From NCBI GenBank assembly GCA_035685925.1, contig DASRZZ010000052.1:17615-81614 (forward strand): a stretch of 64,000 bases of DNA. Reading direction: 5' to 3'. Numbering within the stretch: the stretch's first letter is position 1; every line of letters begins with the position of its first letter. Shown piece by piece: positions 1 through 64,000 of this stretch. Source of the DNA: Syntrophales bacterium. Its GTDB lineage: Bacteria; Desulfobacterota; Syntrophia; Syntrophales; UBA2185. The notes under the pieces are model-generated. The model searched no databases. It saw nothing but the letters and a program-made list of their open reading frames with translations, and was not told the DNA's origin. A program made the translations under genes and the position numbers.

Positions 1-198
1 ACAAATGGGAATCATTGATTCTCAATGGTAGGGCCATGCGGCACAGTTACAAATAATCGACTCCTTCGTGGAATGTTTTTTTTGGAATTTCCCTCCCGAA
101 TCCGACGTTTCAAAATAAAATAAATGGTATGGGTAGTACCTAGAAGAGAAAGTTTTCCCCTACATTCCATGTATCCAGAAACAAGTTCTTATCAAATC

Positions 199-1284
199 CT
201 ATTTATATTTTGAGAAGTCCACTCCTCTAACTCGCCCCCGTTCTTCGAACCAGGCCACTTCGTTTATCGGCGGAGGCACTATCTTTTCCTGATCTTTATG
301 AACTAGGCGGATGGCCTCACCTGAGCAGGTGCTGACGCAAAGGCCGCACCCGATGCATCTTTCGGAATCGATTCGATAAGCCTCTTCCCCTTCTTCGATG
401 GCCTTCACCTGGCAGCGTTCATCGGCACAGATGCCGCAATTAAGGCATTTCTCTGCATCGATCTCAGCGTAATAATGGGAATTAATAACCTCAGAAGCCG
501 AGATACCAAGTTTATTTATGGCCTTCAGCATGCCGCAGCAACAACCACAACAGTTGCAGATATAGATATTCCCTTCCTGCACATTTGACGTAAGGTGAAC
601 CAGCCCCAGCTCTTCCGTTTTATTCAACAAGGCATAGGCTTCTTCCTTGGTAAGCACCTTTCCATGAGGCAATTTATCAAAGACACCGGGCACCGGGGCG
701 ATTGCCAAACAGACCTGCATCGGCCGGTCGCATGGGTGCCCCAGCAATGCCTGCTCTTTTTTACAGATGCAGTCATTAACCCAAAAGGATTGATTCTGCT
801 CGATGAGAGTGGAAACCTTTTCATAAGATAAGGCCTCCTGCTTGACTGAGATCTCTTTTTCGATGGGCAGCACTTGCATCAATTGGGGTGTTTTGGAAAA
901 TAATTGTCTCCCATAGACAGGCTCGTATTCCTCCACAAGTTCCGCCAATTCCCTGTCCATCCGTTGGTTTTGAAACTCGTAGATCCCGAAAACCCAAGGC
1001 ATCATTTTAAAGACCCAAGTGCCTCCAAAGTCGATGGCAAAAAGCTGTCCGGCCTTTCCCATAGCTTTCAACCTTTCCTCCAGACCCTCCAGGGGACGTC
1101 CGGTTCTCTTAGCCACCTGCTCGGCCGTTTCAAAGGACAGTCTCATATCACAAAAAAGTTCGGCTTGCTCAGGGGTAAAAATGTTCTTCAGTAATTTAAT
1201 CTCCACGCCGCTCGTCGTTGAAGGAAATGCATTCGGCAGGGTGTCCAGGACCCGGGCCAACTTGTGATAGATTTCATCTTCCAT
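199..1284 (-). CDS. Fe-S protein: winged-helix-like N-terminus plus Cys-rich and 2x[4Fe-4S] ferredoxin-type C-terminus
   Basis: 361-aa ORF. The C-terminal part carries ferredoxin motifs CLNCGICADERC and CIGCGLCVSTC plus a Cys-dense CNCCGCCCG stretch. The N-terminal ~90 aa look like a wHTH module. It lies 58 nt downstream of, and co-directional with, the PadR gene. Confidence 0.6.
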   Translation of the reverse strand: MEDEIYHKLARVLDTLPNAFPSTTSGVEIKLLKNIFTPEQAELFCDMRLSFETAEQVAKRTGRPLEGLEERLKAMGKAGQLFAIDFGGTWVFKMMPWVFGIYEFQNQRMDRELAELVEEYEPVYGRQLFSKTPQLMQVLPIEKEISVKQEALSYEKVSTLIEQNQSFWVNDCICKKEQALLGHPCDRPMQVCLAIAPVPGVFDKLPHGKVLTKEEAYALLNKTEELGLVHLTSNVQEGNIYICNCCGCCCGMLKAINKLGISASEVINSHYYAEIDAEKCLNCGICADERCQVKAIEEGEEAYRIDSERCIGCGLCVSTCSGEAIRLVHKDQEKIVPPPINEVAWFEERGRVRGVDFSKYK

Positions 1285-1341
1285 GTTTTCTCTCCTTTAA
1301 GTATTTTTTCTTTGACAGGATCAAAAGGATATTTGGGATCA

Positions 1342-1941
1342 TCATTTTTTCTTATCCTTTAAATTCAGTCTACCTATTTTTTCTTTCCTTTTCCCCTTTA
1401 CCGCCTCCTGCCCTTTCAACGCCTGATCGCACCATTCAACAACCATCCGGGCGTGCCGCCTTCCGAAATCAAGAGTCAGTCCCCAGTAGTAAGGGTCTTC
1501 AGAAGAGCCGATACTAGTCGAATGCTTTTTGATGACTGCCGGTACTTCCTTATCGAACTTTTGAAGTAAGCCAAGATGATGCTCCCGCCATTGCTTCAGA
1601 TGTTCCTTGAACTGATCCGGGGCCATCTGGTTTCCAAAAAAGACCTTGACCAGCATCGGCAGACGCGGCTCCGGCATTTCCGGCGGTTCTTCCAGCCAAT
1701 TTAGGAACTCCTTTTCCCCAGCCTTGGTCAAACGGTAGACCTTACGGCTTGGTTTTCCTTCCTGGTGCTCAACAATCGAGGTGATCCACCCCTGCCCTTC
1801 CATCTGCTTGAGGATGCGGTAAATATGGGGCAGGGCGGCATTCCAGAAAAAATGGATCGAGTTCTTAAAGGTGGTTTTCAGGTCATAACCCGTGGCCGGT
1901 TTATAACGGATCAATCCCAAGAGAGTATAAGGCAGCGACAT
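1342..1941 (-). CDS. PadR family transcriptional regulator
   Basis: 199 aa. The N-terminus LLGLIRYKPATGYDLKTTF...HIYRILKQMEGQGWI...KVYRLTKAGEKEF is a typical PadR winged helix. A long C-terminal helical extension is also typical of the family. Confidence 0.8.
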   Translation of the reverse strand: MSLPYTLLGLIRYKPATGYDLKTTFKNSIHFFWNAALPHIYRILKQMEGQGWITSIVEHQEGKPSRKVYRLTKAGEKEFLNWLEEPPEMPEPRLPMLVKVFFGNQMAPDQFKEHLKQWREHHLGLLQKFDKEVPAVIKKHSTSIGSSEDPYYWGLTLDFGRRHARMVVEWCDQALKGQEAVKGKRKEKIGRLNLKDKKK

Positions 1942-2269
1942 GATTGGTTTCCTGTAATATAATTATTAGTTCATATGAACTGAGGTATATATTAACTCGC
2001 ACCGTATCTCTTTGTCAAGATATTCTGACCCTCACTTAAAGTTAGAATTCTGCCTCGTCATTCGTTTTTGAAACATTGATATTCTGAAGTTTGCTTGTTG
2101 CTTCTCTGAAATGTTGTTTTCCTGATTACGCCGGCTCATATAGGATTTCAAACTGAATACCTCAGGGGTTTATGAAATAAAACATCAGGAATTACCTGAT
2201 TGACCGGAGACAGAGCAGTCGGATGAAACTTTTCATATGAATAGAGACGGAGGCAAAAATGAATCCGAA

Positions 2270-2642
2270 CATCAAAAGGCTTGCCTCATCCCGCCCCCTC
2301 TCGGAAACGGTAGCACATGGCAAGGCAAAGATCTCCCAGAGTAATACGCGCAACTTCCATCCCGTATGCCTGCCGCATTTACTTCCTCATCTATGTCTGT
2401 CGGGCTTCAAACCTCATTGCCTTCTCGCCCGGATGTGGCTGCCTCGTATGCGGTTGCTGTTCGTGAGGCCGGAACTTTGCCTACAGTTTCCTTCAGATCC
2501 CCGGTCCCCCGGGACACCTTTGCTGTTCCGCTAATGGTTCCCGCCATAAGGGTCCATAGAGGACTTTCACTCCAAAGTCATCCCCTTGGGCGCCACGCTC
2601 AACCGGAAAGCGCTTACGCGCTGCGCGCCATGCCTGGCACAC
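2270..2642 (-). mobile_element. Truncated group II intron remnant (5' domains only, no intron-encoded protein ORF)
   Basis: The minus-strand read begins GTGTG (GUGYG 5' consensus). It contains blocks I recognise from bacterial group II intron domain I: GGAGUGAAAGUCC, GAUCUGAAGGAAACUGUAGGCAAA, CACGAACAGCAACCG and GUAAAUGCGGCAGGCAUACGGG. The segment is a GC-rich island in an AT-richer spacer. I found no RT/maturase ORF and no domain V hairpin further downstream. The lower boundary is approximate. Confidence 0.5.
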
Positions 2643-2644
2643 AA

Positions 2645-2675
2645 TGAAAAGGCAGAGCCAAATGACCCTGCCTTT
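2645..2675 (-). terminator. Intrinsic terminator-like hairpin downstream of the receiver-like gene
   Basis: Minus-strand sequence is AAAGGCAG-(12 nt loop)-CTGCCTTT followed by TTTTCATT. That is an 8-bp stem plus a T-run, about 160 nt after the stop of the 2835..3179 gene. The intron remnant 5' end follows immediately. Confidence 0.4.
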
Positions 2676-2834
2676 CCGCTGAAAGTTAAAAACGAGTTTA
2701 CTCTTTAAACTTCCTCTTCGCCCCTACAACCCAAATTAAACCAAGACCACGAAGGAGGAACATGGTAGTTGGTTCTGGGCTCATGGTATATGTCATCAAT
2801 CTAAGACATACTAGTTCATCGCTTAGCCTGAAAA

Positions 2835-3179
2835 TCATGATAGTTCTTCCAGTGCCTGCCAAAGTTCAGAGATTAAAATGGGCCTTCTCAAACATAAGTT
2901 GGCCTTTAAATCCATATCTTGATTCTGGTCACGCGAATCTTTAATGTCAACTATGAACACAGAAGAAGATTCCAACAACATGCGTTGATCGGGATTGAGT
3001 TCTTTATATCCACCATTGGTGAGAACAACATCATACTGGTCAGCCGAGAGCTTGGCGATAATCTCATTACCGTCTTTCGCAAAGCCTGCCCTGTAACCAC
3101 GACCTAATATGATCTTGAGCAAAAACTCCGGTATGTCCGGCCTTTCATCGTGAATCAGCACTTTTGTCGAGAGTAACAT
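2835..3179 (-). CDS. Single-domain CheY-like receiver with substituted phospho-acceptor (pseudo-receiver)
   Basis: 114 aa with receiver-like (beta-alpha)5 periodicity (KVLIHDE..., DVVLTNGG, VFIVD, LRRPI). Aligned by eye to CheY, the acceptor Asp position is Asn (VVLTN), the conserved Thr/Ser is Asp, and the conserved Lys is Arg. Confidence 0.55.
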   Translation of the reverse strand: MLLSTKVLIHDERPDIPEFLLKIILGRGYRAGFAKDGNEIIAKLSADQYDVVLTNGGYKELNPDQRMLLESSSVFIVDIKDSRDQNQDMDLKANLCLRRPILISELWQALEELS

Positions 3180-3432
3180 CTGCCTTCCCTCAGGATTTTG
3201 TGTTACTGCTATGGTTTGTAAGTCGATATCAATTGAAGCAATTAATTCTCTTCAAGATCACCTTGTCGTCAGGTAAACGCAATAAGGTATCTAAAATCCG
3301 CTGACATATCAGATCCCATCGGCATCCGGCTGAAGAAATATTTGATATCCCTCCGGTATTCGAGAATGGCTCGAGAGCATCTCTGAAATACCGTTGTTTG
3401 CCAGATTGATTGTTTCTTCAATGTGGCTCTGA

Positions 3433-3621
3433 TCAAAATACGTCTCCATGGTTTTTATTTAACGCCTTTGCGACCTTCAATTGAGAATGCTTCCGTGTTG
3501 GCAATCCTCCTTCCATCTTTGAAATTGTCTGGTAGGCCAATCCTGCTCTCCGTGCAAGTTCGGCAATGCTCAGAGGAATGGATTCGCGGAAATGTCTCAA
3601 TTTGTTTGTTTCCATATTCAT
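3433..3621 (-). CDS. XRE-family helix-turn-helix protein (small)
   Basis: 62 aa. LRHFRESIPLSIAELARRAGLAYQTISKMEGG is a classic Cro/C1-type HTH. Confidence 0.7.
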   Translation of the reverse strand: MNMETNKLRHFRESIPLSIAELARRAGLAYQTISKMEGGLPTRKHSQLKVAKALNKNHGDVF

Positions 3622-3949
3622 ACCAAGCGTAAATAATTACATTTGTGGTATAGCATTATATCAATGACGAATTATATGATGTGATGAATATCACTCGTAT
3701 CCAATATTTGATTAGATTAATTAATTTTAATTAAGAAGCACTGCAATGCAGGAAGGCTTCCCTTGTCACGCAGAAGAGAGCCGCAGTGAAAGATTTTCAA
3801 CAAGTCTTCTTGAGAGCAGTCAATACAACATTTGAATTGGTAATAATCAAAACAGCGGAACTCCATCTGGAAATATGTTAAGAAAATGACTGGACCGCAA
3901 ATACAAATTATTTTCGCAAGAAACTCCAATTTAAAGAGGTGGCCTATAA

Positions 3950-4297
3950 ATGATTAGACGAAGTAATGAGATGCGAGAACAACATATTCATAAACTGAAG
4001 GAAGGAAAGGGGACCGTAAAGCTATTCCATTTGCTTGAAAAAGAAGAATTGTCGGGCAAGGGGCGGCTCTGTGCAAGAGAGGTCATAGAACCGGGAAGTT
4101 CCGTTGGCTATCACAGACACGAGGGAGATTTTGAGTTATACTATGTGCTGGAAGGAGAAGGCGTTTTGAATGACAATGGTTTCAAGACGACTGTAAAAAA
4201 AGGGGATGTGGTTCGTACTGGTAACGGCGAGTTTCATTCTATTGAAAATGTCGGAGATAAAAACGTTGAGCTTATTGCCATTATATTATTTGAATAA
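3950..4297 (+). CDS. Cupin domain protein
   Basis: 115 aa. GYHRHEGDFELYYVLEGEG...GNGEFHSIEN matches the two cupin motifs G(X)5HxH(X)3-4E and G(X)5PxG(X)2H(X)3N. AGAGGTGG lies upstream of the ATG. Confidence 0.75.
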   Translation: MIRRSNEMREQHIHKLKEGKGTVKLFHLLEKEELSGKGRLCAREVIEPGSSVGYHRHEGDFELYYVLEGEGVLNDNGFKTTVKKGDVVRTGNGEFHSIENVGDKNVELIAIILFE

Positions 4298-4433
4298 TCT
4301 TAAATTAAGTGGAATCCTTTAATCCCGTGATTTTCCAATTTTGAAAAATTGGTCTTGTGAGTCTTATTTGTTCCTTGCTCTGAAATGTTGTGTTTCAACA
4401 CTTTTCAGATGAAGTCAAGCTGGAGAATGTGTA

Positions 4434-6011
4434 ATGCGTAGTAAAATTATAATAGTGGGAACTGGTCTGGCGGGAATGGTTGCGGCCTATGAAGCTCAAA
4501 ATGAGGGTGCGGAAGTGGTTTTGGTAGACAGGGGGCCTATCGGCATAGGAACGAATTCATCTCTTGCCAACGGAGTTTTTGCCGCACCCATGCATTACTC
4601 TAGCTCCGATACATATATACAGGAGACCTGTGAGACAGGAAGGCATATAAATAATCAATCAGTTGTAAAACTCATCGCTGAAAAGGCCCCTGGCGCCTTT
4701 CAACTCCTCCGTTTATTGAATCTCAATGTCAGAGAAACCTCCAACCAGCATATTGTGGAATCGTCCTTGCCCGGCGTCATCCCAGGGGTGGTAATGATGA
4801 AGAAGCTGGTGGAAACTCTTAAAAAACTCGATAGGATAAATGTCATAAGGGGCTTGTATATTACCGAGATCATGCATGAGAAAAATCATGTATGCGGCGT
4901 AAAAGGTATAAACAAGAAAGGTGAAGAGATTTCTCTCCAATCTAGCGTTGTTGTGCTAGCGACCGGAGGTGCAGGGGCGATTTATTTGAGAAACGACAAC
5001 CAGAAGAAAACTATGGGACAGGGATATTATCTGGCCGCCAAAGCCGGTCTTCAACTATTGGACATGGAGTTCATCCAGTTCTATCCCTTGGTGCTTGCGG
5101 AGCCTCATCTGTCTCAGATGCTTGTATATCCACCATACCCGAAGGAGGCAAAGCTTATCAATGCAGGGGGCGAAGACATTATCAAAAAATACAATCTCGA
5201 AGATATCAATGTCGCGATCAGGAAAAAAAGAGATGAAATCTCTGCGTGGCTTTTTGCGGAAAGTGTTGCTGGTAATGTAAAGATGGACTTCCGCGATGTT
5301 CCTGATCATTTATGGGAAACCCATCCTCTCAGCCTCCTGAAGAAAATAAACTTCGATTTCCGGTCAAAACCTTTTGCAGTGTCACCTGCGGCCCACTTTT
5401 TTATGGGAGGCGTAAGGACCGACGGCAATGGCCAGACTGATGTAAATGGTCTTTACGCTTGTGGGGAAATTGTGTGGGGGCTGCACGGAGCAAACAGGAT
5501 GAGCGGAAACGCCCTCACAGAATGTATTGTAACCGGTAAAATTGTGGGTCATCATGCAGCACACTCATGCCGCAAATTTCCGAAAGTTTCTCTTCCTTAC
5601 GAGGAGATGTTGACAGCTGCAGTTCCCCAGCAGCCGCGGTTAAAAGAAGGTCTTAACGAGATACTTAGAACTATTAGAGAAACTGCCTGGAACCATGCTG
5701 GCATTGTGCGGTCCAGAAAAAGCATGCAAGATGGTCTTACAAAAGTTGAAGAGATAAAGCGACAGTTAAGTGGAATTACTCCTAAGAACCCGGCGGAAAA
5801 AATTCTCAGCAAGGATCTGGCGAGCGCTGTATTTACACTTCAAGCGATACTTACGGCGGGCATTGGCCGGCGGGAAACTCGTGGAAGTTTTATTCGCAAG
5901 GATTTTCCTCACGAAGACAATGTCAACTGGCGCAAGAATTCATGCCTGCGGTATCACACAGGGAACGAAGGCTTTTCAGTGGATTACAATCCAGTCTCGT
6001 CGAATACATAA
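4434..6011 (+). CDS. FAD-binding flavoprotein of the fumarate reductase / succinate dehydrogenase / L-aspartate oxidase superfamily (divergent)
   Basis: 525 aa. It has the N-terminal dinucleotide fold IIIVGTGLAGMVAAYEA, then VVVLATGGAG, AAHFFMGGVRTD, LYACGE...GLHGANRMSGNAL and RETRGSFIRKDFP. Several substrate-site motifs appear to be absent (see findings). Confidence 0.7.
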   Translation: MRSKIIIVGTGLAGMVAAYEAQNEGAEVVLVDRGPIGIGTNSSLANGVFAAPMHYSSSDTYIQETCETGRHINNQSVVKLIAEKAPGAFQLLRLLNLNVRETSNQHIVESSLPGVIPGVVMMKKLVETLKKLDRINVIRGLYITEIMHEKNHVCGVKGINKKGEEISLQSSVVVLATGGAGAIYLRNDNQKKTMGQGYYLAAKAGLQLLDMEFIQFYPLVLAEPHLSQMLVYPPYPKEAKLINAGGEDIIKKYNLEDINVAIRKKRDEISAWLFAESVAGNVKMDFRDVPDHLWETHPLSLLKKINFDFRSKPFAVSPAAHFFMGGVRTDGNGQTDVNGLYACGEIVWGLHGANRMSGNALTECIVTGKIVGHHAAHSCRKFPKVSLPYEEMLTAAVPQQPRLKEGLNEILRTIRETAWNHAGIVRSRKSMQDGLTKVEEIKRQLSGITPKNPAEKILSKDLASAVFTLQAILTAGIGRRETRGSFIRKDFPHEDNVNWRKNSCLRYHTGNEGFSVDYNPVSSNT

Positions 6012-6125
6012 CAGAAGAGTCCCGGGCACGTTCCAACACGTTAAGCAGATGAAAATAAGATTGTGGCCGGACAAGGCGTCACTTTTGATCTGTAATGTTT
6101 AGCCCCGATAACGTCCTGCAACTCA

Positions 6126-6155
6126 CTCCTTGTGTATCTGCTCCTTGTGTATCTG
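6126..6155. repeat. Perfect 15-bp tandem duplication (CTCCTTGTGTATCTG x2)
   Basis: Read directly from ...actcaCTCCTTGTGTATCTGCTCCTTGTGTATCTGcttgaca... in the spacer upstream of the dynamin-like gene. A TTGACA hexamer follows immediately. Confidence 0.8.
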
Positions 6156-6271
6156 CTTGACAAGATAACCTGAATTTGTTCAACTGCAAGGCAGGTGATG
6201 GAGTTCACCCGCAACCAAACCGCCCACAAGGCTGATAACTCCTACCAGCGTTATTCTGGAGGAGTTTTTTT

Positions 6272-7951
6272 ATGCCAGATACTACCCACAATGTCACGAC
6301 CGTACGCATTCAGGATGTTGTACGGCTGCTACTGAAAGACGTTCTTGAACTTTGCGACAGATTGTCCATTCTTTCCCTGAACCGCCAGATAGAAGCCTGC
6401 GAAAAACTACTTATTGAGAACCCGCCCATTGATGTGGCTATCCTCGGCCAGTTCAAAGCGGGGAAAAGTTCCTTCGTCAATAGCATTATCGGCAAATCCG
6501 TTCTTCCCGTCGGTGTCATACCTGTCACCACGGTTATCACCCGCCTTCAATATGGGGAAAAAGATAGGGCTGTTGTAAGATACTTCGATGGTAAGACATC
6601 CGAGATCGGCATAAGCGAAATTCATACCGTCACTTCTGAAGCTGAAAATCCATCCAATCAAAAAAACGTGGAGATGGTGGACATCGAAACCCCAGCTCTC
6701 AAAGATTACGCCGGCCTTAGATTGGTAGATACCCCTGGGCTAGGGAGCATCTTCAAGTATCACGTGGAAACCTCTGAAAACTGGCTTCCTCAAGTGGGGA
6801 CCGCCATACTTGCCATCAGTTCTGATCGTCCCCTTTCGGGTAATGATGTGCAATTAATTCGGGAACTGACACAATACACTCCGAATATCGTGCTCCTTCT
6901 GACCAAAGCCGATCTTCTTTCCCCGGAACAGCAGGGAGAAGTAATAAAATTTTTTGAGCAAACGATTCAGCGTGAACTTAACCGGCCATTGCCGATCTAT
7001 GTATACTCGACCCGTGTAAATACGGAAAAATACAAGGATCGACTGGAAGAAAGTCTGCTCTTTAAGTTATCACTAAATCGTGAGTTCGAATTCAGGAAAA
7101 TCCTCCAGCACAAGATGCAGTCCCTGACAAAAGGGTGCCTCGGCTATCTCGATATCGCCCTTAAGACATCTCTGCAGGCTGACCTTGACCGAGAGAATCT
7201 TCGTAACCAGATCATCGACGAAAAGGTCAACTTTGATCTCATCCGTGAAGAACTGACCATCATCGCCCGTGAGAACCAGAGACAGACGCGTACCCTCATC
7301 ATGGACTACCTCGAGCAGTTCCAGAGGCCCACTAGGAAGAAGATTGCCGAGGCGCTTGGAAAAGAGCTTCCCACGTGGAAAGGGAACCTGTGGAAACTCA
7401 CCCGGAGGTATGAAGAATGGCTCGCAGACCGTATGACAGAAGAGATGCGGAATATATCCTTGACGGAACATGGACATTTTTATGGAACCCTCAAGAAGGC
7501 CCATGCCAGTCTATCGCGGTCAATTGAGGCTTTCCGGAATCTTTTGGATAAAAATATTGAAAATGTTCTCGGTGTGAAACTGGCTCCCGCGGACTGGAAA
7601 ATTGAGGTGTCAGAACCCGATCATCCTGACATCAAGACGATCAGATCCTTTGACTTCCATTTTGATCTCATCTGGTTTCTCATCCCCATGTTCATCTTCA
7701 AAGGCCTTTTTGAAAAGCATTTCATTAGCGAGATACCCCGTGAAGTGGAAGCAAATCTCTCCCGTCTTGCCGCCCAATGGGAAGACCGTATTAACAGGGC
7801 TATTGAACAAATGCGGAAACAGTCGATTAATTATGTAAAGGAGGAACTTTCTACAATAGACGCCTTACTATCGAAGACACAGGGCCAAACGGATGAGATT
7901 AACGAGGCTATGCAAAAACTACGTGAAGGATTACAAGGCCTAATGGCTTAA
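6272..7951 (+). CDS. Bacterial dynamin-like GTPase (dynamin family protein)
   Basis: 559 aa. GTPase motifs are G1 GQFKAGKSSFVNSIIG, G3 LVDTPGLGS and G4 LLLTKADLL. A long helical stalk follows, and a hydrophobic segment (FDLIWFLIPMFIFKGLF) resembles a membrane paddle. Confidence 0.8.
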   Translation: MPDTTHNVTTVRIQDVVRLLLKDVLELCDRLSILSLNRQIEACEKLLIENPPIDVAILGQFKAGKSSFVNSIIGKSVLPVGVIPVTTVITRLQYGEKDRAVVRYFDGKTSEIGISEIHTVTSEAENPSNQKNVEMVDIETPALKDYAGLRLVDTPGLGSIFKYHVETSENWLPQVGTAILAISSDRPLSGNDVQLIRELTQYTPNIVLLLTKADLLSPEQQGEVIKFFEQTIQRELNRPLPIYVYSTRVNTEKYKDRLEESLLFKLSLNREFEFRKILQHKMQSLTKGCLGYLDIALKTSLQADLDRENLRNQIIDEKVNFDLIREELTIIARENQRQTRTLIMDYLEQFQRPTRKKIAEALGKELPTWKGNLWKLTRRYEEWLADRMTEEMRNISLTEHGHFYGTLKKAHASLSRSIEAFRNLLDKNIENVLGVKLAPADWKIEVSEPDHPDIKTIRSFDFHFDLIWFLIPMFIFKGLFEKHFISEIPREVEANLSRLAAQWEDRINRAIEQMRKQSINYVKEELSTIDALLSKTQGQTDEINEAMQKLREGLQGLMA

Positions 7952-8028
7952 GAAATTGATAAGTTTAAAGATGATACACATCATATTGGTTAGGTATTCA
8001 ATAAATCACAAAAATGGGAGGAATGAAT

Positions 8029-9309
8029 ATGATACGCAAAATCAAATCTATTCGTGCAATGGAGATACTTGATTCGCGTGGCAATCCCACCGTTAAGGCT
8101 TACGTAACCCTGGATAATGGTCTTACAGCATCGGCTTCGTGTCCCTCAGGCGCATCAACGGGAGAGAATGAAGCCGTTGAACTGCGAGATGGCAAGAGCC
8201 GCTATGGAGGCAAAGGGGTAATGAAGGCGGTTGCCAGAGTCAATGAGCTCATTGCTCCCATACTCATCGATATGGACCCCTCCCATCAAGCCGAAATCGA
8301 TCATCTCATGGTGTCGCTTGACGGTACGCCGAATAGAGAAAAGCTTGGAGCAAACGCTATCGTGAGCGTGTCCATGGCGGTGGCACGGGCAGCTGCGCTC
8401 GCTTCTGACCTTCCATTATATGCCTACCTTGGAGGACAGGGTGCACTTCGAATTCCGATGCCTATGATGAATATCCTCAATGGCGGAAGGCATGCAGACA
8501 ACAGTGTTGATTTCCAGGAATTCATGGTCATGCCTGTCGGCGCTCCCACGTTCTTCGAAGCTTTACGTTATGGTGTGGAGACATTCCATGCCTTAAGAGG
8601 AATCTTGAATAAAAAAGGGTATGCTACTGGCGTCGGTGACGAAGGCGGATTTGCTCCCAATCTGAAGAGCAATGACGAGGCATGTGAGGTCATTATAGAA
8701 GCGATTAAAGCGGCAGGATTCAAACCGGGAAGGGACATTGCCATAGCTCTCGACCCGGCAGCAAGTTCCTTTTTTAAAAATGGAGCCTATAACCTTGCCA
8801 AGTCAGGGCAGGGGAAGAAGGACAGCGTTCAAATGGTCGCTTTTTACAAAAAATGGATTGAAAAGTACCCCATCGTCTCCATTGAGGACGGCCTCGACGA
8901 AAATGACTGGAAAGGATTCCAACTCCAGACAGCTACGCAGGGCGATAAGATACAGGTAGTCGGGGACGACATTTTTGTCACAAATACTAAGTTCATTACG
9001 CGTGGCATCCAGGAGAAGACCGCCAATGCCGTCCTGATCAAACTCAACCAGATCGGCACCGTTACAGAAACGATGGATGCAATTAATCTCTGTCGCAAGG
9101 CTGGTTGGGGTTATGTAATTTCCCATCGCTCAGGCGAAACAGAAGATACCTTCATTGCTGACTTTGCCGTTGCCATGGGCGGTGGACAACTCAAGACAGG
9201 CTCTGCCTGCCGCAGCGAGAGAATCGCCAAGTACAATCGTCTATTGGAAATTGAGGCGGAGCTTGGCCGAGCCGCAATCTTTGAAAATCCGTTGAAAGGG
9301 GGATCATAG
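8029..9309 (+). CDS. eno: Enolase (phosphopyruvate hydratase)
   Basis: [22 protein letters not shown]..., SGETED and the overall length are classic enolase. I moved the start to the third in-frame ATG, which has GGAGG about 7 nt upstream. 8014 is also possible. Confidence 0.95.
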
Positions 9310-9747
9310 ATGGAAAAGGGAAAGGATTGCGTATTCTGCGACATTGTAGAGGGGAAGGCGCATGCCTACAAAATCCACGAGGATGAACTATCCATGTGCA
9401 TACTGGATATCAATCCTTACACAAAGGGTCATTGCCTCGTGATTTCAAAGCGTCACGTCCAGTGGTGGCATGAACTCAATGATGAGGAAAATGCAAGTCT
9501 CTTCAAGATAGCTAAGGTCATCGCGAACCGGATGATGAATAAATTCCATCCTGACTTCATTTTCCTTTATGCACGGGGAAGAAGGATTCCCCACAACCAT
9601 CTTTTCTTGATCCCGACATACAGCGGTGATGTACTCGACCGTTTCTTTAATGCCCTCGAAAATTTTCAGGAATCACCACCAGAACTTGTAAAGATAAGAG
9701 AACCTAAAACCATGCAAGAAACAGCATGGCTTCTCAGCGATAAATAA
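9310..9747 (+). CDS. HIT (histidine triad) family protein
   Basis: 145 aa. CVFCDI...YKIHEDE...INPYTKGHCLVISKRH...PHNHLFLIP matches the HIT fold, although the triad is partly degenerate. The start codon abuts the eno stop (TAG-ATG). Confidence 0.75.
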   Translation: MEKGKDCVFCDIVEGKAHAYKIHEDELSMCILDINPYTKGHCLVISKRHVQWWHELNDEENASLFKIAKVIANRMMNKFHPDFIFLYARGRRIPHNHLFLIPTYSGDVLDRFFNALENFQESPPELVKIREPKTMQETAWLLSDK

Positions 9748-9867
9748 TTCAAGCCGAGTCAGTGTTGGGTAGAATAAATTTACAGGTTCCGACTTGTAAT
9801 CTTTATGAGATAAGTGTAAAAGTCATGCATTTATTATTAAGATTAATTCTTTGTTGGAACAGAATTC

Positions 9868-11844
9868 ATGGAATCTTTTGATTCAGAGAATAAACCAACA
9901 CTGCTTGATACGATACGTCATAAAATATTCGGAACGCCACATGACATCAATGAGCCATCCGTATTTCATAAATTATCCCTAATTCCAATACTTGCATGGA
10001 TTGGCTTAGGAGCTGATGGCCTCTCTTCTTCCTCTTATGGTCCTGAAGAAGCTTTCAAAGCGTTAGGCACTCACATCTATATAGCCTTTTTTTTGGGACT
10101 TGCGACTGCATTTACGGTATTTGTCATCGCCTATGCTTATTCCCGAATCATCGAGCATTTCCCTCACGGAGGCGGCGGTTACATTGTCGCCACTCACACC
10201 ATTAGTGATAGCGCGGGGGTTGTATCAGGAAGCGCCTTGCTCGTCGATTACATGTTGACAATTACCGTATCTCTTGTTTCCTGCGGTGACGCCCTCTTCA
10301 GTTTTCTGCCAGTGACATACCTTAAATACAAACTGATTTTCGTGGTGTTTCTAATTCTCATGCTGGTAGTAATGAATTTGAGGGGGGTCAAAGAATCCGT
10401 CATAACCCTTGCCCCTATTTTTATTGCCTTTGTTGTTACCCACGTCCTGCTTATTTGCTATGGCATATTGGACCAATCAAATCAGTTCGGACCTCTAATC
10501 GGTGAATTTAAGGGAACTATCAAGGAAGATGTATCGACTATAGGCTATATTGGTATGCTCGCAATCTTTCTCCGGGCCTTCTCCTTGGGAGGAGGTACCT
10601 ATACAGGTCTCGAGGCAGTATCAAATGGGATGCAGATCATGCGGGAGCCGAGGGTTCAGACGGGGAAGAAGACGATGGCCTATATGGCTATATCACTTGC
10701 CTTTTCTGCAGGTGGCCTTCTCATTTGCTATGCCCTTTATCATATAGAGCCCATGGAAGGAAGAACGCTCAATGCTATCCTTGCGGACAACATTTTTGGC
10801 AACTGGCCATTGGGTGGTTGGATTGCACTCATCACTATTCTTTCCGAAGGTGCTCTCCTCATAGTGGGAGCTCAGGCAGGATTTGTGGATGGTCCGAGAG
10901 TAATGGCGAACATGTCAACCGATTTTTGGCTGCCCCGTCGTTTTGCCATGCTTTCAGACCGTCTTACGATGCAAAATGGCGTATTGTTGATGGGAGGTGC
11001 GTCACTATTACTTTTATTGTACACTCACGGTTCCATTTCTGCCCTTGTTATCATGTATTCTATTAATGTATTCCTCACATTCTCCCTTTCACAGCTCGGA
11101 ATGGTTTTTTTCTATGTACGAAACAGGAATGTAGATAAAGGATGGAAGAAACATATTACCATTCATGTTGTGGGTCTGATCCTCTGCCTCACGATTCTTT
11201 TCATCACTGTGTTCGAGAAGTTTGAAGAGGGTGGATGGATGACCCTTTTCATAACCTCAGTGGTCATACTGCTGTGCTATTGGATCCACGGCCATTATAA
11301 GAAAGTGCAGAAGGCGGCTCGGAAACTTGAAGAAGTCCTTACTGGAATTCCCTCAGGGACAGATTTCAATAATGATCCTGCTGATCCAAAGGAAATGACC
11401 GCCATTCTACTTGTCAGTGGCTATAATGGATTTGGTATTCATGTATGGCTTTCTATTGTCCGTAAGTTCCCAAAACTATATAAGAACTTTATTTTCGTTT
11501 CCGTCGCAGAGATAGATTCTGGTTCTTTTAAGGGCATTGCCGAAGTAGAAGCCTTGAAAAACTCTTTGGCAAATGACCTTAAAAAATACGTTAACCTTGT
11601 ACGTTCCTTTGGATTTTCTGCAGATTACAGAATGGGCGTAGGGACGGATGTCATCGATATGGCAACACAACTATGTAAATCTCTGGCGAAAGAATTCCCA
11701 AGGTCGATGGTGTTTACGGGGAAACTGATATTTCAGTATGACCGCTTTTTCCAGAGATTTCTTCACAATGAAACGGCCTTTGCCATTCAGCGGCACTTGC
11801 AATGGGAAGGAGTTGATACAGTGATCTTGCCAATTCGTATCTGA
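9868..11844 (+). CDS. APC-superfamily permease with ~200-aa cytoplasmic C-terminal extension
   Basis: 658 aa. About 12 hydrophobic segments fill the first ~450 aa, followed by a soluble tail. It resembles amino-acid/polyamine permeases in general. This is a family-level call only. Confidence 0.65.
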   Translation: MESFDSENKPTLLDTIRHKIFGTPHDINEPSVFHKLSLIPILAWIGLGADGLSSSSYGPEEAFKALGTHIYIAFFLGLATAFTVFVIAYAYSRIIEHFPHGGGGYIVATHTISDSAGVVSGSALLVDYMLTITVSLVSCGDALFSFLPVTYLKYKLIFVVFLILMLVVMNLRGVKESVITLAPIFIAFVVTHVLLICYGILDQSNQFGPLIGEFKGTIKEDVSTIGYIGMLAIFLRAFSLGGGTYTGLEAVSNGMQIMREPRVQTGKKTMAYMAISLAFSAGGLLICYALYHIEPMEGRTLNAILADNIFGNWPLGGWIALITILSEGALLIVGAQAGFVDGPRVMANMSTDFWLPRRFAMLSDRLTMQNGVLLMGGASLLLLLYTHGSISALVIMYSINVFLTFSLSQLGMVFFYVRNRNVDKGWKKHITIHVVGLILCLTILFITVFEKFEEGGWMTLFITSVVILLCYWIHGHYKKVQKAARKLEEVLTGIPSGTDFNNDPADPKEMTAILLVSGYNGFGIHVWLSIVRKFPKLYKNFIFVSVAEIDSGSFKGIAEVEALKNSLANDLKKYVNLVRSFGFSADYRMGVGTDVIDMATQLCKSLAKEFPRSMVFTGKLIFQYDRFFQRFLHNETAFAIQRHLQWEGVDTVILPIRI

Positions 11845-12146
11845 TTCAGCTTATCTTGGATCTATTGGAGGGTTTAGATAGGTATAAGGGGGTTATGATT
11901 CATTCCTGCCCGTCATCTTCACTCCTCACTCATGATAGTCGTGAGGATTTGTAAGTAGATGAGGCGATTAAGCTTTTCTCCCTGCAATTCTCACTTTGCA
12001 ATTTTGTGAAATCATGCACTAGTATATTTTATAAATTGTTGCTAACCTGCGAATGGATGCTACGCACATCATAATCAACCGAAATAAATTCGGAAAACGG
12101 CCAATTAATAGTGAGATCAAAGCTTCTGACTAATTAAGGAGGAGAT

Positions 12147-12950
12147 ATGACTCTAAAAACAAAACTCATATTGGGTTTAGGATTTCTGTTCCTAATTATT
12201 TTCAGTCTTGCAGCTTTTTGCTCTTACTATGTTGGGACATTGGGTAAGGAATCAGACAACATTCTGAAAGATAACTACTACTCCATCGTTTATTCCAAGA
12301 ATATGCTTTCCGGTCTCGATGACATGAAAACTTCTATCACCAGCGCCATTTATAATACGGGCCGAGTTGGAACAATGCCTGATTATTACTTGAGGCTTTT
12401 CGAATCAGGAAAAAATCTATTTGAGGCCAACTTAAAGGCGGAAAATAATAATATTACAGAGATACACGAGAAAGAATATGTCGAGACACTTAATAAGGAC
12501 TATGATTCGTACATGAAACTCTGTCTTCAGATCAAGAGCGGCTTGGTCGGAAGGTCGGCGTATTTTGAGAGCTTTCTGCCAGCCTGCGATAGACTGAAGC
12601 AATCAATCAACGCTATCTATGACCTAAACATGCAGGCTATAGTGCGGAAGAACCAGTTAGCAAAGAATGACTCCAATAGTTTTATCAAGTATATGGCAAT
12701 AATAGGATCATTCTGTATCCTATTGGCGTTGTCTTACTTCTGGTATTTCCCCGTCTACATTTCCACCACACTCAACTATCTCTCAGAGAAAATGAAAAAT
12801 TTGCTAAAGAGAAGTGGTGTCGCCCTTGACATAAAAACAAATGATGAAGCTTATATAATGCTTCATGCCATAGGCTTGCTTGAAAACAAATTAGGAGTGA
12901 AGGAAGAGGAAACGCATAACATGAAAAGCGGCAAGCAACAGTCGCCCTAG
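12147..12950 (+). CDS. Two-TM sensor-like membrane protein (chemoreceptor-type helical ectodomain + HAMP-like tail, no output domain)
   Basis: 267 aa. It has TM1 (LILGLGFLFLIIFSLAAFCSYYV), a ~150-aa helical region resembling MCP four-helix-bundle sensor domains, and TM2 (YMAIIGSFCILLALSYFWYF). A ~60-aa tail (…TNDEAYIMLHAIGLLENKL) looks like half a HAMP domain. AGGAGG lies upstream. Confidence 0.45.
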   Translation: MTLKTKLILGLGFLFLIIFSLAAFCSYYVGTLGKESDNILKDNYYSIVYSKNMLSGLDDMKTSITSAIYNTGRVGTMPDYYLRLFESGKNLFEANLKAENNNITEIHEKEYVETLNKDYDSYMKLCLQIKSGLVGRSAYFESFLPACDRLKQSINAIYDLNMQAIVRKNQLAKNDSNSFIKYMAIIGSFCILLALSYFWYFPVYISTTLNYLSEKMKNLLKRSGVALDIKTNDEAYIMLHAIGLLENKLGVKEEETHNMKSGKQQSP

Positions 12951-13234
12951 CAGGGCGCGCCTCCGATGTCCTTTCGCTTCACTGAATTCGCTCTTCATAT
13001 ACTTCCAAAGCAGAAAAACGCCTTATTATCAATTGGTTATAATATAAATTCAAGCATAAATTGCTGCCTTGTTGGTAGTCAGTTTTAGGGTAGTGAAAGG
13101 TGTTAAAGAAATATCGATTGATTCCAAAAATAATACCGTGATAGTTTCTGCAGTATTCGGATATGAACGCTTGGCACCATTTCATTCCATAATATGTACT
13201 TCCAGATTATAATTCTTTAAAAGGGGGAAAGTTC

Positions 13235-13759
13235 ATGAAGAAAAGTGGTCTATTGGTTTCCGGTCTTTTTATGATCATATCTCTTCTTTTTTATTCCAGT
13301 CCTGTTATTGCTGAAGAAAAGTATGGTGTATTTGACTTGCAACAGGTTCTGACACGATGTGATGCAGGAAGAGAGAATGTCGAGATACTTAAAAAGATGG
13401 AAAGCGATAGAGTCAAGCCGATTGAAGAACAGGCTGTGGAACTTAAGAAAATTAAAGAGGAATTGGACAAAAAGAAAACGGTTCTTACTGAAGCTGCCTT
13501 TAGAGAAAGACAAATGGATCTCCACAAGAAGGAGAGAGATCTAGAGATAATGGCAAAGGATGTCGCTGACGAGATGAAGGCTAAAGAACGGGTGATGTTG
13601 AATAAACTTCTCCCCGAAATTGAAAAAGTTATAATGATCATTGGTGAAAGAGAGAAATATACAATGATTATAGATGTACGTAATGAGGTTTACTTCAGCA
13701 AAAATATAAATCTCACACAAAAGGTGATCGAGGAATTGAATAAGACCTATAAGCCATAG
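13235..13759 (+). CDS. OmpH/Skp-family periplasmic chaperone
   Basis: 174 aa. A signal peptide is followed by a Lys/Glu-rich coiled coil (ELKKIKEELDKKKTVLTEAAFRERQMDLHKKERDLE) and C-terminal ...YTMIIDV. Confidence 0.75.
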   Translation: MKKSGLLVSGLFMIISLLFYSSPVIAEEKYGVFDLQQVLTRCDAGRENVEILKKMESDRVKPIEEQAVELKKIKEELDKKKTVLTEAAFRERQMDLHKKERDLEIMAKDVADEMKAKERVMLNKLLPEIEKVIMIIGEREKYTMIIDVRNEVYFSKNINLTQKVIEELNKTYKP

Positions 13760-13947
13760 AAGGTGCCGCAGATGAAGCCGGCAACCGTTTAACCCGATAC
13801 ATAATTCACAAAACAAGACTTGCCAAAGTCATTTGTTTGTGGATGAACTGAATGACCTCCTTTTTGCCGCTTCAAGTGCTGAAAGATAAACCAACCCTCT
13901 TTGAAAATTTTATTCGGATCACTAAACCTATTCTTTGCCCTTTGAGG

Positions 13948-14784
13948 TTACCTCTTCTCCGGCAAACGAACACTACCGGGTTTATCGGTTTTAGAGGCAT
14001 CATTTGGGGCAGATGGCTGTGAAAGCTCAGGTGGGCTGAGGTCTTCCCCTTCGATTTTTTGTGGCTCACTTATCATCTCTTCGTATTCGGGTATTACGAC
14101 ACCACGACGGACCATGATCTCAAATATCCTGTCTGCGCGACCCTCCACATACTTCGAAGTGCCAGTAGCGCTATACCTTCGGGGATTGGGTAGTACTGCT
14201 GCAAGCCGCGCTGCCTCCCGGGCAGTCAGCTCCGACACGTCCTTGTCGAAATAGTGGCGGGCGGCAGCCTCGATACCGAACAGGCCATCACCCCATTCGG
14301 CGCAATTCAGGTAGAGTTCGATGATTCTCCTCTTCGAGAGATTTCTCTCTAACCGCCATGTCAGGATAGCTTCCTTGATCTTCCGGACAGGATTCTTCGA
14401 CGGAGTCAGGTACAGATTTTTTGCCAATTGCTGGCTTATCGTGCTCCCGCCAATGGCAAACTTCCTCTTCTTGATGTCTTTTTCTATGGCCTTTTGTATG
14501 GCCTCATAATCGAACCCTTCATGGCTCCAGAACTTATCGTCTTCCGCAATGAGCACCGCCTTTATCACGTAAGCGGGAATCTGCGACAGCGGCACCCACT
14601 GCTGGATAATCTTTTTCTTTTTGCCCTGGTTCTGCCACTCCTTTTCCCGATACTCCATGAAGGCCGTCTTTTTCGGAGCGACCTTTCGCAGTTTTGAGAC
14701 ATCGGGGTAAATGAAGTACAAACCGATACTGGCAACCATGGCAGCTATAAGAACAAGGATAACAAGTCTGAAAACTTTTTTCAT
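13948..14784 (-). CDS. mtgA: Monofunctional biosynthetic peptidoglycan transglycosylase
   Basis: 278 aa. An N-terminal TM anchor is followed by GT51 motifs IAEDDKFWSHEGFD, GGSTISQQLAKNLYL and RKIKEA. There is a Pro/Ser-rich C-terminal tail. Confidence 0.85.
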   Translation of the reverse strand: MKKVFRLVILVLIAAMVASIGLYFIYPDVSKLRKVAPKKTAFMEYREKEWQNQGKKKKIIQQWVPLSQIPAYVIKAVLIAEDDKFWSHEGFDYEAIQKAIEKDIKKRKFAIGGSTISQQLAKNLYLTPSKNPVRKIKEAILTWRLERNLSKRRIIELYLNCAEWGDGLFGIEAAARHYFDKDVSELTAREAARLAAVLPNPRRYSATGTSKYVEGRADRIFEIMVRRGVVIPEYEEMISEPQKIEGEDLSPPELSQPSAPNDASKTDKPGSVRLPEKR

Positions 14785-15172
14785 ATCAACTCAAGCAACC
14801 CCTCCATTCGCCCTCCAACAAGAAGTCACGAGTGCTTCATATATCAAATCATGAAATTATGAAAGACTATGCCTTTTGGGCAACAGGCCAAGAGACGAAG
14901 AGCAAAGATCTTCCAGCCCGGATGAACCTTGTTTGACCAGTTGTCATGTAGTTTTGAGCAAATAATGTCTTATATCGTCAAGACGTAATACTCTGATATT
15001 ATTCAATTCTGTTAAAAAATCTCCGATTATGCAAAAATATTATTTGACTTATGGATACTTTTTCTATAGACATCCAAAGTAGTTTTTCTGTGTGCAGCTT
15101 GTCATCCATTGTCAAAATCTGTGCACCGTTAACAAAGTGGGGCATCCCCCGACTGGAAAGAGGAGGTACTTC

Positions 15173-16141
15173 ATGATGAAACGGCAGATTTTCCTATGGA
15201 TGGGACTAATCGTCCTGTTCACTGCATTTGGCCTAAGCCAAGAGGTCTTTGCAAAGGAATATAAAGTCAGGCGAGGCGATTCAATCGCCAAGATTTCAAA
15301 AAAATTTGGCGTTACTCAACAGGCCTTGATGGAAGCAAACGGTCTGACAAGTGATGCCCTCCAACCCAGACAAGTCCTCGTCATTCCCAAAACTGGCAAG
15401 AAGAAAATAGCCAAATCCAAGAACGTAACTTCTCATGGCACTGAATACTACGTAGTGAAGAAAGGTGATACCCTTAAAGGCATAGCAAGGGAGACGGGGC
15501 ATCCCGTAAGCGAAATCAGCAGGCTGAATCATGTGAATGCAAATTCCTTGAAGACAGGGCAGAAACTTGTTCTTGCCAGGCACGGTCCTGTGAAAGAAGT
15601 GTCGGCGACAAAAACAGATGGAGCAGACGAATCAGCCGAAGACGACGACTTTGTGGGTGACGATGACGCTGCCGTCACGAACAATGACACGGCGGAAATC
15701 GAGAAGGATTCAGATTCAAGCACAGAATTACTCGGCAAGTGGAATAGTCCCAGTGAACGGTCATTATTCATCAGGGTCGCCAAGGGATTCCTGGGGGCCC
15801 CTTACCGATTGGGCGGGTCATCAGTGAGGGGTTTGGATTGCTCCGCATTTGTCAAAAAGATCTATGAATTTTTTGACGTCAGCCTTCCCAGAACGGCAAG
15901 GGAACAGGCGCATGTAGGGCAGCGGGTATCGAGAGATGAACTTAAAGAAGGAGACCTCGTCTTTTTCAATACGAGGCGGGCCTACGGTCACGTGGGCATA
16001 TATATAGGAAACAACGAATTCGTTCACGCCTCGGCGGGCCGGGAGAGGAGGGTCAGGATAGATACCCTCGACAAGCCTTACTACGACAAACGCTTTGTCA
16101 AAGCAGTCAGAATTAAAGGTTTAGACAGCGGCGGCGTATAA
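15173..16141 (+). CDS. LysM-LysM-NlpC/P60 (C40) peptidoglycan endopeptidase
   Basis: Two LysM repeats (YKVRRGDSIAKISKKFGV, YVVKKGDTLKGIARETG) are followed by an acidic linker. The NlpC/P60 core has Cys in GLDCSAFV and His in GHVGIY. I set the start at ATGATG behind AGGAGG. The track ORF begins earlier, at a GTG. Confidence 0.85.
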   Translation: MMKRQIFLWMGLIVLFTAFGLSQEVFAKEYKVRRGDSIAKISKKFGVTQQALMEANGLTSDALQPRQVLVIPKTGKKKIAKSKNVTSHGTEYYVVKKGDTLKGIARETGHPVSEISRLNHVNANSLKTGQKLVLARHGPVKEVSATKTDGADESAEDDDFVGDDDAAVTNNDTAEIEKDSDSSTELLGKWNSPSERSLFIRVAKGFLGAPYRLGGSSVRGLDCSAFVKKIYEFFDVSLPRTAREQAHVGQRVSRDELKEGDLVFFNTRRAYGHVGIYIGNNEFVHASAGRERRVRIDTLDKPYYDKRFVKAVRIKGLDSGGV

Positions 16142-16182
16142 TCCACATCTATAGCTTGGATGAAAGAGAAATCTTTGGGAAG

Positions 16183-16212
16183 ATGGGACATGACCATGTC
16201 CCATTTTTTTTA
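16183..16212 (+). terminator. Rho-independent terminator after the NlpC/P60 gene
   Basis: ATGGGACAT-GACC-ATGTCCCAT (perfect 9-bp stem, 4-nt loop) followed by T8. Confidence 0.7.
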
Positions 16213-16363
16213 TTCGCCAATATATTTTCGCAGGAAGCTGCATAAAAATCAGAACACATTTCTGTTGATTTATTCGCATGCCCTATATATCCTCTAATTC
16301 CTAGGCCAACAATTGGAGGATTAGCTTATTCTGCTGACAGAAGTACTGACGTTTTAAGAAATC

Positions 16364-18301
16364 ATGGGTAAAACGATCACCGAAAAAATAATAGAGGCAC
16401 ACATTGTTTCAGGCAGTTTCGTTCCCGGAACTGAGATCGGAATCAAAATTGATCAGACCCTGACGCAAGATGCCACTGGGACGATGGCTTATCTCCAGTT
16501 CGAATCGATGAGAGTCCCCAGGGTCAGAACGGAACTGTCTGTAAGTTATATCGATCATAATACCATTCAGAGCGGGTTTGAAAATTCCGATGATCACAGG
16601 TACCTGCAAACTGTGGCGCAGAAGTACGGCATATACTTTTCGCGGGCAGGTAACGGCATCTGCCATCAGATACATTTTGAAAGGTTTGGAAAACCCGGAA
16701 AAACGCTCCTCGGTTCGGACAGCCACACTCCCACGTGCGGAGCTCTAGGCATGCTCGCCATCGGGGCTGGGGGCCTGGATGTGGCTCTGGCTATGGCCGG
16801 GGAACCCTTCTACTTTACATGTCCCAGGATAATCAAGATCAATCTCACTGGTAAACTGCCTCCGTGGATATCCGCCAAAGATATCATCCTGAAGGTTCTT
16901 GAGATACTTACCACGAAGGGGAATGTCGGGCTTATTCTTGAATACGGTGGAGAAGGTACGGCGGCTCTGTCGGCACCTGAGAGGGCTACTATTGCCAATA
17001 TGGGTGCGGAATGCGGCGTGACTACCTCCGTGTTCCCAAGCGACGAGATGACGCGACTTTTTTTGCTGGCCCAGGGGCGGCGTGATGACTGGCAGGATAT
17101 ACGAGCCGATGCGGATGCAGAATATGATCGAATTATTAATATCGACCTCTCTGGTCTTGTCCCTCTCACGGCAAGACCGCACAGCCCCGATAACATAAGC
17201 CCCGTGAGAGACGTGGGAGGCATTCGGGTAAACCAGGTCTGCATCGGAAGCTGCACAAATTCAACATACAAAGACATGGTAACAGTAGCAAAGATTTTGA
17301 AAGACAAGGTTGTACACGAAGAGGTCAGTCTTATCATTGCACCCGGTTCAAGACAGGTGCTGGAAAATCTTGCCAGAGACGGCTATCTTACGGACCTGAT
17401 TATGGCGGGGGCGAGACTCATGGAAAGCGCGTGCGGTTTCTGCATCGGGAACAGCCAGAGCCCCCAGACGAAGGGGGTTTCTCTCAGGACATCGAATAGG
17501 AATTATATGGGCCGGTCAGGAACAATTGATGCACTGGTCTACCTCGTAAGTGCCGAAACCGCAACCGCCTCGGCCATAACGGGGATAATTACGGATCCCC
17601 GTGACCTCGGTACGGCCTATCCAGAAGTGCGTATGCCCGATTGTTTTTATATCGATGACAGTATGATCATCAAACCTGATAATACAAGAGATCCGTCTGC
17701 CGTAGAAATTTACAGGGGCCCTAATATAGGGAATCCACCGACGAACGACCCGTTTCCCGATGCTATCAGAGGGGAAGTCACAATCAAGGTAGGGGACAAG
17801 ATCACGACTGACCATATCATCCCCGCCGGCGCCAAGCTGAAATATCGATCAAACATACCCAAATATTCGGAGTGTTTTTTTGAACCGCTGGATGCGCAAT
17901 TTTTCAAGCGTGCCACAAAAATACGCGACGAAGGCAAACACAATATTATCGTTGCCGGCCTTTCATACGGGCAGGGTTCGTCGAGGGAACACGCCGCTAT
18001 ATGCACGATGTTCATTGGCGTAAAGGCCGTTATAGCTATGTCTTTCGAAAGGATTCATGCGGCGAATCTGATAAACTTTGGGATACTCCCCGTTACATTC
18101 AAGGACGGCAGGGACTACGAACGCATAAACCAGGGCGATAGGCTTGAGGTTCCGGAAGCCAGAAAGACAATCGAGGGAAACGGGAAAATGATCGTAAGCA
18201 ATCTCTCTAAGAGTGCAACATTTGAGGTTAATTACAGCCTATCAGAACGGCAGAAGAGAATCCTCCTCGCTGGCGGCGCACTGAATCTGAGGCGCATCTG
18301 A
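16364..18301 (+). CDS. Aconitate hydratase (compact ~640-aa type)
   Basis: 645 aa. It carries aconitase-family motifs DQTLTQDATG, GSDSHT, CIGSCTNS and CGFCIG, with a fused swivel domain (SYGQGSSREHAA). Confidence 0.85.
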   Translation: MGKTITEKIIEAHIVSGSFVPGTEIGIKIDQTLTQDATGTMAYLQFESMRVPRVRTELSVSYIDHNTIQSGFENSDDHRYLQTVAQKYGIYFSRAGNGICHQIHFERFGKPGKTLLGSDSHTPTCGALGMLAIGAGGLDVALAMAGEPFYFTCPRIIKINLTGKLPPWISAKDIILKVLEILTTKGNVGLILEYGGEGTAALSAPERATIANMGAECGVTTSVFPSDEMTRLFLLAQGRRDDWQDIRADADAEYDRIINIDLSGLVPLTARPHSPDNISPVRDVGGIRVNQVCIGSCTNSTYKDMVTVAKILKDKVVHEEVSLIIAPGSRQVLENLARDGYLTDLIMAGARLMESACGFCIGNSQSPQTKGVSLRTSNRNYMGRSGTIDALVYLVSAETATASAITGIITDPRDLGTAYPEVRMPDCFYIDDSMIIKPDNTRDPSAVEIYRGPNIGNPPTNDPFPDAIRGEVTIKVGDKITTDHIIPAGAKLKYRSNIPKYSECFFEPLDAQFFKRATKIRDEGKHNIIVAGLSYGQGSSREHAAICTMFIGVKAVIAMSFERIHAANLINFGILPVTFKDGRDYERINQGDRLEVPEARKTIEGNGKMIVSNLSKSATFEVNYSLSERQKRILLAGGALNLRRI

Positions 18302-18331
18302 TATATTCCACCATGTGGCACAACATTATGA

Positions 18332-19837
18332 GTGGCTCTGGAAACTGCCATGTCCCTTGTTGATGATATTTACCGCTGCTGCCTTTCAGGCCCTTTGAAG
18401 GGCGAACTGACGGCGCAGAATGTTTCCCTCTATCACACCTCCCCTTTCACAATCTACTGCGAACACTTTATCTCAGCAGAAGAAAAAGATCCCATAAGTC
18501 CCTACCGTAAACTCCTTCTCGAGAGGGGGCGTGAACACGAACGAAAAGCGATTGAAAAGGCATTCCCATTTTGCAGTCCAATACGTTATGAGAAACCCAA
18601 GGAGGGCTTTCGCAGGTTGCTACATGAAATGGCGGGCGGAGCCGAGGTCATCTCCGGGCCTCCCATGTTTTATCTCCCGGAGAATATGGTGGGAGTTGGA
18701 GACATCCTTGAGAAGAGATATGGCCATCCATCCGCTTTTGGAAATTATTACTATATTGTGACGGAAATCAAACAGGCAAGAAGAATCAAGAAAGAACATA
18801 TCCTTCAGGCTGCCTTCTACACTTATATGCTCTCAAGGATCCAGGAATACACGCCGGAAATATTTCGGATCATCAATCACGATTTTGAAGTGCGCGAATA
18901 TTCCTTCTCCGATTATGAGGCCGAGCTACAGATTGCGCTTCGAGGAACCCGGGCAATTATGAATGGCACCGAACGGCCCACGGCAACCTACAATGCGGCG
19001 GAGTGGCCATGGGAAAGGTATATCAATCATGAGGCAATCAGAATGCGTGATGTGTCGCTGGTGGGACAGGTAGGTCCCAGAACAAAGGAAAAGCTGGTTG
19101 ACCAGGGAGTCAAAAAGGTCTGGGATGTTGCGTACGCAAGAGCAGACGCATTACAGAGAATCCCGGGAATAAGCGAAACAACTGCCAGGAAACTGATTTT
19201 GAATGCCAAGGCCATCATGAAGAATGAACCGATTCCCGTCGACTTTTCAGGCGTGCGATTCCCCGCAGTATCTATGGAAATATTTCTGGACATGGAGGGA
19301 ACCGATGAGCCGGATCTCGAAGGCGCGACTGATGCTGTTGATTATCTCATCGGAGCCCTTGTTTATACGGGTGACAGGGATGAGTATCATCCATTCATCT
19401 CCCACATGATAGAGTATGAGGGAAAAATGTTTTGTGAATTTATGTCCTTTCTGAAAAAGCATAATAATTACGTAATTTACCATTGGCACAATTATGAACG
19501 CTGGCATATAAAGCGCCTCGCACAGAGGCATAACCTTGCCGAGGAAGCCGAGAAATGGGTTTTATCCCACATGATCGACCTCCACAGGGTGGCCACCAAA
19601 GCTTTCGCTTTTCCCACATATACGAACGGCCTCAAAGATATTGCATCTTTCCTTGGTTTCAAGTGGCGACACGACGACGTCAATGCCCTTGACGCCATAG
19701 CCTACTACCTCAAATACCAGACTGATCCCGAAGGATACCGAGAGAAGATCCTGGCTGTTATCGATTACAATGAAGACGACTGCAGGGCGACAAGATTAAT
19801 CAAGAACTGGCTTGAGGAGCAGAAAAATAACACTTAA
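18332..19837 (+). CDS. RecB-like nuclease of the TM0106 type (PD-(D/E)xK N-domain + RNase-H-like C-domain)
   Basis: 501 aa. The N-terminal half has PD-(D/E)xK-like GDIL...VTEIKQ. A helix-hairpin-helix-like GISETTARKL follows. The C-terminal half has FLDMEG, HWHNYE and YNEDDCRAT, as in RNase-H-fold exonucleases. Confidence 0.65.
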   Translation: MALETAMSLVDDIYRCCLSGPLKGELTAQNVSLYHTSPFTIYCEHFISAEEKDPISPYRKLLLERGREHERKAIEKAFPFCSPIRYEKPKEGFRRLLHEMAGGAEVISGPPMFYLPENMVGVGDILEKRYGHPSAFGNYYYIVTEIKQARRIKKEHILQAAFYTYMLSRIQEYTPEIFRIINHDFEVREYSFSDYEAELQIALRGTRAIMNGTERPTATYNAAEWPWERYINHEAIRMRDVSLVGQVGPRTKEKLVDQGVKKVWDVAYARADALQRIPGISETTARKLILNAKAIMKNEPIPVDFSGVRFPAVSMEIFLDMEGTDEPDLEGATDAVDYLIGALVYTGDRDEYHPFISHMIEYEGKMFCEFMSFLKKHNNYVIYHWHNYERWHIKRLAQRHNLAEEAEKWVLSHMIDLHRVATKAFAFPTYTNGLKDIASFLGFKWRHDDVNALDAIAYYLKYQTDPEGYREKILAVIDYNEDDCRATRLIKNWLEEQKNNT

Positions 19838-19988
19838 GCCGACTGCGATGTTGCGAGTAGTGCAGGACTTTAGGGTCTGCAGATACGGCAGACCTGAAGG
19901 CCCGCATTACATTATAATCCTGATAACAGCCAGTTTCACACCACCTACATGCTATAGACAGATCATATCCTTTATGATAGGAAAGAGC

Positions 19989-21242
19989 ATGAAATCGTCA
20001 CTCAAAAAAAAGCTTTCACCATCGGCAAAGATAAGAGTCAAATCCACTATCGTGGAGATGGATGGTGACGAGATGGCCAGAATCATCTGGAAGCTCGTTA
20101 AGGACAAGCTGCTTTTTCCCTATCTTTCCATGGACATCGAATACTATGATCTTCACATCAAGAATCGCGATACAACGAACGACCATGTCACCGTGGAGGC
20201 GGCAAGAGCTGTCATGCGGAATGGAATAGGGGTCAAGTGCGCAACTATCACTCCGAATCAGGAACGCGCCAAGGAATACAGTCTCAAGCAACTATGGAAG
20301 AGCCCAAATGCAACAATCAGGGAAATGCTCGAGGGAACAGTTTTCAGAAAGCCGATCCTCGTGGAAAATATCCGGCCATCTGTATCCACCTGGAAGAAAC
20401 CCATCACTATTGGAAGACATGCCCATGGCGATGTTTACAACAACATAGAGATGCGGATAGACGCCCCCGGGAGGGCAGAGCTCATTTTTACGTCCGCTGG
20501 GGGCAGTTCCCCCATCAGGCAGACTATTGGGGAATTTACGGGGCCGGGGATTATCCAGGGCATGCACAATACGGATGAGTCCATACAGAATTTCTCAAAA
20601 GCCTGCTTCATGCATGCCCTCGATCAAAAGACCGATCTCTGGTTCAGCAGCAAGGATACCATCTCCCAGATATACGATGGCCGCTTCAGGGATATATTTG
20701 AGAAGGAATATATAGAAAACTGGAAGGAAAAATTTGACCGGGCTGGTATCTCATATTTCTATACACTAATCGATGATGCTGCGGCACGAATCATGAAGTC
20801 TGAAGGTGGCGTTCTGTGGGCGCTCAAGAACTACGATGGAGATGTCATGTCCGACATGATAGCATCGGCAAACGGAAGCCTGGCCATGATGACCTCTGTC
20901 CTCGTCTCTCCCCGGGGATATTTTGAGTATGAGGCGGCTCACGGCACTGTGCAGAAACACTACTACAAACATCTCCAGGGCGAGGAAACATCCACGAATC
21001 CCATGGCGATAATCTTTGCCTGGTCGGGATGCCTAAAGAAGCGCGCAGAAATCGACTCGACTCCTGAAGTAGCCACATTTGCGGACAAACTTGAAAAGTC
21101 GGCCATTTCCACCGTAGCCTCCGGGATCATGACAGGCGATCTCCTTTCGGTTGCCAAACGGAGCCATAAGAACAGGAAAGTAAATACGGAAACATTTGTC
21201 GATGCAATTGCCAAGAATCTCAGAAAAAGATTATCCGGTTAA
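19989..21242 (+). CDS. icd: NADP-dependent isocitrate dehydrogenase (eukaryote-like homodimeric IDH1 type)
   Basis: VEMDGDEMARIIWKLVKDKLLFPYL..., GVKCATITP, GRHAHGD, KNYDGDVMSD and AAHGTV align closely with IDH1-type enzymes as I remember them. I set the start at ATG 19989. The 59 upstream codons in the track ORF have no IDH similarity. Confidence 0.9.
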   Translation: MKSSLKKKLSPSAKIRVKSTIVEMDGDEMARIIWKLVKDKLLFPYLSMDIEYYDLHIKNRDTTNDHVTVEAARAVMRNGIGVKCATITPNQERAKEYSLKQLWKSPNATIREMLEGTVFRKPILVENIRPSVSTWKKPITIGRHAHGDVYNNIEMRIDAPGRAELIFTSAGGSSPIRQTIGEFTGPGIIQGMHNTDESIQNFSKACFMHALDQKTDLWFSSKDTISQIYDGRFRDIFEKEYIENWKEKFDRAGISYFYTLIDDAAARIMKSEGGVLWALKNYDGDVMSDMIASANGSLAMMTSVLVSPRGYFEYEAAHGTVQKHYYKHLQGEETSTNPMAIIFAWSGCLKKRAEIDSTPEVATFADKLEKSAISTVASGIMTGDLLSVAKRSHKNRKVNTETFVDAIAKNLRKRLSG

Positions 21243-21258
21243 ACCTAATGTAAGAGAC

Positions 21259-22263
21259 ATGAGTCTATCTGAGCTGGAGAACCTCATTTCGATATTCGGC
21301 AAGGAAAAGTACCGGGCAAGGCAGATCATGAAGTGGCTTTACCAGTCAAATGCCGCATCTTTTGATGATATGACAGACCTTTCCAGGACCTTCCGAAATG
21401 TGATGCATGATGCAGCCAGGATCGGTCTGCCGGAGATCGTAAAAACACAGGTCTCAAACGACGGCACGAAGAAGATCCTCTTCGAACTCGAGGACGGTGT
21501 TCTAATCGAAAGCGTCCTCATCCCCGGGAAGAACCACTGGACTGTTTGCATCTCCACGCAAGCCGGCTGCCAGATGGGTTGCGCGTTCTGTTTGACTGGA
21601 AGCCGGGGGTTCAGAAGAAACCTCCTCCCTTCCGAGATAACGGGACAGATAACAAGGCTTTTCCGCGAAACAGAGGAGGGAGGAAATCTTAAAAACATAG
21701 TTATGATGGGAATGGGGGAGCCTCTTGCCAACTATGAAAACGTAATCAAGGCGATAAGGATCATCACCTCCGATGTTGGATTCGGTTTTTCCCACAGGAA
21801 AATCACATTATCTACCTGCGGGATTGCACCGATGATCGAACAGTTGGGCCGGGACATCTGTATCAATCTGGCGATTTCCCTGAACGCAGCGGACGATACG
21901 ATGAGAAGCGCTCTGATGCCCATCAATAAGAAATATCCCATAGAAAAACTTCTTGCCGCCTGCCGGAATTATCCTATGCCGGGGCGGAGGATGCTTACAT
22001 TTGAATACATTTTGATCGCCGGCATGAACTCGAGGCCGGAAGATGCGGAAAAACTGGCGCGTCTCCTCAGGGGGATACGATGCAAGATTAACCTGATCGC
22101 TTTCAACGAATTTCCGGGTCCTGAGTTCAGGGCGCCTTCTCTGGATGAAATGCGAGCCTTTCAGCAGATTCTCCTCAGGGAGCACTACACAGCTATAATC
22201 CGGGCAAGCAAGGGGAGCGACATAATGGCTGCCTGTGGCCAATTGAGCGGACAAGCAGGCTAG
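21259..22263 (+). CDS. rlmN: 23S rRNA/tRNA (adenine-C2)-methyltransferase RlmN (radical SAM)
   Basis: KYRARQIMKWLYQ, the radical-SAM motif GCQMGCAFCLTG, and MGMGEPLAN. The start at M22 of the track ORF gives a canonical N-terminus. Confidence 0.9.
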   Translation: MSLSELENLISIFGKEKYRARQIMKWLYQSNAASFDDMTDLSRTFRNVMHDAARIGLPEIVKTQVSNDGTKKILFELEDGVLIESVLIPGKNHWTVCISTQAGCQMGCAFCLTGSRGFRRNLLPSEITGQITRLFRETEEGGNLKNIVMMGMGEPLANYENVIKAIRIITSDVGFGFSHRKITLSTCGIAPMIEQLGRDICINLAISLNAADDTMRSALMPINKKYPIEKLLAACRNYPMPGRRMLTFEYILIAGMNSRPEDAEKLARLLRGIRCKINLIAFNEFPGPEFRAPSLDEMRAFQQILLREHYTAIIRASKGSDIMAACGQLSGQAG

Positions 22264-22376
22264 AGGGGGTGATCGAAGGGAGAGAATTGCCGTAATAACA
22301 GGAATTATTGTGCTTATCTTTTGGGCACGTACTCTAATTACCTCTTACAGATTGTGATCAAAAGGAGGAACACTGT

Positions 22377-23705
22377 ATGCCTGGAGTCTTCAAAGATTAC
22401 GCAAAGAACAAATTAAAGAAACCGGCACCTCTGAAAGGAATAAGGGTAATAGAGGTTTGTACATTACTCTTCGGACCGGCGGGCCCATCTTTTCTGGCCG
22501 AGATGGGGGCCGAAGTGATCAAGGTCGAATTACCCCCCGTGGGAGATGTAACGCGCTCCCTGAATCCCTTCGGATGGTTTTTTAAGGAACAGGGTCCGAT
22601 GTTCATGCACATCAACCCGTCGAAATACTACATGGCCCTGGATCTGCACAAGGATATGGCCCAGAACATCTTCAAAGAGCTCTGTGCGAAAGCGGACATC
22701 GTCGAGTTCAACCTCCGGCCTGCGGTAACGAACCGCTGGAACATAGGTTATGAAGATATCAAGAAAGTAAACCCCGGCATTATTTACATTGAGAAAAACG
22801 GATTCGGCCAGTGGGGCAGCTATGCAGAGGAGGACCGTCCGTCCAACGACGGTGCTGCGCAGGCGCTGTCGGGCTATGCATGGATGTCAAGTTTTTCCAA
22901 GAGACCTCCGCTCAAACAGGGCATCTGGATCTGCGACGTATACGGAGCCATGATGGGTGAAGTTGCCGTGCTGGCCGCCCTTCATCACCGGAAAAGAACC
23001 GGCAAGGGCCAGTATATGGAAATGTCGCAGAGTGAAAATATAATGCGTGTCATGGGTTGGATTTGGCCCTACCAGCAACTGACGGGCAAGGCGGCGGAAC
23101 CGTCAGGGAATCGGGATCAGTGTATCTGCCCTGCCGATACATTCCTTTGTAAGGACGGCAATTTTGCCGCCCTTGCGGCGCCATCGCCTGATGAATTCAA
23201 GGGCTTATGTGCTGCCATGGCTAAGCTGGAGCTGCCTGATGATCCCCGCTTTAAGGATCATACGACTAGACTCAAAGATGAAAACGCCATGGCAATCCTC
23301 AAGATCATCGCCGACTGGGCCGCGACCAAGACAGCTGACCAGATCGAGAACCTTGGCAAGAAACACGGTTTCGCTGCTACCAGGCTTCACAGCGCCAAAG
23401 ACGAATTCGAAGATCCCCACCGCAGGGATCGAGGCTTTATCAAAGAGATTGACGACCCTATGTACGGGAAATTCGTTGACCATGAAATCCCCATAATGAT
23501 GTCCGAGACGCCGCCCAAACACCGCTGGACCGTAAGGCCCGTAGGGTTTGATAATGACTTTATCATGACCAAGATACTGGGCAGGAGCCAGGCACAACTG
23601 GACGAACTCTACACACAGGGGGTCCTGGGAAGATGGAAGGACCAGCAGGGTCGCAGGCCGCCCCCTGCCTGGGACGGGCAATCCGGCGCTATATTAAGGA
23701 GGTGA
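22377..23705 (+). CDS. Family III (CaiB/BaiF-type) CoA-transferase, paralogue 1
   Basis: 442 aa. PLKGIRVIEVCTLLFGPAGPSFLAEMGAEVIKVELPPVGDVTR is the family-III N-terminal signature. AGGAGG lies upstream. Confidence 0.8.
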   Translation: MPGVFKDYAKNKLKKPAPLKGIRVIEVCTLLFGPAGPSFLAEMGAEVIKVELPPVGDVTRSLNPFGWFFKEQGPMFMHINPSKYYMALDLHKDMAQNIFKELCAKADIVEFNLRPAVTNRWNIGYEDIKKVNPGIIYIEKNGFGQWGSYAEEDRPSNDGAAQALSGYAWMSSFSKRPPLKQGIWICDVYGAMMGEVAVLAALHHRKRTGKGQYMEMSQSENIMRVMGWIWPYQQLTGKAAEPSGNRDQCICPADTFLCKDGNFAALAAPSPDEFKGLCAAMAKLELPDDPRFKDHTTRLKDENAMAILKIIADWAATKTADQIENLGKKHGFAATRLHSAKDEFEDPHRRDRGFIKEIDDPMYGKFVDHEIPIMMSETPPKHRWTVRPVGFDNDFIMTKILGRSQAQLDELYTQGVLGRWKDQQGRRPPPAWDGQSGAILRR

Positions 23706-23711
23706 TAAAAC

Positions 23712-25061
23712 ATGACAGAACACAAAAGAGCAAAATGGGCGGCATGGGCGGACCATATCAGGTCAATGGATGATCCGGCAAACAACTTTGAAAAACCAGA
23801 GGCCTTGGATGACCTCGTTGTGATTGACCTAAGTTCGCGCAGCATGGCAGGATGTTTCTGTTCTTCCATGCTGTCAGAGCTTGGCGCAGAGACTATCCGC
23901 ATTGAACCGCCGGGAGGCGACCTGGTCAGGACTTACTCCCCCAACGGGATAATGGTGAAGGATACAGGACTCGCCTATCTCCAGGAGGGACGAAACAAGT
24001 ATCATATAACACTGAACCTGGAGACAGAAGAAGGGAGGGAAATACTTAAGTCCTTTGTCGCACATGCGGACGTCCTCATCGAGACCTATCCTGCAGGGAC
24101 TATGGAGAAGTGGAAAATCGGGTACGAGGCGCTCTCAGAGATCAATCCGCGCCTGATCTTTGCATCGATTTCCACCTTCGGCCAGTTTGGTCCGGACAGC
24201 AAGAGAAAACAATACGATTATGACAATGTTTCCCAGGCCCGCTCCAGCATACAGTATGCGACAGGAGAGGTCCTGCCTGAAGGGAAGAGTGTGGAGGATG
24301 TGCCATACGCCGTCCCCACAAAGGCAGGGCCATGGATAGCGTGGTCTGTCTCCGGCACTTTCGCAGCCATGGGGATACTGGCTGCCCTTTATCATAGGGA
24401 CGTGACGGGCGAGGGCCAGGCAATTGATGTATCAACACCGGAAGCTTACGGCCGCCTGAACGATTATCAGCTCATGTGGTATGGTGAGGCAGGAGTAATC
24501 AATGAACGTTTCGGCAGTCTTGATACGGCCTTATGGCTGTATGGCTTTTACCCGACAAAGGATGGCGGCGTCTTCCTTGGAGGTCTCCGCTTGGAGATGT
24601 GGAAGGCCTTCGTGGATATGATGGGAAAATACGAAGAGTGGAAGGCCGATGAATGGACGACCCTGGCACCATTCATGAAAAAAGATTGGCAGCTCAAGTA
24701 TCAGTCTATGATCGATCCGCTTACTTCACAGTACACAAGCGAAGAACTCACAAAGAAATCTGTTGAATATGCAAAAAGTGGCAGGCTGGCGCCCATCACA
24801 CCTGTTGTAGCGGAGATAGTATCGCCGTGGAAGGCGATGCACGATGAAAACTGGCTGGACCGGGGTATGTTCACGACGGTTCAGGATCCCGTTTATGGCC
24901 CTGTTCTATGCGCCCAGGCTCAATGGAAGGCAACAGAGACACCGCCCCGGACAAAATGGGCTTGTCGACCTGTTGGCTACGACAACGGTTTTATATACCT
25001 CAAGTATTTTGGATATGGCCCGGTGAAGCTCAAAGAACTGGGGGGCAAGGGCATTATCTAA
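23712..25061 (+). CDS. Family III (CaiB/BaiF-type) CoA-transferase, paralogue 2
   Basis: 449 aa. LDDLVVIDLSSRSMAGCFCSSMLSELGAETIRIEPPGGDLVR is the family signature. It starts 6 nt after paralogue 1, and its AGGAGG lies inside the end of that gene. Confidence 0.8.
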   Translation: MTEHKRAKWAAWADHIRSMDDPANNFEKPEALDDLVVIDLSSRSMAGCFCSSMLSELGAETIRIEPPGGDLVRTYSPNGIMVKDTGLAYLQEGRNKYHITLNLETEEGREILKSFVAHADVLIETYPAGTMEKWKIGYEALSEINPRLIFASISTFGQFGPDSKRKQYDYDNVSQARSSIQYATGEVLPEGKSVEDVPYAVPTKAGPWIAWSVSGTFAAMGILAALYHRDVTGEGQAIDVSTPEAYGRLNDYQLMWYGEAGVINERFGSLDTALWLYGFYPTKDGGVFLGGLRLEMWKAFVDMMGKYEEWKADEWTTLAPFMKKDWQLKYQSMIDPLTSQYTSEELTKKSVEYAKSGRLAPITPVVAEIVSPWKAMHDENWLDRGMFTTVQDPVYGPVLCAQAQWKATETPPRTKWACRPVGYDNGFIYLKYFGYGPVKLKELGGKGII

Positions 25062-25064
25062 AAG

Positions 25065-26696
25065 ATGACACATCCCAGACTGGTTGAAACGATGTTCCGG
25101 CCGGAATTCTATCCCCACCGGCCGGAACACGTTGAATTTATCCAGACGCACATATCCTATATTTTCATCGCCGGAGATTACGTATATAAGGTCAAGAAAT
25201 CTGTCGATTTCGACTTCCTCGATTTTTCTACAATCGACAGGAGAAGATTTTACTGCAACGAAGAGCTCCGGTTGAACAGGAGACTTGCCCCCGGTGTGTA
25301 TCTTGATGTCCTCGAAATTGGCGAAGATGCAAGAGGCAACATAGTGCTGGGAAAGGGGGAACAGGTCGTCGATTATGCCGTTCTCATGAAGAAGCTGCCC
25401 CAGGACAGGATGCTTCAAATATTGCTTCAACAGGGGAAAACTGGCCGCGCGGTCATGGATGCCATTGCCAGGAAACTCGTTGATTTCCATGCGCATGCTG
25501 CAACAGGCGGCATCATTGATGAAATCGGAGGTGTGGAGACAATACACAGGAACCACGACGAAAATTTTGAGGAGACACGAAATTACATAAGTACAACGAT
25601 CCCGGAATATCAGTACCGATTCATAAAACATTACGCATACGATTTCATGGATAGGCATCGGGATCTCCTTGTGAAAAGGGTGCAAAACCATAAGATCAGG
25701 GACTGCCACGGCGACCTTCACCTGAAACATATCTGCATTATAGATTCCGGTACACGGTTTAGACAAGCAGGAAAACCAAGCAATTCTTATTCTCCAGAAG
25801 ATATCATCATATTTGATTGCATCGAATTCAACGAACGGTTCCGTTATGAGGATGTCGCCTCTGAAGTGGCCTTCTTGGCTATGGATCTGGATTACAATGG
25901 ATATCCCGATTATGCGGATACTTTTGTACGGGCCTATATTGGACATTCAGGTGATCGTGAGATCGGAAGCCTGCAGAATTTCTATAAATGCTACTATGCT
26001 TATGTGCGGGGTAAGGTCATAAGTTTCAGGCTGGGCGATAGCTCCATAAGTCAGGATAATCTGGAGGAAGAAACAAGTACAGCGCCAAGATATTTCGATC
26101 TCGCCTACACATATTCGGCAAGATTGGAAAAGCTAACTCTCGTCCTGATGGCGGGGCTTACGGGGACAGGAAAGAGTGTCCTGGCCAACTCACTTGCACC
26201 GCGGATCGGTGCTGAGATCATTCGAAGCGATATCCTGCGAAAAGAGATGTTACAAATTACACCCACGGACAGACACCCTGAAGCCTTTGGCAAAGGCATA
26301 TATGAAGACGAGACCACACGGAAGACCTATGATAAGGCACTCGAACTGGCATCAGAGAAACTGGCCGAGGGAAAGTCGGTCATCATCGATGCAACCTACA
26401 AGAGCAGCAGGGATCGTCGAAGGGCCCTTATGGCGGCAGAAAGACTAAAGATTGATTTCTTCATCATCGAGTGTATATGCGCGGAGGATGTCATCAAGGA
26501 GAGGCTCGATATGCGGATGTCCGACAAGGGAGAGGCTTCTGACGGACGCTGGGAAATTTATCTTGCACAGAAGGAAACCTTCGATAGAATCACCGAAATA
26601 CCCGAGAAATCGCATATCATTATTGACACCTCTTTCACATCGGAGGCATGCACGTATAAGGCCCTGCAAAAAATAAAGAATTTCTCCTTGGGATAG
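25065..26696 (+). CDS. Fusion protein: aminoglycoside-phosphotransferase-like (protein-kinase fold) N-domain + P-loop kinase (AAA_33-like) C-domain
   Basis: 543 aa. The N-domain has HISYIFIAGDYVYKVKK and DCHGDLHLKHIC (kinase catalytic-loop-like HGDLH). The C-domain has the Walker A motif GLTGTGKSVLA. It starts 3 nt after the preceding stop. Confidence 0.7.
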   Translation: MTHPRLVETMFRPEFYPHRPEHVEFIQTHISYIFIAGDYVYKVKKSVDFDFLDFSTIDRRRFYCNEELRLNRRLAPGVYLDVLEIGEDARGNIVLGKGEQVVDYAVLMKKLPQDRMLQILLQQGKTGRAVMDAIARKLVDFHAHAATGGIIDEIGGVETIHRNHDENFEETRNYISTTIPEYQYRFIKHYAYDFMDRHRDLLVKRVQNHKIRDCHGDLHLKHICIIDSGTRFRQAGKPSNSYSPEDIIIFDCIEFNERFRYEDVASEVAFLAMDLDYNGYPDYADTFVRAYIGHSGDREIGSLQNFYKCYYAYVRGKVISFRLGDSSISQDNLEEETSTAPRYFDLAYTYSARLEKLTLVLMAGLTGTGKSVLANSLAPRIGAEIIRSDILRKEMLQITPTDRHPEAFGKGIYEDETTRKTYDKALELASEKLAEGKSVIIDATYKSSRDRRRALMAAERLKIDFFIIECICAEDVIKERLDMRMSDKGEASDGRWEIYLAQKETFDRITEIPEKSHIIIDTSFTSEACTYKALQKIKNFSLG

Positions 26697-26775
26697 TAAT
26701 CGCGTGATCGGAGCTTCACAAAAACTCCGGTTTTGCTCCGAGTTGATTTTCCATGATCACGGGGGACCAGGCAGG

Positions 26776-27507
26776 TTATTTTGTGTCTTTTGATTCTTTT
26801 TTGCTCGCCTCTTCCTGGGCAATCCTCTTTTTTGTTTCACCGATAAAGTAAGATAGCTTATAGTCTAAACCAAGGTTTGCATAATTCTTCGCAATTGTCT
26901 CAAATCTTTTGAGAGCGGATTTATACTGCTTTTTCTTGAAGTAGAATTTACCTACGTAGAATTCATTTTCTGCAAGATTCTTCTTGCATTCACGAAGATT
27001 CTTCTCCGCCATCAAGGAAAATTTACTGTCAGGAAAGCGTGTAATTAGCCTTTCAAATTCTTTTATGGCCTTGTTTGTTTCGGTCTGATCACGGTCTATG
27101 CTGTACATCTGCTTATAGTGGCACATGCCAAGCTGATAAATCGCGTAAGGCACATTCTCATTCGTTGGATGGAGGTTAATAAAGTCATTGTAGGCCAGCT
27201 CAGCCTCACCATACTCCGCATCACTGAATTGTGAATCGGCTATCCCCAGCTCTGCGAGGAGGGCAAGCTTGCTGAGAGGATACTGGTCCCTCACCTTCTG
27301 GAAATATTCAACTGCCCTCTTGTACCAGCCACTCTGATAAGCCTCATATCCTTTTTGATATAAGTGTTCAGGCGTTCCTTTTGCCTTGTCTGGCTTCTCC
27401 CAAAAATGCGTAACACGAGTCCATAAGCCACATCCGGAAAGCAAAAATACCGTGATTACAAGGATTAGAACCGTATTTTTCCTGCTAATTTTTTCAGACA
27501 TGATCAC
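26776..27507 (-). CDS. bamD: Outer membrane protein assembly factor BamD-like TPR lipoprotein
   Basis: 243 aa. It has a lipobox (LLSGCG) and TPR-like repeats (YQKGYEAYQSGWYKRAVEYFQKV..., YAIYQLGMCHYKQ...) typical of BamD/YfiO. Its start overlaps the trxA stop. Confidence 0.7.
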   Translation of the reverse strand: MIMSEKISRKNTVLILVITVFLLSGCGLWTRVTHFWEKPDKAKGTPEHLYQKGYEAYQSGWYKRAVEYFQKVRDQYPLSKLALLAELGIADSQFSDAEYGEAELAYNDFINLHPTNENVPYAIYQLGMCHYKQMYSIDRDQTETNKAIKEFERLITRFPDSKFSLMAEKNLRECKKNLAENEFYVGKFYFKKKQYKSALKRFETIAKNYANLGLDYKLSYFIGETKKRIAQEEASKKESKDTK

Positions 27508-27836
27508 AGAGCCTTTTTGATCAATCCTTCAAGACGGCTCTTTGGAGACAGGCCTACGAGCTTATCCATGATATTGCCTTTATTGAACAGGATCAGCGTC
27601 GGTATGCTCATCACACCATAGGCTGTGGCTGTTTTAGGATTGTCATCAATATTTATCTTTCCCACCTTGACTCGGTCCTTATACGCCTCTGCGATGTCTT
27701 CCACAATAGGCCCGACGGCCCTGCAGGGACCGCACCACGGCGCCCAAAAATCGACAAGCACGGGTCTTTCCGCTTTGAGCACCTCCTGTTCAAAATTGGC
27801 ATCTGTAAATTGCGCCAGAGATTTCTCTTCAGCCAT
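27504..27836 (-). CDS. trxA: Thioredoxin
   Basis: The WCGPC active site sits in VLVDFWAPWCGPCR. I set the start at the ATG (MAEEKSL...) preceded by GAGGAGGA. The track ORF starts at an upstream TTG. Confidence 0.9.
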   Translation of the reverse strand: MAEEKSLAQFTDANFEQEVLKAERPVLVDFWAPWCGPCRAVGPIVEDIAEAYKDRVKVGKINIDDNPKTATAYGVMSIPTLILFNKGNIMDKLVGLSPKSRLEGLIKKAL

Positions 27837-27919
27837 GCTGTATCCTCCTCGACAACTGTCTTCGATCCTATTACTATATTGCAACAAAGGATGTCAAATG
27901 CAATTTATTATCGCCCATT

Positions 27920-28696
27920 TTGACATGCGTGGATAAATCTGATATAAGTGCTTTCATTGATAATAGGAATCTCCGGGAGAATCAAGTGGCACCTCTGGGC
28001 ATCATATCTGGCATTATTATTCTGCAGGGCAAGGATCTCTTCGATAATCTGGACGAAAAGGAAGTCGCTACTGAATTTGGCAAGGCTCTCGTCTTATTTT
28101 CGGATGACATCGCATTTATACCCAGACATGGTAAGGACCGACGTCATCATATCCTTCCTCACTTAATTAATCACCAGGCCAATCTTAAGGTGTTGAAGGA
28201 TATGGGAGTCAAAGAGGTCATCGGCATCAATTCTACGGGATCTCTCAAGAGAAATCTAGCACCTGGTACTTTTATTATACCTGACGACTTCCTCATGCTT
28301 GCGGAGACGCCTACCACGGTAAGCGGACGGGCATTCCATATCACACCAAGACTGGACGAAGGAGTCCGGCAAGAGTGGTTGACCGCAGCAAGAGATTGCG
28401 GAATTAATGTCGTAAATGGAGGGATATACTGGCAAACGAAAGGCCCCAGATTTGAGACAAAGGCGGAAATTAGAATGATGTCCCAGTTCGCCGATGTGGT
28501 GGGAATGACTATGGCTAGCGAGGCAGTCGTTGCGCAGGAACTGGGACTATCATATGCGTCCTTATGCTCCGTGGATAACTACGCGAATGGCTTGGGAGAA
28601 AGAGAACTGACGGTGGATGAAATACTTCAGCATGCCCGGAGAAATGCTGCTGTAGTGCTGAAAATAGTCAGAAGATTCATGGAAAGGAGAAAATGA
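27920..28696 (+). CDS. Methylthioadenosine / purine nucleoside phosphorylase family protein (MTAP-like)
   Basis: 258 aa. IPRHGKDRRHHILPHLINHQANLKVLKDMGVKEVIGINSTGSL and GPRFETKAEIRMM...ADVVGMTMASE match the MTAP/PNP-I family. The N-terminal phosphate loop is degenerate (GIISGIIIL instead of GIIGGSG). The start codon is uncertain (TTG). Confidence 0.65.
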   Translation: MTCVDKSDISAFIDNRNLRENQVAPLGIISGIIILQGKDLFDNLDEKEVATEFGKALVLFSDDIAFIPRHGKDRRHHILPHLINHQANLKVLKDMGVKEVIGINSTGSLKRNLAPGTFIIPDDFLMLAETPTTVSGRAFHITPRLDEGVRQEWLTAARDCGINVVNGGIYWQTKGPRFETKAEIRMMSQFADVVGMTMASEAVVAQELGLSYASLCSVDNYANGLGERELTVDEILQHARRNAAVVLKIVRRFMERRK

Positions 28697-29211
28697 TGAA
28701 ATTTTCCACAAGAGGGGATGGGGGGGAGACAAGCCTGTTAGGGGGACAGAGAGTCCCTAAATACGATCCCAGACCAGAGACCTACGGGGTATTAGACGAA
28801 GCAAGCTCCGCACTCGGGGTGGCGAGAGCCTCAACACACAACCAGAAGATCAAAGACATCATACTGAGCGTGCAGAAAGATCTGCTCATCATGGGAGCAG
28901 AACTTTCCAGCGTGCCGGAAGATATCCAAAAGCTGATGCGCAGGATCGGGGAAGAAGACATTAAGCGCCTGGATGAAATCATTGATGCGCTGCAGAAACA
29001 CGTCACATTGAAAAACGAATTTATCTACCCCGGGGAAACTCCGGTTTCGGCCGAGATAGATGTGGGAAGGACAATTATAAGGAGGGCCGAGAGAAAGGCT
29101 GCTCGCCTCAAGACGGAAGGACTCCTTCACAATGCCGAAATAAACAGATATCTTAATAGATTGGCGGATATGCTGTTTGTGCTTGCACGGTACGAAGAAC
29201 AGAGAGGTTAA
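28693..29211 (+). CDS. PduO-type ATP:cob(I)alamin adenosyltransferase
   Basis: 172 aa. TRGDGGETSLLGG...PKYDPR...YGVLDEASS is the PduO-type signature. It has an ATGA overlap with the preceding gene. Confidence 0.8.
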   Translation: MMKFSTRGDGGETSLLGGQRVPKYDPRPETYGVLDEASSALGVARASTHNQKIKDIILSVQKDLLIMGAELSSVPEDIQKLMRRIGEEDIKRLDEIIDALQKHVTLKNEFIYPGETPVSAEIDVGRTIIRRAERKAARLKTEGLLHNAEINRYLNRLADMLFVLARYEEQRG

Positions 29212-29642
29212 AACGCCCCCAGTTGGCATGGCTTTACCTTGATCTTTAGGGTCTCACATGCCGCAGAAACCGCCGTCTTCGGAATGCCGAATGTTTTGGC
29301 GATATTCCAGGCAGCGGCACAGGGAAGACGGCCGTTCACAAGAGCGCCGCGTACGGCTTTTTCCAGACCAACTTGAACGACTTCTGCAGGTTTGACAACT
29401 GTCTTTTGGGGGCTGTAACCAAAAAGCCCCAGTTGACATTTGCTTATCTGGACCTCCATCAGATCAATAGCAAGGCCGACTTCTTTCATAGTCGCACCCA
29501 ACTCATCGGCAATATAGCTTGCATCGGAGCAGGTAATTTTGCCATCAGCAGCTTTTTTCTCCAAGGTCCGGGCAATCTTCTCATCCAATCTGCTTGTTGA
29601 CGAATGTTTGGCCTTATACTTTCCTTTGTCTCCATGTGTCAT
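29208..29642 (-). CDS. Uncharacterised protein made of two tandem Cys-motif repeats (…C-x30-CQLGxF twice)
   Basis: 144 aa. Residues ~33-83 and ~93-144 align to each other: G[KR][IL]xCxxAxxIAxxxGxxxxxVxxA...CQLGxF. It lies 52 nt downstream of the PaaK-type ligase on the same strand. Confidence 0.5.
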   Translation of the reverse strand: MTHGDKGKYKAKHSSTSRLDEKIARTLEKKAADGKITCSDASYIADELGATMKEVGLAIDLMEVQISKCQLGLFGYSPQKTVVKPAEVVQVGLEKAVRGALVNGRLPCAAAWNIAKTFGIPKTAVSAACETLKIKVKPCQLGAF

Positions 29643-29694
29643 TTTTTGTGTTCTCCGATTTTGGTTATTCCCGCGGAAATGGCGCCTGCTCTAT

Positions 29695-30993
29695 CTATTG
29701 TTCTCGGTTGTCGATGACGCGAATCGCCTTTCCTTCGGCGGCGGGAATGCTGCCGGGTTCGACTAATTTCACTCTCGGCGTGATCAGGATGTCAGCCTTC
29801 AACTCATCAATAACCCTCTTCTTCAGATCTTCAAGGGGCCTAAGATCACCGGTAAAGACCTCATTTTGCACCTCTACCTTGACGGTCATGTGATCATCAT
29901 AACCTTCTCTTTCCAGAATAATCAAAAAGTTATTGCCGACACCCGGTATCTCCATCAACCTCTTTTCAATCTGGATGGGGAATATATTGACCCCCTTGAT
30001 AATCATCATGTCGTCTGTGCGACCTTTGATGCGCTCAATTCTCCTGTGAGTCCTGCCGCACGCACACGTACCTGGAACAATTCGTGTCAGGTCCTTCGTA
30101 CGATACCTGACCATGGGCATGCCCTCTCTCAGGAGTGTAGTCATGACAAGTTCTCCCTCTTCGCCGTCGGGCACTGGCTTCAATGTCTTTGGATCTATAA
30201 TTTCTACGAAATAATGGTCTTCCCAGATGTGCATTCCTTCCTGACAGAGGCATTCAAAAGCCACGCCAGGCCCGTTCATCTCCGAAAGGCCGTAGGAATT
30301 GTAAGCCTTGAAGCCATAATACTCTTCGATTTTTTTTCTCATCCGTTCTGAGTGCGGCTCTGCGCCAACAAAGGCAATCCGGAGTTTTGTATCCCTTACG
30401 GGATCGACCTTTAGTTCCTCAAAAACCTTGGACAGGTGGAGGGCGTAGCTTGGAATTATGTGAATGGCTGTTGTATCGAAATCACGCATCAATTGGATCT
30501 GACGTTTGCTGTTGCCAGCACCTGCCGGTATCACCAGGGCGCCCACTTTTTCTGCGGCGTAATGGAAACCGAGCCCACCTGTAAAAAGGCCGTAGGTCAT
30601 CATGTTCTGGAAGACGTCTGTCTTTCTCATTCCTGCCATATATATGCAACGGGCAAGTACGTCTGTCCATGCATGGATGTCAGCAGCTGTATGAAATACG
30701 ACAATAGCCCGGCCGGTGGTACCTGAGGATGCATGCATCCTGATCAGCTCGTCCTTTGGAACAGCGATAAAACCATAAGGCCAGTGCTCTCTCAAATCGT
30801 CCTTCGTGGTGAAAGGAAAATTCTTGACATCGCCGAGAGACTTAACAAGATCAGCATCTAGACCAATTCTCTTGAACACCCCGTTGTAATAGGCGGACTT
30901 CTGCGCCCTTTTGACCGTATTCTTGAATCTTTCAAGCTGTAAGCCCTCGAGCCTTTCCCGATCCATGGTTTCAATATCTTTGTCCCAATACAT
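29695..30993 (-). CDS. Phenylacetate-CoA ligase family (PaaK / coenzyme F390 synthetase-like) adenylating enzyme
   Basis: MYWDKDIETMDRERLEGLQLERFK..., FPFTTKDDLR and MHASSGTTGR (AMP-binding P-loop) match the family. I chose the start at M28 of the track ORF, with GGAGG 6 nt upstream. ATG 31020 is an alternative. Confidence 0.85.
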   Translation of the reverse strand: MYWDKDIETMDRERLEGLQLERFKNTVKRAQKSAYYNGVFKRIGLDADLVKSLGDVKNFPFTTKDDLREHWPYGFIAVPKDELIRMHASSGTTGRAIVVFHTAADIHAWTDVLARCIYMAGMRKTDVFQNMMTYGLFTGGLGFHYAAEKVGALVIPAGAGNSKRQIQLMRDFDTTAIHIIPSYALHLSKVFEELKVDPVRDTKLRIAFVGAEPHSERMRKKIEEYYGFKAYNSYGLSEMNGPGVAFECLCQEGMHIWEDHYFVEIIDPKTLKPVPDGEEGELVMTTLLREGMPMVRYRTKDLTRIVPGTCACGRTHRRIERIKGRTDDMMIIKGVNIFPIQIEKRLMEIPGVGNNFLIILEREGYDDHMTVKVEVQNEVFTGDLRPLEDLKKRVIDELKADILITPRVKLVEPGSIPAAEGKAIRVIDNREQ

Positions 30994-31225
30994 TTGACGC
31001 CTCCAATCCCAACTATTCATGTCACTCCTACAATTCGCTTCAAATTTTATCAAGATTTTTTTGCCCCTTTCCATAGCTTGCGTATCCTGCCCTGGCCTGC
31101 GTGGGTTTAAAAACAGGCATGTTTGTAAAACGAAAAAAGTCTTGCTTTAAGAGGTATAGTCAAGTAGAAAAATATATCATAATTATAGTGCAGTAAATAG
31201 ATAAGAGGGTGAATTAGGGGGGCAT

Positions 31226-31804
31226 ATGGGAAAGTCAATTAAGGGATCCAACACAGAAAAAAATCTGCTGGCGGCCTTCTCCGGTGAGTCGCAGGCACGA
31301 AACAGATACACCTATTTCGCCAGCGCCGCAAGAAAAGAGGGTTTTGAACAAATCGCGCACATCTTTCTGGAAACGGCGGAAAATGAAAAAGAACACGCCA
31401 AGGTATTCTTCAAGCATCTGGAAGGAGGCGACGTCGAGTTCACTGCGTCCTATCCCGCTGGCGTTATAGCCGATACAAGGGCCAATCTCCTGGAAGCGGC
31501 GTCCGGTGAGAAGCTGGAGTGGTCCACTCTTTATCGGGATTTTGCAGAGATCGCGAGAGGTGAGGGATTTCTTGAAGTCGCGGATTCCTTCGCCCAGATT
31601 GCCAAGGTGGAAATGTTTCATGAAAACAGATACAGAAAACTTTTAAGCAACGTCGCGAATAAAGAGGTATTCAAGAAAAAATCTCGTGTAAAATGGCATT
31701 GCATGAACTGCGGCTACATCTTTGAGGGAATCGAAGCACCGGCTGAATGTCCCGCGTGCAAACATCCACAATCTTACTACGAGATATTGGCGGAAAATTA
31801 TTAG
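31226..31804 (+). CDS. rbr: Rubrerythrin
   Basis: It has a diiron four-helix bundle (NLLAAFSGESQARNRYTYF, ENEKEHAKVF, EMFHENRY) and a C-terminal rubredoxin-like CMNCGY...CPACKHP. Confidence 0.9.
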   Translation: MGKSIKGSNTEKNLLAAFSGESQARNRYTYFASAARKEGFEQIAHIFLETAENEKEHAKVFFKHLEGGDVEFTASYPAGVIADTRANLLEAASGEKLEWSTLYRDFAEIARGEGFLEVADSFAQIAKVEMFHENRYRKLLSNVANKEVFKKKSRVKWHCMNCGYIFEGIEAPAECPACKHPQSYYEILAENY

Positions 31805-31821
31805 ACCTGGATGTATGAACC

Positions 31822-32388
31822 ATGACAGGCGTTATCTTGTCCGGTGGGAAAAGTTCGAGGATGGGAATGAACAAGGCCTTTCTCGAGATTGAGGGGAAAA
31901 GACTGATCGATAGAATCACGTCAACGTTCACGAATATCTTCCGGGAAGTGATCCTTGTAACTAATGCCCCTCTGGATTATGTTGACCAGTGCTGCATTGT
32001 CGCCTCCGACATATTCAAGAATAAGGGTGCGCTGGGAGGCATCTATACGGGTCTTTTTTATGCGTCTTTCGACCATGCCTTTATTGCTGCTTGCGATATG
32101 CCCTTCTTAAACAGACCATTCATAGAGCATATGATTAAATGCGCGGGCAAATACGACATTGTAGTGCCGGAAGCTTCTGACGGTCTCCAACCGCTTCACG
32201 CCATTTATTCGAAGAGGTGTCTCCGCCCTATCAAGAAGCTTATGGATGCGGACAACCTGAAAATCACAGCTTTTTACAAGGGATTAAAGACCATGGTGAT
32301 ACCCGAGGAGGACATCAAACCCTTCGATCCGGAAGGAAAGCTCTTTATCAACGTGAACACCAGAAAGGATCTTGAATATATTTCATAA
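31822..32388 (+). CDS. mobA: Molybdenum cofactor guanylyltransferase
   Basis: 188 aa. GVILSGGKSSRMGMNKAFLEIEGKRLIDR and ACDMPF are MobA motifs. Confidence 0.85.
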   Translation: MTGVILSGGKSSRMGMNKAFLEIEGKRLIDRITSTFTNIFREVILVTNAPLDYVDQCCIVASDIFKNKGALGGIYTGLFYASFDHAFIAACDMPFLNRPFIEHMIKCAGKYDIVVPEASDGLQPLHAIYSKRCLRPIKKLMDADNLKITAFYKGLKTMVIPEEDIKPFDPEGKLFINVNTRKDLEYIS

Positions 32389-32591
32389 TTCTAAGAAACC
32401 AGCAAGGATCTCCGAGAAAACATCACAACGATCTGTGACATAGTCTTTATAGGATACGACACCGATACAATGTATGAAATTATTATGATTATTTAACAAA
32501 GATTTACAACCTATCATCTGCCATCATCCCATATCGGCACACCTCATTTTTTTGAACAGCAATACAGTCTGTCAATCTAAAAAGGAGGGTT

Positions 32592-32847
32592 ATGATGGAT
32601 TTTACATTTGCCGAGGAACAAGAGATGTTTAGAAAAGCGGCCAGAGAAAGTTCCCCTTTTGATTGAAAAGGTCAAAGCGTACCGGACAGGCTGTGCGGGT
32701 GCGTGAATCTCATCTTCTCGACTGAATTTAAATCCCATCCTGAGGCATTCCCGCCATGCCGAAAACCTTTCGTTTGATGTTGCACCTCGGCGGGAAACAA
32801 TGTATTTTGCGGCGAACTTTATAATAAGCAGAAGGCGCATCAGATAA
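32592..32847 (+). pseudogene. Collapsed acyl-CoA dehydrogenase gene remnant (N-terminal 20 codons, possibly C-terminal end, ~0.9 kb missing)
   Basis: AAAGGAGGG is followed by ATGATGGAT... encoding MMDFTFAEEQEMFRKAARE, then a stop after 24 codons. Compare the intact paralogue at 34566, MDFKFTEEQELIRKNVREF. The last codons before fixC read ...FIISRRRIR-TAA-ATG, weakly like an ACAD C-terminus (…MVISGTVLR). Confidence 0.45.
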
Positions 32848-34134
32848 ATGGATAAGTTCGATGTGATCATAGTGGGAGCTGGTCTTGCCGGTCTTGGAGC
32901 AGCATATACATTAGCAGGCAGCGGTCTTGATGTGCTCGTCCTAGAGCGAGGAGACTATCCTGGCGCAAAGAACGTAACAGGTGGCCGCCTTTATGTGAAC
33001 CCCGTTCGTGACCTCTTTCCCGGTCTGTTCGAAAGAGCCCCCCTAGAGCGCTTTATAACTCACGAAGGAATATCTCTCATGGCAAAGGGCCGCTCCGTAA
33101 CATTCCGCTATTCCGGGAATGAACTACGAGCTGAACCCCATCAGAGCTTCAGCATACTCCGATCGAAGTTCGACAGATGGCTCGCAGAGCGAGTTGAAGA
33201 ACAAGGGGTTGCCGTCCTGCCCAAGGTGAGGGTGGAAGGCCTTATCAAAGACAAGGGGGCGATACGCGGTGTCATGGCGGGCGGTGACGACTTGCGGGCC
33301 GATGTGGTAATCGCCTGCGATGGTGCTCTATCGCTCCTGTCGGAGAAGGCCGGCCTACGGTCGCCCGCCTCCCCTCAGAGCTTTGCCCTCGGTGTCAAGG
33401 AAGTGATCACCTTAGATCCCGGAGTGATTAACGAACGTTTTCACTTGGAAGGCAACGAAGGCGCGGCGTATCTATACGCCGGCGATGTCACACAAGGCAA
33501 ATTCGGGGGCGGATTCCTGTACACGAACAAGGAAAGCCTCAGCCTGGGAGTTGTCATCGGCATCAAGGATGCCATGGATCCGAAACTTCCAGTTGAAGTG
33601 CCGGTACTTTTAGAAGCATTCAAAGGTCGGCCTGAGATCTCCCCGCTGATCAGGGGCGGAAACACAACGGAATATTCCGCTCATATCATTCCGGAAGGCG
33701 GATTCAAGTCGCTTGCTAATCTGTGCGGGAATGGTATCCTGGCCGCAGGGGACGCTGCCGGGCTGGCGCTGAATATCGGTTTCACCGTACGGGGCATGGA
33801 ATACGCCCTGGCATCGGGCTACTTCGCCGCCAGAGCTATCCTGAACGCAAAGGAAGTGGGAAATTTTAGCTCTGAAACCCTCGGTGTATACAGGAAACTT
33901 TTAGAAGAAAGTTTTGTACTTCAGGATTTAAAGAATTTTCAGGAATCACTTGCCGTTTTCGGCAATCCCCGTTTGTTCGCTCACTATCCGGAAATGATCG
34001 GAAACCTCTTGAGTGAAATCTACACGATCCCGGCTGGCCCTAAGGAAAGGCTCTACCCAACACTCAGAAGGCATTTGACCCTGGGTGAGTTGTGGAATAT
34101 TTTTGTTGACCTGAGAGATGTAATGAAGATATGA
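32848..34134 (+). CDS. fixC: FixC-type FAD-dependent ETF:quinone oxidoreductase-like flavoprotein
   Basis: 428 aa. It has the N-terminal GxGxxG motif (DVIIVGAGLAGLGAAYTLA), and its length and sequence are typical of FixC. It has an ATGA overlap with fixX. Confidence 0.85.
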   Translation: MDKFDVIIVGAGLAGLGAAYTLAGSGLDVLVLERGDYPGAKNVTGGRLYVNPVRDLFPGLFERAPLERFITHEGISLMAKGRSVTFRYSGNELRAEPHQSFSILRSKFDRWLAERVEEQGVAVLPKVRVEGLIKDKGAIRGVMAGGDDLRADVVIACDGALSLLSEKAGLRSPASPQSFALGVKEVITLDPGVINERFHLEGNEGAAYLYAGDVTQGKFGGGFLYTNKESLSLGVVIGIKDAMDPKLPVEVPVLLEAFKGRPEISPLIRGGNTTEYSAHIIPEGGFKSLANLCGNGILAAGDAAGLALNIGFTVRGMEYALASGYFAARAILNAKEVGNFSSETLGVYRKLLEESFVLQDLKNFQESLAVFGNPRLFAHYPEMIGNLLSEIYTIPAGPKERLYPTLRRHLTLGELWNIFVDLRDVMKI

Positions 34135-34415
34135 GCGATATCGTTGATTTGAAGACCAAGCTGGGGTTTGACGTGTTCAAACCCGTGGGAGAACCCCACA
34201 TTAAAATCATACGGGGCATGGAAAAAGATCCGCGCCTAAAACCGGCTATCCGTGCCTGTCCGGCCGGTCTCTATAGCGAGAATGAAGAAGGCGAAGTCGT
34301 CCTCACTATAGACGGGTGTCTAGAGTGCGGCACCTGCCGGCTCGTTTGCGGCACTGAGGTTCTTGATTGGAATTATCCACCCGGGGGAACCGGTGTGCAG
34401 TATCGTTTCGGTTAG
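34131..34415 (+). CDS. fixX: FixX ferredoxin-like protein
   Basis: 94 aa. CPAGLY...GCLECGTCRLVCG matches the FixX pattern. Confidence 0.85.
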   Translation: MSDIVDLKTKLGFDVFKPVGEPHIKIIRGMEKDPRLKPAIRACPAGLYSENEEGEVVLTIDGCLECGTCRLVCGTEVLDWNYPPGGTGVQYRFG

Positions 34416-34565
34416 GGATGGAATTTTTTTATTATGGCAAAACTGTTACATTTGAAGTGTTAATTCCGTGCCATTGCGGATGAGAGATTCTCCCGTAAGA
34501 TCAATGCGTAATGGCCTCTTGTCCGAAATGATCACCTGAATAATAAAATCGAGGGGATGAATATT

Positions 34566-35705
34566 ATGGATTTCAAATTTACTGAGGAACAAGAACTGAT
34601 TCGTAAGAATGTGAGAGAATTCTGCGTGAAGAACGTGGACCCTATCGCGGCGGAAATCGACGAGAACAGCCGCCATCCCTCCGAGCTGTTTGAAAAGCTC
34701 TCTCAAGGGGGCTGGATGGGCATACCCGTTCCACAGGAATACGGGGGCGCCGGGGCGGACTTTTTAACCAGCATCATCGTAGTGGAAGAACTTTCCCGGT
34801 CATGCTCCTCCACGGGATTTACAGTATCGACTCATGCAAGCATCATGTGCATGATGATACTCCTGTTCGGAACGGAAGAACAGAAGAAGATTTACCTCAC
34901 CCCCATGGCTCAAGGCAAGCGTTTGGGAGCTTTCTGCCTGACCGAGCCGGGTGCAGGCACGGATGTGATGGCGATCACTACCGCGGCAGTCTTAGACGGC
35001 AATGATTATATCATTAATGGAATCAAGACCTTCACCTCCAACGGCCCCACTGCAGGGACATACATTGTCTTTGCATGGACGGACAAATCTGCCGGTCGCA
35101 AAGGCATGAGCACATTCATAGTCCCCAGGGAAACCACCGGTCTCAGAGTGGGTGAACACTTCAAGAAGATGGGACTTCGGTCTTCACAGACTTCGGAGAT
35201 AATCTTCAAGGACTGCCGCGTGCCGAAGCGCAATCTTCTTGGAAAGGAAGGTGCGGGGCTCCAGATCGCAATGACCGGCTTCGATGGCGGTCGCGTGGGA
35301 ATCGCCGCGCAGTGCGTCGGCATCCTCCAAGCCGCCCTGGATGAGTCCATCAAGTATTCCAAGGACCGGGTACAATTCGGTGCCCCCATAGCCCGTAACC
35401 AGGCGATCGCATGGATGATATCAGACATGGCCACGGACCTATCCGCTGCCCGCTTCCTCACCTACCACGCGGCCTGGCTCAAAGACCAGAAGTTGCCATT
35501 CGGCAAGGAAGCAGCCATGGCTAAACTTTACGCCTCGGAAGCGGCGATGAAACACACCATAAAGGCGGTCCAGATCCACGGCGGATACGGTTACTGCAAA
35601 GGCGCCAAGGTGGAACGGCTGATGCGTGACGCCAAGATTACAGAAATATACGAAGGGACATCAGAAGCGCAGCGGATGGTTATCTCTGGCACAGTGCTCC
35701 GCTGA
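34566..35705 (+). CDS. Acyl-CoA dehydrogenase (short/medium-chain type)
   Basis: MDFKFTEEQELIRKNVREF..., LTEPGAGTD and the C-terminal [17 protein letters not shown] match ACADs. The track ORF starts 9 nt earlier (34557). Confidence 0.9.
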   Translation: MDFKFTEEQELIRKNVREFCVKNVDPIAAEIDENSRHPSELFEKLSQGGWMGIPVPQEYGGAGADFLTSIIVVEELSRSCSSTGFTVSTHASIMCMMILLFGTEEQKKIYLTPMAQGKRLGAFCLTEPGAGTDVMAITTAAVLDGNDYIINGIKTFTSNGPTAGTYIVFAWTDKSAGRKGMSTFIVPRETTGLRVGEHFKKMGLRSSQTSEIIFKDCRVPKRNLLGKEGAGLQIAMTGFDGGRVGIAAQCVGILQAALDESIKYSKDRVQFGAPIARNQAIAWMISDMATDLSAARFLTYHAAWLKDQKLPFGKEAAMAKLYASEAAMKHTIKAVQIHGGYGYCKGAKVERLMRDAKITEIYEGTSEAQRMVISGTVLR

Positions 35706-35924
35706 GTATCTGGAATATCAGGCCTGCCTGAAGATATTTATTGTATTTAATTCAAGGAATGAAGAAACAAGGAATAGTGGCATTCAGCAGTTGATTATGA
35801 GAGTTGTCGTTTCCATCCCGAAAAACTGCTCTTTAATCTGCCATTGCCTGGCCTGACCAGACAGTCCAGGTTGTTTTCATTCTGGATTCCGCTTAACGGA
35901 CAAGACCATAAATGGTGCAAGTTT

Positions 35925-36692
35925 ATGCCTTCAGCTATTGCCTGTTTCAAATGGGTCGCCGATGAAGCCTACATCAGGCAAGGCCCATCGGGTGACCTGG
36001 ATTTCTCCTCCATAGATTACAAAATCGGCGAGTACGACCGCAATGCCATCGAGGAAGCCGTCCGGCTTAAGGAAACATTTGGTTGGAAGGCCGTCGCCGT
36101 CACTGCAGGTCTCCCCGAGGCGGCGAAGGGTGTAAAAGATGCCCTCTCCCGTGGAGCTGACGAGGCCTATTTTATATCCGACAGTTCGTTCGGCAATCTC
36201 GATTCTTCCCAAACCGCATTCATCTTGGCTGAGGTCATCGGCACGAGGATAAGAGAATATGATTTAATCATCTGTGGCGAGGGATCGAGTGACCTTTATG
36301 CCCAGCAGGTTGGTCCCCGCCTCGCAGTAAACCTTGGAATACCCTGTATTTCGTTCATAGAAAAGTTCCTCATCGAAAATAACCAACTCATCGCAGAACG
36401 TCGCGTCGAGGAAGGCGTCGAGGTGGTAACAACGCCCCTCCCTGCCCTGGTAACGGTTCTCCCTGATATCAATATCCCCAGAATTCCTGGAGTAAGGGAT
36501 ACCCTGATGGCGGGTAAGAAACCGACTGTGAAAATTTTGAAAGATGAACTTCCGCCCATGGGTGAGCCCCTGCTACGCGCAATCAGCCTCACAGCTGCGA
36601 GGATGGAACGGAGCTGCGAGAAGTTCGGCACAAACACCGCAGAGATAGCGCGATTTGTCGCGTCATTTCGCAAGAAGGGCGTTATTGGTTAG
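35925..36692 (+). CDS. fixA: Electron transfer flavoprotein beta subunit, FixA type
   Basis: MPSAIACFKWVADEAYIR...YDRNAIEEAVRLKE...LIICGEGSSDLYAQQVGP matches FixA/EtfB. I chose the start at M28 of the track ORF. The RBS is weak, so the start is uncertain. Confidence 0.8.
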   Translation: MPSAIACFKWVADEAYIRQGPSGDLDFSSIDYKIGEYDRNAIEEAVRLKETFGWKAVAVTAGLPEAAKGVKDALSRGADEAYFISDSSFGNLDSSQTAFILAEVIGTRIREYDLIICGEGSSDLYAQQVGPRLAVNLGIPCISFIEKFLIENNQLIAERRVEEGVEVVTTPLPALVTVLPDINIPRIPGVRDTLMAGKKPTVKILKDELPPMGEPLLRAISLTAARMERSCEKFGTNTAEIARFVASFRKKGVIG

Positions 36693-36702
36693 AGGATATA
36701 AC

Positions 36703-37656
36703 ATGGCAGGAGTCTGGATTGTTTCGGATAACCGTGGGCACGCGCTGGAACTCTTGAACATCGGTCGACAGTTAGCCACTAAAATAGGAACGCGAGTATC
36801 CGCACTTCTCTGCCAAGAACGCAAAGAAATACAGGACTACTTTAACTATGGCGCGGATGAGGTCGTGCTCCTCCCTTCTCTCGACGCTGAACAGCCTCAG
36901 GAAGACTTCGTTTCCCCTATCAGCGAGGAGGCAAGAAGGGGAGAGCCTGATTTGATCCTCCTTCCTGCAACTCCGCGGGGAAAGAATATGGCCGCCCTGC
37001 TTGCGTCACGATTGAATGCGGGACTCGTGAGTGCTTGCGTTGCGATAGATTTTGACGAAAAGGAAAACTCATTTGTGATGGCGCGCCTGATATATGGAGG
37101 AGCAGGACTGCAGAAGGTAACATGCTCGACGCGGCCTGCTCTGGCTACAATTCCGCCGAAAACTTTTGAGGCCGCCAAGCCTTTGCCAGGACGACAAGGG
37201 CTGATCCGCGAACTCCCGGCGCCATCGCCATCGAGAGTCAAGGTCATAGAGAGAAGGGCAAAAGAAAAAGAGGCGAAAGACATCTCCGAAGCGCGCGTCA
37301 TTATTTGCGTGGGCAGGGGAATGGAGAAAAAAGAAGACCTGCTCATTGCACGGCAACTGGCCGAAGTCCTAGGCGGTGCAATAGGCTGTACGAGACCCAT
37401 CTCAGAAGAACTTCACTGGTTGCCTGAAGACCTTTGCATCGGCCTTTCTGGTTTGCAGATAAGACCAGATCTCTACATAGGCATCGGAGTTTCCGGCCAG
37501 GTTCAGCATTTGACGGGCATTCGCAATGCCAGGGTGATCGCCGCCGTTAATAAAGACGAGAATGCCCCCATCTTCAAGGCGGCAGATTTCGGCATAGTAG
37601 GCGATCTCTATGAGGTGATTCCTAAACTCATTTCCGAGATAAAGAACAGGATCTAA
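36703..37656 (+). CDS. fixB: Electron transfer flavoprotein alpha subunit, FixB type
   Basis: MAGVWIVSDNRGHALELL... and the C-terminal FAD motif LYIGIGVSGQVQHLTGIRNARVIAAVNKDENAPIF match FixB/EtfA. The start at M17 of the track ORF lies 10 nt after the fixA stop. Confidence 0.85.
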   Translation: MAGVWIVSDNRGHALELLNIGRQLATKIGTRVSALLCQERKEIQDYFNYGADEVVLLPSLDAEQPQEDFVSPISEEARRGEPDLILLPATPRGKNMAALLASRLNAGLVSACVAIDFDEKENSFVMARLIYGGAGLQKVTCSTRPALATIPPKTFEAAKPLPGRQGLIRELPAPSPSRVKVIERRAKEKEAKDISEARVIICVGRGMEKKEDLLIARQLAEVLGGAIGCTRPISEELHWLPEDLCIGLSGLQIRPDLYIGIGVSGQVQHLTGIRNARVIAAVNKDENAPIFKAADFGIVGDLYEVIPKLISEIKNRI

Positions 37657-38020
37657 GTGAAATGCGCTATCATTAATTCGCATCATCTTCGCGATGTAAA
37701 ATCCAATGCTGAAAAACGTTCGATGTTGGCCGATAATGATGATGCATTTGTGCAGCAACCGATGCTTTTGAGCATCGCTCTCGCCTTCGGCTACAAAAAT
37801 GAATACACATTCTAAGAACCATGGTCCCCTCCCTTTTTGCTGCAAATCACATCTGTAAACGAGATAATATCGTATTAATTAAAATCCTCACCTTTCCGTT
37901 ATTGACAAATAATAATCCATAGTTATATTTAATTTGGTACTTTCATATGAGTAACTTTTTTCGTATTAGTTACCCGATTGGCCGGATGGCACATATACCT
38001 GTTACCGTTATTGGAGGCTT

Positions 38021-38035
38021 TGGCATGGATATTGC
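38021..38035 (+). promoter_or_regulatory. Candidate sigma54 (-24/-12) promoter upstream of the CoA-transferase/dehydratase operon
   Basis: TGGCATGGATATTGC matches TGGCAY-N5-TTGC, with GG and GC exactly 10 nt apart. It is on the coding strand ~75 nt upstream of the proposed start at 38109. A sigma54 enhancer-binding protein is encoded 8.5 kb downstream. Confidence 0.5.
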
Positions 38036-38108
38036 CAATATGCCCCCAAGGGTAAGGTTTCTGTCGAAACATATAGTCCATCTATCAAAGATAACTGGAG
38101 GTGGGACC

Positions 38109-39683
38109 GTGGTAAAATTCATGACTGCAGAAGAGGCGATTAAGCTGATCAAGAACGGAGATACTGTGGCGACTTCCGGATTCGTCGGCATGGGTCATCC
38201 GGAAGAACTTTCTAAAGCAGTTGAAAAGAGCTTTTTGGAAACAGGTCAGCCAAACAACTTAACGCTTACGTTTGGCGCAAGCCAGAATGACGGGAAATCA
38301 AACTGGGGACTGAATCGCTGGGCAAAAGAAGGTCTGGTTAAAAAGGTAGTATCGGGGCATTGGGGATTGCAGCCTGATTTAATCAAGATGGCTGTTGCCA
38401 ACAAGATAGAGGCATACAATATCCCCCAGGGTGTGATTCTTCATGTATTTAGGGCCACCGCCGGTAAGAAGCCGGGCATCGTTACGCATGTTGGCCTAAA
38501 GACGTTTGTTGATCCTCGAGAAACCGGTGGAAAACTGAACAGTATCAGCCATGAGGAGTACGTCCGCTTAATTGAACTTGGCGGCAAGGAATACCTGTTC
38601 TATAAGGCCATCCCTATCAATATTGCTATTGTCCGCGGGACTACGGCAGACGAGAATGGCAATGTATCCATTGAAAGAGAGGCTATAGCCTTGGAATTTG
38701 GCTTGTTAGCCCTCGCTGCCAAAGGTTCAGGAGGGAAGGTCATTGTGCAGGTGGAGAGAGTGACAAAGGCAGGCACCCTTCATCCCATGATGGTCAAGAT
38801 ACCAAAAGTATGGGTGGACGCAATTGTCGTTGCGAAGCCTGAGAACCACTGGCAGGTTCCCATGGCCGAGCCGTATAATCCGAGTCTTTGCGGTGAGACA
38901 AGGGTCCCTCTGAGTCGTATACCACCCCTTGCGATGAGCGAGAGAAAAGTAATTTGCCGAAGGTGCGTCATGGAGCTTATCCCCAATGCAGTCGTAAACA
39001 TGGGTATAGGCATGCCGGAAGGTTGCGGGGCTGTTGCAGCTGAAGAGGACCTGATTGAATTGATGACGATGACGGTCGAGCCGGGTGCGATTGGCGGCGT
39101 GCCTGGAGGCAAGCTCTATTTCGGATCGGCAATAAATCCGGAGGCGCTGGTCGACCATCCCCTGATGTTTGATTTTTATGATGGCGGCGGCCTCGACTTG
39201 GCTGTCCTGGGAATGGCGGAAATGGATCAGTTCGGAAATGTGAACGTCAGCAAGTTCGGCCCCAGGATAGCAGGAGCAGGAGGTTTTATTAACATCACTC
39301 AGAGTACAAAGAGGGTTGTCTTCTGTGGAACACTGACTGCAAGCGGTCTTGAGCTTGGGTTCGATGGCGGAAAACTAAAGGTAGTGAAAGAAGGCAAGGT
39401 CAAGAAATTAGTCAAGAAGGTGGAGCATATCACGTTCAGCGGTGAATATGGAAAGACAAGCGGCCAGACGGTTCTTTACGTGACGGAACGGGCCGTTTTT
39501 AAACTTACCCCTGAAGGCGTCATGTTGATAGAGATTGCCCCCGGCCTGGATATGGAGAAGGATGTATTGTCTCAGATAGAATACAGGCCTCTCATCGCTC
39601 CCGATGTTAAATTGATGGATGCGCGCCTTTTCAAGGAAGGGCCGATGGGAATCAAACCTGAGATATTGAAGAAGGAGCTTTGA
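38109..39683 (+). CDS. Propionate/acetate CoA-transferase family enzyme (Pct / YdiF-like, family I)
   Basis: MTAEEAIKLIKNGDTVATSGFVG..., GHWG, VIVQVERVTKAGTLHP, DYYDGGGLDL, FGPRIAGAGGFINITQ and TERAVF closely track the Clostridium propionicum Pct sequence as I remember it. I chose the GTG start with GGAGG 7 nt upstream. ATG 38121 is an alternative. The longer track ORF (37947) would swallow the promoter. Confidence 0.85.
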   Translation: MVKFMTAEEAIKLIKNGDTVATSGFVGMGHPEELSKAVEKSFLETGQPNNLTLTFGASQNDGKSNWGLNRWAKEGLVKKVVSGHWGLQPDLIKMAVANKIEAYNIPQGVILHVFRATAGKKPGIVTHVGLKTFVDPRETGGKLNSISHEEYVRLIELGGKEYLFYKAIPINIAIVRGTTADENGNVSIEREAIALEFGLLALAAKGSGGKVIVQVERVTKAGTLHPMMVKIPKVWVDAIVVAKPENHWQVPMAEPYNPSLCGETRVPLSRIPPLAMSERKVICRRCVMELIPNAVVNMGIGMPEGCGAVAAEEDLIELMTMTVEPGAIGGVPGGKLYFGSAINPEALVDHPLMFDFYDGGGLDLAVLGMAEMDQFGNVNVSKFGPRIAGAGGFINITQSTKRVVFCGTLTASGLELGFDGGKLKVVKEGKVKKLVKKVEHITFSGEYGKTSGQTVLYVTERAVFKLTPEGVMLIEIAPGLDMEKDVLSQIEYRPLIAPDVKLMDARLFKEGPMGIKPEILKKEL

Positions 39684-39726
39684 GAATTAAAATTGAGATC
39701 AAAAAAATAGTTTAAGGAGAAAAAAA

Positions 39727-41196
39727 ATGGCTTTAAAGACGAGAGAGGAGTACAAGAAATCATTGAAGGCGATGAGGCCCAACGTTTACAAGTTCGGAGA
39801 GTTGATTGAAGACGTAACGACTCATCCGGCGACGAAGAGAGTAGTTGAGAGTCACGCACGGGCAATTGACGCATCGCATGACCCGAAATTGGCGGAGGAT
39901 TTTACTACCACCTCCACTTTAATCCCCGGCGAGAAGATCCACAGATGGAATTCCATGATGGAAACCCTTGAAGATATCATGGCCAATTCCAGGATGAAGA
40001 GATGGATGTACCGCCTGACAGGTAGTTGCAGTGGCGGGGTTTGTGTCGGATGGAACGCCCAGAATGTCATGTGGAATATCACGTCCCAAATGGACAAAGA
40101 ATTGGGGACAAAATACCAGGAGCGCCTCAAGAAGTGGATTATCAATTGCCAGAAGAACGGGCTCGTTGTGGCTGGGGCGCTGACGGATGCGAAAGGCGAC
40201 AGAAGCCTGAGACCGTCGCAGCAGGCCAATCCGGACAGCAATGTGCACATTACGGAAGTCCGTGAAGACGGCATCGTAATCAGCGGCATGAAGGCGATGA
40301 TCTGCGGCGTTGCTGCCTCCAACGAGATATTCATCCTGCCGGGAAGCGGATACCGGGAAGAGGATCAGGACTATGCAGTGAGCTGTGTCGTGCCCCGGGA
40401 CATAAAAGGTCTTACGATCGTAGAGGCCCGCAGGCCGAGCGATACGAGAGAGATGGAAGGCGGATTCGACATTCCGGATTCCGGCATCACACAGTCCTTC
40501 CTGTTTTTCAAGGACTGCTTCGTACCCAATGACCGGGTGTTCATGTGCAAGGAATTCAAATATACCGGGAAGATAATAGAATACTTCACAGCCAACTATC
40601 GTGCGTGCATTGGTGCATGTGTTGCCGGTCAGGGAGACGTGATGATCGGCGCAGCGGCCCTGATGGCGAGAACGAACGGATTGGCTGCCAGCACATTTGC
40701 AAACAAACTGGTGGAGATGGCAGTCAATAATGAAACAACATACTGCATGGGAATAGGCTCTATGGCGCTCGGAAAGAAAGGCCCGGGGGGCATGTGGGTT
40801 TCAGATTCCTTGACTGCTCATGCCAATAAAGTGCATGTCGCCACCCTTCCATATGAGACAAAGCGTATCTGCCAGGATATCGGCGGCGGCATCGTGGAAA
40901 CCGGTTGTTTCCCATCTTCGAAGGACTTTAACGACCAGAAGATAGGAGCCATGGTCCAAGCGGCGCTGAAGGCCTCCGGCAAGTTCAGTGCTGAATCGAG
41001 GGCGCGGGCGGCAAGACTTTCTGAGTGGCTGACACTCGGCGCAGGCGTTCCCGGATGCATGCACGGCGGCGGTTCCCCAGACGGTGCAAAACTGGTTGTC
41101 AGGGCGCTCACTCCTGTTGATCAGTTTGCCGAGTATGCAAGGAAGATAGCTGGTATAACGGAAGAAATACCGGAACCAGAAAAGAAGAAGAAATAG
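39727..41196 (+). CDS. 4-hydroxybutyryl-CoA dehydratase / vinylacetyl-CoA isomerase family protein (AbfD/HpaB fold), divergent
   Basis: 489 aa. EEYKKSLKAMRPNVYKFGELIEDVTTHP, ALTDAKGDRSLRPSQQ, DGIVISGMKA and GDVMIGAAAL are colinear with C. aminobutyricum AbfD as I remember it. AAGGAGA lies upstream. Confidence 0.8.
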   Translation: MALKTREEYKKSLKAMRPNVYKFGELIEDVTTHPATKRVVESHARAIDASHDPKLAEDFTTTSTLIPGEKIHRWNSMMETLEDIMANSRMKRWMYRLTGSCSGGVCVGWNAQNVMWNITSQMDKELGTKYQERLKKWIINCQKNGLVVAGALTDAKGDRSLRPSQQANPDSNVHITEVREDGIVISGMKAMICGVAASNEIFILPGSGYREEDQDYAVSCVVPRDIKGLTIVEARRPSDTREMEGGFDIPDSGITQSFLFFKDCFVPNDRVFMCKEFKYTGKIIEYFTANYRACIGACVAGQGDVMIGAAALMARTNGLAASTFANKLVEMAVNNETTYCMGIGSMALGKKGPGGMWVSDSLTAHANKVHVATLPYETKRICQDIGGGIVETGCFPSSKDFNDQKIGAMVQAALKASGKFSAESRARAARLSEWLTLGAGVPGCMHGGGSPDGAKLVVRALTPVDQFAEYARKIAGITEEIPEPEKKKK

Positions 41197-41211
41197 CGAA
41201 CTGGCGCGGAT

Positions 41212-41234
41212 TGCCCCGCCTGCAGGGCGGGGCA
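41212..41234 (+). other. GC-rich stem-loop after the dehydratase gene (possible attenuator / weak terminator)
   Basis: TGCCCCGCC-TGCAG-GGCGGGGCA is a perfect 9-bp stem located 16 nt after the stop. No T-run follows. Confidence 0.35.
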
Positions 41235-41482
41235 TCCGGCATAATGGAGACGCGGAATTATAAGGTAATTTCCCGCCAAACTAAGCCTGTGTGAAACGTA
41301 CGCTGATACATGCCTTCCCCATGAAGCTCGCGGTATTTAGCCGGCAGGGTGAAGATAGTCTCCAGAAACGATATTTTCAAAGGAGGCTGTTGAGGTTCTA
41401 TTTTTTTTGTCAGCTGAAAACCGATATGAGAAATAATTGCACCAAAGAGGCATAAAAAAAATTTAATAAAAAGGAGGATTTT

Positions 41483-42811
41483 ATGAGTGCAAAGGCAGCC
41501 ACAGGAGTTGATCCAGTAAAGGCCAGGAAGATGATCAGGTTTCGTTGGATCACTTATGGAATGTTCTTGTTAACGTATATCTTTGTATATTTCGACCGTG
41601 TGGCACCGGCTGTTGTCGCACCGGAACTGATGAAGGAATTCGGTCTGACAGCAACGACCCTTGGTATTTTGTCATCGATGTACTTTTATCCTTATGCGGC
41701 AATGCAGTTCCCATCGGGATTTCTAGCCGATAAAATTGGCCCCAGGCTCTCAGTGAGCTCATTTTTCATCATAGCGGCGATCGGTACTGCGTTGTTTGGT
41801 ATGGCCCAAACGTTCGGCTGGTGTATATTCGGCCGCTTTCTAATGGGTGTTGGCGTCGCGGTTGTTTGGATGCCCTGTATGAAGATTCTGTACAACTGGT
41901 TCCGACCGAATGAATTAGCGACACTTACAGGTGTGATGCTCACCTTGGGCAATGTCGGCGCCATACTTGCGTCTGCACCGCTCGCGTTTTTGGTGGGCGT
42001 CGTCGGATGGCGTAATTCATTCTTATGGTTGGGCGCTTTCATGGTCGTCATATCTATCATTGACTACCTGATCGTACGAAATAAGCCGAGCGACATGGGT
42101 TATCCTACAGTTTCGGAGATCGACGGCATCGATTACTACCCGGCACAGACTGCCTCGCAAAAGACGACATTCAACGAAAATTTTATAAAGCTGATGAAGA
42201 TGAAGAACTACTGGCTGATATCCATCTATGCCTTTGTGATCTACGGGACGGTTATGGGATTTCAGGGCCTCTGGTTCATTCCTTATGCACAGCATATTTA
42301 CAATCTGCCAAAACAGCAGGCCGCCAACATGCTCATGTTCTGGCCGATAGGTATGGCATTGGGATGCTTTGCCGCCGGTTTTGTTTCTGACCGAATTCTT
42401 AAATCACGCAGGAAGACTTCTTTCTACGGCATGCTGATCTACGTTGTCACCTGGATACCGATAGCTGTCTTCACCGGATCAATACCCATTGCTTGGTTTT
42501 ACGCCCTGTTATTTTTCATGGGCTTCTTCTGTGGAGCGTACGTGCCCAATTACGCGCACATCGCTGACGGTCAGCCAACCAGCTTCATGGCGACATCCAA
42601 CGGACTGCTGAATATATGGTACTTTGTAGGAGGGGCTTTATATCAGGCGTTGATGGGCGTGGTGCTTGACCACTATGGAAAGGTCAACGGCAAATTCCCG
42701 GTGGAGGCGTACCAGGCCACCTTTATGTTCTGTGCCGTATCGCTCGTAGTAGGCGCTATAGCGATGTACTTTACAACGGATTCCAAACCCATCATTACCA
42801 AGAAGGCGTAA
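41483..42811 (+). CDS. MFS transporter (probable organic-acid uptake)
   Basis: 442 aa with 12 predicted hydrophobic helices. It has an MFS-like loop motif (GFLADKIGPR). AAGGAGG lies upstream. Confidence 0.8.
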   Translation: MSAKAATGVDPVKARKMIRFRWITYGMFLLTYIFVYFDRVAPAVVAPELMKEFGLTATTLGILSSMYFYPYAAMQFPSGFLADKIGPRLSVSSFFIIAAIGTALFGMAQTFGWCIFGRFLMGVGVAVVWMPCMKILYNWFRPNELATLTGVMLTLGNVGAILASAPLAFLVGVVGWRNSFLWLGAFMVVISIIDYLIVRNKPSDMGYPTVSEIDGIDYYPAQTASQKTTFNENFIKLMKMKNYWLISIYAFVIYGTVMGFQGLWFIPYAQHIYNLPKQQAANMLMFWPIGMALGCFAAGFVSDRILKSRRKTSFYGMLIYVVTWIPIAVFTGSIPIAWFYALLFFMGFFCGAYVPNYAHIADGQPTSFMATSNGLLNIWYFVGGALYQALMGVVLDHYGKVNGKFPVEAYQATFMFCAVSLVVGAIAMYFTTDSKPIITKKA

Positions 42812-42831
42812 GGATCACCACATGGGGGGTA

Positions 42832-42846
42832 TGGCAGACTGATTGC
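42832..42846 (+). promoter_or_regulatory. Second candidate sigma54 (-24/-12) promoter, at the start of the long spacer before etfB
   Basis: TGGCAGACTGATTGC matches TGGCA-N7-TTGC with correct GG/GC spacing. It lies 20 nt after the MFS stop and ~370 nt upstream of etfB. Confidence 0.4.
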
Positions 42847-43217
42847 GCGGCGCAGGCGGGTTTCGGTGAATTTAGGAAGCCCCCATATCCCCTTTAACAT
42901 AAACGGACACAATTCACGATTCGCCTGCGAGGCGAGATGGCCGGGTTTGTCGTCTAGTGGAGCGTGTGAATCAATCGTCCTTGACTGTTCTTTAAATATG
43001 GTTTACGCAAATAACACGCAAATCTATCCCACAGGATACGGTGCTCATTGGTAGGGATTTGTTTTGAGTTCCGGTACGAGAGGACGCCGCACGCGGCCTA
43101 GCTGGTGCAACAGCCTTACCATCTCACGGAATCTGGTTTATGAGATGGATGGCTCCTAGGCGCCTTCACATATCTTATGCAAAGCGACTTTTAATATGAG
43201 CGGGAGTGAAAATTTTT

Positions 43218-44000
43218 ATGGAAATTGTTGTGTGTGTGAAACAGGTACCTGATACCACAGAAGTCAAGATTGATCCTGTGACCAATACATTGATCAGGGA
43301 AGGAGTGCCAAGCATTGTCAATCCTTTCGACAAATTTGCCCTAGAGATGGCGCTGCAGCTCCGGGATAAACACGGCGGAAAAGTAACAGTCATCAGCATG
43401 GGACCGCCACAGGCGGCAGCCGCCCTGCGGGAATGTGTCGCCATGGGCGCCGATGAAGCCATTCTCTTGAGTGACAGGGCATTTGCCGGTTCGGACACGC
43501 TCGCCACATCCTATACATTGTCTCAAGCAGTACGAAAAATCGGCAAGTTCGATCTGGTCATTTGCGGCAAGCAGGCGATAGATGGAGACACGGCCCAGGT
43601 GGGACCTGAGATGGCAGAACATCTTGGCATCGGCCAGTTGACCTACATAAGCACGATCGAATTTGACGGAGAAAAGATCATTGCCCACCGCGAACAGGAT
43701 GAAGGATATGACGTTATAGAAGCCAAACCGCCACTTGTAGTGACTATCATAAAATTGATGACAGATCCCCGTATTCCCACGGTGAAAGGCACGGCGCGGG
43801 CATATCGCACGGAAGTCCCTGTATGGACTGCCGCCGACATTGCCATCGATCCCAAGGCCGCAGGCCTCGAAGGTTCGCCCACGGCGGTACGGCGCATATT
43901 TACGCCGGAGCGACGTGGCAAGGGTGAACTTATTAAGGGCGACAGCAAAGAAGCCGTCGATTTGCTTGTCGATAAGCTGAGGCAGGCCAAGATACTATAG
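43218..44000 (+). CDS. etfB: Electron transfer flavoprotein beta subunit
   Basis: MEIVVCVKQVPDTTEVKIDP..., NPFDKFALEMAL and LVICGKQAIDGDTAQVGP match EtfB. The track ORF starts 12 nt earlier, at a GTG. Confidence 0.9.
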   Translation: MEIVVCVKQVPDTTEVKIDPVTNTLIREGVPSIVNPFDKFALEMALQLRDKHGGKVTVISMGPPQAAAALRECVAMGADEAILLSDRAFAGSDTLATSYTLSQAVRKIGKFDLVICGKQAIDGDTAQVGPEMAEHLGIGQLTYISTIEFDGEKIIAHREQDEGYDVIEAKPPLVVTIIKLMTDPRIPTVKGTARAYRTEVPVWTAADIAIDPKAAGLEGSPTAVRRIFTPERRGKGELIKGDSKEAVDLLVDKLRQAKIL

Positions 44001-44021
44001 TCGAGGAGGAAACAGTTAAAT

Positions 44022-45218
44022 ATGTCTGTTCGGATATTATCGGAAGAATGCATTGGTTGTCAGACGTGCATTGACAGTTGCCCTTACGGCGCAATTGTCA
44101 TGAAGGACGGAAAGGCCGTTCTCACGGATGCTTGCACATTCTGCGGCGCCTGCGAAAGCAGTTGCCCTGTATCCGCCATTGTGGTCGAGCGAGAAAAAGC
44201 TGAAGAGGCGATAGACGTCAGCGCCTATAAGGGTGTCTGGGTATTCATAGAACATCGTGATGGTCGTATACGCAACGTTTCGCTGGAACTTATTGGTGAG
44301 GGAAGGAAGCTGGCCCAGGAGCTTGGCGAGGAGGTCTCTGCTGTCCTTATTGGCGACAATGTGGTGGAAATGAGCAAGGAGCTTTTTGCCAGTGGCGCCG
44401 ACAACGTGTACTTAGTCGAAGGCAACGCCTTTCAGCACTATTCGACAGACGCCTATTCAATCGCCTTTACGTACCTTATCAAGAAGCATCTTCCGTCCGT
44501 TATATTGTTGGGTGCAACCAATGACGGCCGCGATTTAGGCCCCCGGGTAGCAGCGAGGATCAAGACTGGACTGACGGCCGACTGTACGAATCTTTCCATA
44601 GATACTGAAACGAGGCTTGTCGCATGGACAAGACCTGCTTTTGGCGGCAATATCATGGCAACGATCTTCTGCCCGGACAACCGTCCGCAGATGGGAACGG
44701 TAAGGCCCAAAGTCTTCAAGAAGCCTGTGCCTGACTACAACCGCGTAGGAAAAATAATCCGGGAAGAGTTGGCGATAAACGAAAAGGACATTCGCACAAA
44801 ACTTGTCGACGTCGTCAAGGTCTGCACTTTCTCTTGCAATCTCGAAGACGCGGAGATCATCGTATCTGGAGGACGGGGGCTTGGAAAGCCGGAAGGCTTC
44901 AGGATGGTTGAAGAGCTCGCACAGGTTTTGAAGGGTACTGTCGGATCGTCCCGTGCTGCTGTTGATGCGGGCTGGATGCCGTACCCTCACCAGGTGGGTC
45001 AAACAGGAAAAACTGTGGCGCCAAAGATCTATATTGCTTGCGGGATATCCGGCGCCATTCAGCATCTCGCCGGAATGCAGACGTCCGATGTGATAATTGC
45101 AATCAATAAGGATCCGGATGCTCCCATCTTCAAGGTGGCAACATACGGCATCGTTGGCGATGTCTACGAAGTAGTGCCGGCGTTGACCGCCAAGTTCAGG
45201 GAGGTACTCCAGTCATAA
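44022..45218 (+). CDS. etfA: Electron transfer flavoprotein alpha subunit with N-terminal 2x[4Fe-4S] ferredoxin domain
   Basis: 398 aa. Residues 1-60 hold two Cys clusters (CIGCQTCIDSCP and CTFCGACESSCP). The rest is a normal EtfA, with IYIACGISGAIQHLAGMQTSDVIIAINKDPDAPIF. Confidence 0.9.
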   Translation: MSVRILSEECIGCQTCIDSCPYGAIVMKDGKAVLTDACTFCGACESSCPVSAIVVEREKAEEAIDVSAYKGVWVFIEHRDGRIRNVSLELIGEGRKLAQELGEEVSAVLIGDNVVEMSKELFASGADNVYLVEGNAFQHYSTDAYSIAFTYLIKKHLPSVILLGATNDGRDLGPRVAARIKTGLTADCTNLSIDTETRLVAWTRPAFGGNIMATIFCPDNRPQMGTVRPKVFKKPVPDYNRVGKIIREELAINEKDIRTKLVDVVKVCTFSCNLEDAEIIVSGGRGLGKPEGFRMVEELAQVLKGTVGSSRAAVDAGWMPYPHQVGQTGKTVAPKIYIACGISGAIQHLAGMQTSDVIIAINKDPDAPIFKVATYGIVGDVYEVVPALTAKFREVLQS

Positions 45219-45285
45219 GGTGCACCCTGCATGCCGGCAAGGTTTTTTGACAACACAAATATCTATTTCACGAGGAGGGTAATTT

Positions 45286-46425
45286 ATGAATTTCACGGTA
45301 TCACCAGAAAATGAAGGCATCCGCAAGATGGTGCGGGAATTTGCGGAAAAGAAGCTGGCTCCTACTATTGTGGAGCGTGATGAAAAAGAGCTGTTTGACC
45401 GAAGTATATTTGATGAAATGGGTAAATTGGGCCTCATGGGTCTGCCGTATCCAGAAAAGTATGGTGGAGGCGGTATGGACTTCATCGCTTATGCCATCGC
45501 AATTGAGGAAATTTCACGCATAGACGCGTCAACCTCTATCGGTATGTCGGTGCACACTTCGCTATGTTCATGGCCGATCTACAAATACGGCACGGAGGAG
45601 CAGAAACAGAAATACCTCGTGCCGCTCGCCCAGGGCATAAAGTTAGGCGCATTCGGTCTAACGGAACCCAATGCAGGCACAGATGTAGGCAATGCCTCAA
45701 CAGTTGCCGTCAAAGAAGGAGATTCATATCTTATCACGGGGACCAAGGTTTTCAACACGAACGGTGGAGAGGCGGAAGTAGAGGTTGTCTTTACGAAAAC
45801 AAATAAAGAGGCGGGCATTAAGGGTATGAGCGCGTTTATTCTCGAGAAAGGTTCACCCGGCTTGAGCTTCGGTAAGAAAGAAACGAAAATGGGCATTCGC
45901 GCAGCCGTACAGCGCGAAGTAATCATGGTCAACGCAAAAACCCCCGCCTCCAACATCTTAGGCAAAGAGGGCGATGGGTTTAGAATTGCCATGACGACTT
46001 TGGATGGCGGCCGTATCGGTATAGCTGCCCAGGCGGTGGGCATTGCCCAAGGCGCTCTGGATCACGCAATCAAATATGCGAAACAGCGTGTCCAGTTCGG
46101 CAAACCCATAGCGAGCCAGCAGGGTATCAGCTTTATGCTCGCCAACATGGCAACAAAGATTGAGGCAGCCCGTCTCATGACGTATAGAGCCGCTTTTAAC
46201 AAATCTAGTGATCTTCCTTATGCCAAGGAAGCGGCAATGGCTAAGCTGTTTGCTTCCGATGTCGCGATGTCTGTTACGACCGACGCCGTCCAGGTATTTG
46301 GCGGCTATGGGTACAGCCGCGAGTATCCTGTGGAGCGCCTGATGCGCGATGCGAAGATTACGCAGATCTATGAGGGCACAAGTGAGGCAATGCGCATGGT
46401 TATCGGCGGCAGTATCCTGAGGTAA
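45286..46425 (+). CDS. Acyl-CoA dehydrogenase (butyryl-CoA dehydrogenase-like)
   Basis: 379 aa. It has [24 protein letters not shown] and the C-terminal [25 protein letters not shown] lies upstream. Confidence 0.9.
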
Positions 46426-46570
46426 TCCATGCGGGTTGATTGGTGATTCTAGAATAGGTTTCATGAAATCCGGGGGAGATGGGGATAACCTATCTTCCCC
46501 TTCGATTTCGCAAGGCGTGCTAACCTTCGCTTATTTCAGGACTGGTTTGAAAGCTGACTCGTGATACGGA

Positions 46571-48043
46571 TTATTGATGTTTCTCGCCATCGGCGGGCGA
46601 CGAGAGATTATATTTCTTCAGCTTCCGCACCACTGTAGATTGATTGATTTTCATTGCCTTGGCGATCGCTCTCGTACTCTTGTGATTCTGGAGCGCCTGC
46701 ATTAGGAGTTGCATCTCCGTTTGTTCAATTGTAGTTTTGAAGCTGTTGTCCCCGGTGACGTTAATTGCTTCAGGAGTGATCTGGCTCTTAATCTGAATAG
46801 GAAGATGCTTAATTGTTATTTCATCACCTTCCGTCATGATGATCATCCTCTCTACCACATTTTCCAATTCCCGCACATTGCCAGGCCAGGGGTACAGCAT
46901 CAGAACATCAACAACCTCTGGCGCGATGCGCTTGTTGTATTGATGTTTCTTGTTCATCTTGTCGAGAAAGTGCAAGACGAATATAGGTATGTCCTCTTTG
47001 CGCTCGCGCAATGGAGGAATATCAATAGAAACGACGTTAAGGCGATAATAAAGATCGTCCCGAAAAGTACCCTTTTTTACCATTTCTTCAAGATTCTTGT
47101 TTGTCGCAGCAACAATGCGCACATCGACGTAGGTGGGCTTTAAGCCACCAATCCGCATGATTTCACGATCCTGCAGAGCCCTCAAAAGCTTCCCCTGAAG
47201 ACTGTATGGGATATCGCCAATTTCGTCCAAGAAGAGGGTCCCCTCATGGGCAAGCTCAAACATGCCCGGTTTCCCCTGTTTTCTTGCACCCGTAAAGGCG
47301 CCATAATCATACCCGAAGAGTTCTGACTCAAGAAGAGTTTCCGGAATCGCGCCGGAGTTCACCTTAATTAGCGGTCCCTTCGAGCGCTGGCTTTGTTGAT
47401 GTATGGCGTTCGCGAACACTTCCTTGCCCACGCCCGATTCGCCAGTGATTAAAACCGATACATCAAAACCGGCGACACGAGCCACTATTTCCTTTATTCT
47501 TTTTGTCGATTCGCTTCGAGCCACCAGATCGATACGCTTCATATGCTCGAGTTCGGCGGCATATAATTCATTCAGCCGCTGCGTTTTTTCAAGTAACTGC
47601 TTCAAGTAGAGTATTTCTGTTATATCCCTAATATTGGCTACAACCCGCCTTATTTCGCCATCTTCACCCCATATGGGTATGGCCGTTGCCATTATTTTCT
47701 GGCCGATTTTCTCCCCTCTGAGCATCTCCAGCATAATTGTAGCTTTTTGTCTGTCCCTGATTGCAGCCATCGCTGCGGATTCCGTGTACCATTTTTGCTC
47801 TACAAGATCCTTAGCACATTTTCCGATGGCGAACTCCCTCTGAATTCCCGCAATGCGTTCCCAAGCACTATTAACCCTTAGGATAACTCCATGCCCATCG
47901 GTTATGAAAAGACCGTCGTGGGATGACTCAATGATATCTTCCAATTCGCAAAAATCGCAATTGTGCAGACCCTGATGGGACTTCTCACCAGCGACTAATT
48001 TCAGGTTGTCTGTCTTTATTGTTTTGTCTGCAAGTTTTGGCAT
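46571..48043 (-). CDS. Sigma54-dependent transcriptional activator (PAS sensor + AAA+ + Fis-type HTH)
   Basis: 490 aa. It has an N-terminal PAS-like domain (SHDGLFITDGHGVILRVNSAWERIAG), AAA+ Walker A GESGVGKE, the GAFTGA loop (YGAFTGA) and a C-terminal HTH (STRAIAKAMKINQSTVVRKLKKY). It is convergent with the etf-acd operon. Confidence 0.9.
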   Translation of the reverse strand: MPKLADKTIKTDNLKLVAGEKSHQGLHNCDFCELEDIIESSHDGLFITDGHGVILRVNSAWERIAGIQREFAIGKCAKDLVEQKWYTESAAMAAIRDRQKATIMLEMLRGEKIGQKIMATAIPIWGEDGEIRRVVANIRDITEILYLKQLLEKTQRLNELYAAELEHMKRIDLVARSESTKRIKEIVARVAGFDVSVLITGESGVGKEVFANAIHQQSQRSKGPLIKVNSGAIPETLLESELFGYDYGAFTGARKQGKPGMFELAHEGTLFLDEIGDIPYSLQGKLLRALQDREIMRIGGLKPTYVDVRIVAATNKNLEEMVKKGTFRDDLYYRLNVVSIDIPPLRERKEDIPIFVLHFLDKMNKKHQYNKRIAPEVVDVLMLYPWPGNVRELENVVERMIIMTEGDEITIKHLPIQIKSQITPEAINVTGDNSFKTTIEQTEMQLLMQALQNHKSTRAIAKAMKINQSTVVRKLKKYNLSSPADGEKHQ

Positions 48044-48175
48044 TTCTCTTCCTGGTCAATTTTCTTTAACACAAAAGAATATAGTTACGGTAATCGCGTA
48101 TGTCAATATTATTTTAGTCCGCATTTCGGCAATGATCCCAGAGTCTTATCATGGGTATCAGGTAGAACAACTAAT

Positions 48176-48580
48176 TTACTTTTTATATTCCGCCTCAACG
48201 GCGATGGAAATGCCTCCGCGGGCAGCAAAATCCGCAGTCACCTTGCACCACCGGGGCCTCAGCACTGAAACCAGATCATCGAGGATGACATTGGTTACAT
48301 GCTCGTGAAATGCCCCTTCATCACGGAAAGACCAGAGATATAATTTCAGAGACTTGGATTCGACAATCTTCCTTTCTGGAATGTACTGAATAGTCAACCT
48401 AGCAAAATCGGGCTGCCCCGTTGCCGGGCAGACGCATGTAAACTCATCCGTCTTTAGTGTCACGACATAATTCCTCTGCGGATGATGGTTGGGAAAGGTT
48501 TCCAGTTTCTTTGTGGGTTTAGCATCTCGTCTGAGTAAGGTCAGCCCGTCAAGGTCGATTTTTTGCGTCTTCTTTGTCAT
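48176..48580 (-). CDS. queF: NADPH-dependent 7-cyano-7-deazaguanine reductase (type I QueF)
   Basis: FTCVCPATGQPDFA...ESKSLKLYLWSFR...FHE are QueF signature motifs. I chose the ATG start with GAGGAG 9 nt upstream. The track ORF begins at an upstream TTG (48613). Confidence 0.85.
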   Translation of the reverse strand: MTKKTQKIDLDGLTLLRRDAKPTKKLETFPNHHPQRNYVVTLKTDEFTCVCPATGQPDFARLTIQYIPERKIVESKSLKLYLWSFRDEGAFHEHVTNVILDDLVSVLRPRWCKVTADFAARGGISIAVEAEYKK

Positions 48581-48605
48581 AGAGGTCTTCTCCTCTTTCA
48601 ATCCC

Positions 48606-49241
48606 TTAAGCAATTATCTTCTGCACACCGGCATAGAAGAAATAACATGCAAAAAATATTAATACAACGGCACATGTTCCAATGACCCATCTATAAAAAC
48701 GATCAGTAAAAAGATGCCTGCCCTTCCCCACCGCTGAAGAGACAGCAGAATACCAGACAAAATCTGCCAGAATATGTCCTGTAAAGAAAACTACAAGACC
48801 TGCAATGCCGAAACTCCAGCTATAAATGACATAACCAAAGCCTATTGTTGCCCACCAGACGATCCAGTAGGGATTGGCTATGCTCAGAATCGCCCCATTC
48901 TTTATCAGGGAGCCGCCCTTTGTCCTGCCCGGGTTTACTGATAGAGTCAACTTCGGCAGAATGCGAAACATGCCCAAAGCTATCCAGAGCAGGATAACAC
49001 TGCCGACTATGGCAACGGCAGCAAAGACGTAGTCACGCTGAAGGAAAGGGGCCAATCCAAACACCAGCGCGACAAGCAGCGTAATCTCTAGAATGCCATG
49101 ACCTGCGATGAGCAAGGGTCCAGCAATGAAGCCTCTTCGCGAGCTCTCGCTAATTGTCGCCGTGAGCAATGGCCCTGGCATCATGGCGCCGGAAAAGGCA
49201 ATGATAAAGGAAGAAACGAAGATTGTAATAAGTTCCCACAC
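48606..49241 (-). CDS. LysE/RhtB-family amino-acid exporter
   Basis: 211 aa with about 6 hydrophobic helices. The N-terminal FSGAMMPGPLL motif is typical of the LysE family. Confidence 0.7.
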   Translation of the reverse strand: MWELITIFVSSFIIAFSGAMMPGPLLTATISESSRRGFIAGPLLIAGHGILEITLLVALVFGLAPFLQRDYVFAAVAIVGSVILLWIALGMFRILPKLTLSVNPGRTKGGSLIKNGAILSIANPYWIVWWATIGFGYVIYSWSFGIAGLVVFFTGHILADFVWYSAVSSAVGKGRHLFTDRFYRWVIGTCAVVLIFFACYFFYAGVQKIIA

Positions 49242-49418
49242 AGTCTATATGAGTCCCATACCAAAAAAATCGAGAGCTTTAAAATGTCGCCACCTTGTCA
49301 TCTTTGATATTGCCTTGTACCATTTCGATTCCCCCGTTTACTAGTGGTAATCTTCGTAAGAGATATTGCGATTGCCGATAAGAAAACCTGACAGAAACGC
49401 AACGCATTGAACAGGCGC

Positions 49419-50891
49419 TCATTTCGTTGTATTGTTACTGGTACTTGTGTCGATATTTGAAGTGCGTTCTCGGCTATGATCAGCAGTAGTCTTCGCGTCC
49501 GCCTCTATGATCCACCCGCCACCCATTGCGTTGTAAAGAGTGACCAGTGCCTGAAAGAGAACCCCCTTGGTTTGCGCACGGGCCAGTTCAGCGTTGAAAA
49601 GGCTACGTTCGGCATCGAGCACTTCTATATAGCTTGTGTATCCGTTGTCAAAGCGCAGACGCGCAAAGTGTGCATACGTGACCAAGGATTCCACATGCTG
49701 GTTCTGAATCTCGAGCTCTTCCCGTGATCTTTTCTGGTCAATGAGGGCGTCATCAACCTCACGGAAAGCCGTCTGAATGGATTGCTGATAGCGGATGAGG
49801 GCCTGCCGCTGCCTGGCCTCTGCCGACTTTACCTGTCCCTCAATGGCACCACCCGCGAAGATTGGAACATTCACAGGCACAGCCCAGCTCCATACCCGCG
49901 ATGGCCCCTGGAAGAGCGTTGAGAGATCTGTGCTGGCAAAACCGAACATGCCGGTCAGGGATATTGTCGGAAAGTACAGAGACCGCGCAACGCCAATCAT
50001 AGCATTGGCGGATATGAGGGCCTGTTCCGCCTGGCGTATGTCCGGACGGTTGGCAAGGAGTTCCGAAGGTAGCCCCGCGGGCACTGAAGGGAGGACAAGA
50101 TCATCAATCATTTTGCCTCTGGAAATCGGGCCGGGATTTCGCCCGAGGAGAATGGACAAAGCGTTTTCCTGCTGCGCTATGGCCTTTTCGAGAACAGGGA
50201 TCGTAGTGAGGGCTTGCTCGTACTCCGATTTCACCTGGCTCAGTTCCAATTCGGAGATGACGCCTTGCTGGAAACGCAACTGAAAAAGATTGTAAGTCTC
50301 CTTGCGGCTCTGGGCTGTACGTCTGGCAATGTCAAGCTGCATGTCCAGATTGCGGAGATTTACGTAAGCACTCGCCACGGATGTGACAAGCGTCATAATG
50401 ACTCCCCTTCGTGCCTCCTCCATGCTCAGGAGGTCTGCGCGAGAGGCTTCCGTCGCCCGCCGCAGCTTGCCCCACAGGTCTATTTCCCAGCTCGCATTGA
50501 GGAAGGGAGAGTAGTTGTCAGCAGGGTTAATGGTGGCTGGTGTTAGGGGAGTTGGGCTATTCTCCGTGGCACGGCTCCTGCCTGCGGTCGCGCCTGCGCT
50601 TGCCTGCGGGAAAATGGCGGCACGGGTCGTTGCGTATTGCCCGATAAACTCTTCAACCCTTGCCGTGGCGACCATGATATCTTTATTATCCACAAGAGCC
50701 GTCTGGATGAGGTCGTTCAATACAGGGTCCCCGAACTGTTCCCACCATGCAGTATTGCCTATTTCCCTGACTTCCTTCTCCTCGAAGCGCCAGGACGAGG
50801 GCGTTTCGACGGCCGGTCTCCTGTAGTCCGGCCCGATCATGCAGCCGCAGAGGATAAGGGCTGGCAGAAAGGATAAAAGGATCTTACGCAT
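49419..50891 (-). CDS. RND efflux outer-membrane factor lipoprotein (NodT/OprM family)
   Basis: It has a lipobox (LILCGC), two repeated helical halves, and family motifs such as [14 protein letters not shown] and GGGW near the C-terminus. I chose the start at MRKILL. It overlaps the RND gene end by 8 nt. Confidence 0.85.
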
Positions 50892-53800
50892 TATCCCCTC
50901 CCCCGATTTCCGGCTTCTTGTTATTCTTGCGTTTTTCCACCATTTTGACAACGACATAGAACGTCACGGGAATCAGGAATATCGCAATCAACGAGGCGGC
51001 TGTAGTGCCACCTATAACAGCGGTCCCCATAATTTGTCTTGCCACGGCCCCGGATCCTGTAGATATGGCAAGGGGAAGCGTGCCGAAGAGAAATGCGAAC
51101 GACGTCATGAGGATCGGCCGAAGCCTCAATCGAGCTCCTTCGATGGCGGCATCCTTGGCAGATTTTCCCTTTTCATGACTGTTTTTTGCAAACTCGACAA
51201 TCAGAATGGCGTTTTTGGCGGCCAGACCGATCAGAACGATCAGGCCAATCTGTGCATAAACGTTATTCACCTGGCCGCGGAGCCAGATTGCCGTTAAGGC
51301 GCCAAAAACAGCCACTGGCGTTCCGAGGAGAACACTGACGGGCAGGGACCAGCTTTCGTATAGGGCCGCAAGAATGAGAAAAACGCAAAGCAGGGAGAAC
51401 CCAAAAATGACCATCGCTGGTATACCCTGTTGGGCCTTCTTTTCTTGGAAACTCATGCCCAGGTAATCAAAACCCATCTCCCTCGGCATAGTCTGGGCAA
51501 AAGCTTCTTCCAGTGCATTCATTGCCTGGGCCGAACTGTAGCCGGGGTTGGCCATGGCGTTGATCTGTGCCGCACGGTACATATTGTACCGCATCGTAAA
51601 TTCGGGTCCCATTCGTGATTCGACTGTCGTGACCGCTGAGAGAGGGACCGGGTCCCCTTGGTCGTTCCGTACATAAAACTGTCCGACGTCCTCCGCTTTG
51701 GTGCGGTAAGCACCCTCGGCCTGGACGTAGACCTGCCATTGCCGCCCGAATCGGTTGAAGTAATTGATGAAATAACCGCCCATAAAAGCCTGCAGCGTCT
51801 GATAGACATCTTCGATGTCGATACCCTGCTTGAGCACCTTGTCCCGATCGACATTGATGAAAACATTTGGCACCGTTGGGAGGAAGGTTGTTCTCACTGA
51901 TGCAAGTTCCGGCCTCTTCTGTGCGGCATCGAGAAATTTGTTGACATTCACCGAAAGGAAATCGATATCCTTGCCGGCACGATCCTCAAGGATCATCGTT
52001 ACACCGCCGGCCGTCCCGATGCCTGGAATTGCAGGCGGAGAAAAGGCGAAGGCCGTGCATTGCGGAAGCTTGGACAGCTCTTTGTTCAGATGATTCATAA
52101 TCGCGTCATACTTCTGTTCTGGCGTTTTCCGATCCTTCCACTCCTTGAGGTTCACAAAGAAGAAAGCGCTATAAGTGTTCTGCACAAGGCTGAGCAAGCT
52201 GATACCGATGATGGTTTGATAATATTGAACACCGGGTGTCGTCGCGATAATTTTTTCTATGTCTTTGCAAGCCTCATCGGTGCGTTGCATTGAGGCGGCA
52301 TTAGGCAACGAAACGTTGACAAACATGTACCCTTGATCCTCTTCTGGCAGAAATCCCGTGGGGATGCTTTTTCCAATCCCGACGGAAAGGATCGTGATTC
52401 CTGCAAGGAATAGAAGGCTGAGAACACCCTTGCGGATCAGGACCCGACAAAATCCCACATATCCTGTTGTGGCACGTCCGAACCAGAGGTTGAATAATCT
52501 GTAGAAGGAACCCAAGGGGCCCCTCGCCTCTTTCCGTGGTTTCAGGAGAAGAGCGGCAAGGGCAGGGCTGAGACTCAAGGCGTTGAAGGCCGAGATGAGA
52601 ACTGAAATGGCAATGGTTGCCGCAAATTGCTGGTAAAGCCTGCCCGTAATTCCCGGGATGAATACTGTAGGGATAAAGACCGCCGAGAGCACCAGGGCGA
52701 TAGCCATGACCGGGCCCGAAACCTCCTCCATGGCCTTGAATGCGGCATCCTTAGGGAGCATGCCCTCCTCGATATGACGTTCAACGCACTCCACAACGAC
52801 AATGGCATCGTCAACAACCAGGCCGATGGCCAGCACCAGGCCGAAGAGCGACAGGGTGTTGATGGAGAAGCCGAGAAGGGGAAAGAAGGCAAAGGTGCCG
52901 ACGAGGGAGACCGGAACGGCGACTGTCGGAATGAGGGTAGGTCTCCAGCCCTGAAGGAAGATGAAGACAACGACAATGACCAGCGCCAGAGCGACCAAAA
53001 GCGTTTTGACAATTTCGCGGATGCCCTCTGTAATAGCCCGCGTCGTATCAAGGCCAACAATATAATCAAGACCGGCGGGGAATTGCTTTTTGGCCTCTTC
53101 CATGACTCTCCTGACACCCTTGGCCGTCTCGATTGCATTCGTGCCAGGCAACTGATATATGCCAAGATTTGCGGCAGGTTTCCCGTTCAGGCGTCCCCTA
53201 AATGTATAAACCTGGGAGCCCATTTCAATACGAGCTACATCATTCAGCCGAACAACCGATCCATCGGAGTTGGCCCTGAGAACTATCTGGCCGAATTCTC
53301 CCGGCGTGATCAGACGGCCCTGGGCTCTGACGGAATAGGTGAACTCCTGCCCCGGAGGCGCGGGTTCAGCACCGATCTGCCCTGCCGGGTTAACCGTATT
53401 CTGTTTCTGGACGGCAGCAATGACCTGGGGAACAGTTATTTCAAGCTTCGCCAGTATATCGGGTTTGACCCAGATGCGGATCGCGTACATGCCGGAGCCC
53501 CAGACCGTGGCCATGCCGACACCTGGCACGCGCAGCAGTTGATCCACAAGGTTGATGTAGGCATAGTTCGCCAGAAATTTGGCGTCAAGGGACTCGTTGG
53601 GTGAATACACGGAAAGGATCATCAGGGGGGCGGAACGGGCCTTCTGGACCGTGACGCCGTAATTGCGCACATCTTGGGGAAGCTGTGGCTCGGCAAGATT
53701 CTGCCGGATCTGGGTGAGCACTAGGTCGGTATTCGGATTGGTCCCAACGTCGAAACTGGTCGTAAGCCGCATGCTACCGTTATTGGCATTGAGGGAGTAC

Positions 53801-54033
53801 ATGTAATTCATGTTGTCCACGCCGCTGAGCTGCTGCTCAATAGGGGTCGCCACGGACTGCTCGACGGTCTGTGCATCCGCACCCGTATAGGTGGACCAGA
53901 TCTGGATCTCAGGAGGCACAATCTCCGGGAACTGGGCTATGGGTAGACCCACCAGCGCCACTATGCCCACAATGATGAACATTATGGAAATCACCATGGC
54001 AACAATGGGACGATTGATGAAGAACTTTGACAT
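50884..54033 (-). CDS. RND multidrug efflux permease (AcrB/HAE1 family)
   Basis: 1049 aa. It begins [17 protein letters not shown] and has a 12-TM architecture with two large periplasmic loops. Confidence 0.95.
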
Positions 54034-54042
54034 AACGGCCTG

Positions 54043-55248
54043 CTATTGCCCCGGTCCGGATTGCACCGATTTCTGCTGTTCGGTGCTCGAGGCGGCGCCA
54101 TTCTTGGATACAACGTAAGGCTGTGGATTCACGATCATGTCCTGCTTTACCTTCTGGAAACCTTCCACAACCACTTCATCTCCCTGCTTAAGCCCCTCAT
54201 CAATCACCCAGAGACTGTCGATTCGTTCAGCCGGTTTTACCAATCTTATATCGATTTTGTTACCCGGGCCTACAACGGCCACCTGATGACCTCCCTGAAG
54301 CTCCATCACTGCTCGCTGGGGTATCAGCAGCGCATTTTGTCTGATTTTAGTTTTAGCACGAACCTTGGCAAATTGTCCCGGTCGAATGATATTTCCGGGA
54401 TTTTTGAAAAAGGCCGCGAGCTTTATGGTTCCTGTTTTCACATCCACCTGGCGGTCAGCAAGGGCAAAGTATCCCTTATACGGATGGATGTGGCCGGACG
54501 ATAGAATCAATTCCAGGGGAATGTCCTTGAAACTGGGCCGGCCGTTTCCGACAATCTCGAGGTACTCCTGTTCACCAACAGACACATAGACCTTTATAGG
54601 ATCAACGGTTGATACAGTCGTAAGTTCCTCGATCAATCCAGGACCGACTAGATTCCCGATCTGGGTCTTGGCAATGCCGGCAATGCCGTCAACGGGAGAG
54701 GAAATCTTCGTGAAGCCGAGGTCCAGCGTTGTTTTTTCAACAACGGCTTGTGCCGAAATCACCGCCGCGTGCGTTGCCTGTTCAGTGCCCATGGCATCGT
54801 CTAGCTCTTTTTTACTGACGGCATTCTGCTCTGCCAAAGGCGCGATCCTAGCCAGATCCGCCTTGGCCGTTACCCAGCGTGCCTGCTGTTGCTCCAGTTG
54901 CCCCTTTGCCTGGTCCAGGGCAGCCCGGAATGGGCGCGGATCGATCTCGAAAAGGATCTGCCCCACCCTGACAAAATCACCTTCCCGGTAATATTGCTTG
55001 ATCAAATAGCCCTGAACCTGGGCTCGAATTGTGGCATTGACCTTACCATCCGTCGTGCCAATCCATTCTGTATATACGGGAACGTTCTGCTGGACGACCT
55101 GTGCTACCTGCACCACAGGCGGAGAGGAATCATTTTTCTTGTCTCCCGTTCCGCAGCCGACCATGAGGGAAAAAACCAGGCTAGTGGCGACGATGCAAAC
55201 CAACATGGTCCCCCGCAGAAATGTCACTTCCCTGTCCTTTCTTGTCAT
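54043..55248 (-). CDS. RND efflux periplasmic adaptor (membrane fusion protein)
   Basis: 401 aa. It has a lipobox (MVGCG), a coiled-coil hairpin, and lipoyl/beta-barrel segments typical of the AcrA/MexA family. Confidence 0.9.
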   Translation of the reverse strand: MTRKDREVTFLRGTMLVCIVATSLVFSLMVGCGTGDKKNDSSPPVVQVAQVVQQNVPVYTEWIGTTDGKVNATIRAQVQGYLIKQYYREGDFVRVGQILFEIDPRPFRAALDQAKGQLEQQQARWVTAKADLARIAPLAEQNAVSKKELDDAMGTEQATHAAVISAQAVVEKTTLDLGFTKISSPVDGIAGIAKTQIGNLVGPGLIEELTTVSTVDPIKVYVSVGEQEYLEIVGNGRPSFKDIPLELILSSGHIHPYKGYFALADRQVDVKTGTIKLAAFFKNPGNIIRPGQFAKVRAKTKIRQNALLIPQRAVMELQGGHQVAVVGPGNKIDIRLVKPAERIDSLWVIDEGLKQGDEVVVEGFQKVKQDMIVNPQPYVVSKNGAASSTEQQKSVQSGPGQ

Positions 55249-55424
55249 AGAAATACCCCTTTACGCCTGCCTCAATGTCGCGGAGAACAGATGAATGCAT
55301 GATCTCCAGCATCAAACCATCTGTAGGTTTGCATGTATAAACGTCACCACAAAGCGGTCCCCTTCTGGAACAGCCACAACGATCAGTGCCAATAAAAAAA
55401 TAGTCAAGGAAAGCTGCCAATCGC

Positions 55425-56048
55425 TCATTCAGCCAACTCCAGACCTACACCCCTGAGAAAGATGTCTGATACGCAGCCCACCTTGTTGATCAAATGGGCA
55501 TCCTGATCTGTGCACATCCAGTAATAAAAGAATGACCGGATGATGCCCAACAGTGCGTAAGCCATTATGCGCGGATCCCCAGTCCTCAAAGTCTTTGTTT
55601 CTATCCCGAGGCGCATGATGTTTTCCACAAAACCAATATGGTTGAAGTAGTCTGCTATTAGTTTATCCCTTAAAACCGTCCCCCTGTCCGAGAGGGTCAA
55701 ACCCTCGCCGCGTATAAGAAGATCACAGAAATCAACATTGTTCTCTACGAAGTGAAAATGTGATTCTATCAGTTTCTCGATCTTATCGATTATTCTTTCC
55801 TGCCTGCTCACTGACTCCCAGATTTCGCGGTACATCCTGTCCAGTTTCTCGCTTACCATGATATCGTACAGATTCTCTTTACCCTCAAAGAACTGGTAAA
55901 GAGTCCCTGTGGCAAACCCGGATGCGCTCGCAATCTCTGCCATGGTGGAATTGTGAAATCCCTTTGCAGCAAATATTTTTTCTGCCTGACTAAGGATTTC
56001 AATCCTCCGCAACTGAAATTCCATCTCTTTTCTTTTTGATTTTTCCAT
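55425..56048 (-). CDS. TetR/AcrR family transcriptional repressor
   Basis: 207 aa. It has the N-terminal HTH motif ILSQAEKIFAAKGFHNSTMAEIASASGFATGTLYQFF. It sits upstream of, and co-directional with, the RND genes. Confidence 0.85.
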   Translation of the reverse strand: MEKSKRKEMEFQLRRIEILSQAEKIFAAKGFHNSTMAEIASASGFATGTLYQFFEGKENLYDIMVSEKLDRMYREIWESVSRQERIIDKIEKLIESHFHFVENNVDFCDLLIRGEGLTLSDRGTVLRDKLIADYFNHIGFVENIMRLGIETKTLRTGDPRIMAYALLGIIRSFFYYWMCTDQDAHLINKVGCVSDIFLRGVGLELAE

Positions 56049-56080
56049 TTTCGAGCGTTAGTTCAAATTATAGAACATAT

Positions 56081-56095
56081 ATTCATATTATGAAT
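56081..56095. promoter_or_regulatory. Perfect 15-bp palindrome ATTCATATTATGAAT, candidate TetR operator
   Basis: Read directly from the sequence. It lies ~33 nt upstream of the TetR start codon, in an AT-rich promoter region. Confidence 0.4.
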
Positions 56096-56443
56096 CGCCA
56101 CTCACAATGATACTAATGACGTGTCTTGTCAAGAAAAAACTCTTATACGTTGTGAGATTGTAATTTAAAATCACCATGTCGACCGGTCGGCACAAAAAAG
56201 AATGAAAATAGACATATCGACACCTTTATGCTGAGTGTAATAATATCAATGTACTGGGTTTCTATTTACAGGGGAAATATATTGTATGAGGGATACAGGG
56301 GTTAAAGGCGAATCGTAGTGCAACACTCGATTCAAAAGTGCAGGACCAAGAAGCACAATTGGTCAAGTTTTTTATACGAACTTTCAATCGGAATCATCTG
56401 TTAAAGAAAGCAGCAATATACCCTGAAACGTGTATGAAATGCC

Positions 56444-56769
56444 TTACCCTTTTGCTGATAAATATCCCTCGGCAAGGGATTTATTAACGTGAAAATCTCC
56501 TGCGTTCATGTCTTTCAACGGCGGGTAATCTTTCGTGATTGCCGGAAATTGATCGGCCTTGCCCTGTTCCCTGATAACGGAACCAGCTGGAACCTAACGG
56601 CCATCGGCCACTCTGACGCCCATGAGAATAACGCCCGGTTCAATCACACATTCTCCCCCCACGAAGGACTTAAATATCAAGGACCTCATACCAACGAAGG
56701 ATCCTGCCCAGGATCACATTGCCATTGTGACGATCTCCCTGACATGAGGCGAAAATCCGGCGAGTTTTC
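56444..56769 (-). pseudogene. Degraded hexapeptide-repeat (left-handed beta-helix; gamma-carbonic-anhydrase / CaiE / PaaY-like) gene fragment
   Basis: Minus-strand translation gives three colinear pieces in three different frames, separated by stops. They are ...GDRHNGNVILGRIL..., ...SFVGGECVIEPGVILMGVRVADGR and VPAGSVIREQGKADQFPAITKDYPPLKDMNAGDFHVNKSLAEGYL-stop. Their order matches the C-terminal two-thirds of gamma-CA-like proteins. The N-terminal third is missing. Confidence 0.4.
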
Positions 56770-57393
56770 CTAATGTGACAGGTAATTTTTCTTTTCCAGT
56801 TCGACAAGTTCTTCCCACACAGCATCAACAACAGACCGGGTAATTTCGATCGAGCCTCTATTGTCGATTACAAAATCGGCGTGGGGAATCTTTTCGTCGA
56901 TGGGCATCTGTGTGCCAAGCCTTCTTTCGGCATCTTTGCGGCTGCAAGCGTTTCTGTCCGTCAAACGTCTTATCTGATGTTCTGGAGAAGCATGTACTAA
57001 GATCACAACATCAAACAAATGCTGCATCCTGACTTCTATAAGGAGAGGAATATCTGCTATAACAACGGCACGCGGATTTATTTTTCGGACATCTCCCATC
57101 CTCTGCCGCCACAGGCCGAAAACGGCAGGGTGAACGATGCTGTTAAGCCTGGAAAGTTTCTCCTGATCTGAAAAGACGATAAGGCCAAGCTTTGCCCTGT
57201 TAATTGTTTCATCCTCATTTAAAATATCTCTTCCGAAAACCTCCACAACGGCCTTCCATGCCGGCTGATCCGGCTCTTCCGCAAAATGTGCCAGCGCATC
57301 AAAGTCGATGAGATAGGCCCCTTTATCCTCAAACATCTTCGCTACAGTCGATTTTCCTGAGGCGATGCCACCTGTCAAACCCACGTTCAGCAT
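56770..57393 (-). CDS. coaE: Dephospho-CoA kinase
   Basis: MLNVGLTGGIASGKSTVAKMF has the P-loop at the extreme N-terminus, as in CoaE. The track ORF starts 8 codons earlier, at a TTG. Confidence 0.9.
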   Translation of the reverse strand: MLNVGLTGGIASGKSTVAKMFEDKGAYLIDFDALAHFAEEPDQPAWKAVVEVFGRDILNEDETINRAKLGLIVFSDQEKLSRLNSIVHPAVFGLWRQRMGDVRKINPRAVVIADIPLLIEVRMQHLFDVVILVHASPEHQIRRLTDRNACSRKDAERRLGTQMPIDEKIPHADFVIDNRGSIEITRSVVDAVWEELVELEKKNYLSH

Positions 57394-57471
57394 ATGATTG
57401 TGCCGCCGAGAATCCAATAGCGATAAAATATTTTACATAGATTGCATGAATCTTGCCAAAAAATGATTCGC

Positions 57472-58242
57472 CTAACACTCGCTATTTCTTTTATGGAGAA
57501 TCCGGAGTCCTTCCAGTGTTAGCATCTCATCGACGATATTTATGCTTTTCGTTTCATGAGAGATGACATTCGCGAGTCCACCCGTCGCTATAACCTTCGC
57601 GTCTGACATGACTTCCGCCTTAATACGGCTCACAAGGCCGTCTACGAGGCTTGCGTAGCCGAACAGTATGCCCGCCTGCATACTGCTCACGGTGTCCTTG
57701 CCGATGACAGACTTGGGTCTCGCGATTTCCACCCTCGGAAGCTTTGCCGCCTTGCCGAAGAGCGCCTCGCTCGCTATCATGATGCCCGGCGATATGCACC
57801 CGCCCATGTACTCACCCTTTTTTGAAACATAATCAAATGTAGTGGCAGTGCCAAAATCAACAATTATGATATCCCCTCCGTACTTTTCGAATGCGGCAAC
57901 GGCGTTGACGATCCTGTCTGCTCCCACTTCTTTCGGATTATCGTACAGAATGGGCATTCCCGTTTTTATGCCCGGTCCCACTATGAGTGGCTTGACATTG
58001 AAGTATTTTTCACAGAGAGGCTCCAGGATGTTAAGCATGGTGGGAACTACACACGAAATGATAATATCCTTAATAGCCCTTGGTCTGATCCTGCTGTTTT
58101 TATAAAGATTGTAGATCAACATACCGTATTCATCGACGGTATGATCAACAACAGTCCGTATTCGCCAGTCATGGACCAGTTCATCCCCATCATACAGACC
58201 CAAAACGGTGTTGGTATTTCCGACATCTATAACGAGAAGCAT
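57472..58242 (-). CDS. coaX: Type III pantothenate kinase
   Basis: [17 protein letters not shown]..., DFGTATTFD and GADR are CoaX (ASKHA fold) motifs. Confidence 0.9.
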
Positions 58243-58307
58243 ACGTCAAACCTCGCAGCGAGCAATTACCTGCGGCAGCCCGATTTGTTGATTAAAATGC
58301 CAGCGAC

Positions 58308-59141
58308 CTATTCGATCTTCAAGGATATATCGGATGCCGGCACTGAATGAGTGAGGGCTCCCACGGATATGAAGTCAACCCCGGTTTTTGCAATCTGTCT
58401 TACATTCGCAAGGGTAACATTGCCGGAGGCCTCCAGCGGCACCCTGCCACCCGCAGCCGCAACGGCCTTTCGCATATCCTCGAGAGACATGTTGTCCAGC
58501 ATTATCACATCCGCCCCGGAGTTTACGGCTTCCTCAAGTTCCTGAAGATTTTTTACTTCAATTTCGACCTTCAGCGTATGGGGCAGCCGTCCGCGAACCC
58601 TGGCCAGCGCCTGCGATATGCCGCCCGCCGCGACAATGTGGTTGTCTTTGATGAGGACACCGTCATAGAGACCGAATCGATGGTTGTGGCCGCCGCCAAT
58701 CCTCACGGCGTACTTGTCAAGATAGCGTAACCCAGGCGCCGTTTTTCTCGTGTCGAGGATCTTGGCCTTTGTTCCTTTGACCTCGTCGACATATTGCCGC
58801 GTGAACGTCGCAATGCCGCACATCCTCTGAAGAAAATTGAGGGCCACCCTTTCGGCAGTGAGTATTCTGCTGAGATTGCCTGATATCTCAGCGATACGCC
58901 CGCCCTTTCCCACCACATCCCCATCATTACAGCAGCCTGTAAATTTCATGCCCGGATCGAGGAAAAGAAAGGTCTCTTCAAAGACATCAATCCCCGCCAC
59001 GACAACAACTGATTTCGCAAGAGCCAATGCCTTGCCAGTCTCTTCACCTGTAAGCGCCGCTGCCGTAGTTACATCCGCCTCACCGGTGTCTTCTTCAATT
59101 GCCGTCTGGACTATCCTGCGTATTATATGCTTCTGCAACAT
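58308..59141 (-). CDS. nadC: Nicotinate-nucleotide diphosphorylase (carboxylating) / quinolinate phosphoribosyltransferase
   Basis: 277 aa. ERVALNFLQRMCGIAT, ILDTRKTAPGLR, YAVRIGGGHNHR and MLDNM are NadC motifs. Confidence 0.9.
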   Translation of the reverse strand: MLQKHIIRRIVQTAIEEDTGEADVTTAAALTGEETGKALALAKSVVVVAGIDVFEETFLFLDPGMKFTGCCNDGDVVGKGGRIAEISGNLSRILTAERVALNFLQRMCGIATFTRQYVDEVKGTKAKILDTRKTAPGLRYLDKYAVRIGGGHNHRFGLYDGVLIKDNHIVAAGGISQALARVRGRLPHTLKVEIEVKNLQELEEAVNSGADVIMLDNMSLEDMRKAVAAAGGRVPLEASGNVTLANVRQIAKTGVDFISVGALTHSVPASDISLKIE

Positions 59142-59218
59142 GATAAAGATGCTCGGCGGTTTTTGACATGCTGATACATGCAGTGCACACCCGGAAGACC
59201 TGCGTACTTGACGTCTTC

Positions 59219-61876
59219 CTAACCCATTTTCTGGAGTTTTTTCAGGGCCGCCGCGAGGACAGAGTGTTTCTCTCTTACGTCCCTGAACTTTTCTTCTTCT
59301 TTTGCCACGATGGCCTTCGAGGCCTTCACAAGGAAATCCTGATTTGCGAGCTTTTTCGAAATCACAGCAAGGTCTTTATCCACCTTTGCCATCTCCCTCT
59401 CGAGTCTCTTCCTCTCTCCTGCAAAGTCCACCACGCCTTCAAGGAGCACGTACACCCGCATGGAACCGACAACGCCAGTGGCAGCATTCTTGGGCTCCTC
59501 TCCGCCATCGGTCACAGTCAATGCCTCAAGATTAGCCAAACTGGTAACGTAGCTGCCACCAATTCCCATTACCTCACGCGATTCCTTATCAGGAGCGTAA
59601 ATTGCAACTTTTAATTTTTTCGATGGCGCTATATTCATCTCACCTCTGATGTTTCTGATAGAAGTGATCGTGTCCATGATGTTCCCCATCTGTCTATCCG
59701 CGACCGGGTCATGAAAAGTATCCTGGGGCGTGGGAAATTCACTTACCATGACCGAAGTCCCATCGTCTACGAGGGTCTGCCATATCTCCTCAGTAACAAA
59801 AGGCATGATTGGATGAAGCATCTTCAGGGACGACATCATGACAGTAAGAAGTGTACGCTGAGCAGCGCGCCTCTTTTCTGGCTCGCCTCTCCCATAAAGC
59901 TCGGGCTTGACAAGCTCAAGGTACCAGTCACATAGCTCATGCCAGATAAACCGATAGATACCTGAAGCAGCGTCATTGAAACGATACTCATCCAGAGATT
60001 TGATAACTTCCGAAATAGTTATATACAGGCGATGCTTGATCCATCTGTCTGGAAGGGATTCATTGTCTCTGCCTATTTGTGCCCCTGAAGATGAGTAATC
60101 GTCGAGGTTCATGAGGGCAAACCGAGTTGCATTCCAGAGCTTGTTTACAAAATGCTTGTAGCCGGCTATGCGCTCCTCCGACATCCTGATATCCCTGCCC
60201 TGGGCTGTCAGGGCAACCAGAGTGAACCTGAACGCATCGGCCCCAAATTTATCGATCATCTCTAGAGGATCTATAATGTTCCCCCGTGATTTGCTCATCT
60301 TTTCTCCCAGCTCATCACGTACCAGGGCGTGGAGATAAACATCCCTGAAAGGAACATCCTTCATCACATAAAGCCCCATCATCATCATCCTAGCCACCCA
60401 GAAGAAGAGTATGTCAAAACCTGTGATGAGGAGAGATGTAGGATAAAACGTCTTTAGGGCTTCTGTCTTTTCGGGCCACCCGAGGGTTGAAAAAGGCCAG
60501 AGGGCGGAGCTGAACCACGTATCAAGTACATCTTCTTCCTGTCTGAGGCTGCTGCCTCTGCAGTTCGGACAGTCAACAGGATCTATGGTCGAGACGATTT
60601 CTTTTCCGCAGCTTCCGCAATACCAAACGGGTATTCTGTGTCCCCACCAGATCTGTCTCGAAATGCACCAGTCCCGGATATTGTTCATCCACTCGAAATA
60701 AGTGCTTTCCCACATCGCGGGGAGTATCCTTGTGTCCCCTTTTATCACCGCCGCAGTCGCCACCTTTGCCAAGGGTTTAATCTTGACAAACCACTGAGCG
60801 GAGACCATGGGCTCTATGTCCGTCTTGCAACGATAGCATTGCCCCACATTATGACTGTACGGTTTCTTTCCTAAGAGGTATCCTCCTTTCCTGAGATCAC
60901 GGAGAATGTTTTGCCTGGCCTCGTAACGGTCCTGCCCCTGATAGACGCCGCCATTTTCATTGATGACTCCGTTGCCATCTATGATGTTTACTATTTCCAG
61001 ATGATGCCGCTCGGCTATGGCAAAGTCATTCGGATCAGAGGAGGGCGTGATTTTGACTGCTCCTGAACCAAACTCCACACTCACATGGCTGTCGGCAATG
61101 ATCGGTATTATTCTGTTGACGAGAGGCAGGATCACCTTTTTCCCAATTTTGTCCTTGTACCGCTTATCATCAGGGTTAACGGCAACGGCTGTATCCCCCA
61201 ACATGGTCTCCGGACGGGTGGTTGCAACTACGATGTCGCCGCCACCTTCTACGTAAGGATACCTGATCTCCCAGAGGGCACCCTCCTTTTCTTCATATTC
61301 CACTTCAAGATCTGATATGGCTGTATGACATCTGGGACACCAGTTGACGATATAGTCGCCGCGATAGATGAGCCCCTCATTGTATAGACGCACAAATACT
61401 TCCCTTACGGCCTTGGATCGTTTCTCATCCATGGTGAAGGATTCCCTCGACCAGTCACATGAACAGCCCAGCCTTTTTAACTGATTAATGATGACCCCGC
61501 CGTATTTCTCCTTCCATTCCCATACGCGCTCGATAAATTTTTCTCTGCCTAAATCATGTCTGGTGATGCCTTCTTTGGCGAGCTCTTGCTCAACTACATT
61601 CTGGGTCGCGATCCCCGCATGATCGGTTCCCGGCATCCAGAGGGCATTGTAACCCTGCATCCTTCTATATCTCGTCATGACATCTTGCAGCGTGTTATTC
61701 AAGGCATGCCCCATGTGAAGCATGCCAGTTACATTGGGAGGAGGAATAACGATGGAAAATTGAGGCTTGGAACTCGAATCCTCGGCCCTGAAGAGGTCAC
61801 GATCAAGCCAGTACCGATACCACCTGGCTTCCGATGCCTGCGGTTCATAAGCCTTGCCCAACAATTCTTTAGCCAT
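59219..61876 (-). CDS. valS: Valine--tRNA ligase
   Basis: 885 aa. It has the HIGH motif (PNVTGMLHMGHAL), the KMSKS motif (GEKMSKSRGN), a CP1 editing domain and a C-terminal coiled coil. Confidence 0.97.
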   Translation of the reverse strand: MAKELLGKAYEPQASEARWYRYWLDRDLFRAEDSSSKPQFSIVIPPPNVTGMLHMGHALNNTLQDVMTRYRRMQGYNALWMPGTDHAGIATQNVVEQELAKEGITRHDLGREKFIERVWEWKEKYGGVIINQLKRLGCSCDWSRESFTMDEKRSKAVREVFVRLYNEGLIYRGDYIVNWCPRCHTAISDLEVEYEEKEGALWEIRYPYVEGGGDIVVATTRPETMLGDTAVAVNPDDKRYKDKIGKKVILPLVNRIIPIIADSHVSVEFGSGAVKITPSSDPNDFAIAERHHLEIVNIIDGNGVINENGGVYQGQDRYEARQNILRDLRKGGYLLGKKPYSHNVGQCYRCKTDIEPMVSAQWFVKIKPLAKVATAAVIKGDTRILPAMWESTYFEWMNNIRDWCISRQIWWGHRIPVWYCGSCGKEIVSTIDPVDCPNCRGSSLRQEEDVLDTWFSSALWPFSTLGWPEKTEALKTFYPTSLLITGFDILFFWVARMMMMGLYVMKDVPFRDVYLHALVRDELGEKMSKSRGNIIDPLEMIDKFGADAFRFTLVALTAQGRDIRMSEERIAGYKHFVNKLWNATRFALMNLDDYSSSGAQIGRDNESLPDRWIKHRLYITISEVIKSLDEYRFNDAASGIYRFIWHELCDWYLELVKPELYGRGEPEKRRAAQRTLLTVMMSSLKMLHPIMPFVTEEIWQTLVDDGTSVMVSEFPTPQDTFHDPVADRQMGNIMDTITSIRNIRGEMNIAPSKKLKVAIYAPDKESREVMGIGGSYVTSLANLEALTVTDGGEEPKNAATGVVGSMRVYVLLEGVVDFAGERKRLEREMAKVDKDLAVISKKLANQDFLVKASKAIVAKEEEKFRDVREKHSVLAAALKKLQKMG

Positions 61877-61888
61877 GAAATATCTCCG

Positions 61889-63067
61889 TTAGAATATCTT
61901 TAATTCCTCTTTTAGCTTTCGGATAATCAAGAGGGCATCGACACCAGTGACGGGATCGAGGGGTCCAAACTCCCCGCTGGAAAGGTCTTTCGCCTCCATC
62001 ATCCCTCTCGACGTCACGACCATTACTGCGTTAAAGTAGGGCAAATCTGACCTCAGATCGGGAAACGGCGACGTACTACCCATAAACTTTGTGGCAAGCG
62101 AATTGTCCCCTGAAACCTTGATCAATATGTCTTCGATCATCATGGCGTATGTTGCGCGATCTACCATATCATTCGGGTGGAATAAACCATCTGGATAAGT
62201 CTCCAACCCCCGAACGCCTACGCGGAGGATCCCTTCAATATCTGCCTTCGAGGGATAATTGGCTATATCTGTCGCCGTTATCGCCTTAGCCTTCGCCTTT
62301 TCCGGGCCTTTAAATGACGTATCGAAGGTCTTTATCGCTTTCTTTTTATAGAGGGCATCAATCTTTAACTCTTCCATAAAGAGGGCGGCGGCGTCAGCCC
62401 TGTTTATGCTTTCAAGTATGGCAATCTTTTTCCCTGTGATCGTCCCCGGCATGGCCTTCTGGATTTTCTGCGTCAGATTCCATTCAGTATCCGCCTCCTT
62501 CACATAATCACGCTTCATTTCAATTACCTGCTTGAACATCAGCCCAGCGTCAGTGAAATCCAGTGCCGTCTTGTCGGCAATGCCCATAAAATAATAGGCG
62601 GCAGAAGACTGGGGGTCAATAGCAATGGCTTTGTAAAATTCGCTCTTCGCGTCTTTGATCCAGTCCTTTCCTGCTTTGCTCAACGTATAGAGTTTTATCC
62701 AGCTTGTGCAGACAAAAACCTTATCATCATCAGTTTTTGCGAATTTTCGGGCCTGCTTCATGGAACCATTTGCAGCCTTGAAATCTCTCTGATAAGCCAT
62801 AACCAGGCCGTTTCCCGCATAGGACTTCGAATATTTTGGGTCGAGTGCAATCGCCCGATCGAATTCTCCCTTGGCATCAGTGTACTTCTCCTGATCGAGA
62901 AACTTCATGCCAACAGAAAAATGATGCTCCGGTGTATCTAATTCGCTTACAGGCCTCACAGCTTTGGACCCGCAAGAAATAATAAAAAATCCCACTGCAA
63001 AAACAAAGAATATCAAAAAACACTGATAATTCAGTCGATGTAGCATTAAGCGTTTTCCTTCCATCAA
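61889..63067 (-). CDS. TPR-repeat lipoprotein with C-terminal SLH-like domain
   Basis: 392 aa. It has a lipobox (IISCGS) and several TPR-like repeats (YTDAKGEFDRAIALDPKYSKSY..., AIAIDPQSSAAYYFMG). The C-terminal region resembles S-layer-homology repeats (FPDL...YFNAVMVVTSRGMM). It lies 12 nt downstream of valS. Confidence 0.55.
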   Translation of the reverse strand: MMEGKRLMLHRLNYQCFLIFFVFAVGFFIISCGSKAVRPVSELDTPEHHFSVGMKFLDQEKYTDAKGEFDRAIALDPKYSKSYAGNGLVMAYQRDFKAANGSMKQARKFAKTDDDKVFVCTSWIKLYTLSKAGKDWIKDAKSEFYKAIAIDPQSSAAYYFMGIADKTALDFTDAGLMFKQVIEMKRDYVKEADTEWNLTQKIQKAMPGTITGKKIAILESINRADAAALFMEELKIDALYKKKAIKTFDTSFKGPEKAKAKAITATDIANYPSKADIEGILRVGVRGLETYPDGLFHPNDMVDRATYAMMIEDILIKVSGDNSLATKFMGSTSPFPDLRSDLPYFNAVMVVTSRGMMEAKDLSSGEFGPLDPVTGVDALLIIRKLKEELKIF

Positions 63068-63273
63068 AACTTCGTTTAACCTAACTGTCCGGGATTAAGC
63101 TGTTGCAGTATTAACACCAGACCTTTTCTTAACTACGAGATGTAAGAATTCTCAATATCGTTGGAAATCACGAAATTAACTATATTCATACTAAATCGAA
63201 GTCAAGACATTTAGCAGAATCTGTTTAAAATGCAAAAGCAAACCAATGGTTGCAATATCTCGCATGCAAAACC

Positions 63274-64000
63274 TCATGGAGACAGAAAATGGTCAATTTT
63301 TTGTCTCACAGCATCAAGGTCGGATGGAGCGAACCATTCAATTTGACCATCTGCACCAAACCAGGTCATCTGCCTTTTGGCAAAATGCCTCGTATCACGT
63401 TTAATCATCCTTATGGCATCTTCGAGATTGCATGACCCTTTTATCAACCTAGCAATATGTTTATACCCGAGAGCTTGCATGGGCTTCAGGCTCTCATGGT
63501 ACCCCATAGAGAGAAGTCCCTCTACTTCATAAACCAACCCGTCCTCCATCATTCTCTCCGTTCTTTGATCTATTCTCTTATAAAGCTCCGTGCGCTCCAT
63601 CATGAGGCCTATCTTAGTGGACTCATAAAGGTTGTCACCGAAGTTATGATACCTCTGCTTCTCTACGATCGAAAGACCACATAGCTCCAGAACCTCCAGT
63701 GCACGTATGATCCTGGGAATATCATTTCTATCAATCTGGGCAGCGGCCTGTTCATCTCTTTCTTTCAACTTCTCATATAGATATGTCTTACCGAATCGTT
63801 TGAGTTCCTGTCTGTATAGCCCTCTCAGATCCTCATTAGCATCGGGACCGTCAAAGAGTCCTCCCAAGAGTGCCTTTATATAGAGACCGGTCCCACCAAC
63901 CACAAAGATGGGTTTCCCCTCGTCATAGAGATTCCCGATAATCACTTCGGCCAGCCTGATGAACATGGCCGCGTTGAATTGTTCATCCGGATTTATGACA
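63274..64000 (-). CDS. miaA: tRNA dimethylallyltransferase (5' end outside the window)
   Basis: KPIFVVGGTGLYIKALLGG, RIIRALEV and TRHFAKRQMTWF are MiaA motifs. The reading frame stays open upstream of the track ATG (…VINPDEQFNAAMF…) to the window edge. Confidence 0.85.
   Translation of the reverse strand, partial: VINPDEQFNAAMFIRLAEVIIGNLYDEGKPIFVVGGTGLYIKALLGGLFDGPDANEDLRGLYRQELKRFGKTYLYEKLKERDEQAAAQIDRNDIPRIIRALEVLELCGLSIVEKQRYHNFGDNLYESTKIGLMMERTELYKRIDQRTERMMEDGLVYEVEGLLSMGYHESLKPMQALGYKHIARLIKGSCNLEDAIRMIKRDTRHFAKRQMTWFGADGQIEWFAPSDLDAVRQKIDHFLSP

Follow-up and report, generated by a model that had tools for sequence, protein, structure and literature searches.

The island built around a CoA-transferase gene (pct) and an AbfD-like gene in this Syntrophales bacterium, which most likely stems from peat or a wetland, is a real, widely conserved module of strict anaerobes, in which a small organic acid would be CoA-activated and then processed by an unusual iron-sulfur flavoenzyme, denoted AbfDl hereafter. 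As the initial annotation supposed, no characterised equivalent of the island was found in the searchable literature. In the window (the entire stretch of 64,000 nucleotides analysed here), the seven genes listed by that annotation are all present and their assignments hold in the Pfam, NCBIfam and PDB comparisons, with the CoA_trans, HpaB_N/HpaB, MFS_1, ETF, ETF_alpha, AAA+, HTH and ACAD calls confirmed. The island is, however, larger than first described: position 38021, originally taken as its start, is that of a -24/-12 element and not of a gene, and the conserved module reaches back to 32848, with five extra genes on the 5' side, fixC-fixX-ACAD-etfB-etfA (32848-37656; Table 1). This block resembles YdiO/YdiQRST of E. 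coli, and synteny across loci identifies its genes as the partners that accompany pct, abfDl, the MFS gene and the enhancer-binding protein (EBP) gene in other lineages. The downstream set of CarE-type Etf and Bcd is a Syntrophales addition.

Table 1. Genes and sequence elements of the extended island
Feature	Coordinates	Strand	Evidence
ACAD N-terminus remnant, 24 codons, MMDFTFAEEQEMFRKAARESSPFD and stop	32592..32666	+	Read from sequence; resembles ACAD_up N-terminus MNIMDFKFTEEQELIRK
FixC/YdiS-like ETF:quinone oxidoreductase flavoprotein	32848..34134	+	Pfam FAD_binding_3, DAO, ETFQO_UQ-bd
FixX/YdiT-like ferredoxin-like protein	34131..34415	+	Pfam Fer4_ETF_QO; NCBIfam FixX 69 bits
ACAD_up, short-chain Bcd/YdiO-like acyl-CoA dehydrogenase	34557..35705	+	Pfam ACAD N, M, C domains; PDB 5OL2 435 bits
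FixA/YdiQ-type ETF beta subunit	35925..36692	+	Pfam ETF; NCBIfam PRK12342 168 bits, FixA 157 bits
FixB/YdiR-type ETF alpha subunit, start uncertain	36655..37656	+	Pfam ETF, ETF_alpha; NCBIfam PRK11916 223 bits
Sigma54 -24/-12 element TGGCATGGATATTGCC	38021..38036	+	~73-88 nt 5' of pct start codon
YdiF/Pct-type class I CoA-transferase, 524 aa	38109..39683	+	Pfam CoA_trans; PDB 2AHU (YdiF), full-length, 441 bits
AbfDl, AbfD-like [4Fe-4S]/FAD enzyme	39727..41196	+	HpaB_N and HpaB domains; 305 bits to 1U8V
MFS transporter	41483..42811	+	Pfam MFS_1; NCBIfam TIGR00881 135 bits, TIGR00893 117 bits, both under cut-off
EtfB, bifurcating type	43218..44000	+	Pfam ETF; NCBIfam EtfB 346 bits; contains QAIDGDTAQVGP
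EtfA with N-terminal 2x[4Fe-4S] ferredoxin domain, CarE type	44022..45218	+	Pfam Fer4, ETF, ETF_alpha
Butyryl-CoA-dehydrogenase-like ACAD	45286..46425	+	Pfam; PDB 4L1F 479 bits, 5OL2 470 bits, 1BUC 452 bits
Hairpin, 12-bp, G+C-rich, between convergent ACAD and EBP genes	46472..46500	+	Read from sequence
Sigma54 EBP, PAS + AAA+ + HTH	46571..48043	-	Pfam; NCBIfam PrdR-like 441 bits, under cut-off
Sigma70-like EBP promoter TTGACA-17-TATATT	48078..48106	-	11/12 positions match; consensus match only

Comparison of gene neighbourhoods bears out the unit: the block pct-AbfDl-ACAD(-etfB-etfA-fixC-fixX)-MFS with an adjacent EBP gene recurs in MAGs of Syntrophales and Syntrophobacter and in Bacillota, and is kept in Desulfofundulus (L032, L088) with a PaaK-like ligase replacing pct. 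The commonest core consists of AbfDl and an ACAD, which lies within six genes of abfDl in 37 of the 52 informative loci (71%), compared with 25 loci (about half) for EtfA, 20 for Pct and 17 each for the EBP and the MFS transporter; fixC shares synteny with abfDl in 13. ACAD_up, which carries the catalytic IYEGTSE motif, is the conserved companion of abfDl outside this lineage: its orthologues (61-68%) directly follow abfDl in Desulfofundulus, in a Bacillota MAG (L028) and in the majority of Syntrophobacter-type loci, whereas in Moorella they lie upstream together with the etf/fix genes. The fixC product scores under the cut-off with both PRK10015 (417 bits) and FixC (403 bits) of NCBIfam. The ACAD remnant 5' of fixC is a rearrangement scar, probably without function, and the spacer that carries it is absent in relatives.

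Around this constant core, activation enzymes and transporters have been exchanged between lineages by non-orthologous replacement. Pct is the activating enzyme in the window and in L087; its place is taken by an AbfT-type transferase in Intestinimonas and Megasphaera, whereas L032 and L088 have a PaaK-like ligase and L052 an AMP-forming ACS. The transporter belongs to the MFS, an unannotated ~455-aa permease family, the BCCT carriers or another family. The MFS protein of the window is nearest to models of the phosphoglycerate (PgtP) and D-galactonate transporter subfamilies and has orthologues (67-75%) in Syntrophobacter-type clusters. In the 2AHU alignment, TVEPGAIGG of the pct product matches the TVETGPIGG segment of YdiF. 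Translation of pct most likely starts at GTG 38109, judging from the conserved GGAGGTGGG site in front of it and a resulting length of 524 aa, like that of relatives; the listed start, ATG 37947, was rejected as an over-extension, the conserved ribosome-binding site and GTG being favoured. The likely starts of the upstream and downstream etfB genes are ATG 35925 (the ORF opens earlier, at TTG 35844; relatives have 255-260 aa) and ATG 43218 (12 nt inside an ORF that begins with GTG 43206; relatives show conservation around this start), respectively.

The proposal that the island is a conserved unit under a sigma54 EBP is borne out by synteny and by promoter conservation. The -24/-12 element at 38021 has a counterpart ~65-98 nt 5' of pct in 29 of the 31 related loci, including those of Syntrophobacter and a Bacillota MAG, in a spacer that is otherwise poorly conserved; scanning the regions 5' of fixC, ACAD_up, the upstream etfB and the MFS gene in the same way yielded no -24/-12 match in any locus. 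Firmicutes versions have equivalents: perfect -24/-12 boxes are present in Intestinimonas and, as two copies, in L088, and good matches in L032 and L087. Taken over the window as a whole, the pattern is about as frequent as chance predicts (31 matches; expectation 30.3). Of the two -24/-12 promoters initially proposed, the one before pct is supported, but the one assigned to the etfBA-acd segment (42832, TGGCAGACTGATTGCG, 374 nt 5' of etfB) is not, having no counterpart in the nine closest relatives; the two-mismatch match at -258 in one of these (L006) is unrelated. The EBP contains the GAFTGA and Walker A motifs, and its orthologues (60-68%) are encoded directly 5' of pct in most Syntrophobacter-type loci. 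The hairpin between the convergent genes is likely to act as a bidirectional terminator.

AbfDl belongs to a clade that is sharply set apart, its members sharing at least 47% identity with one another and no more than 38% with any other sequence; no experimental data on this clade were found in the literature searched. The AlphaFold2 (AF2) model (pLDDT 85) has 1U8V and 6VJR as its top fold matches (TM 0.73). The protein is labelled 4-hydroxybutyryl-CoA dehydratase in databases, although it lacks the catalytic residues of that enzyme. The altered cluster ligands noted in the initial annotation are real and were even understated, and the residue comparison agrees with its view that this is not a canonical AbfD: three Cys ligands are retained, the Cys pair is spaced as CxxxxC, His292 is replaced by Tyr, T190 by Cys, E257 by Gln, Y296 by Ile and K300 by Val, E455 is lost through a four-residue deletion, and a new Cys, C394, is invariant in and specific to the clade. 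Residues T190, E257, Y296 and E455 have been reported to be important for dehydration in AbfD (bioRxiv 10.1101/2020.02.05.935528). Given the loss of these residues and of His292, AbfDl is unlikely to dehydrate 4-hydroxybutyryl-CoA via the known mechanism.

The view of AbfDl as a redox-neutral dehydratase/isomerase needs revision as well, because natural EtfA::AbfDl fusion proteins (825 aa; eight distinct members from independent assemblies, with P0130 as a second fusion cluster) exist in ACAD-etfB-etfA::abfDl operons and point to a direct functional connection with ETF; such fusion denotes functional association, not necessarily direct electron transfer. As for the redox step, initially ascribed to the Bcd-like ACAD with its own ferredoxin-EtfA, the families hold (the ferredoxin-EtfA aligns over its residues 1-391 with CarE of 6FAH, residues 1-390, at 470 bits, and the ACAD bears the IYEGTSE catalytic Glu motif), but the ancestral partner, namely the upstream ACAD, FixAB-type ETF and FixCX, was missed, and the ferredoxin-EtfA/Bcd set is confined to the Syntrophales lineage. 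Either ETF system, or the two together, can serve as redox partner: the Fix-type set is present in Syntrophobacter-type loci, the window has both, and in L033 the bifurcating set is the only ACAD/ETF set within the ~5 kb available upstream.

The default candidate for the substrate is 4-hydroxybutyrate or a compound much like it. The earlier argument against it, that the transferase is of the Pct and not the Cat2/AbfT type, is weak because the AbfD-like clade adjoins a 4-hydroxybutyrate-CoA-transferase homologue in Intestinimonas and Megasphaera (3EH7, 394 bits; 3GK7, 358 bits) and ligases elsewhere. No genes for 4-hydroxybutyrate dehydrogenase or succinate-semialdehyde dehydrogenase were detected in the Pfam-annotated neighbourhoods, the majority of neighbours across the 80 genome loci having only been clustered. 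Clade members also occur amid sulfur-amino-acid PLP enzymes (L089), beside BCCT carriers (L030, L052, L073) and, in Syntrophomonas, with no metabolic neighbours at all; in view of these divergent contexts, the AbfDl clade may act on more than one substrate.

The best reading is an inducible pathway with a C4-C5 gamma-substituted or unsaturated acid as the candidate substrate. It is proposed tentatively, at a little under an even chance, that the whole of 32848-48043 forms a single inducible module, catabolic or 'enoyl-CoA-respiratory', which handles a carboxylic acid of short chain length (C4-C5); the short chain is suggested by both ACADs being nearest to butyryl/short-chain enzymes, by the YdiF/Pct-like transferase and by the Intestinimonas neighbour. 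Under this scheme, the PAS-containing EBP would activate the conserved promoter at 38021 on sensing the acid or the corresponding CoA ester, the MFS protein would import the acid, and the transferase, by its family, would form the acyl-CoA, probably reusing CoA from the product. AbfDl, functionally in contact with ETF and using AbfD-type radical chemistry in a remodelled active site, would interconvert a gamma-substituted or 3-enoyl acyl-CoA and the 2-enoyl-CoA, and the butyryl-CoA-dehydrogenase-type ACAD, as its family and catalytic Glu suggest, the enoyl-CoA and the saturated acyl-CoA. Going by the protein families, electrons would pass between the ACAD (possibly also AbfDl) and the menaquinone pool via the FixAB-type ETF and FixCX and, in the Syntrophales lineage, also to NAD and ferredoxin via the CarCDE-like Bcd/EtfB/Fd-EtfA bifurcating set, reductive and oxidative flux not being distinguishable from sequence. 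As in the carnitine system (cai/fix) and the acrylate pathway (Pct-Lcd-Acr), the design runs from transferase through dehydratase to ACAD-ETF, with the dehydratase-type step here provided by an AbfD paralogue.

The AbfD-like protein encoded in the window (AbfDl) is the chief interest of this island because it represents a widespread clade of paralogs of canonical AbfD (4-hydroxybutyryl-CoA dehydratase) with a tyrosine in place of the histidine cluster ligand, a lost proton relay, a new invariant cysteine and fusions with the electron transfer flavoprotein (ETF). AbfDl is a member of the AbfD/HpaB superfamily, with the HpaB_N and HpaB domains (250 and 142 bits in Pfam) and a score of 305 bits to the Clostridium aminobutyricum enzyme (CaAbfD, PDB 1U8V), to which it is 36-42% identical from end to end, the figure varying with the aligner. 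The AlphaFold (AF2) model of AbfDl (pLDDT 85) best matches 1U8V and the N. maritimus structure 6VJR (TM 0.73), followed by HpaB monooxygenases and then by acyl-CoA dehydrogenases (ACADs; Foldseek, about E 1e-8).

Like canonical AbfD, AbfDl retains Cys99, Cys103 and Cys299 and is encoded alongside a CoA-activating gene, but the first cysteine pair is spaced CxxxxC, with one extra residue, and, compared with CaAbfD, His292 is replaced by Tyr, T190 by Cys, E257 by Gln, Y296 by Ile, K300 by Val and A460 by Gly. E455 falls within a four-residue deletion (deletion/Gly), and the loop that takes the place of the E455/A460 segment (residues 438-457) is modeled at pLDDT below 50. A study of the archaeal enzyme gave C99, C103, C299 and H292 as the cluster ligands, reported T190, E257, Y296 and E455 to be important for the dehydratase activity, and found that the N. 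maritimus variants E260Q and T194V lost most of the activity (bioRxiv 10.1101/2020.02.05.935528). Five of these eight functionally important residues are absent from AbfDl, which is placed outside canonical AbfD in the strict sense because the defining residues were looked for and found missing. The claim of the initial annotation that the cluster ligands are altered and the protein is not a canonical AbfD is thus borne out by residue comparison with CaAbfD and the N. maritimus enzyme. The replacements are nearly invariant in 79 members from 80 loci, the exceptions being Ala at position 190 in two of these and Ser at position 257 in one. Tyr292 (in CaAbfD numbering) is found in the window protein, as Y291, in the other 78 locus members and all 3 clade representatives that cover the position, and is confined to the clade among the sampled sequences, with most of the other clades of COG2368 (the AbfD superfamily) keeping His there.

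The new cysteine, Cys394 in the window numbering, lies in a two-residue insertion (ETGC) and is present in 79 of 79 locus members and in all clade representatives, but nowhere outside the clade among the 85 sequences compared; it is a candidate for the fourth cluster ligand. Cys295 was considered as a general replacement ligand and rejected because three clade representatives (P0121, P0122 and P0123) have Ala in this position, with Cys394 invariant. In an exhaustive HMMER search of 1.84 billion representatives, the clade turned up as only four 50%-level representatives at 47-62% identity, separated by a gap from canonical AbfD and many other uncharacterized COG2368 clades, all at 38% identity or less. 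The clade is large: no fewer than about 2,400 sequences, made non-redundant at 90% identity, have E values below 1e-100 against one member. It spreads over peat Syntrophales and Syntrophobacter, rumen Bacteroidales, gut Intestinimonas, Megasphaera, Anaerolineae and sulfate reducers, and its cultivable carriers include Intestinimonas butyriciproducens (CP011307), Megasphaera cerevisiae DSM 20462, Desulfofundulus thermosubterraneus DSM 16057 and Desulfopila aestuarii DSM 18488. COG2368 at large includes many further uncharacterized clades with varied active-site residues, and in two loci a second paralog of this superfamily, 29% identical, lies within 10 kb of AbfDl.

The proteins of the AbfDl clade routinely receive the name 4-hydroxybutyryl-CoA dehydratase, as in JGI annotation, and the NCBI annotation pipeline does not use the AbfD name. 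No characterization of the clade or of the island module was found in the literature searched. The nearest mention is a sigma54 XanR regulon containing abfD in a Clostridium survey (PMC6615313), and COG2368 is given as sigma54-regulated elsewhere (PMC12316311); these surveys of Clostridia genomes notice the sigma54 control of abfD-like genes, without function or clade distinction.

Two of the AbfDl clade representatives, P0122 and P0130, are natural EtfA::AbfDl fusions. P0122 is an 825-aa protein that contains the Pfam domains ETF, ETF_alpha, HpaB_N and HpaB, and its 90% cluster has eight distinct members of this length, drawn from JGI, ENA and Logan assemblies. P0130 shares the linker but stands for another fusion cluster, which has diverged further. 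The operon that contains the fusion gene on a 117-kb contig has the form ACAD-etfB-[etfA::abfDl]. These fusions, together with the frequent adjacency of etfA and abfDl, argue that AbfDl works with ETF: AbfDl could be a second client of ETF beside ACAD, its proper redox state could be kept by ETF, or the proteins could at least share a complex. The canonical-type AbfD sequences sampled show neither ETF adjacency nor ETF fusion, and neither is known for canonical abfD loci.

The gene neighborhoods of the clade were compared by scanning one genome per species with the AbfDl query, which yielded 80 loci, onto which the twelve island proteins were mapped by tblastn, with all neighboring ORFs clustered. 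This check, proposed in the initial annotation, shows that the module is real and conserved, recurring across phyla. The closest loci (93-97% AbfDl identity) belong to Syntrophales/Syntrophaceae MAGs recovered from metagenomes of peat, fen and other wetlands or soil, which makes such an organism the most likely source of the window. Syntrophobacter-type MAGs and a Bacillota MAG typically have the genes in the order EBP (the sigma54 enhancer-binding protein), pct, AbfDl and ACAD, with MFS coming last and, in the longer versions, etfB-etfA-fixC-fixX before it. In Neomoorella, ACAD-etfBA-fixC lies upstream of AbfDl, with no pct or EBP gene in the stretch examined. ACAD and ETF in these loci are orthologous to the window's upstream set, at 61-68% identity (ACAD) and 47-56% (ETF subunits). 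Among the 80 loci, it is only in the Syntrophales lineage that AbfDl has the ferredoxin-EtfA/Bcd set beside it, and in one locus (L033) this is the only ACAD/ETF set seen. The AbfDl members at 61-68% identity belong to Anaerolineae, Desulfobacterales, Bacteroidales and Ignavibacteria, and many of these have the order ACAD-etfB-etfA-AbfDl.

Contigs annotated with Pfam show other variants of the module. The Intestinimonas butyriciproducens locus (L081) encodes an EBP, an AbfT-type transferase, AbfDl, a ~455-aa permease and an ACAD; the transferase is a homolog of 4-hydroxybutyrate-CoA-transferase (394 bits to 3EH7 and 358 bits to 3GK7), and AbfT homologs are encoded immediately upstream of AbfDl in both Intestinimonas and Megasphaera, so that these Firmicutes relatives resemble the AbfD-AbfT system in their activating enzyme. 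A Firmicutes MAG (L087) has pct, AbfDl, ACAD, etfB, etfA, a member of the ~455-aa permease family and EBP; a Desulfitobacteriaceae MAG (L088) has EBP, MFS, a PaaK-like ligase, AbfDl, ACAD, etfB and etfA; and Desulfofundulus (L032) has a PaaK-like ligase, AbfDl, ACAD, etfBA, fixCX, the ~455-aa permease and EBP. Among the 52 informative loci, those with at least three genes on each side of AbfDl, ACAD is encoded within six genes of AbfDl in 37, EtfA in 25, Pct in 20, and EBP and MFS in 17 each. The commonest core is AbfDl with a short-chain ACAD, close to which about half of these loci also encode ETF. That the genes for activation and transport are swapped for non-orthologous ones between lineages points to a single pathway starting from an imported carboxylic acid. 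The ~455-aa polytopic membrane proteins found beside AbfDl in Firmicutes and Desulfobacterota (40-65% identity between members) are a candidate dedicated transporter family; neither Pfam nor NCBIfam has a name for this family or for the transporter family of Bacteroidales. No 4hbD or SSADH neighbors were detected in the Pfam-annotated neighborhoods, the window, with Pct, and the fully annotated Intestinimonas locus being likewise free of 4hbD.

Some AbfDl genes have other surroundings. On the contig of P0106 (L089), the gene of a 70%-identical AbfDl is flanked by those of an enoyl-CoA hydratase and a CBS-like PALP enzyme. An ABC transporter, a methyltransferase, a two-subunit CoA-transferase and four Cys_Met_Meta_PP PLP enzymes are encoded in the vicinity, which amounts to a context of sulfur amino acids, quite unlike that in the window. 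In three unrelated lineages, BCCT carriers and a QueG/RDH-like Fe-S protein occur with ACAD-EtfBA-AbfDl, and, at a distance of 4-8 kb from the EtfA::AbfDl fusion operon, there are genes for an MttB-family methyltransferase, a corrinoid protein and RACo. The BCCT and MttB contexts hint at a link between AbfDl and quaternary-amine metabolism.

Features of the window and of related loci
Feature	Sequence	Positions (strand)	Remarks
Aconitase-family protein	window	16364-18301 (+)	gene set 16364-25061
Isocitrate/isopropylmalate-dehydrogenase-like protein	window	19812-21242 (+)	gene set 16364-25061
Two tandem family III CoA-transferases	window	22377-23705, 23712-25061 (+)	gene set 16364-25061
24-codon ORF MMDFTFAEEQEMFRKAARESSPFD	window	32592-32666 (+)	own AAGGAGG ribosome-binding site; N-terminal ACAD remnant
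fixC, fixX, second Bcd-like ACAD, FixA/FixB-type ETF pair	window	32848-37656	directly upstream of pct; Pfam
Upstream ACAD (ACAD_up)	window	34557-35705 (+)	
TTGACA-16-TATATT, near-consensus sigma70-type	window	37902-37929 (+)	~90 nt upstream of the pct sigma54 box; not conserved in relatives
-24/-12 element TGGCATGGATATTGCC	window	38021	upstream of pct; positional counterpart in 29/31 loci
AbfDl	window	39727-41196 (+)	
EBP gene	window	46571-48043 (-)	
QueF, LysE-type exporter, RND efflux (outer-membrane factor, AcrB-type pump, membrane-fusion protein)	window	48176-55248 (-)	downstream of the EBP gene
~455-aa permease family	L081	11745-13109	
~455-aa permease family	L032	16393-17778	
~455-aa permease family	L087	13091-14470	
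~455-aa permease family	L040, L075, L077		
AbfDl region on the contig of P0106	L089	7198-16572	
BCCT carrier and QueG/RDH-like protein with ACAD-EtfBA-AbfDl	L030	634-11464	
BCCT carrier and QueG/RDH-like protein with ACAD-EtfBA-AbfDl	L052	5199-18077	
BCCT carrier and QueG/RDH-like protein with ACAD-EtfBA-AbfDl	L073		
MttB-family methyltransferase, corrinoid protein, RACo	L085	16436-20563	
Second COG2368 paralog	L016	~18810	
Second COG2368 paralog	L040	~19021	

All seven genes originally assigned to the module are present in the window, and every domain call was reproduced (Pfam, PDB alignments), but the module had been mis-bounded: the position taken for its start is the -24/-12 box itself, and five further genes precede pct (see the table). 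The ATG chosen for pct by the ORF finder (37947) is an over-extension, the conserved GGAGGTGGG site followed by GTG placing the start at 38109. None of the seven island proteins reaches an NCBIfam equivalog cut-off. The CoA-transferase (Pfam CoA_trans) aligns over its full length with E. coli YdiF (PDB 2AHU, 441 bits), residues 56-569 against 13-524 of YdiF, with the fused alpha-beta class I architecture present, and its TVEPGAIGG segment, which presumably holds the catalytic Glu, lines up with TVETGPIGG of YdiF; to FadX, the sole NCBIfam equivalog on offer, it scores 414 bits against a cut-off of 750. The MFS transporter is confirmed by Pfam, with the PgtP and D-galactonate transporter subfamilies as the nearest models. 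The product of fdetfA combines EtfA with a two-cluster ferredoxin domain at the N terminus, and its residues 1-391 align with residues 1-390 of CarE from the caffeyl-CoA reductase complex (6FAH); the downstream EtfB contains the segment DGDTAQVGP, presumably a marker of bifurcating EtfB; and the downstream Bcd-like ACAD matches 4L1F, 5OL2 and 1BUC and has the IYEGTSE motif. By these features, the downstream trio (CarE-type EtfA, EtfB with the second-FAD segment and ACAD with the catalytic Glu) appears to fit bifurcating Bcd/CarC-EtfAB.

The best NCBIfam models for the upstream five genes are YdiS (PRK10015), FixX, the YdiO family, YdiQ (PRK12342) and YdiR (PRK11916), and all four FixABCX/YdiQRST-type subunits are encoded together with an ACAD, although, with scores below the equivalog cut-offs, these are family-level members only. 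Compared with the nearest MAGs (L001-L008, L026 and L045) across 32848-46425, identity is 93-97% for AbfDl, 94-98% for the Bcd-like ACAD and 90-96% for Pct, but only 71-76% for FixC and 68-72% for the upstream EtfA; this very uneven identity gives the upstream half of the island a mosaic or recombined appearance beside the downstream one. The short ACAD remnant listed in the table sits in a ~460-nt spacer ahead of fixC that is missing from the nearest relatives and is therefore probably a rearrangement scar. An Rfam scan of 31000-49000 gave one sub-threshold chance match and was otherwise empty. Further out in the window, the gene set that includes the aconitase-family protein and the tandem CoA-transferases may be another organic-acid pathway, and the QueF, exporter and efflux genes appear unrelated to the island.

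The sigma54 pattern TGGCAC-N5-TTGCW, with up to two mismatches allowed, occurs 31 times in the window compared with 30.3 times in shuffles, so that a single -24/-12 match means little. Two sigma54 promoters had been claimed for the island. The one ahead of pct holds up, with a GG/GC-anchored match 65-98 nt before the pct start in 29 of the 31 loci, within a spacer that is hardly alignable even between close relatives. The other, at 42832 and 374 nt upstream of etfB, was rejected as the etfB promoter: it has no counterpart in the nine closest relatives, the match in L006, with two mismatches and at -258, being unrelated, and the short conserved stretch just ahead of etfB contains no GG-N10-GC. 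The identical scan before fixC, ACAD_up, the upstream etfB and the MFS gene gave zero matches in all loci. Among the more distant loci, Intestinimonas has a perfect TGGCACATGGTTTGCA 228 nt ahead of the EBP-led operon, L088 has two perfect -24/-12 boxes, ahead of the MFS gene and the ligase gene, and L032 and L087 have good matches. The EBP itself consists of PAS, Sigma54_activat, AAA_lid_14 and HTH_50 domains (Pfam), with the GESGVGKE and YGAFTGA motifs; its gene is convergent with that of the Bcd-like ACAD, with a 12-bp hairpin between the two, and has a good sigma70-type promoter match of its own. No rpoN was found among the annotated ORFs of the 64-kb window. The sigma70-type match near pct is listed in the table.

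Given the models matched by the upstream fix, ACAD and ETF genes and the YdiF-like transferase, the island resembles the ydiF-ydiO-ydiQRST and cai/fix systems. With ydiF-ydiO-ydiQRST of E. coli, which is an anaerobic system for short-chain acyl-CoA, and caiTABCDE/fixABCX, which serves carnitine respiration, it shares a YdiF-type transferase, a YdiO/CaiA-family ACAD, homologs of FixA/YdiQ, FixB/YdiR, FixC/YdiS and FixX/YdiT, a transporter of its own and the succession of transferase, dehydratase and ACAD fed by ETF and ETF:quinone oxidoreductase. The differences are an AbfD-like protein instead of a crotonase (CaiD) at the dehydratase-type step, a sigma54 EBP in place of an AraC/CaiF-type regulator, an MFS transporter in place of a BCCT, and hosts that are strict anaerobes using menaquinone. 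All the matches are below the equivalog cut-offs; ACAD_up, with 198 bits to the CaiA model versus 501 bits to the AcrC/Bcd-like model, is not a CaiA ortholog. A Pct-type transferase, a dehydratase and an ACAD with EtfBA are also combined in the acrylate pathway of Clostridium propionicum (Pct, LcdABC, AcrABC) and in the had/fld reductive Stickland operons, and related had-type operons of Clostridia are sigma54-controlled. The AcrABC models are the best or second-best NCBIfam match of both ACADs and of the downstream Etf subunits (254-501 bits, below the cut-offs), but in place of an HgdAB/LcdAB-type 2-hydroxyacyl-CoA dehydratase with its ATP-dependent activator, the island has the AbfD paralog. 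Dehydration of lactoyl-CoA (alpha-hydroxy) was considered in view of the Pct/Acr-like layout and set aside, being, we reason, chemically unlikely for an AbfD-type oxidative radical mechanism. The downstream trio resembles CarCDE of Acetobacterium woodii (6FAH) and the bifurcating Bcd-EtfAB (5OL2, 4L1F) in the ferredoxin domain of EtfA, the EtfB segment and the ACAD, but differs in the gene order, etfB-etfA-acad.

The best reading of the island, and a tentative one, is a pathway in which an acid would be sensed by the EBP, firing the sigma54 promoter, and would be imported and converted to the CoA ester by the Pct/YdiF-type transferase. By radical chemistry related to that of AbfD, AbfDl would then convert a gamma-substituted or 3-enoyl acyl-CoA into a 2-enoyl-CoA or the reverse, and the Bcd-type ACAD would couple the enoyl-CoA/acyl-CoA pair to ETF, with FixCX joining ETF to menaquinone and, in the window lineage, the CarCDE-like set joining it also to NAD and ferredoxin. 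The families, synteny, promoter conservation, residue changes and fusions are observed, and the substrate, the direction of the flux, the AbfDl reaction and the role of ETF are the inferred part of this reading. A short-chain substrate is suggested by the Bcd/SCAD-like ACADs, the YdiF/Pct-type transferase and the 4-hydroxybutyrate-CoA-transferase homolog of Intestinimonas. Propionate oxidation or the C6 dismutation of Smithella, considered because of the host lineages, is unsupported, and the clade is found also in non-propionate organisms. AbfDl itself might, although this is rather unlikely, be a new kind of ETF-coupled radical enzyme, in which a four-Cys [4Fe-4S] cluster (C101, C106, C298 and C394) would relay single electrons from ETF to the FAD/acyl-CoA site.

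Among the alternatives to this pathway, the strongest, although we consider it rather unlikely, is that AbfDl is no dehydratase and acts, in series with ACAD, as an acyl-CoA oxidoreductase that depends on ETF and has an all-Cys cluster for electron transfer, for example, in gamma,delta desaturation/reduction (2-enoyl <-> 2,4-dienoyl-CoA) or in a C5 route via 5-hydroxyvalerate, 4-pentenoyl-CoA and 2,4-pentadienoyl-CoA as in Clostridium viride. In favor of such an activity are the EtfA::AbfDl fusions, the missing acid/base residues and the invariant, clade-specific C394, whose gain coincides with the disappearance of the His ligand; furthermore, the AbfD fold is akin to that of ACADs, which are the classical ETF clients and the commonest neighbors of AbfDl, and the C. 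viride pathway is known biochemically, with its genes unnamed in a review (Buckel 2021, PMC8473912). However, fusions can also join pathway neighbors without electron exchange, C394 is no more than a candidate ligand, and neither C. viride nor any other named 5-aminovalerate or 4-hydroxybutyrate fermenter appears among the listed homologs of the Intestinimonas protein. The C. viride dehydratase, said to have been found by Eikmanns and Buckel in 1991 to be an FAD-only protein of about 42 kDa, would fit an ACAD rather than AbfDl.

Less probable again is ordinary fermentation of 4-hydroxybutyrate (or fermentation derived from GABA or succinate), with AbfDl as a working dehydratase/vinylacetyl-CoA isomerase with variant ligands, Pct replacing AbfT, and Bcd-Etf reducing crotonyl-CoA to butyryl-CoA as in C. 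aminobutyricum. The shared fold and full-length similarity to CaAbfD, the three cluster ligands of four that are kept, the AbfT homologs directly upstream of AbfDl in two genera, the adjoining Bcd-like ACADs and the JGI name are all compatible with this route, but His292, E257, Y296, T190 and E455 are changed across the 79 members, and the equivalent E->Q and T->V variants of the archaeal enzyme lose most of the activity. Also against this route are the identity gap (at least 47% inside the clade versus at most 38% outside), the lack of 4hbD/SSADH in the Pfam-annotated neighborhoods, the ETF fusions and adjacency unseen in the canonical-type clades sampled, and the avoidance of the AbfD name by the NCBI pipeline.

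We give similarly little credence to radical gamma-elimination by AbfDl of a non-hydroxyl group, namely ammonia (from 4-aminobutyryl-CoA), trimethylamine (from gamma-butyrobetainyl-CoA) or a thiol, from a 4-substituted butyryl-CoA, yielding crotonyl-CoA that would be reduced by ACAD/ETF or enter beta-oxidation. A charged amine or a thiol could presumably depart without help from an Fe-His Lewis-acid site or a Glu/Tyr proton relay, both lost in the clade, the active site is more hydrophobic and aromatic through Tyr292, Ile296 and Val300, and the cai/fix analogy (CaiA with FixABCX) suits the upstream half of the island, even though ACAD_up is no CaiA ortholog. Several genomic contexts would also agree with such a reaction: a BCCT (betaine/carnitine/choline) carrier and a thiolase beside ACAD-EtfBA-AbfDl in L030 and L052 (in L073, BCCT without thiolase), the MttB-family methyltransferase, corrinoid protein and RACo near the fusion operon, and the gamma-eliminating Cys/Met PLP enzymes around AbfDl in L089. 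Nevertheless, the window MFS protein is nearest to the PgtP/D-galactonate subfamilies, neither a BCCT carrier nor an amino-acid permease, the known gamma-butyrobetaine TMA-lyase BbuA is ACAD-like rather than AbfD-like, and the single active-site signature in every context implies that context-specific substrates may become a common intermediate before AbfDl. Finally, a chance assembly of general beta-oxidation ACAD/ETF, a transferase and an unrelated HpaB-family protein is highly improbable, given the cross-phylum synteny with non-orthologous replacement of activation and transport genes, the existence of the fusion proteins and the conserved common sigma54/EBP control, even if the etfB-fdetfA-bcd segment has no conserved sigma54 promoter, Bcd/Etf are housekeeping proteins in syntrophs, and some AbfDl genes (in Syntrophomonas and L004) have no such neighbors.

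Metagenome surveys take abfD as a marker of butyrate formation via 4-aminobutyrate/succinate, so that, if the AbfDl clade does something else, the assignments of this route would be wrong for many genomes. AbfDl is a natural AbfD scaffold, without the His ligand or the proton relay and in some organisms fused with ETF, on which the part played by the cluster in this family of radical enzymes can be tested directly. If AbfDl is coupled to ETF through a four-Cys cluster, radical elimination or reduction of short acyl-CoA esters could proceed without ATP, and AbfDl would be a functional substitute for the activator-dependent 2-hydroxyacyl-CoA dehydratases or for the redox-neutral AbfD, enabling a kind of 'hydroxy- or amino-acid respiration' via FixABCX or bifurcating Etf in syntrophs and in gut and rumen anaerobes. 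Ecologically, the island points to an inducible substrate of the syntrophic propionate/butyrate specialists in methanogenic wetlands.
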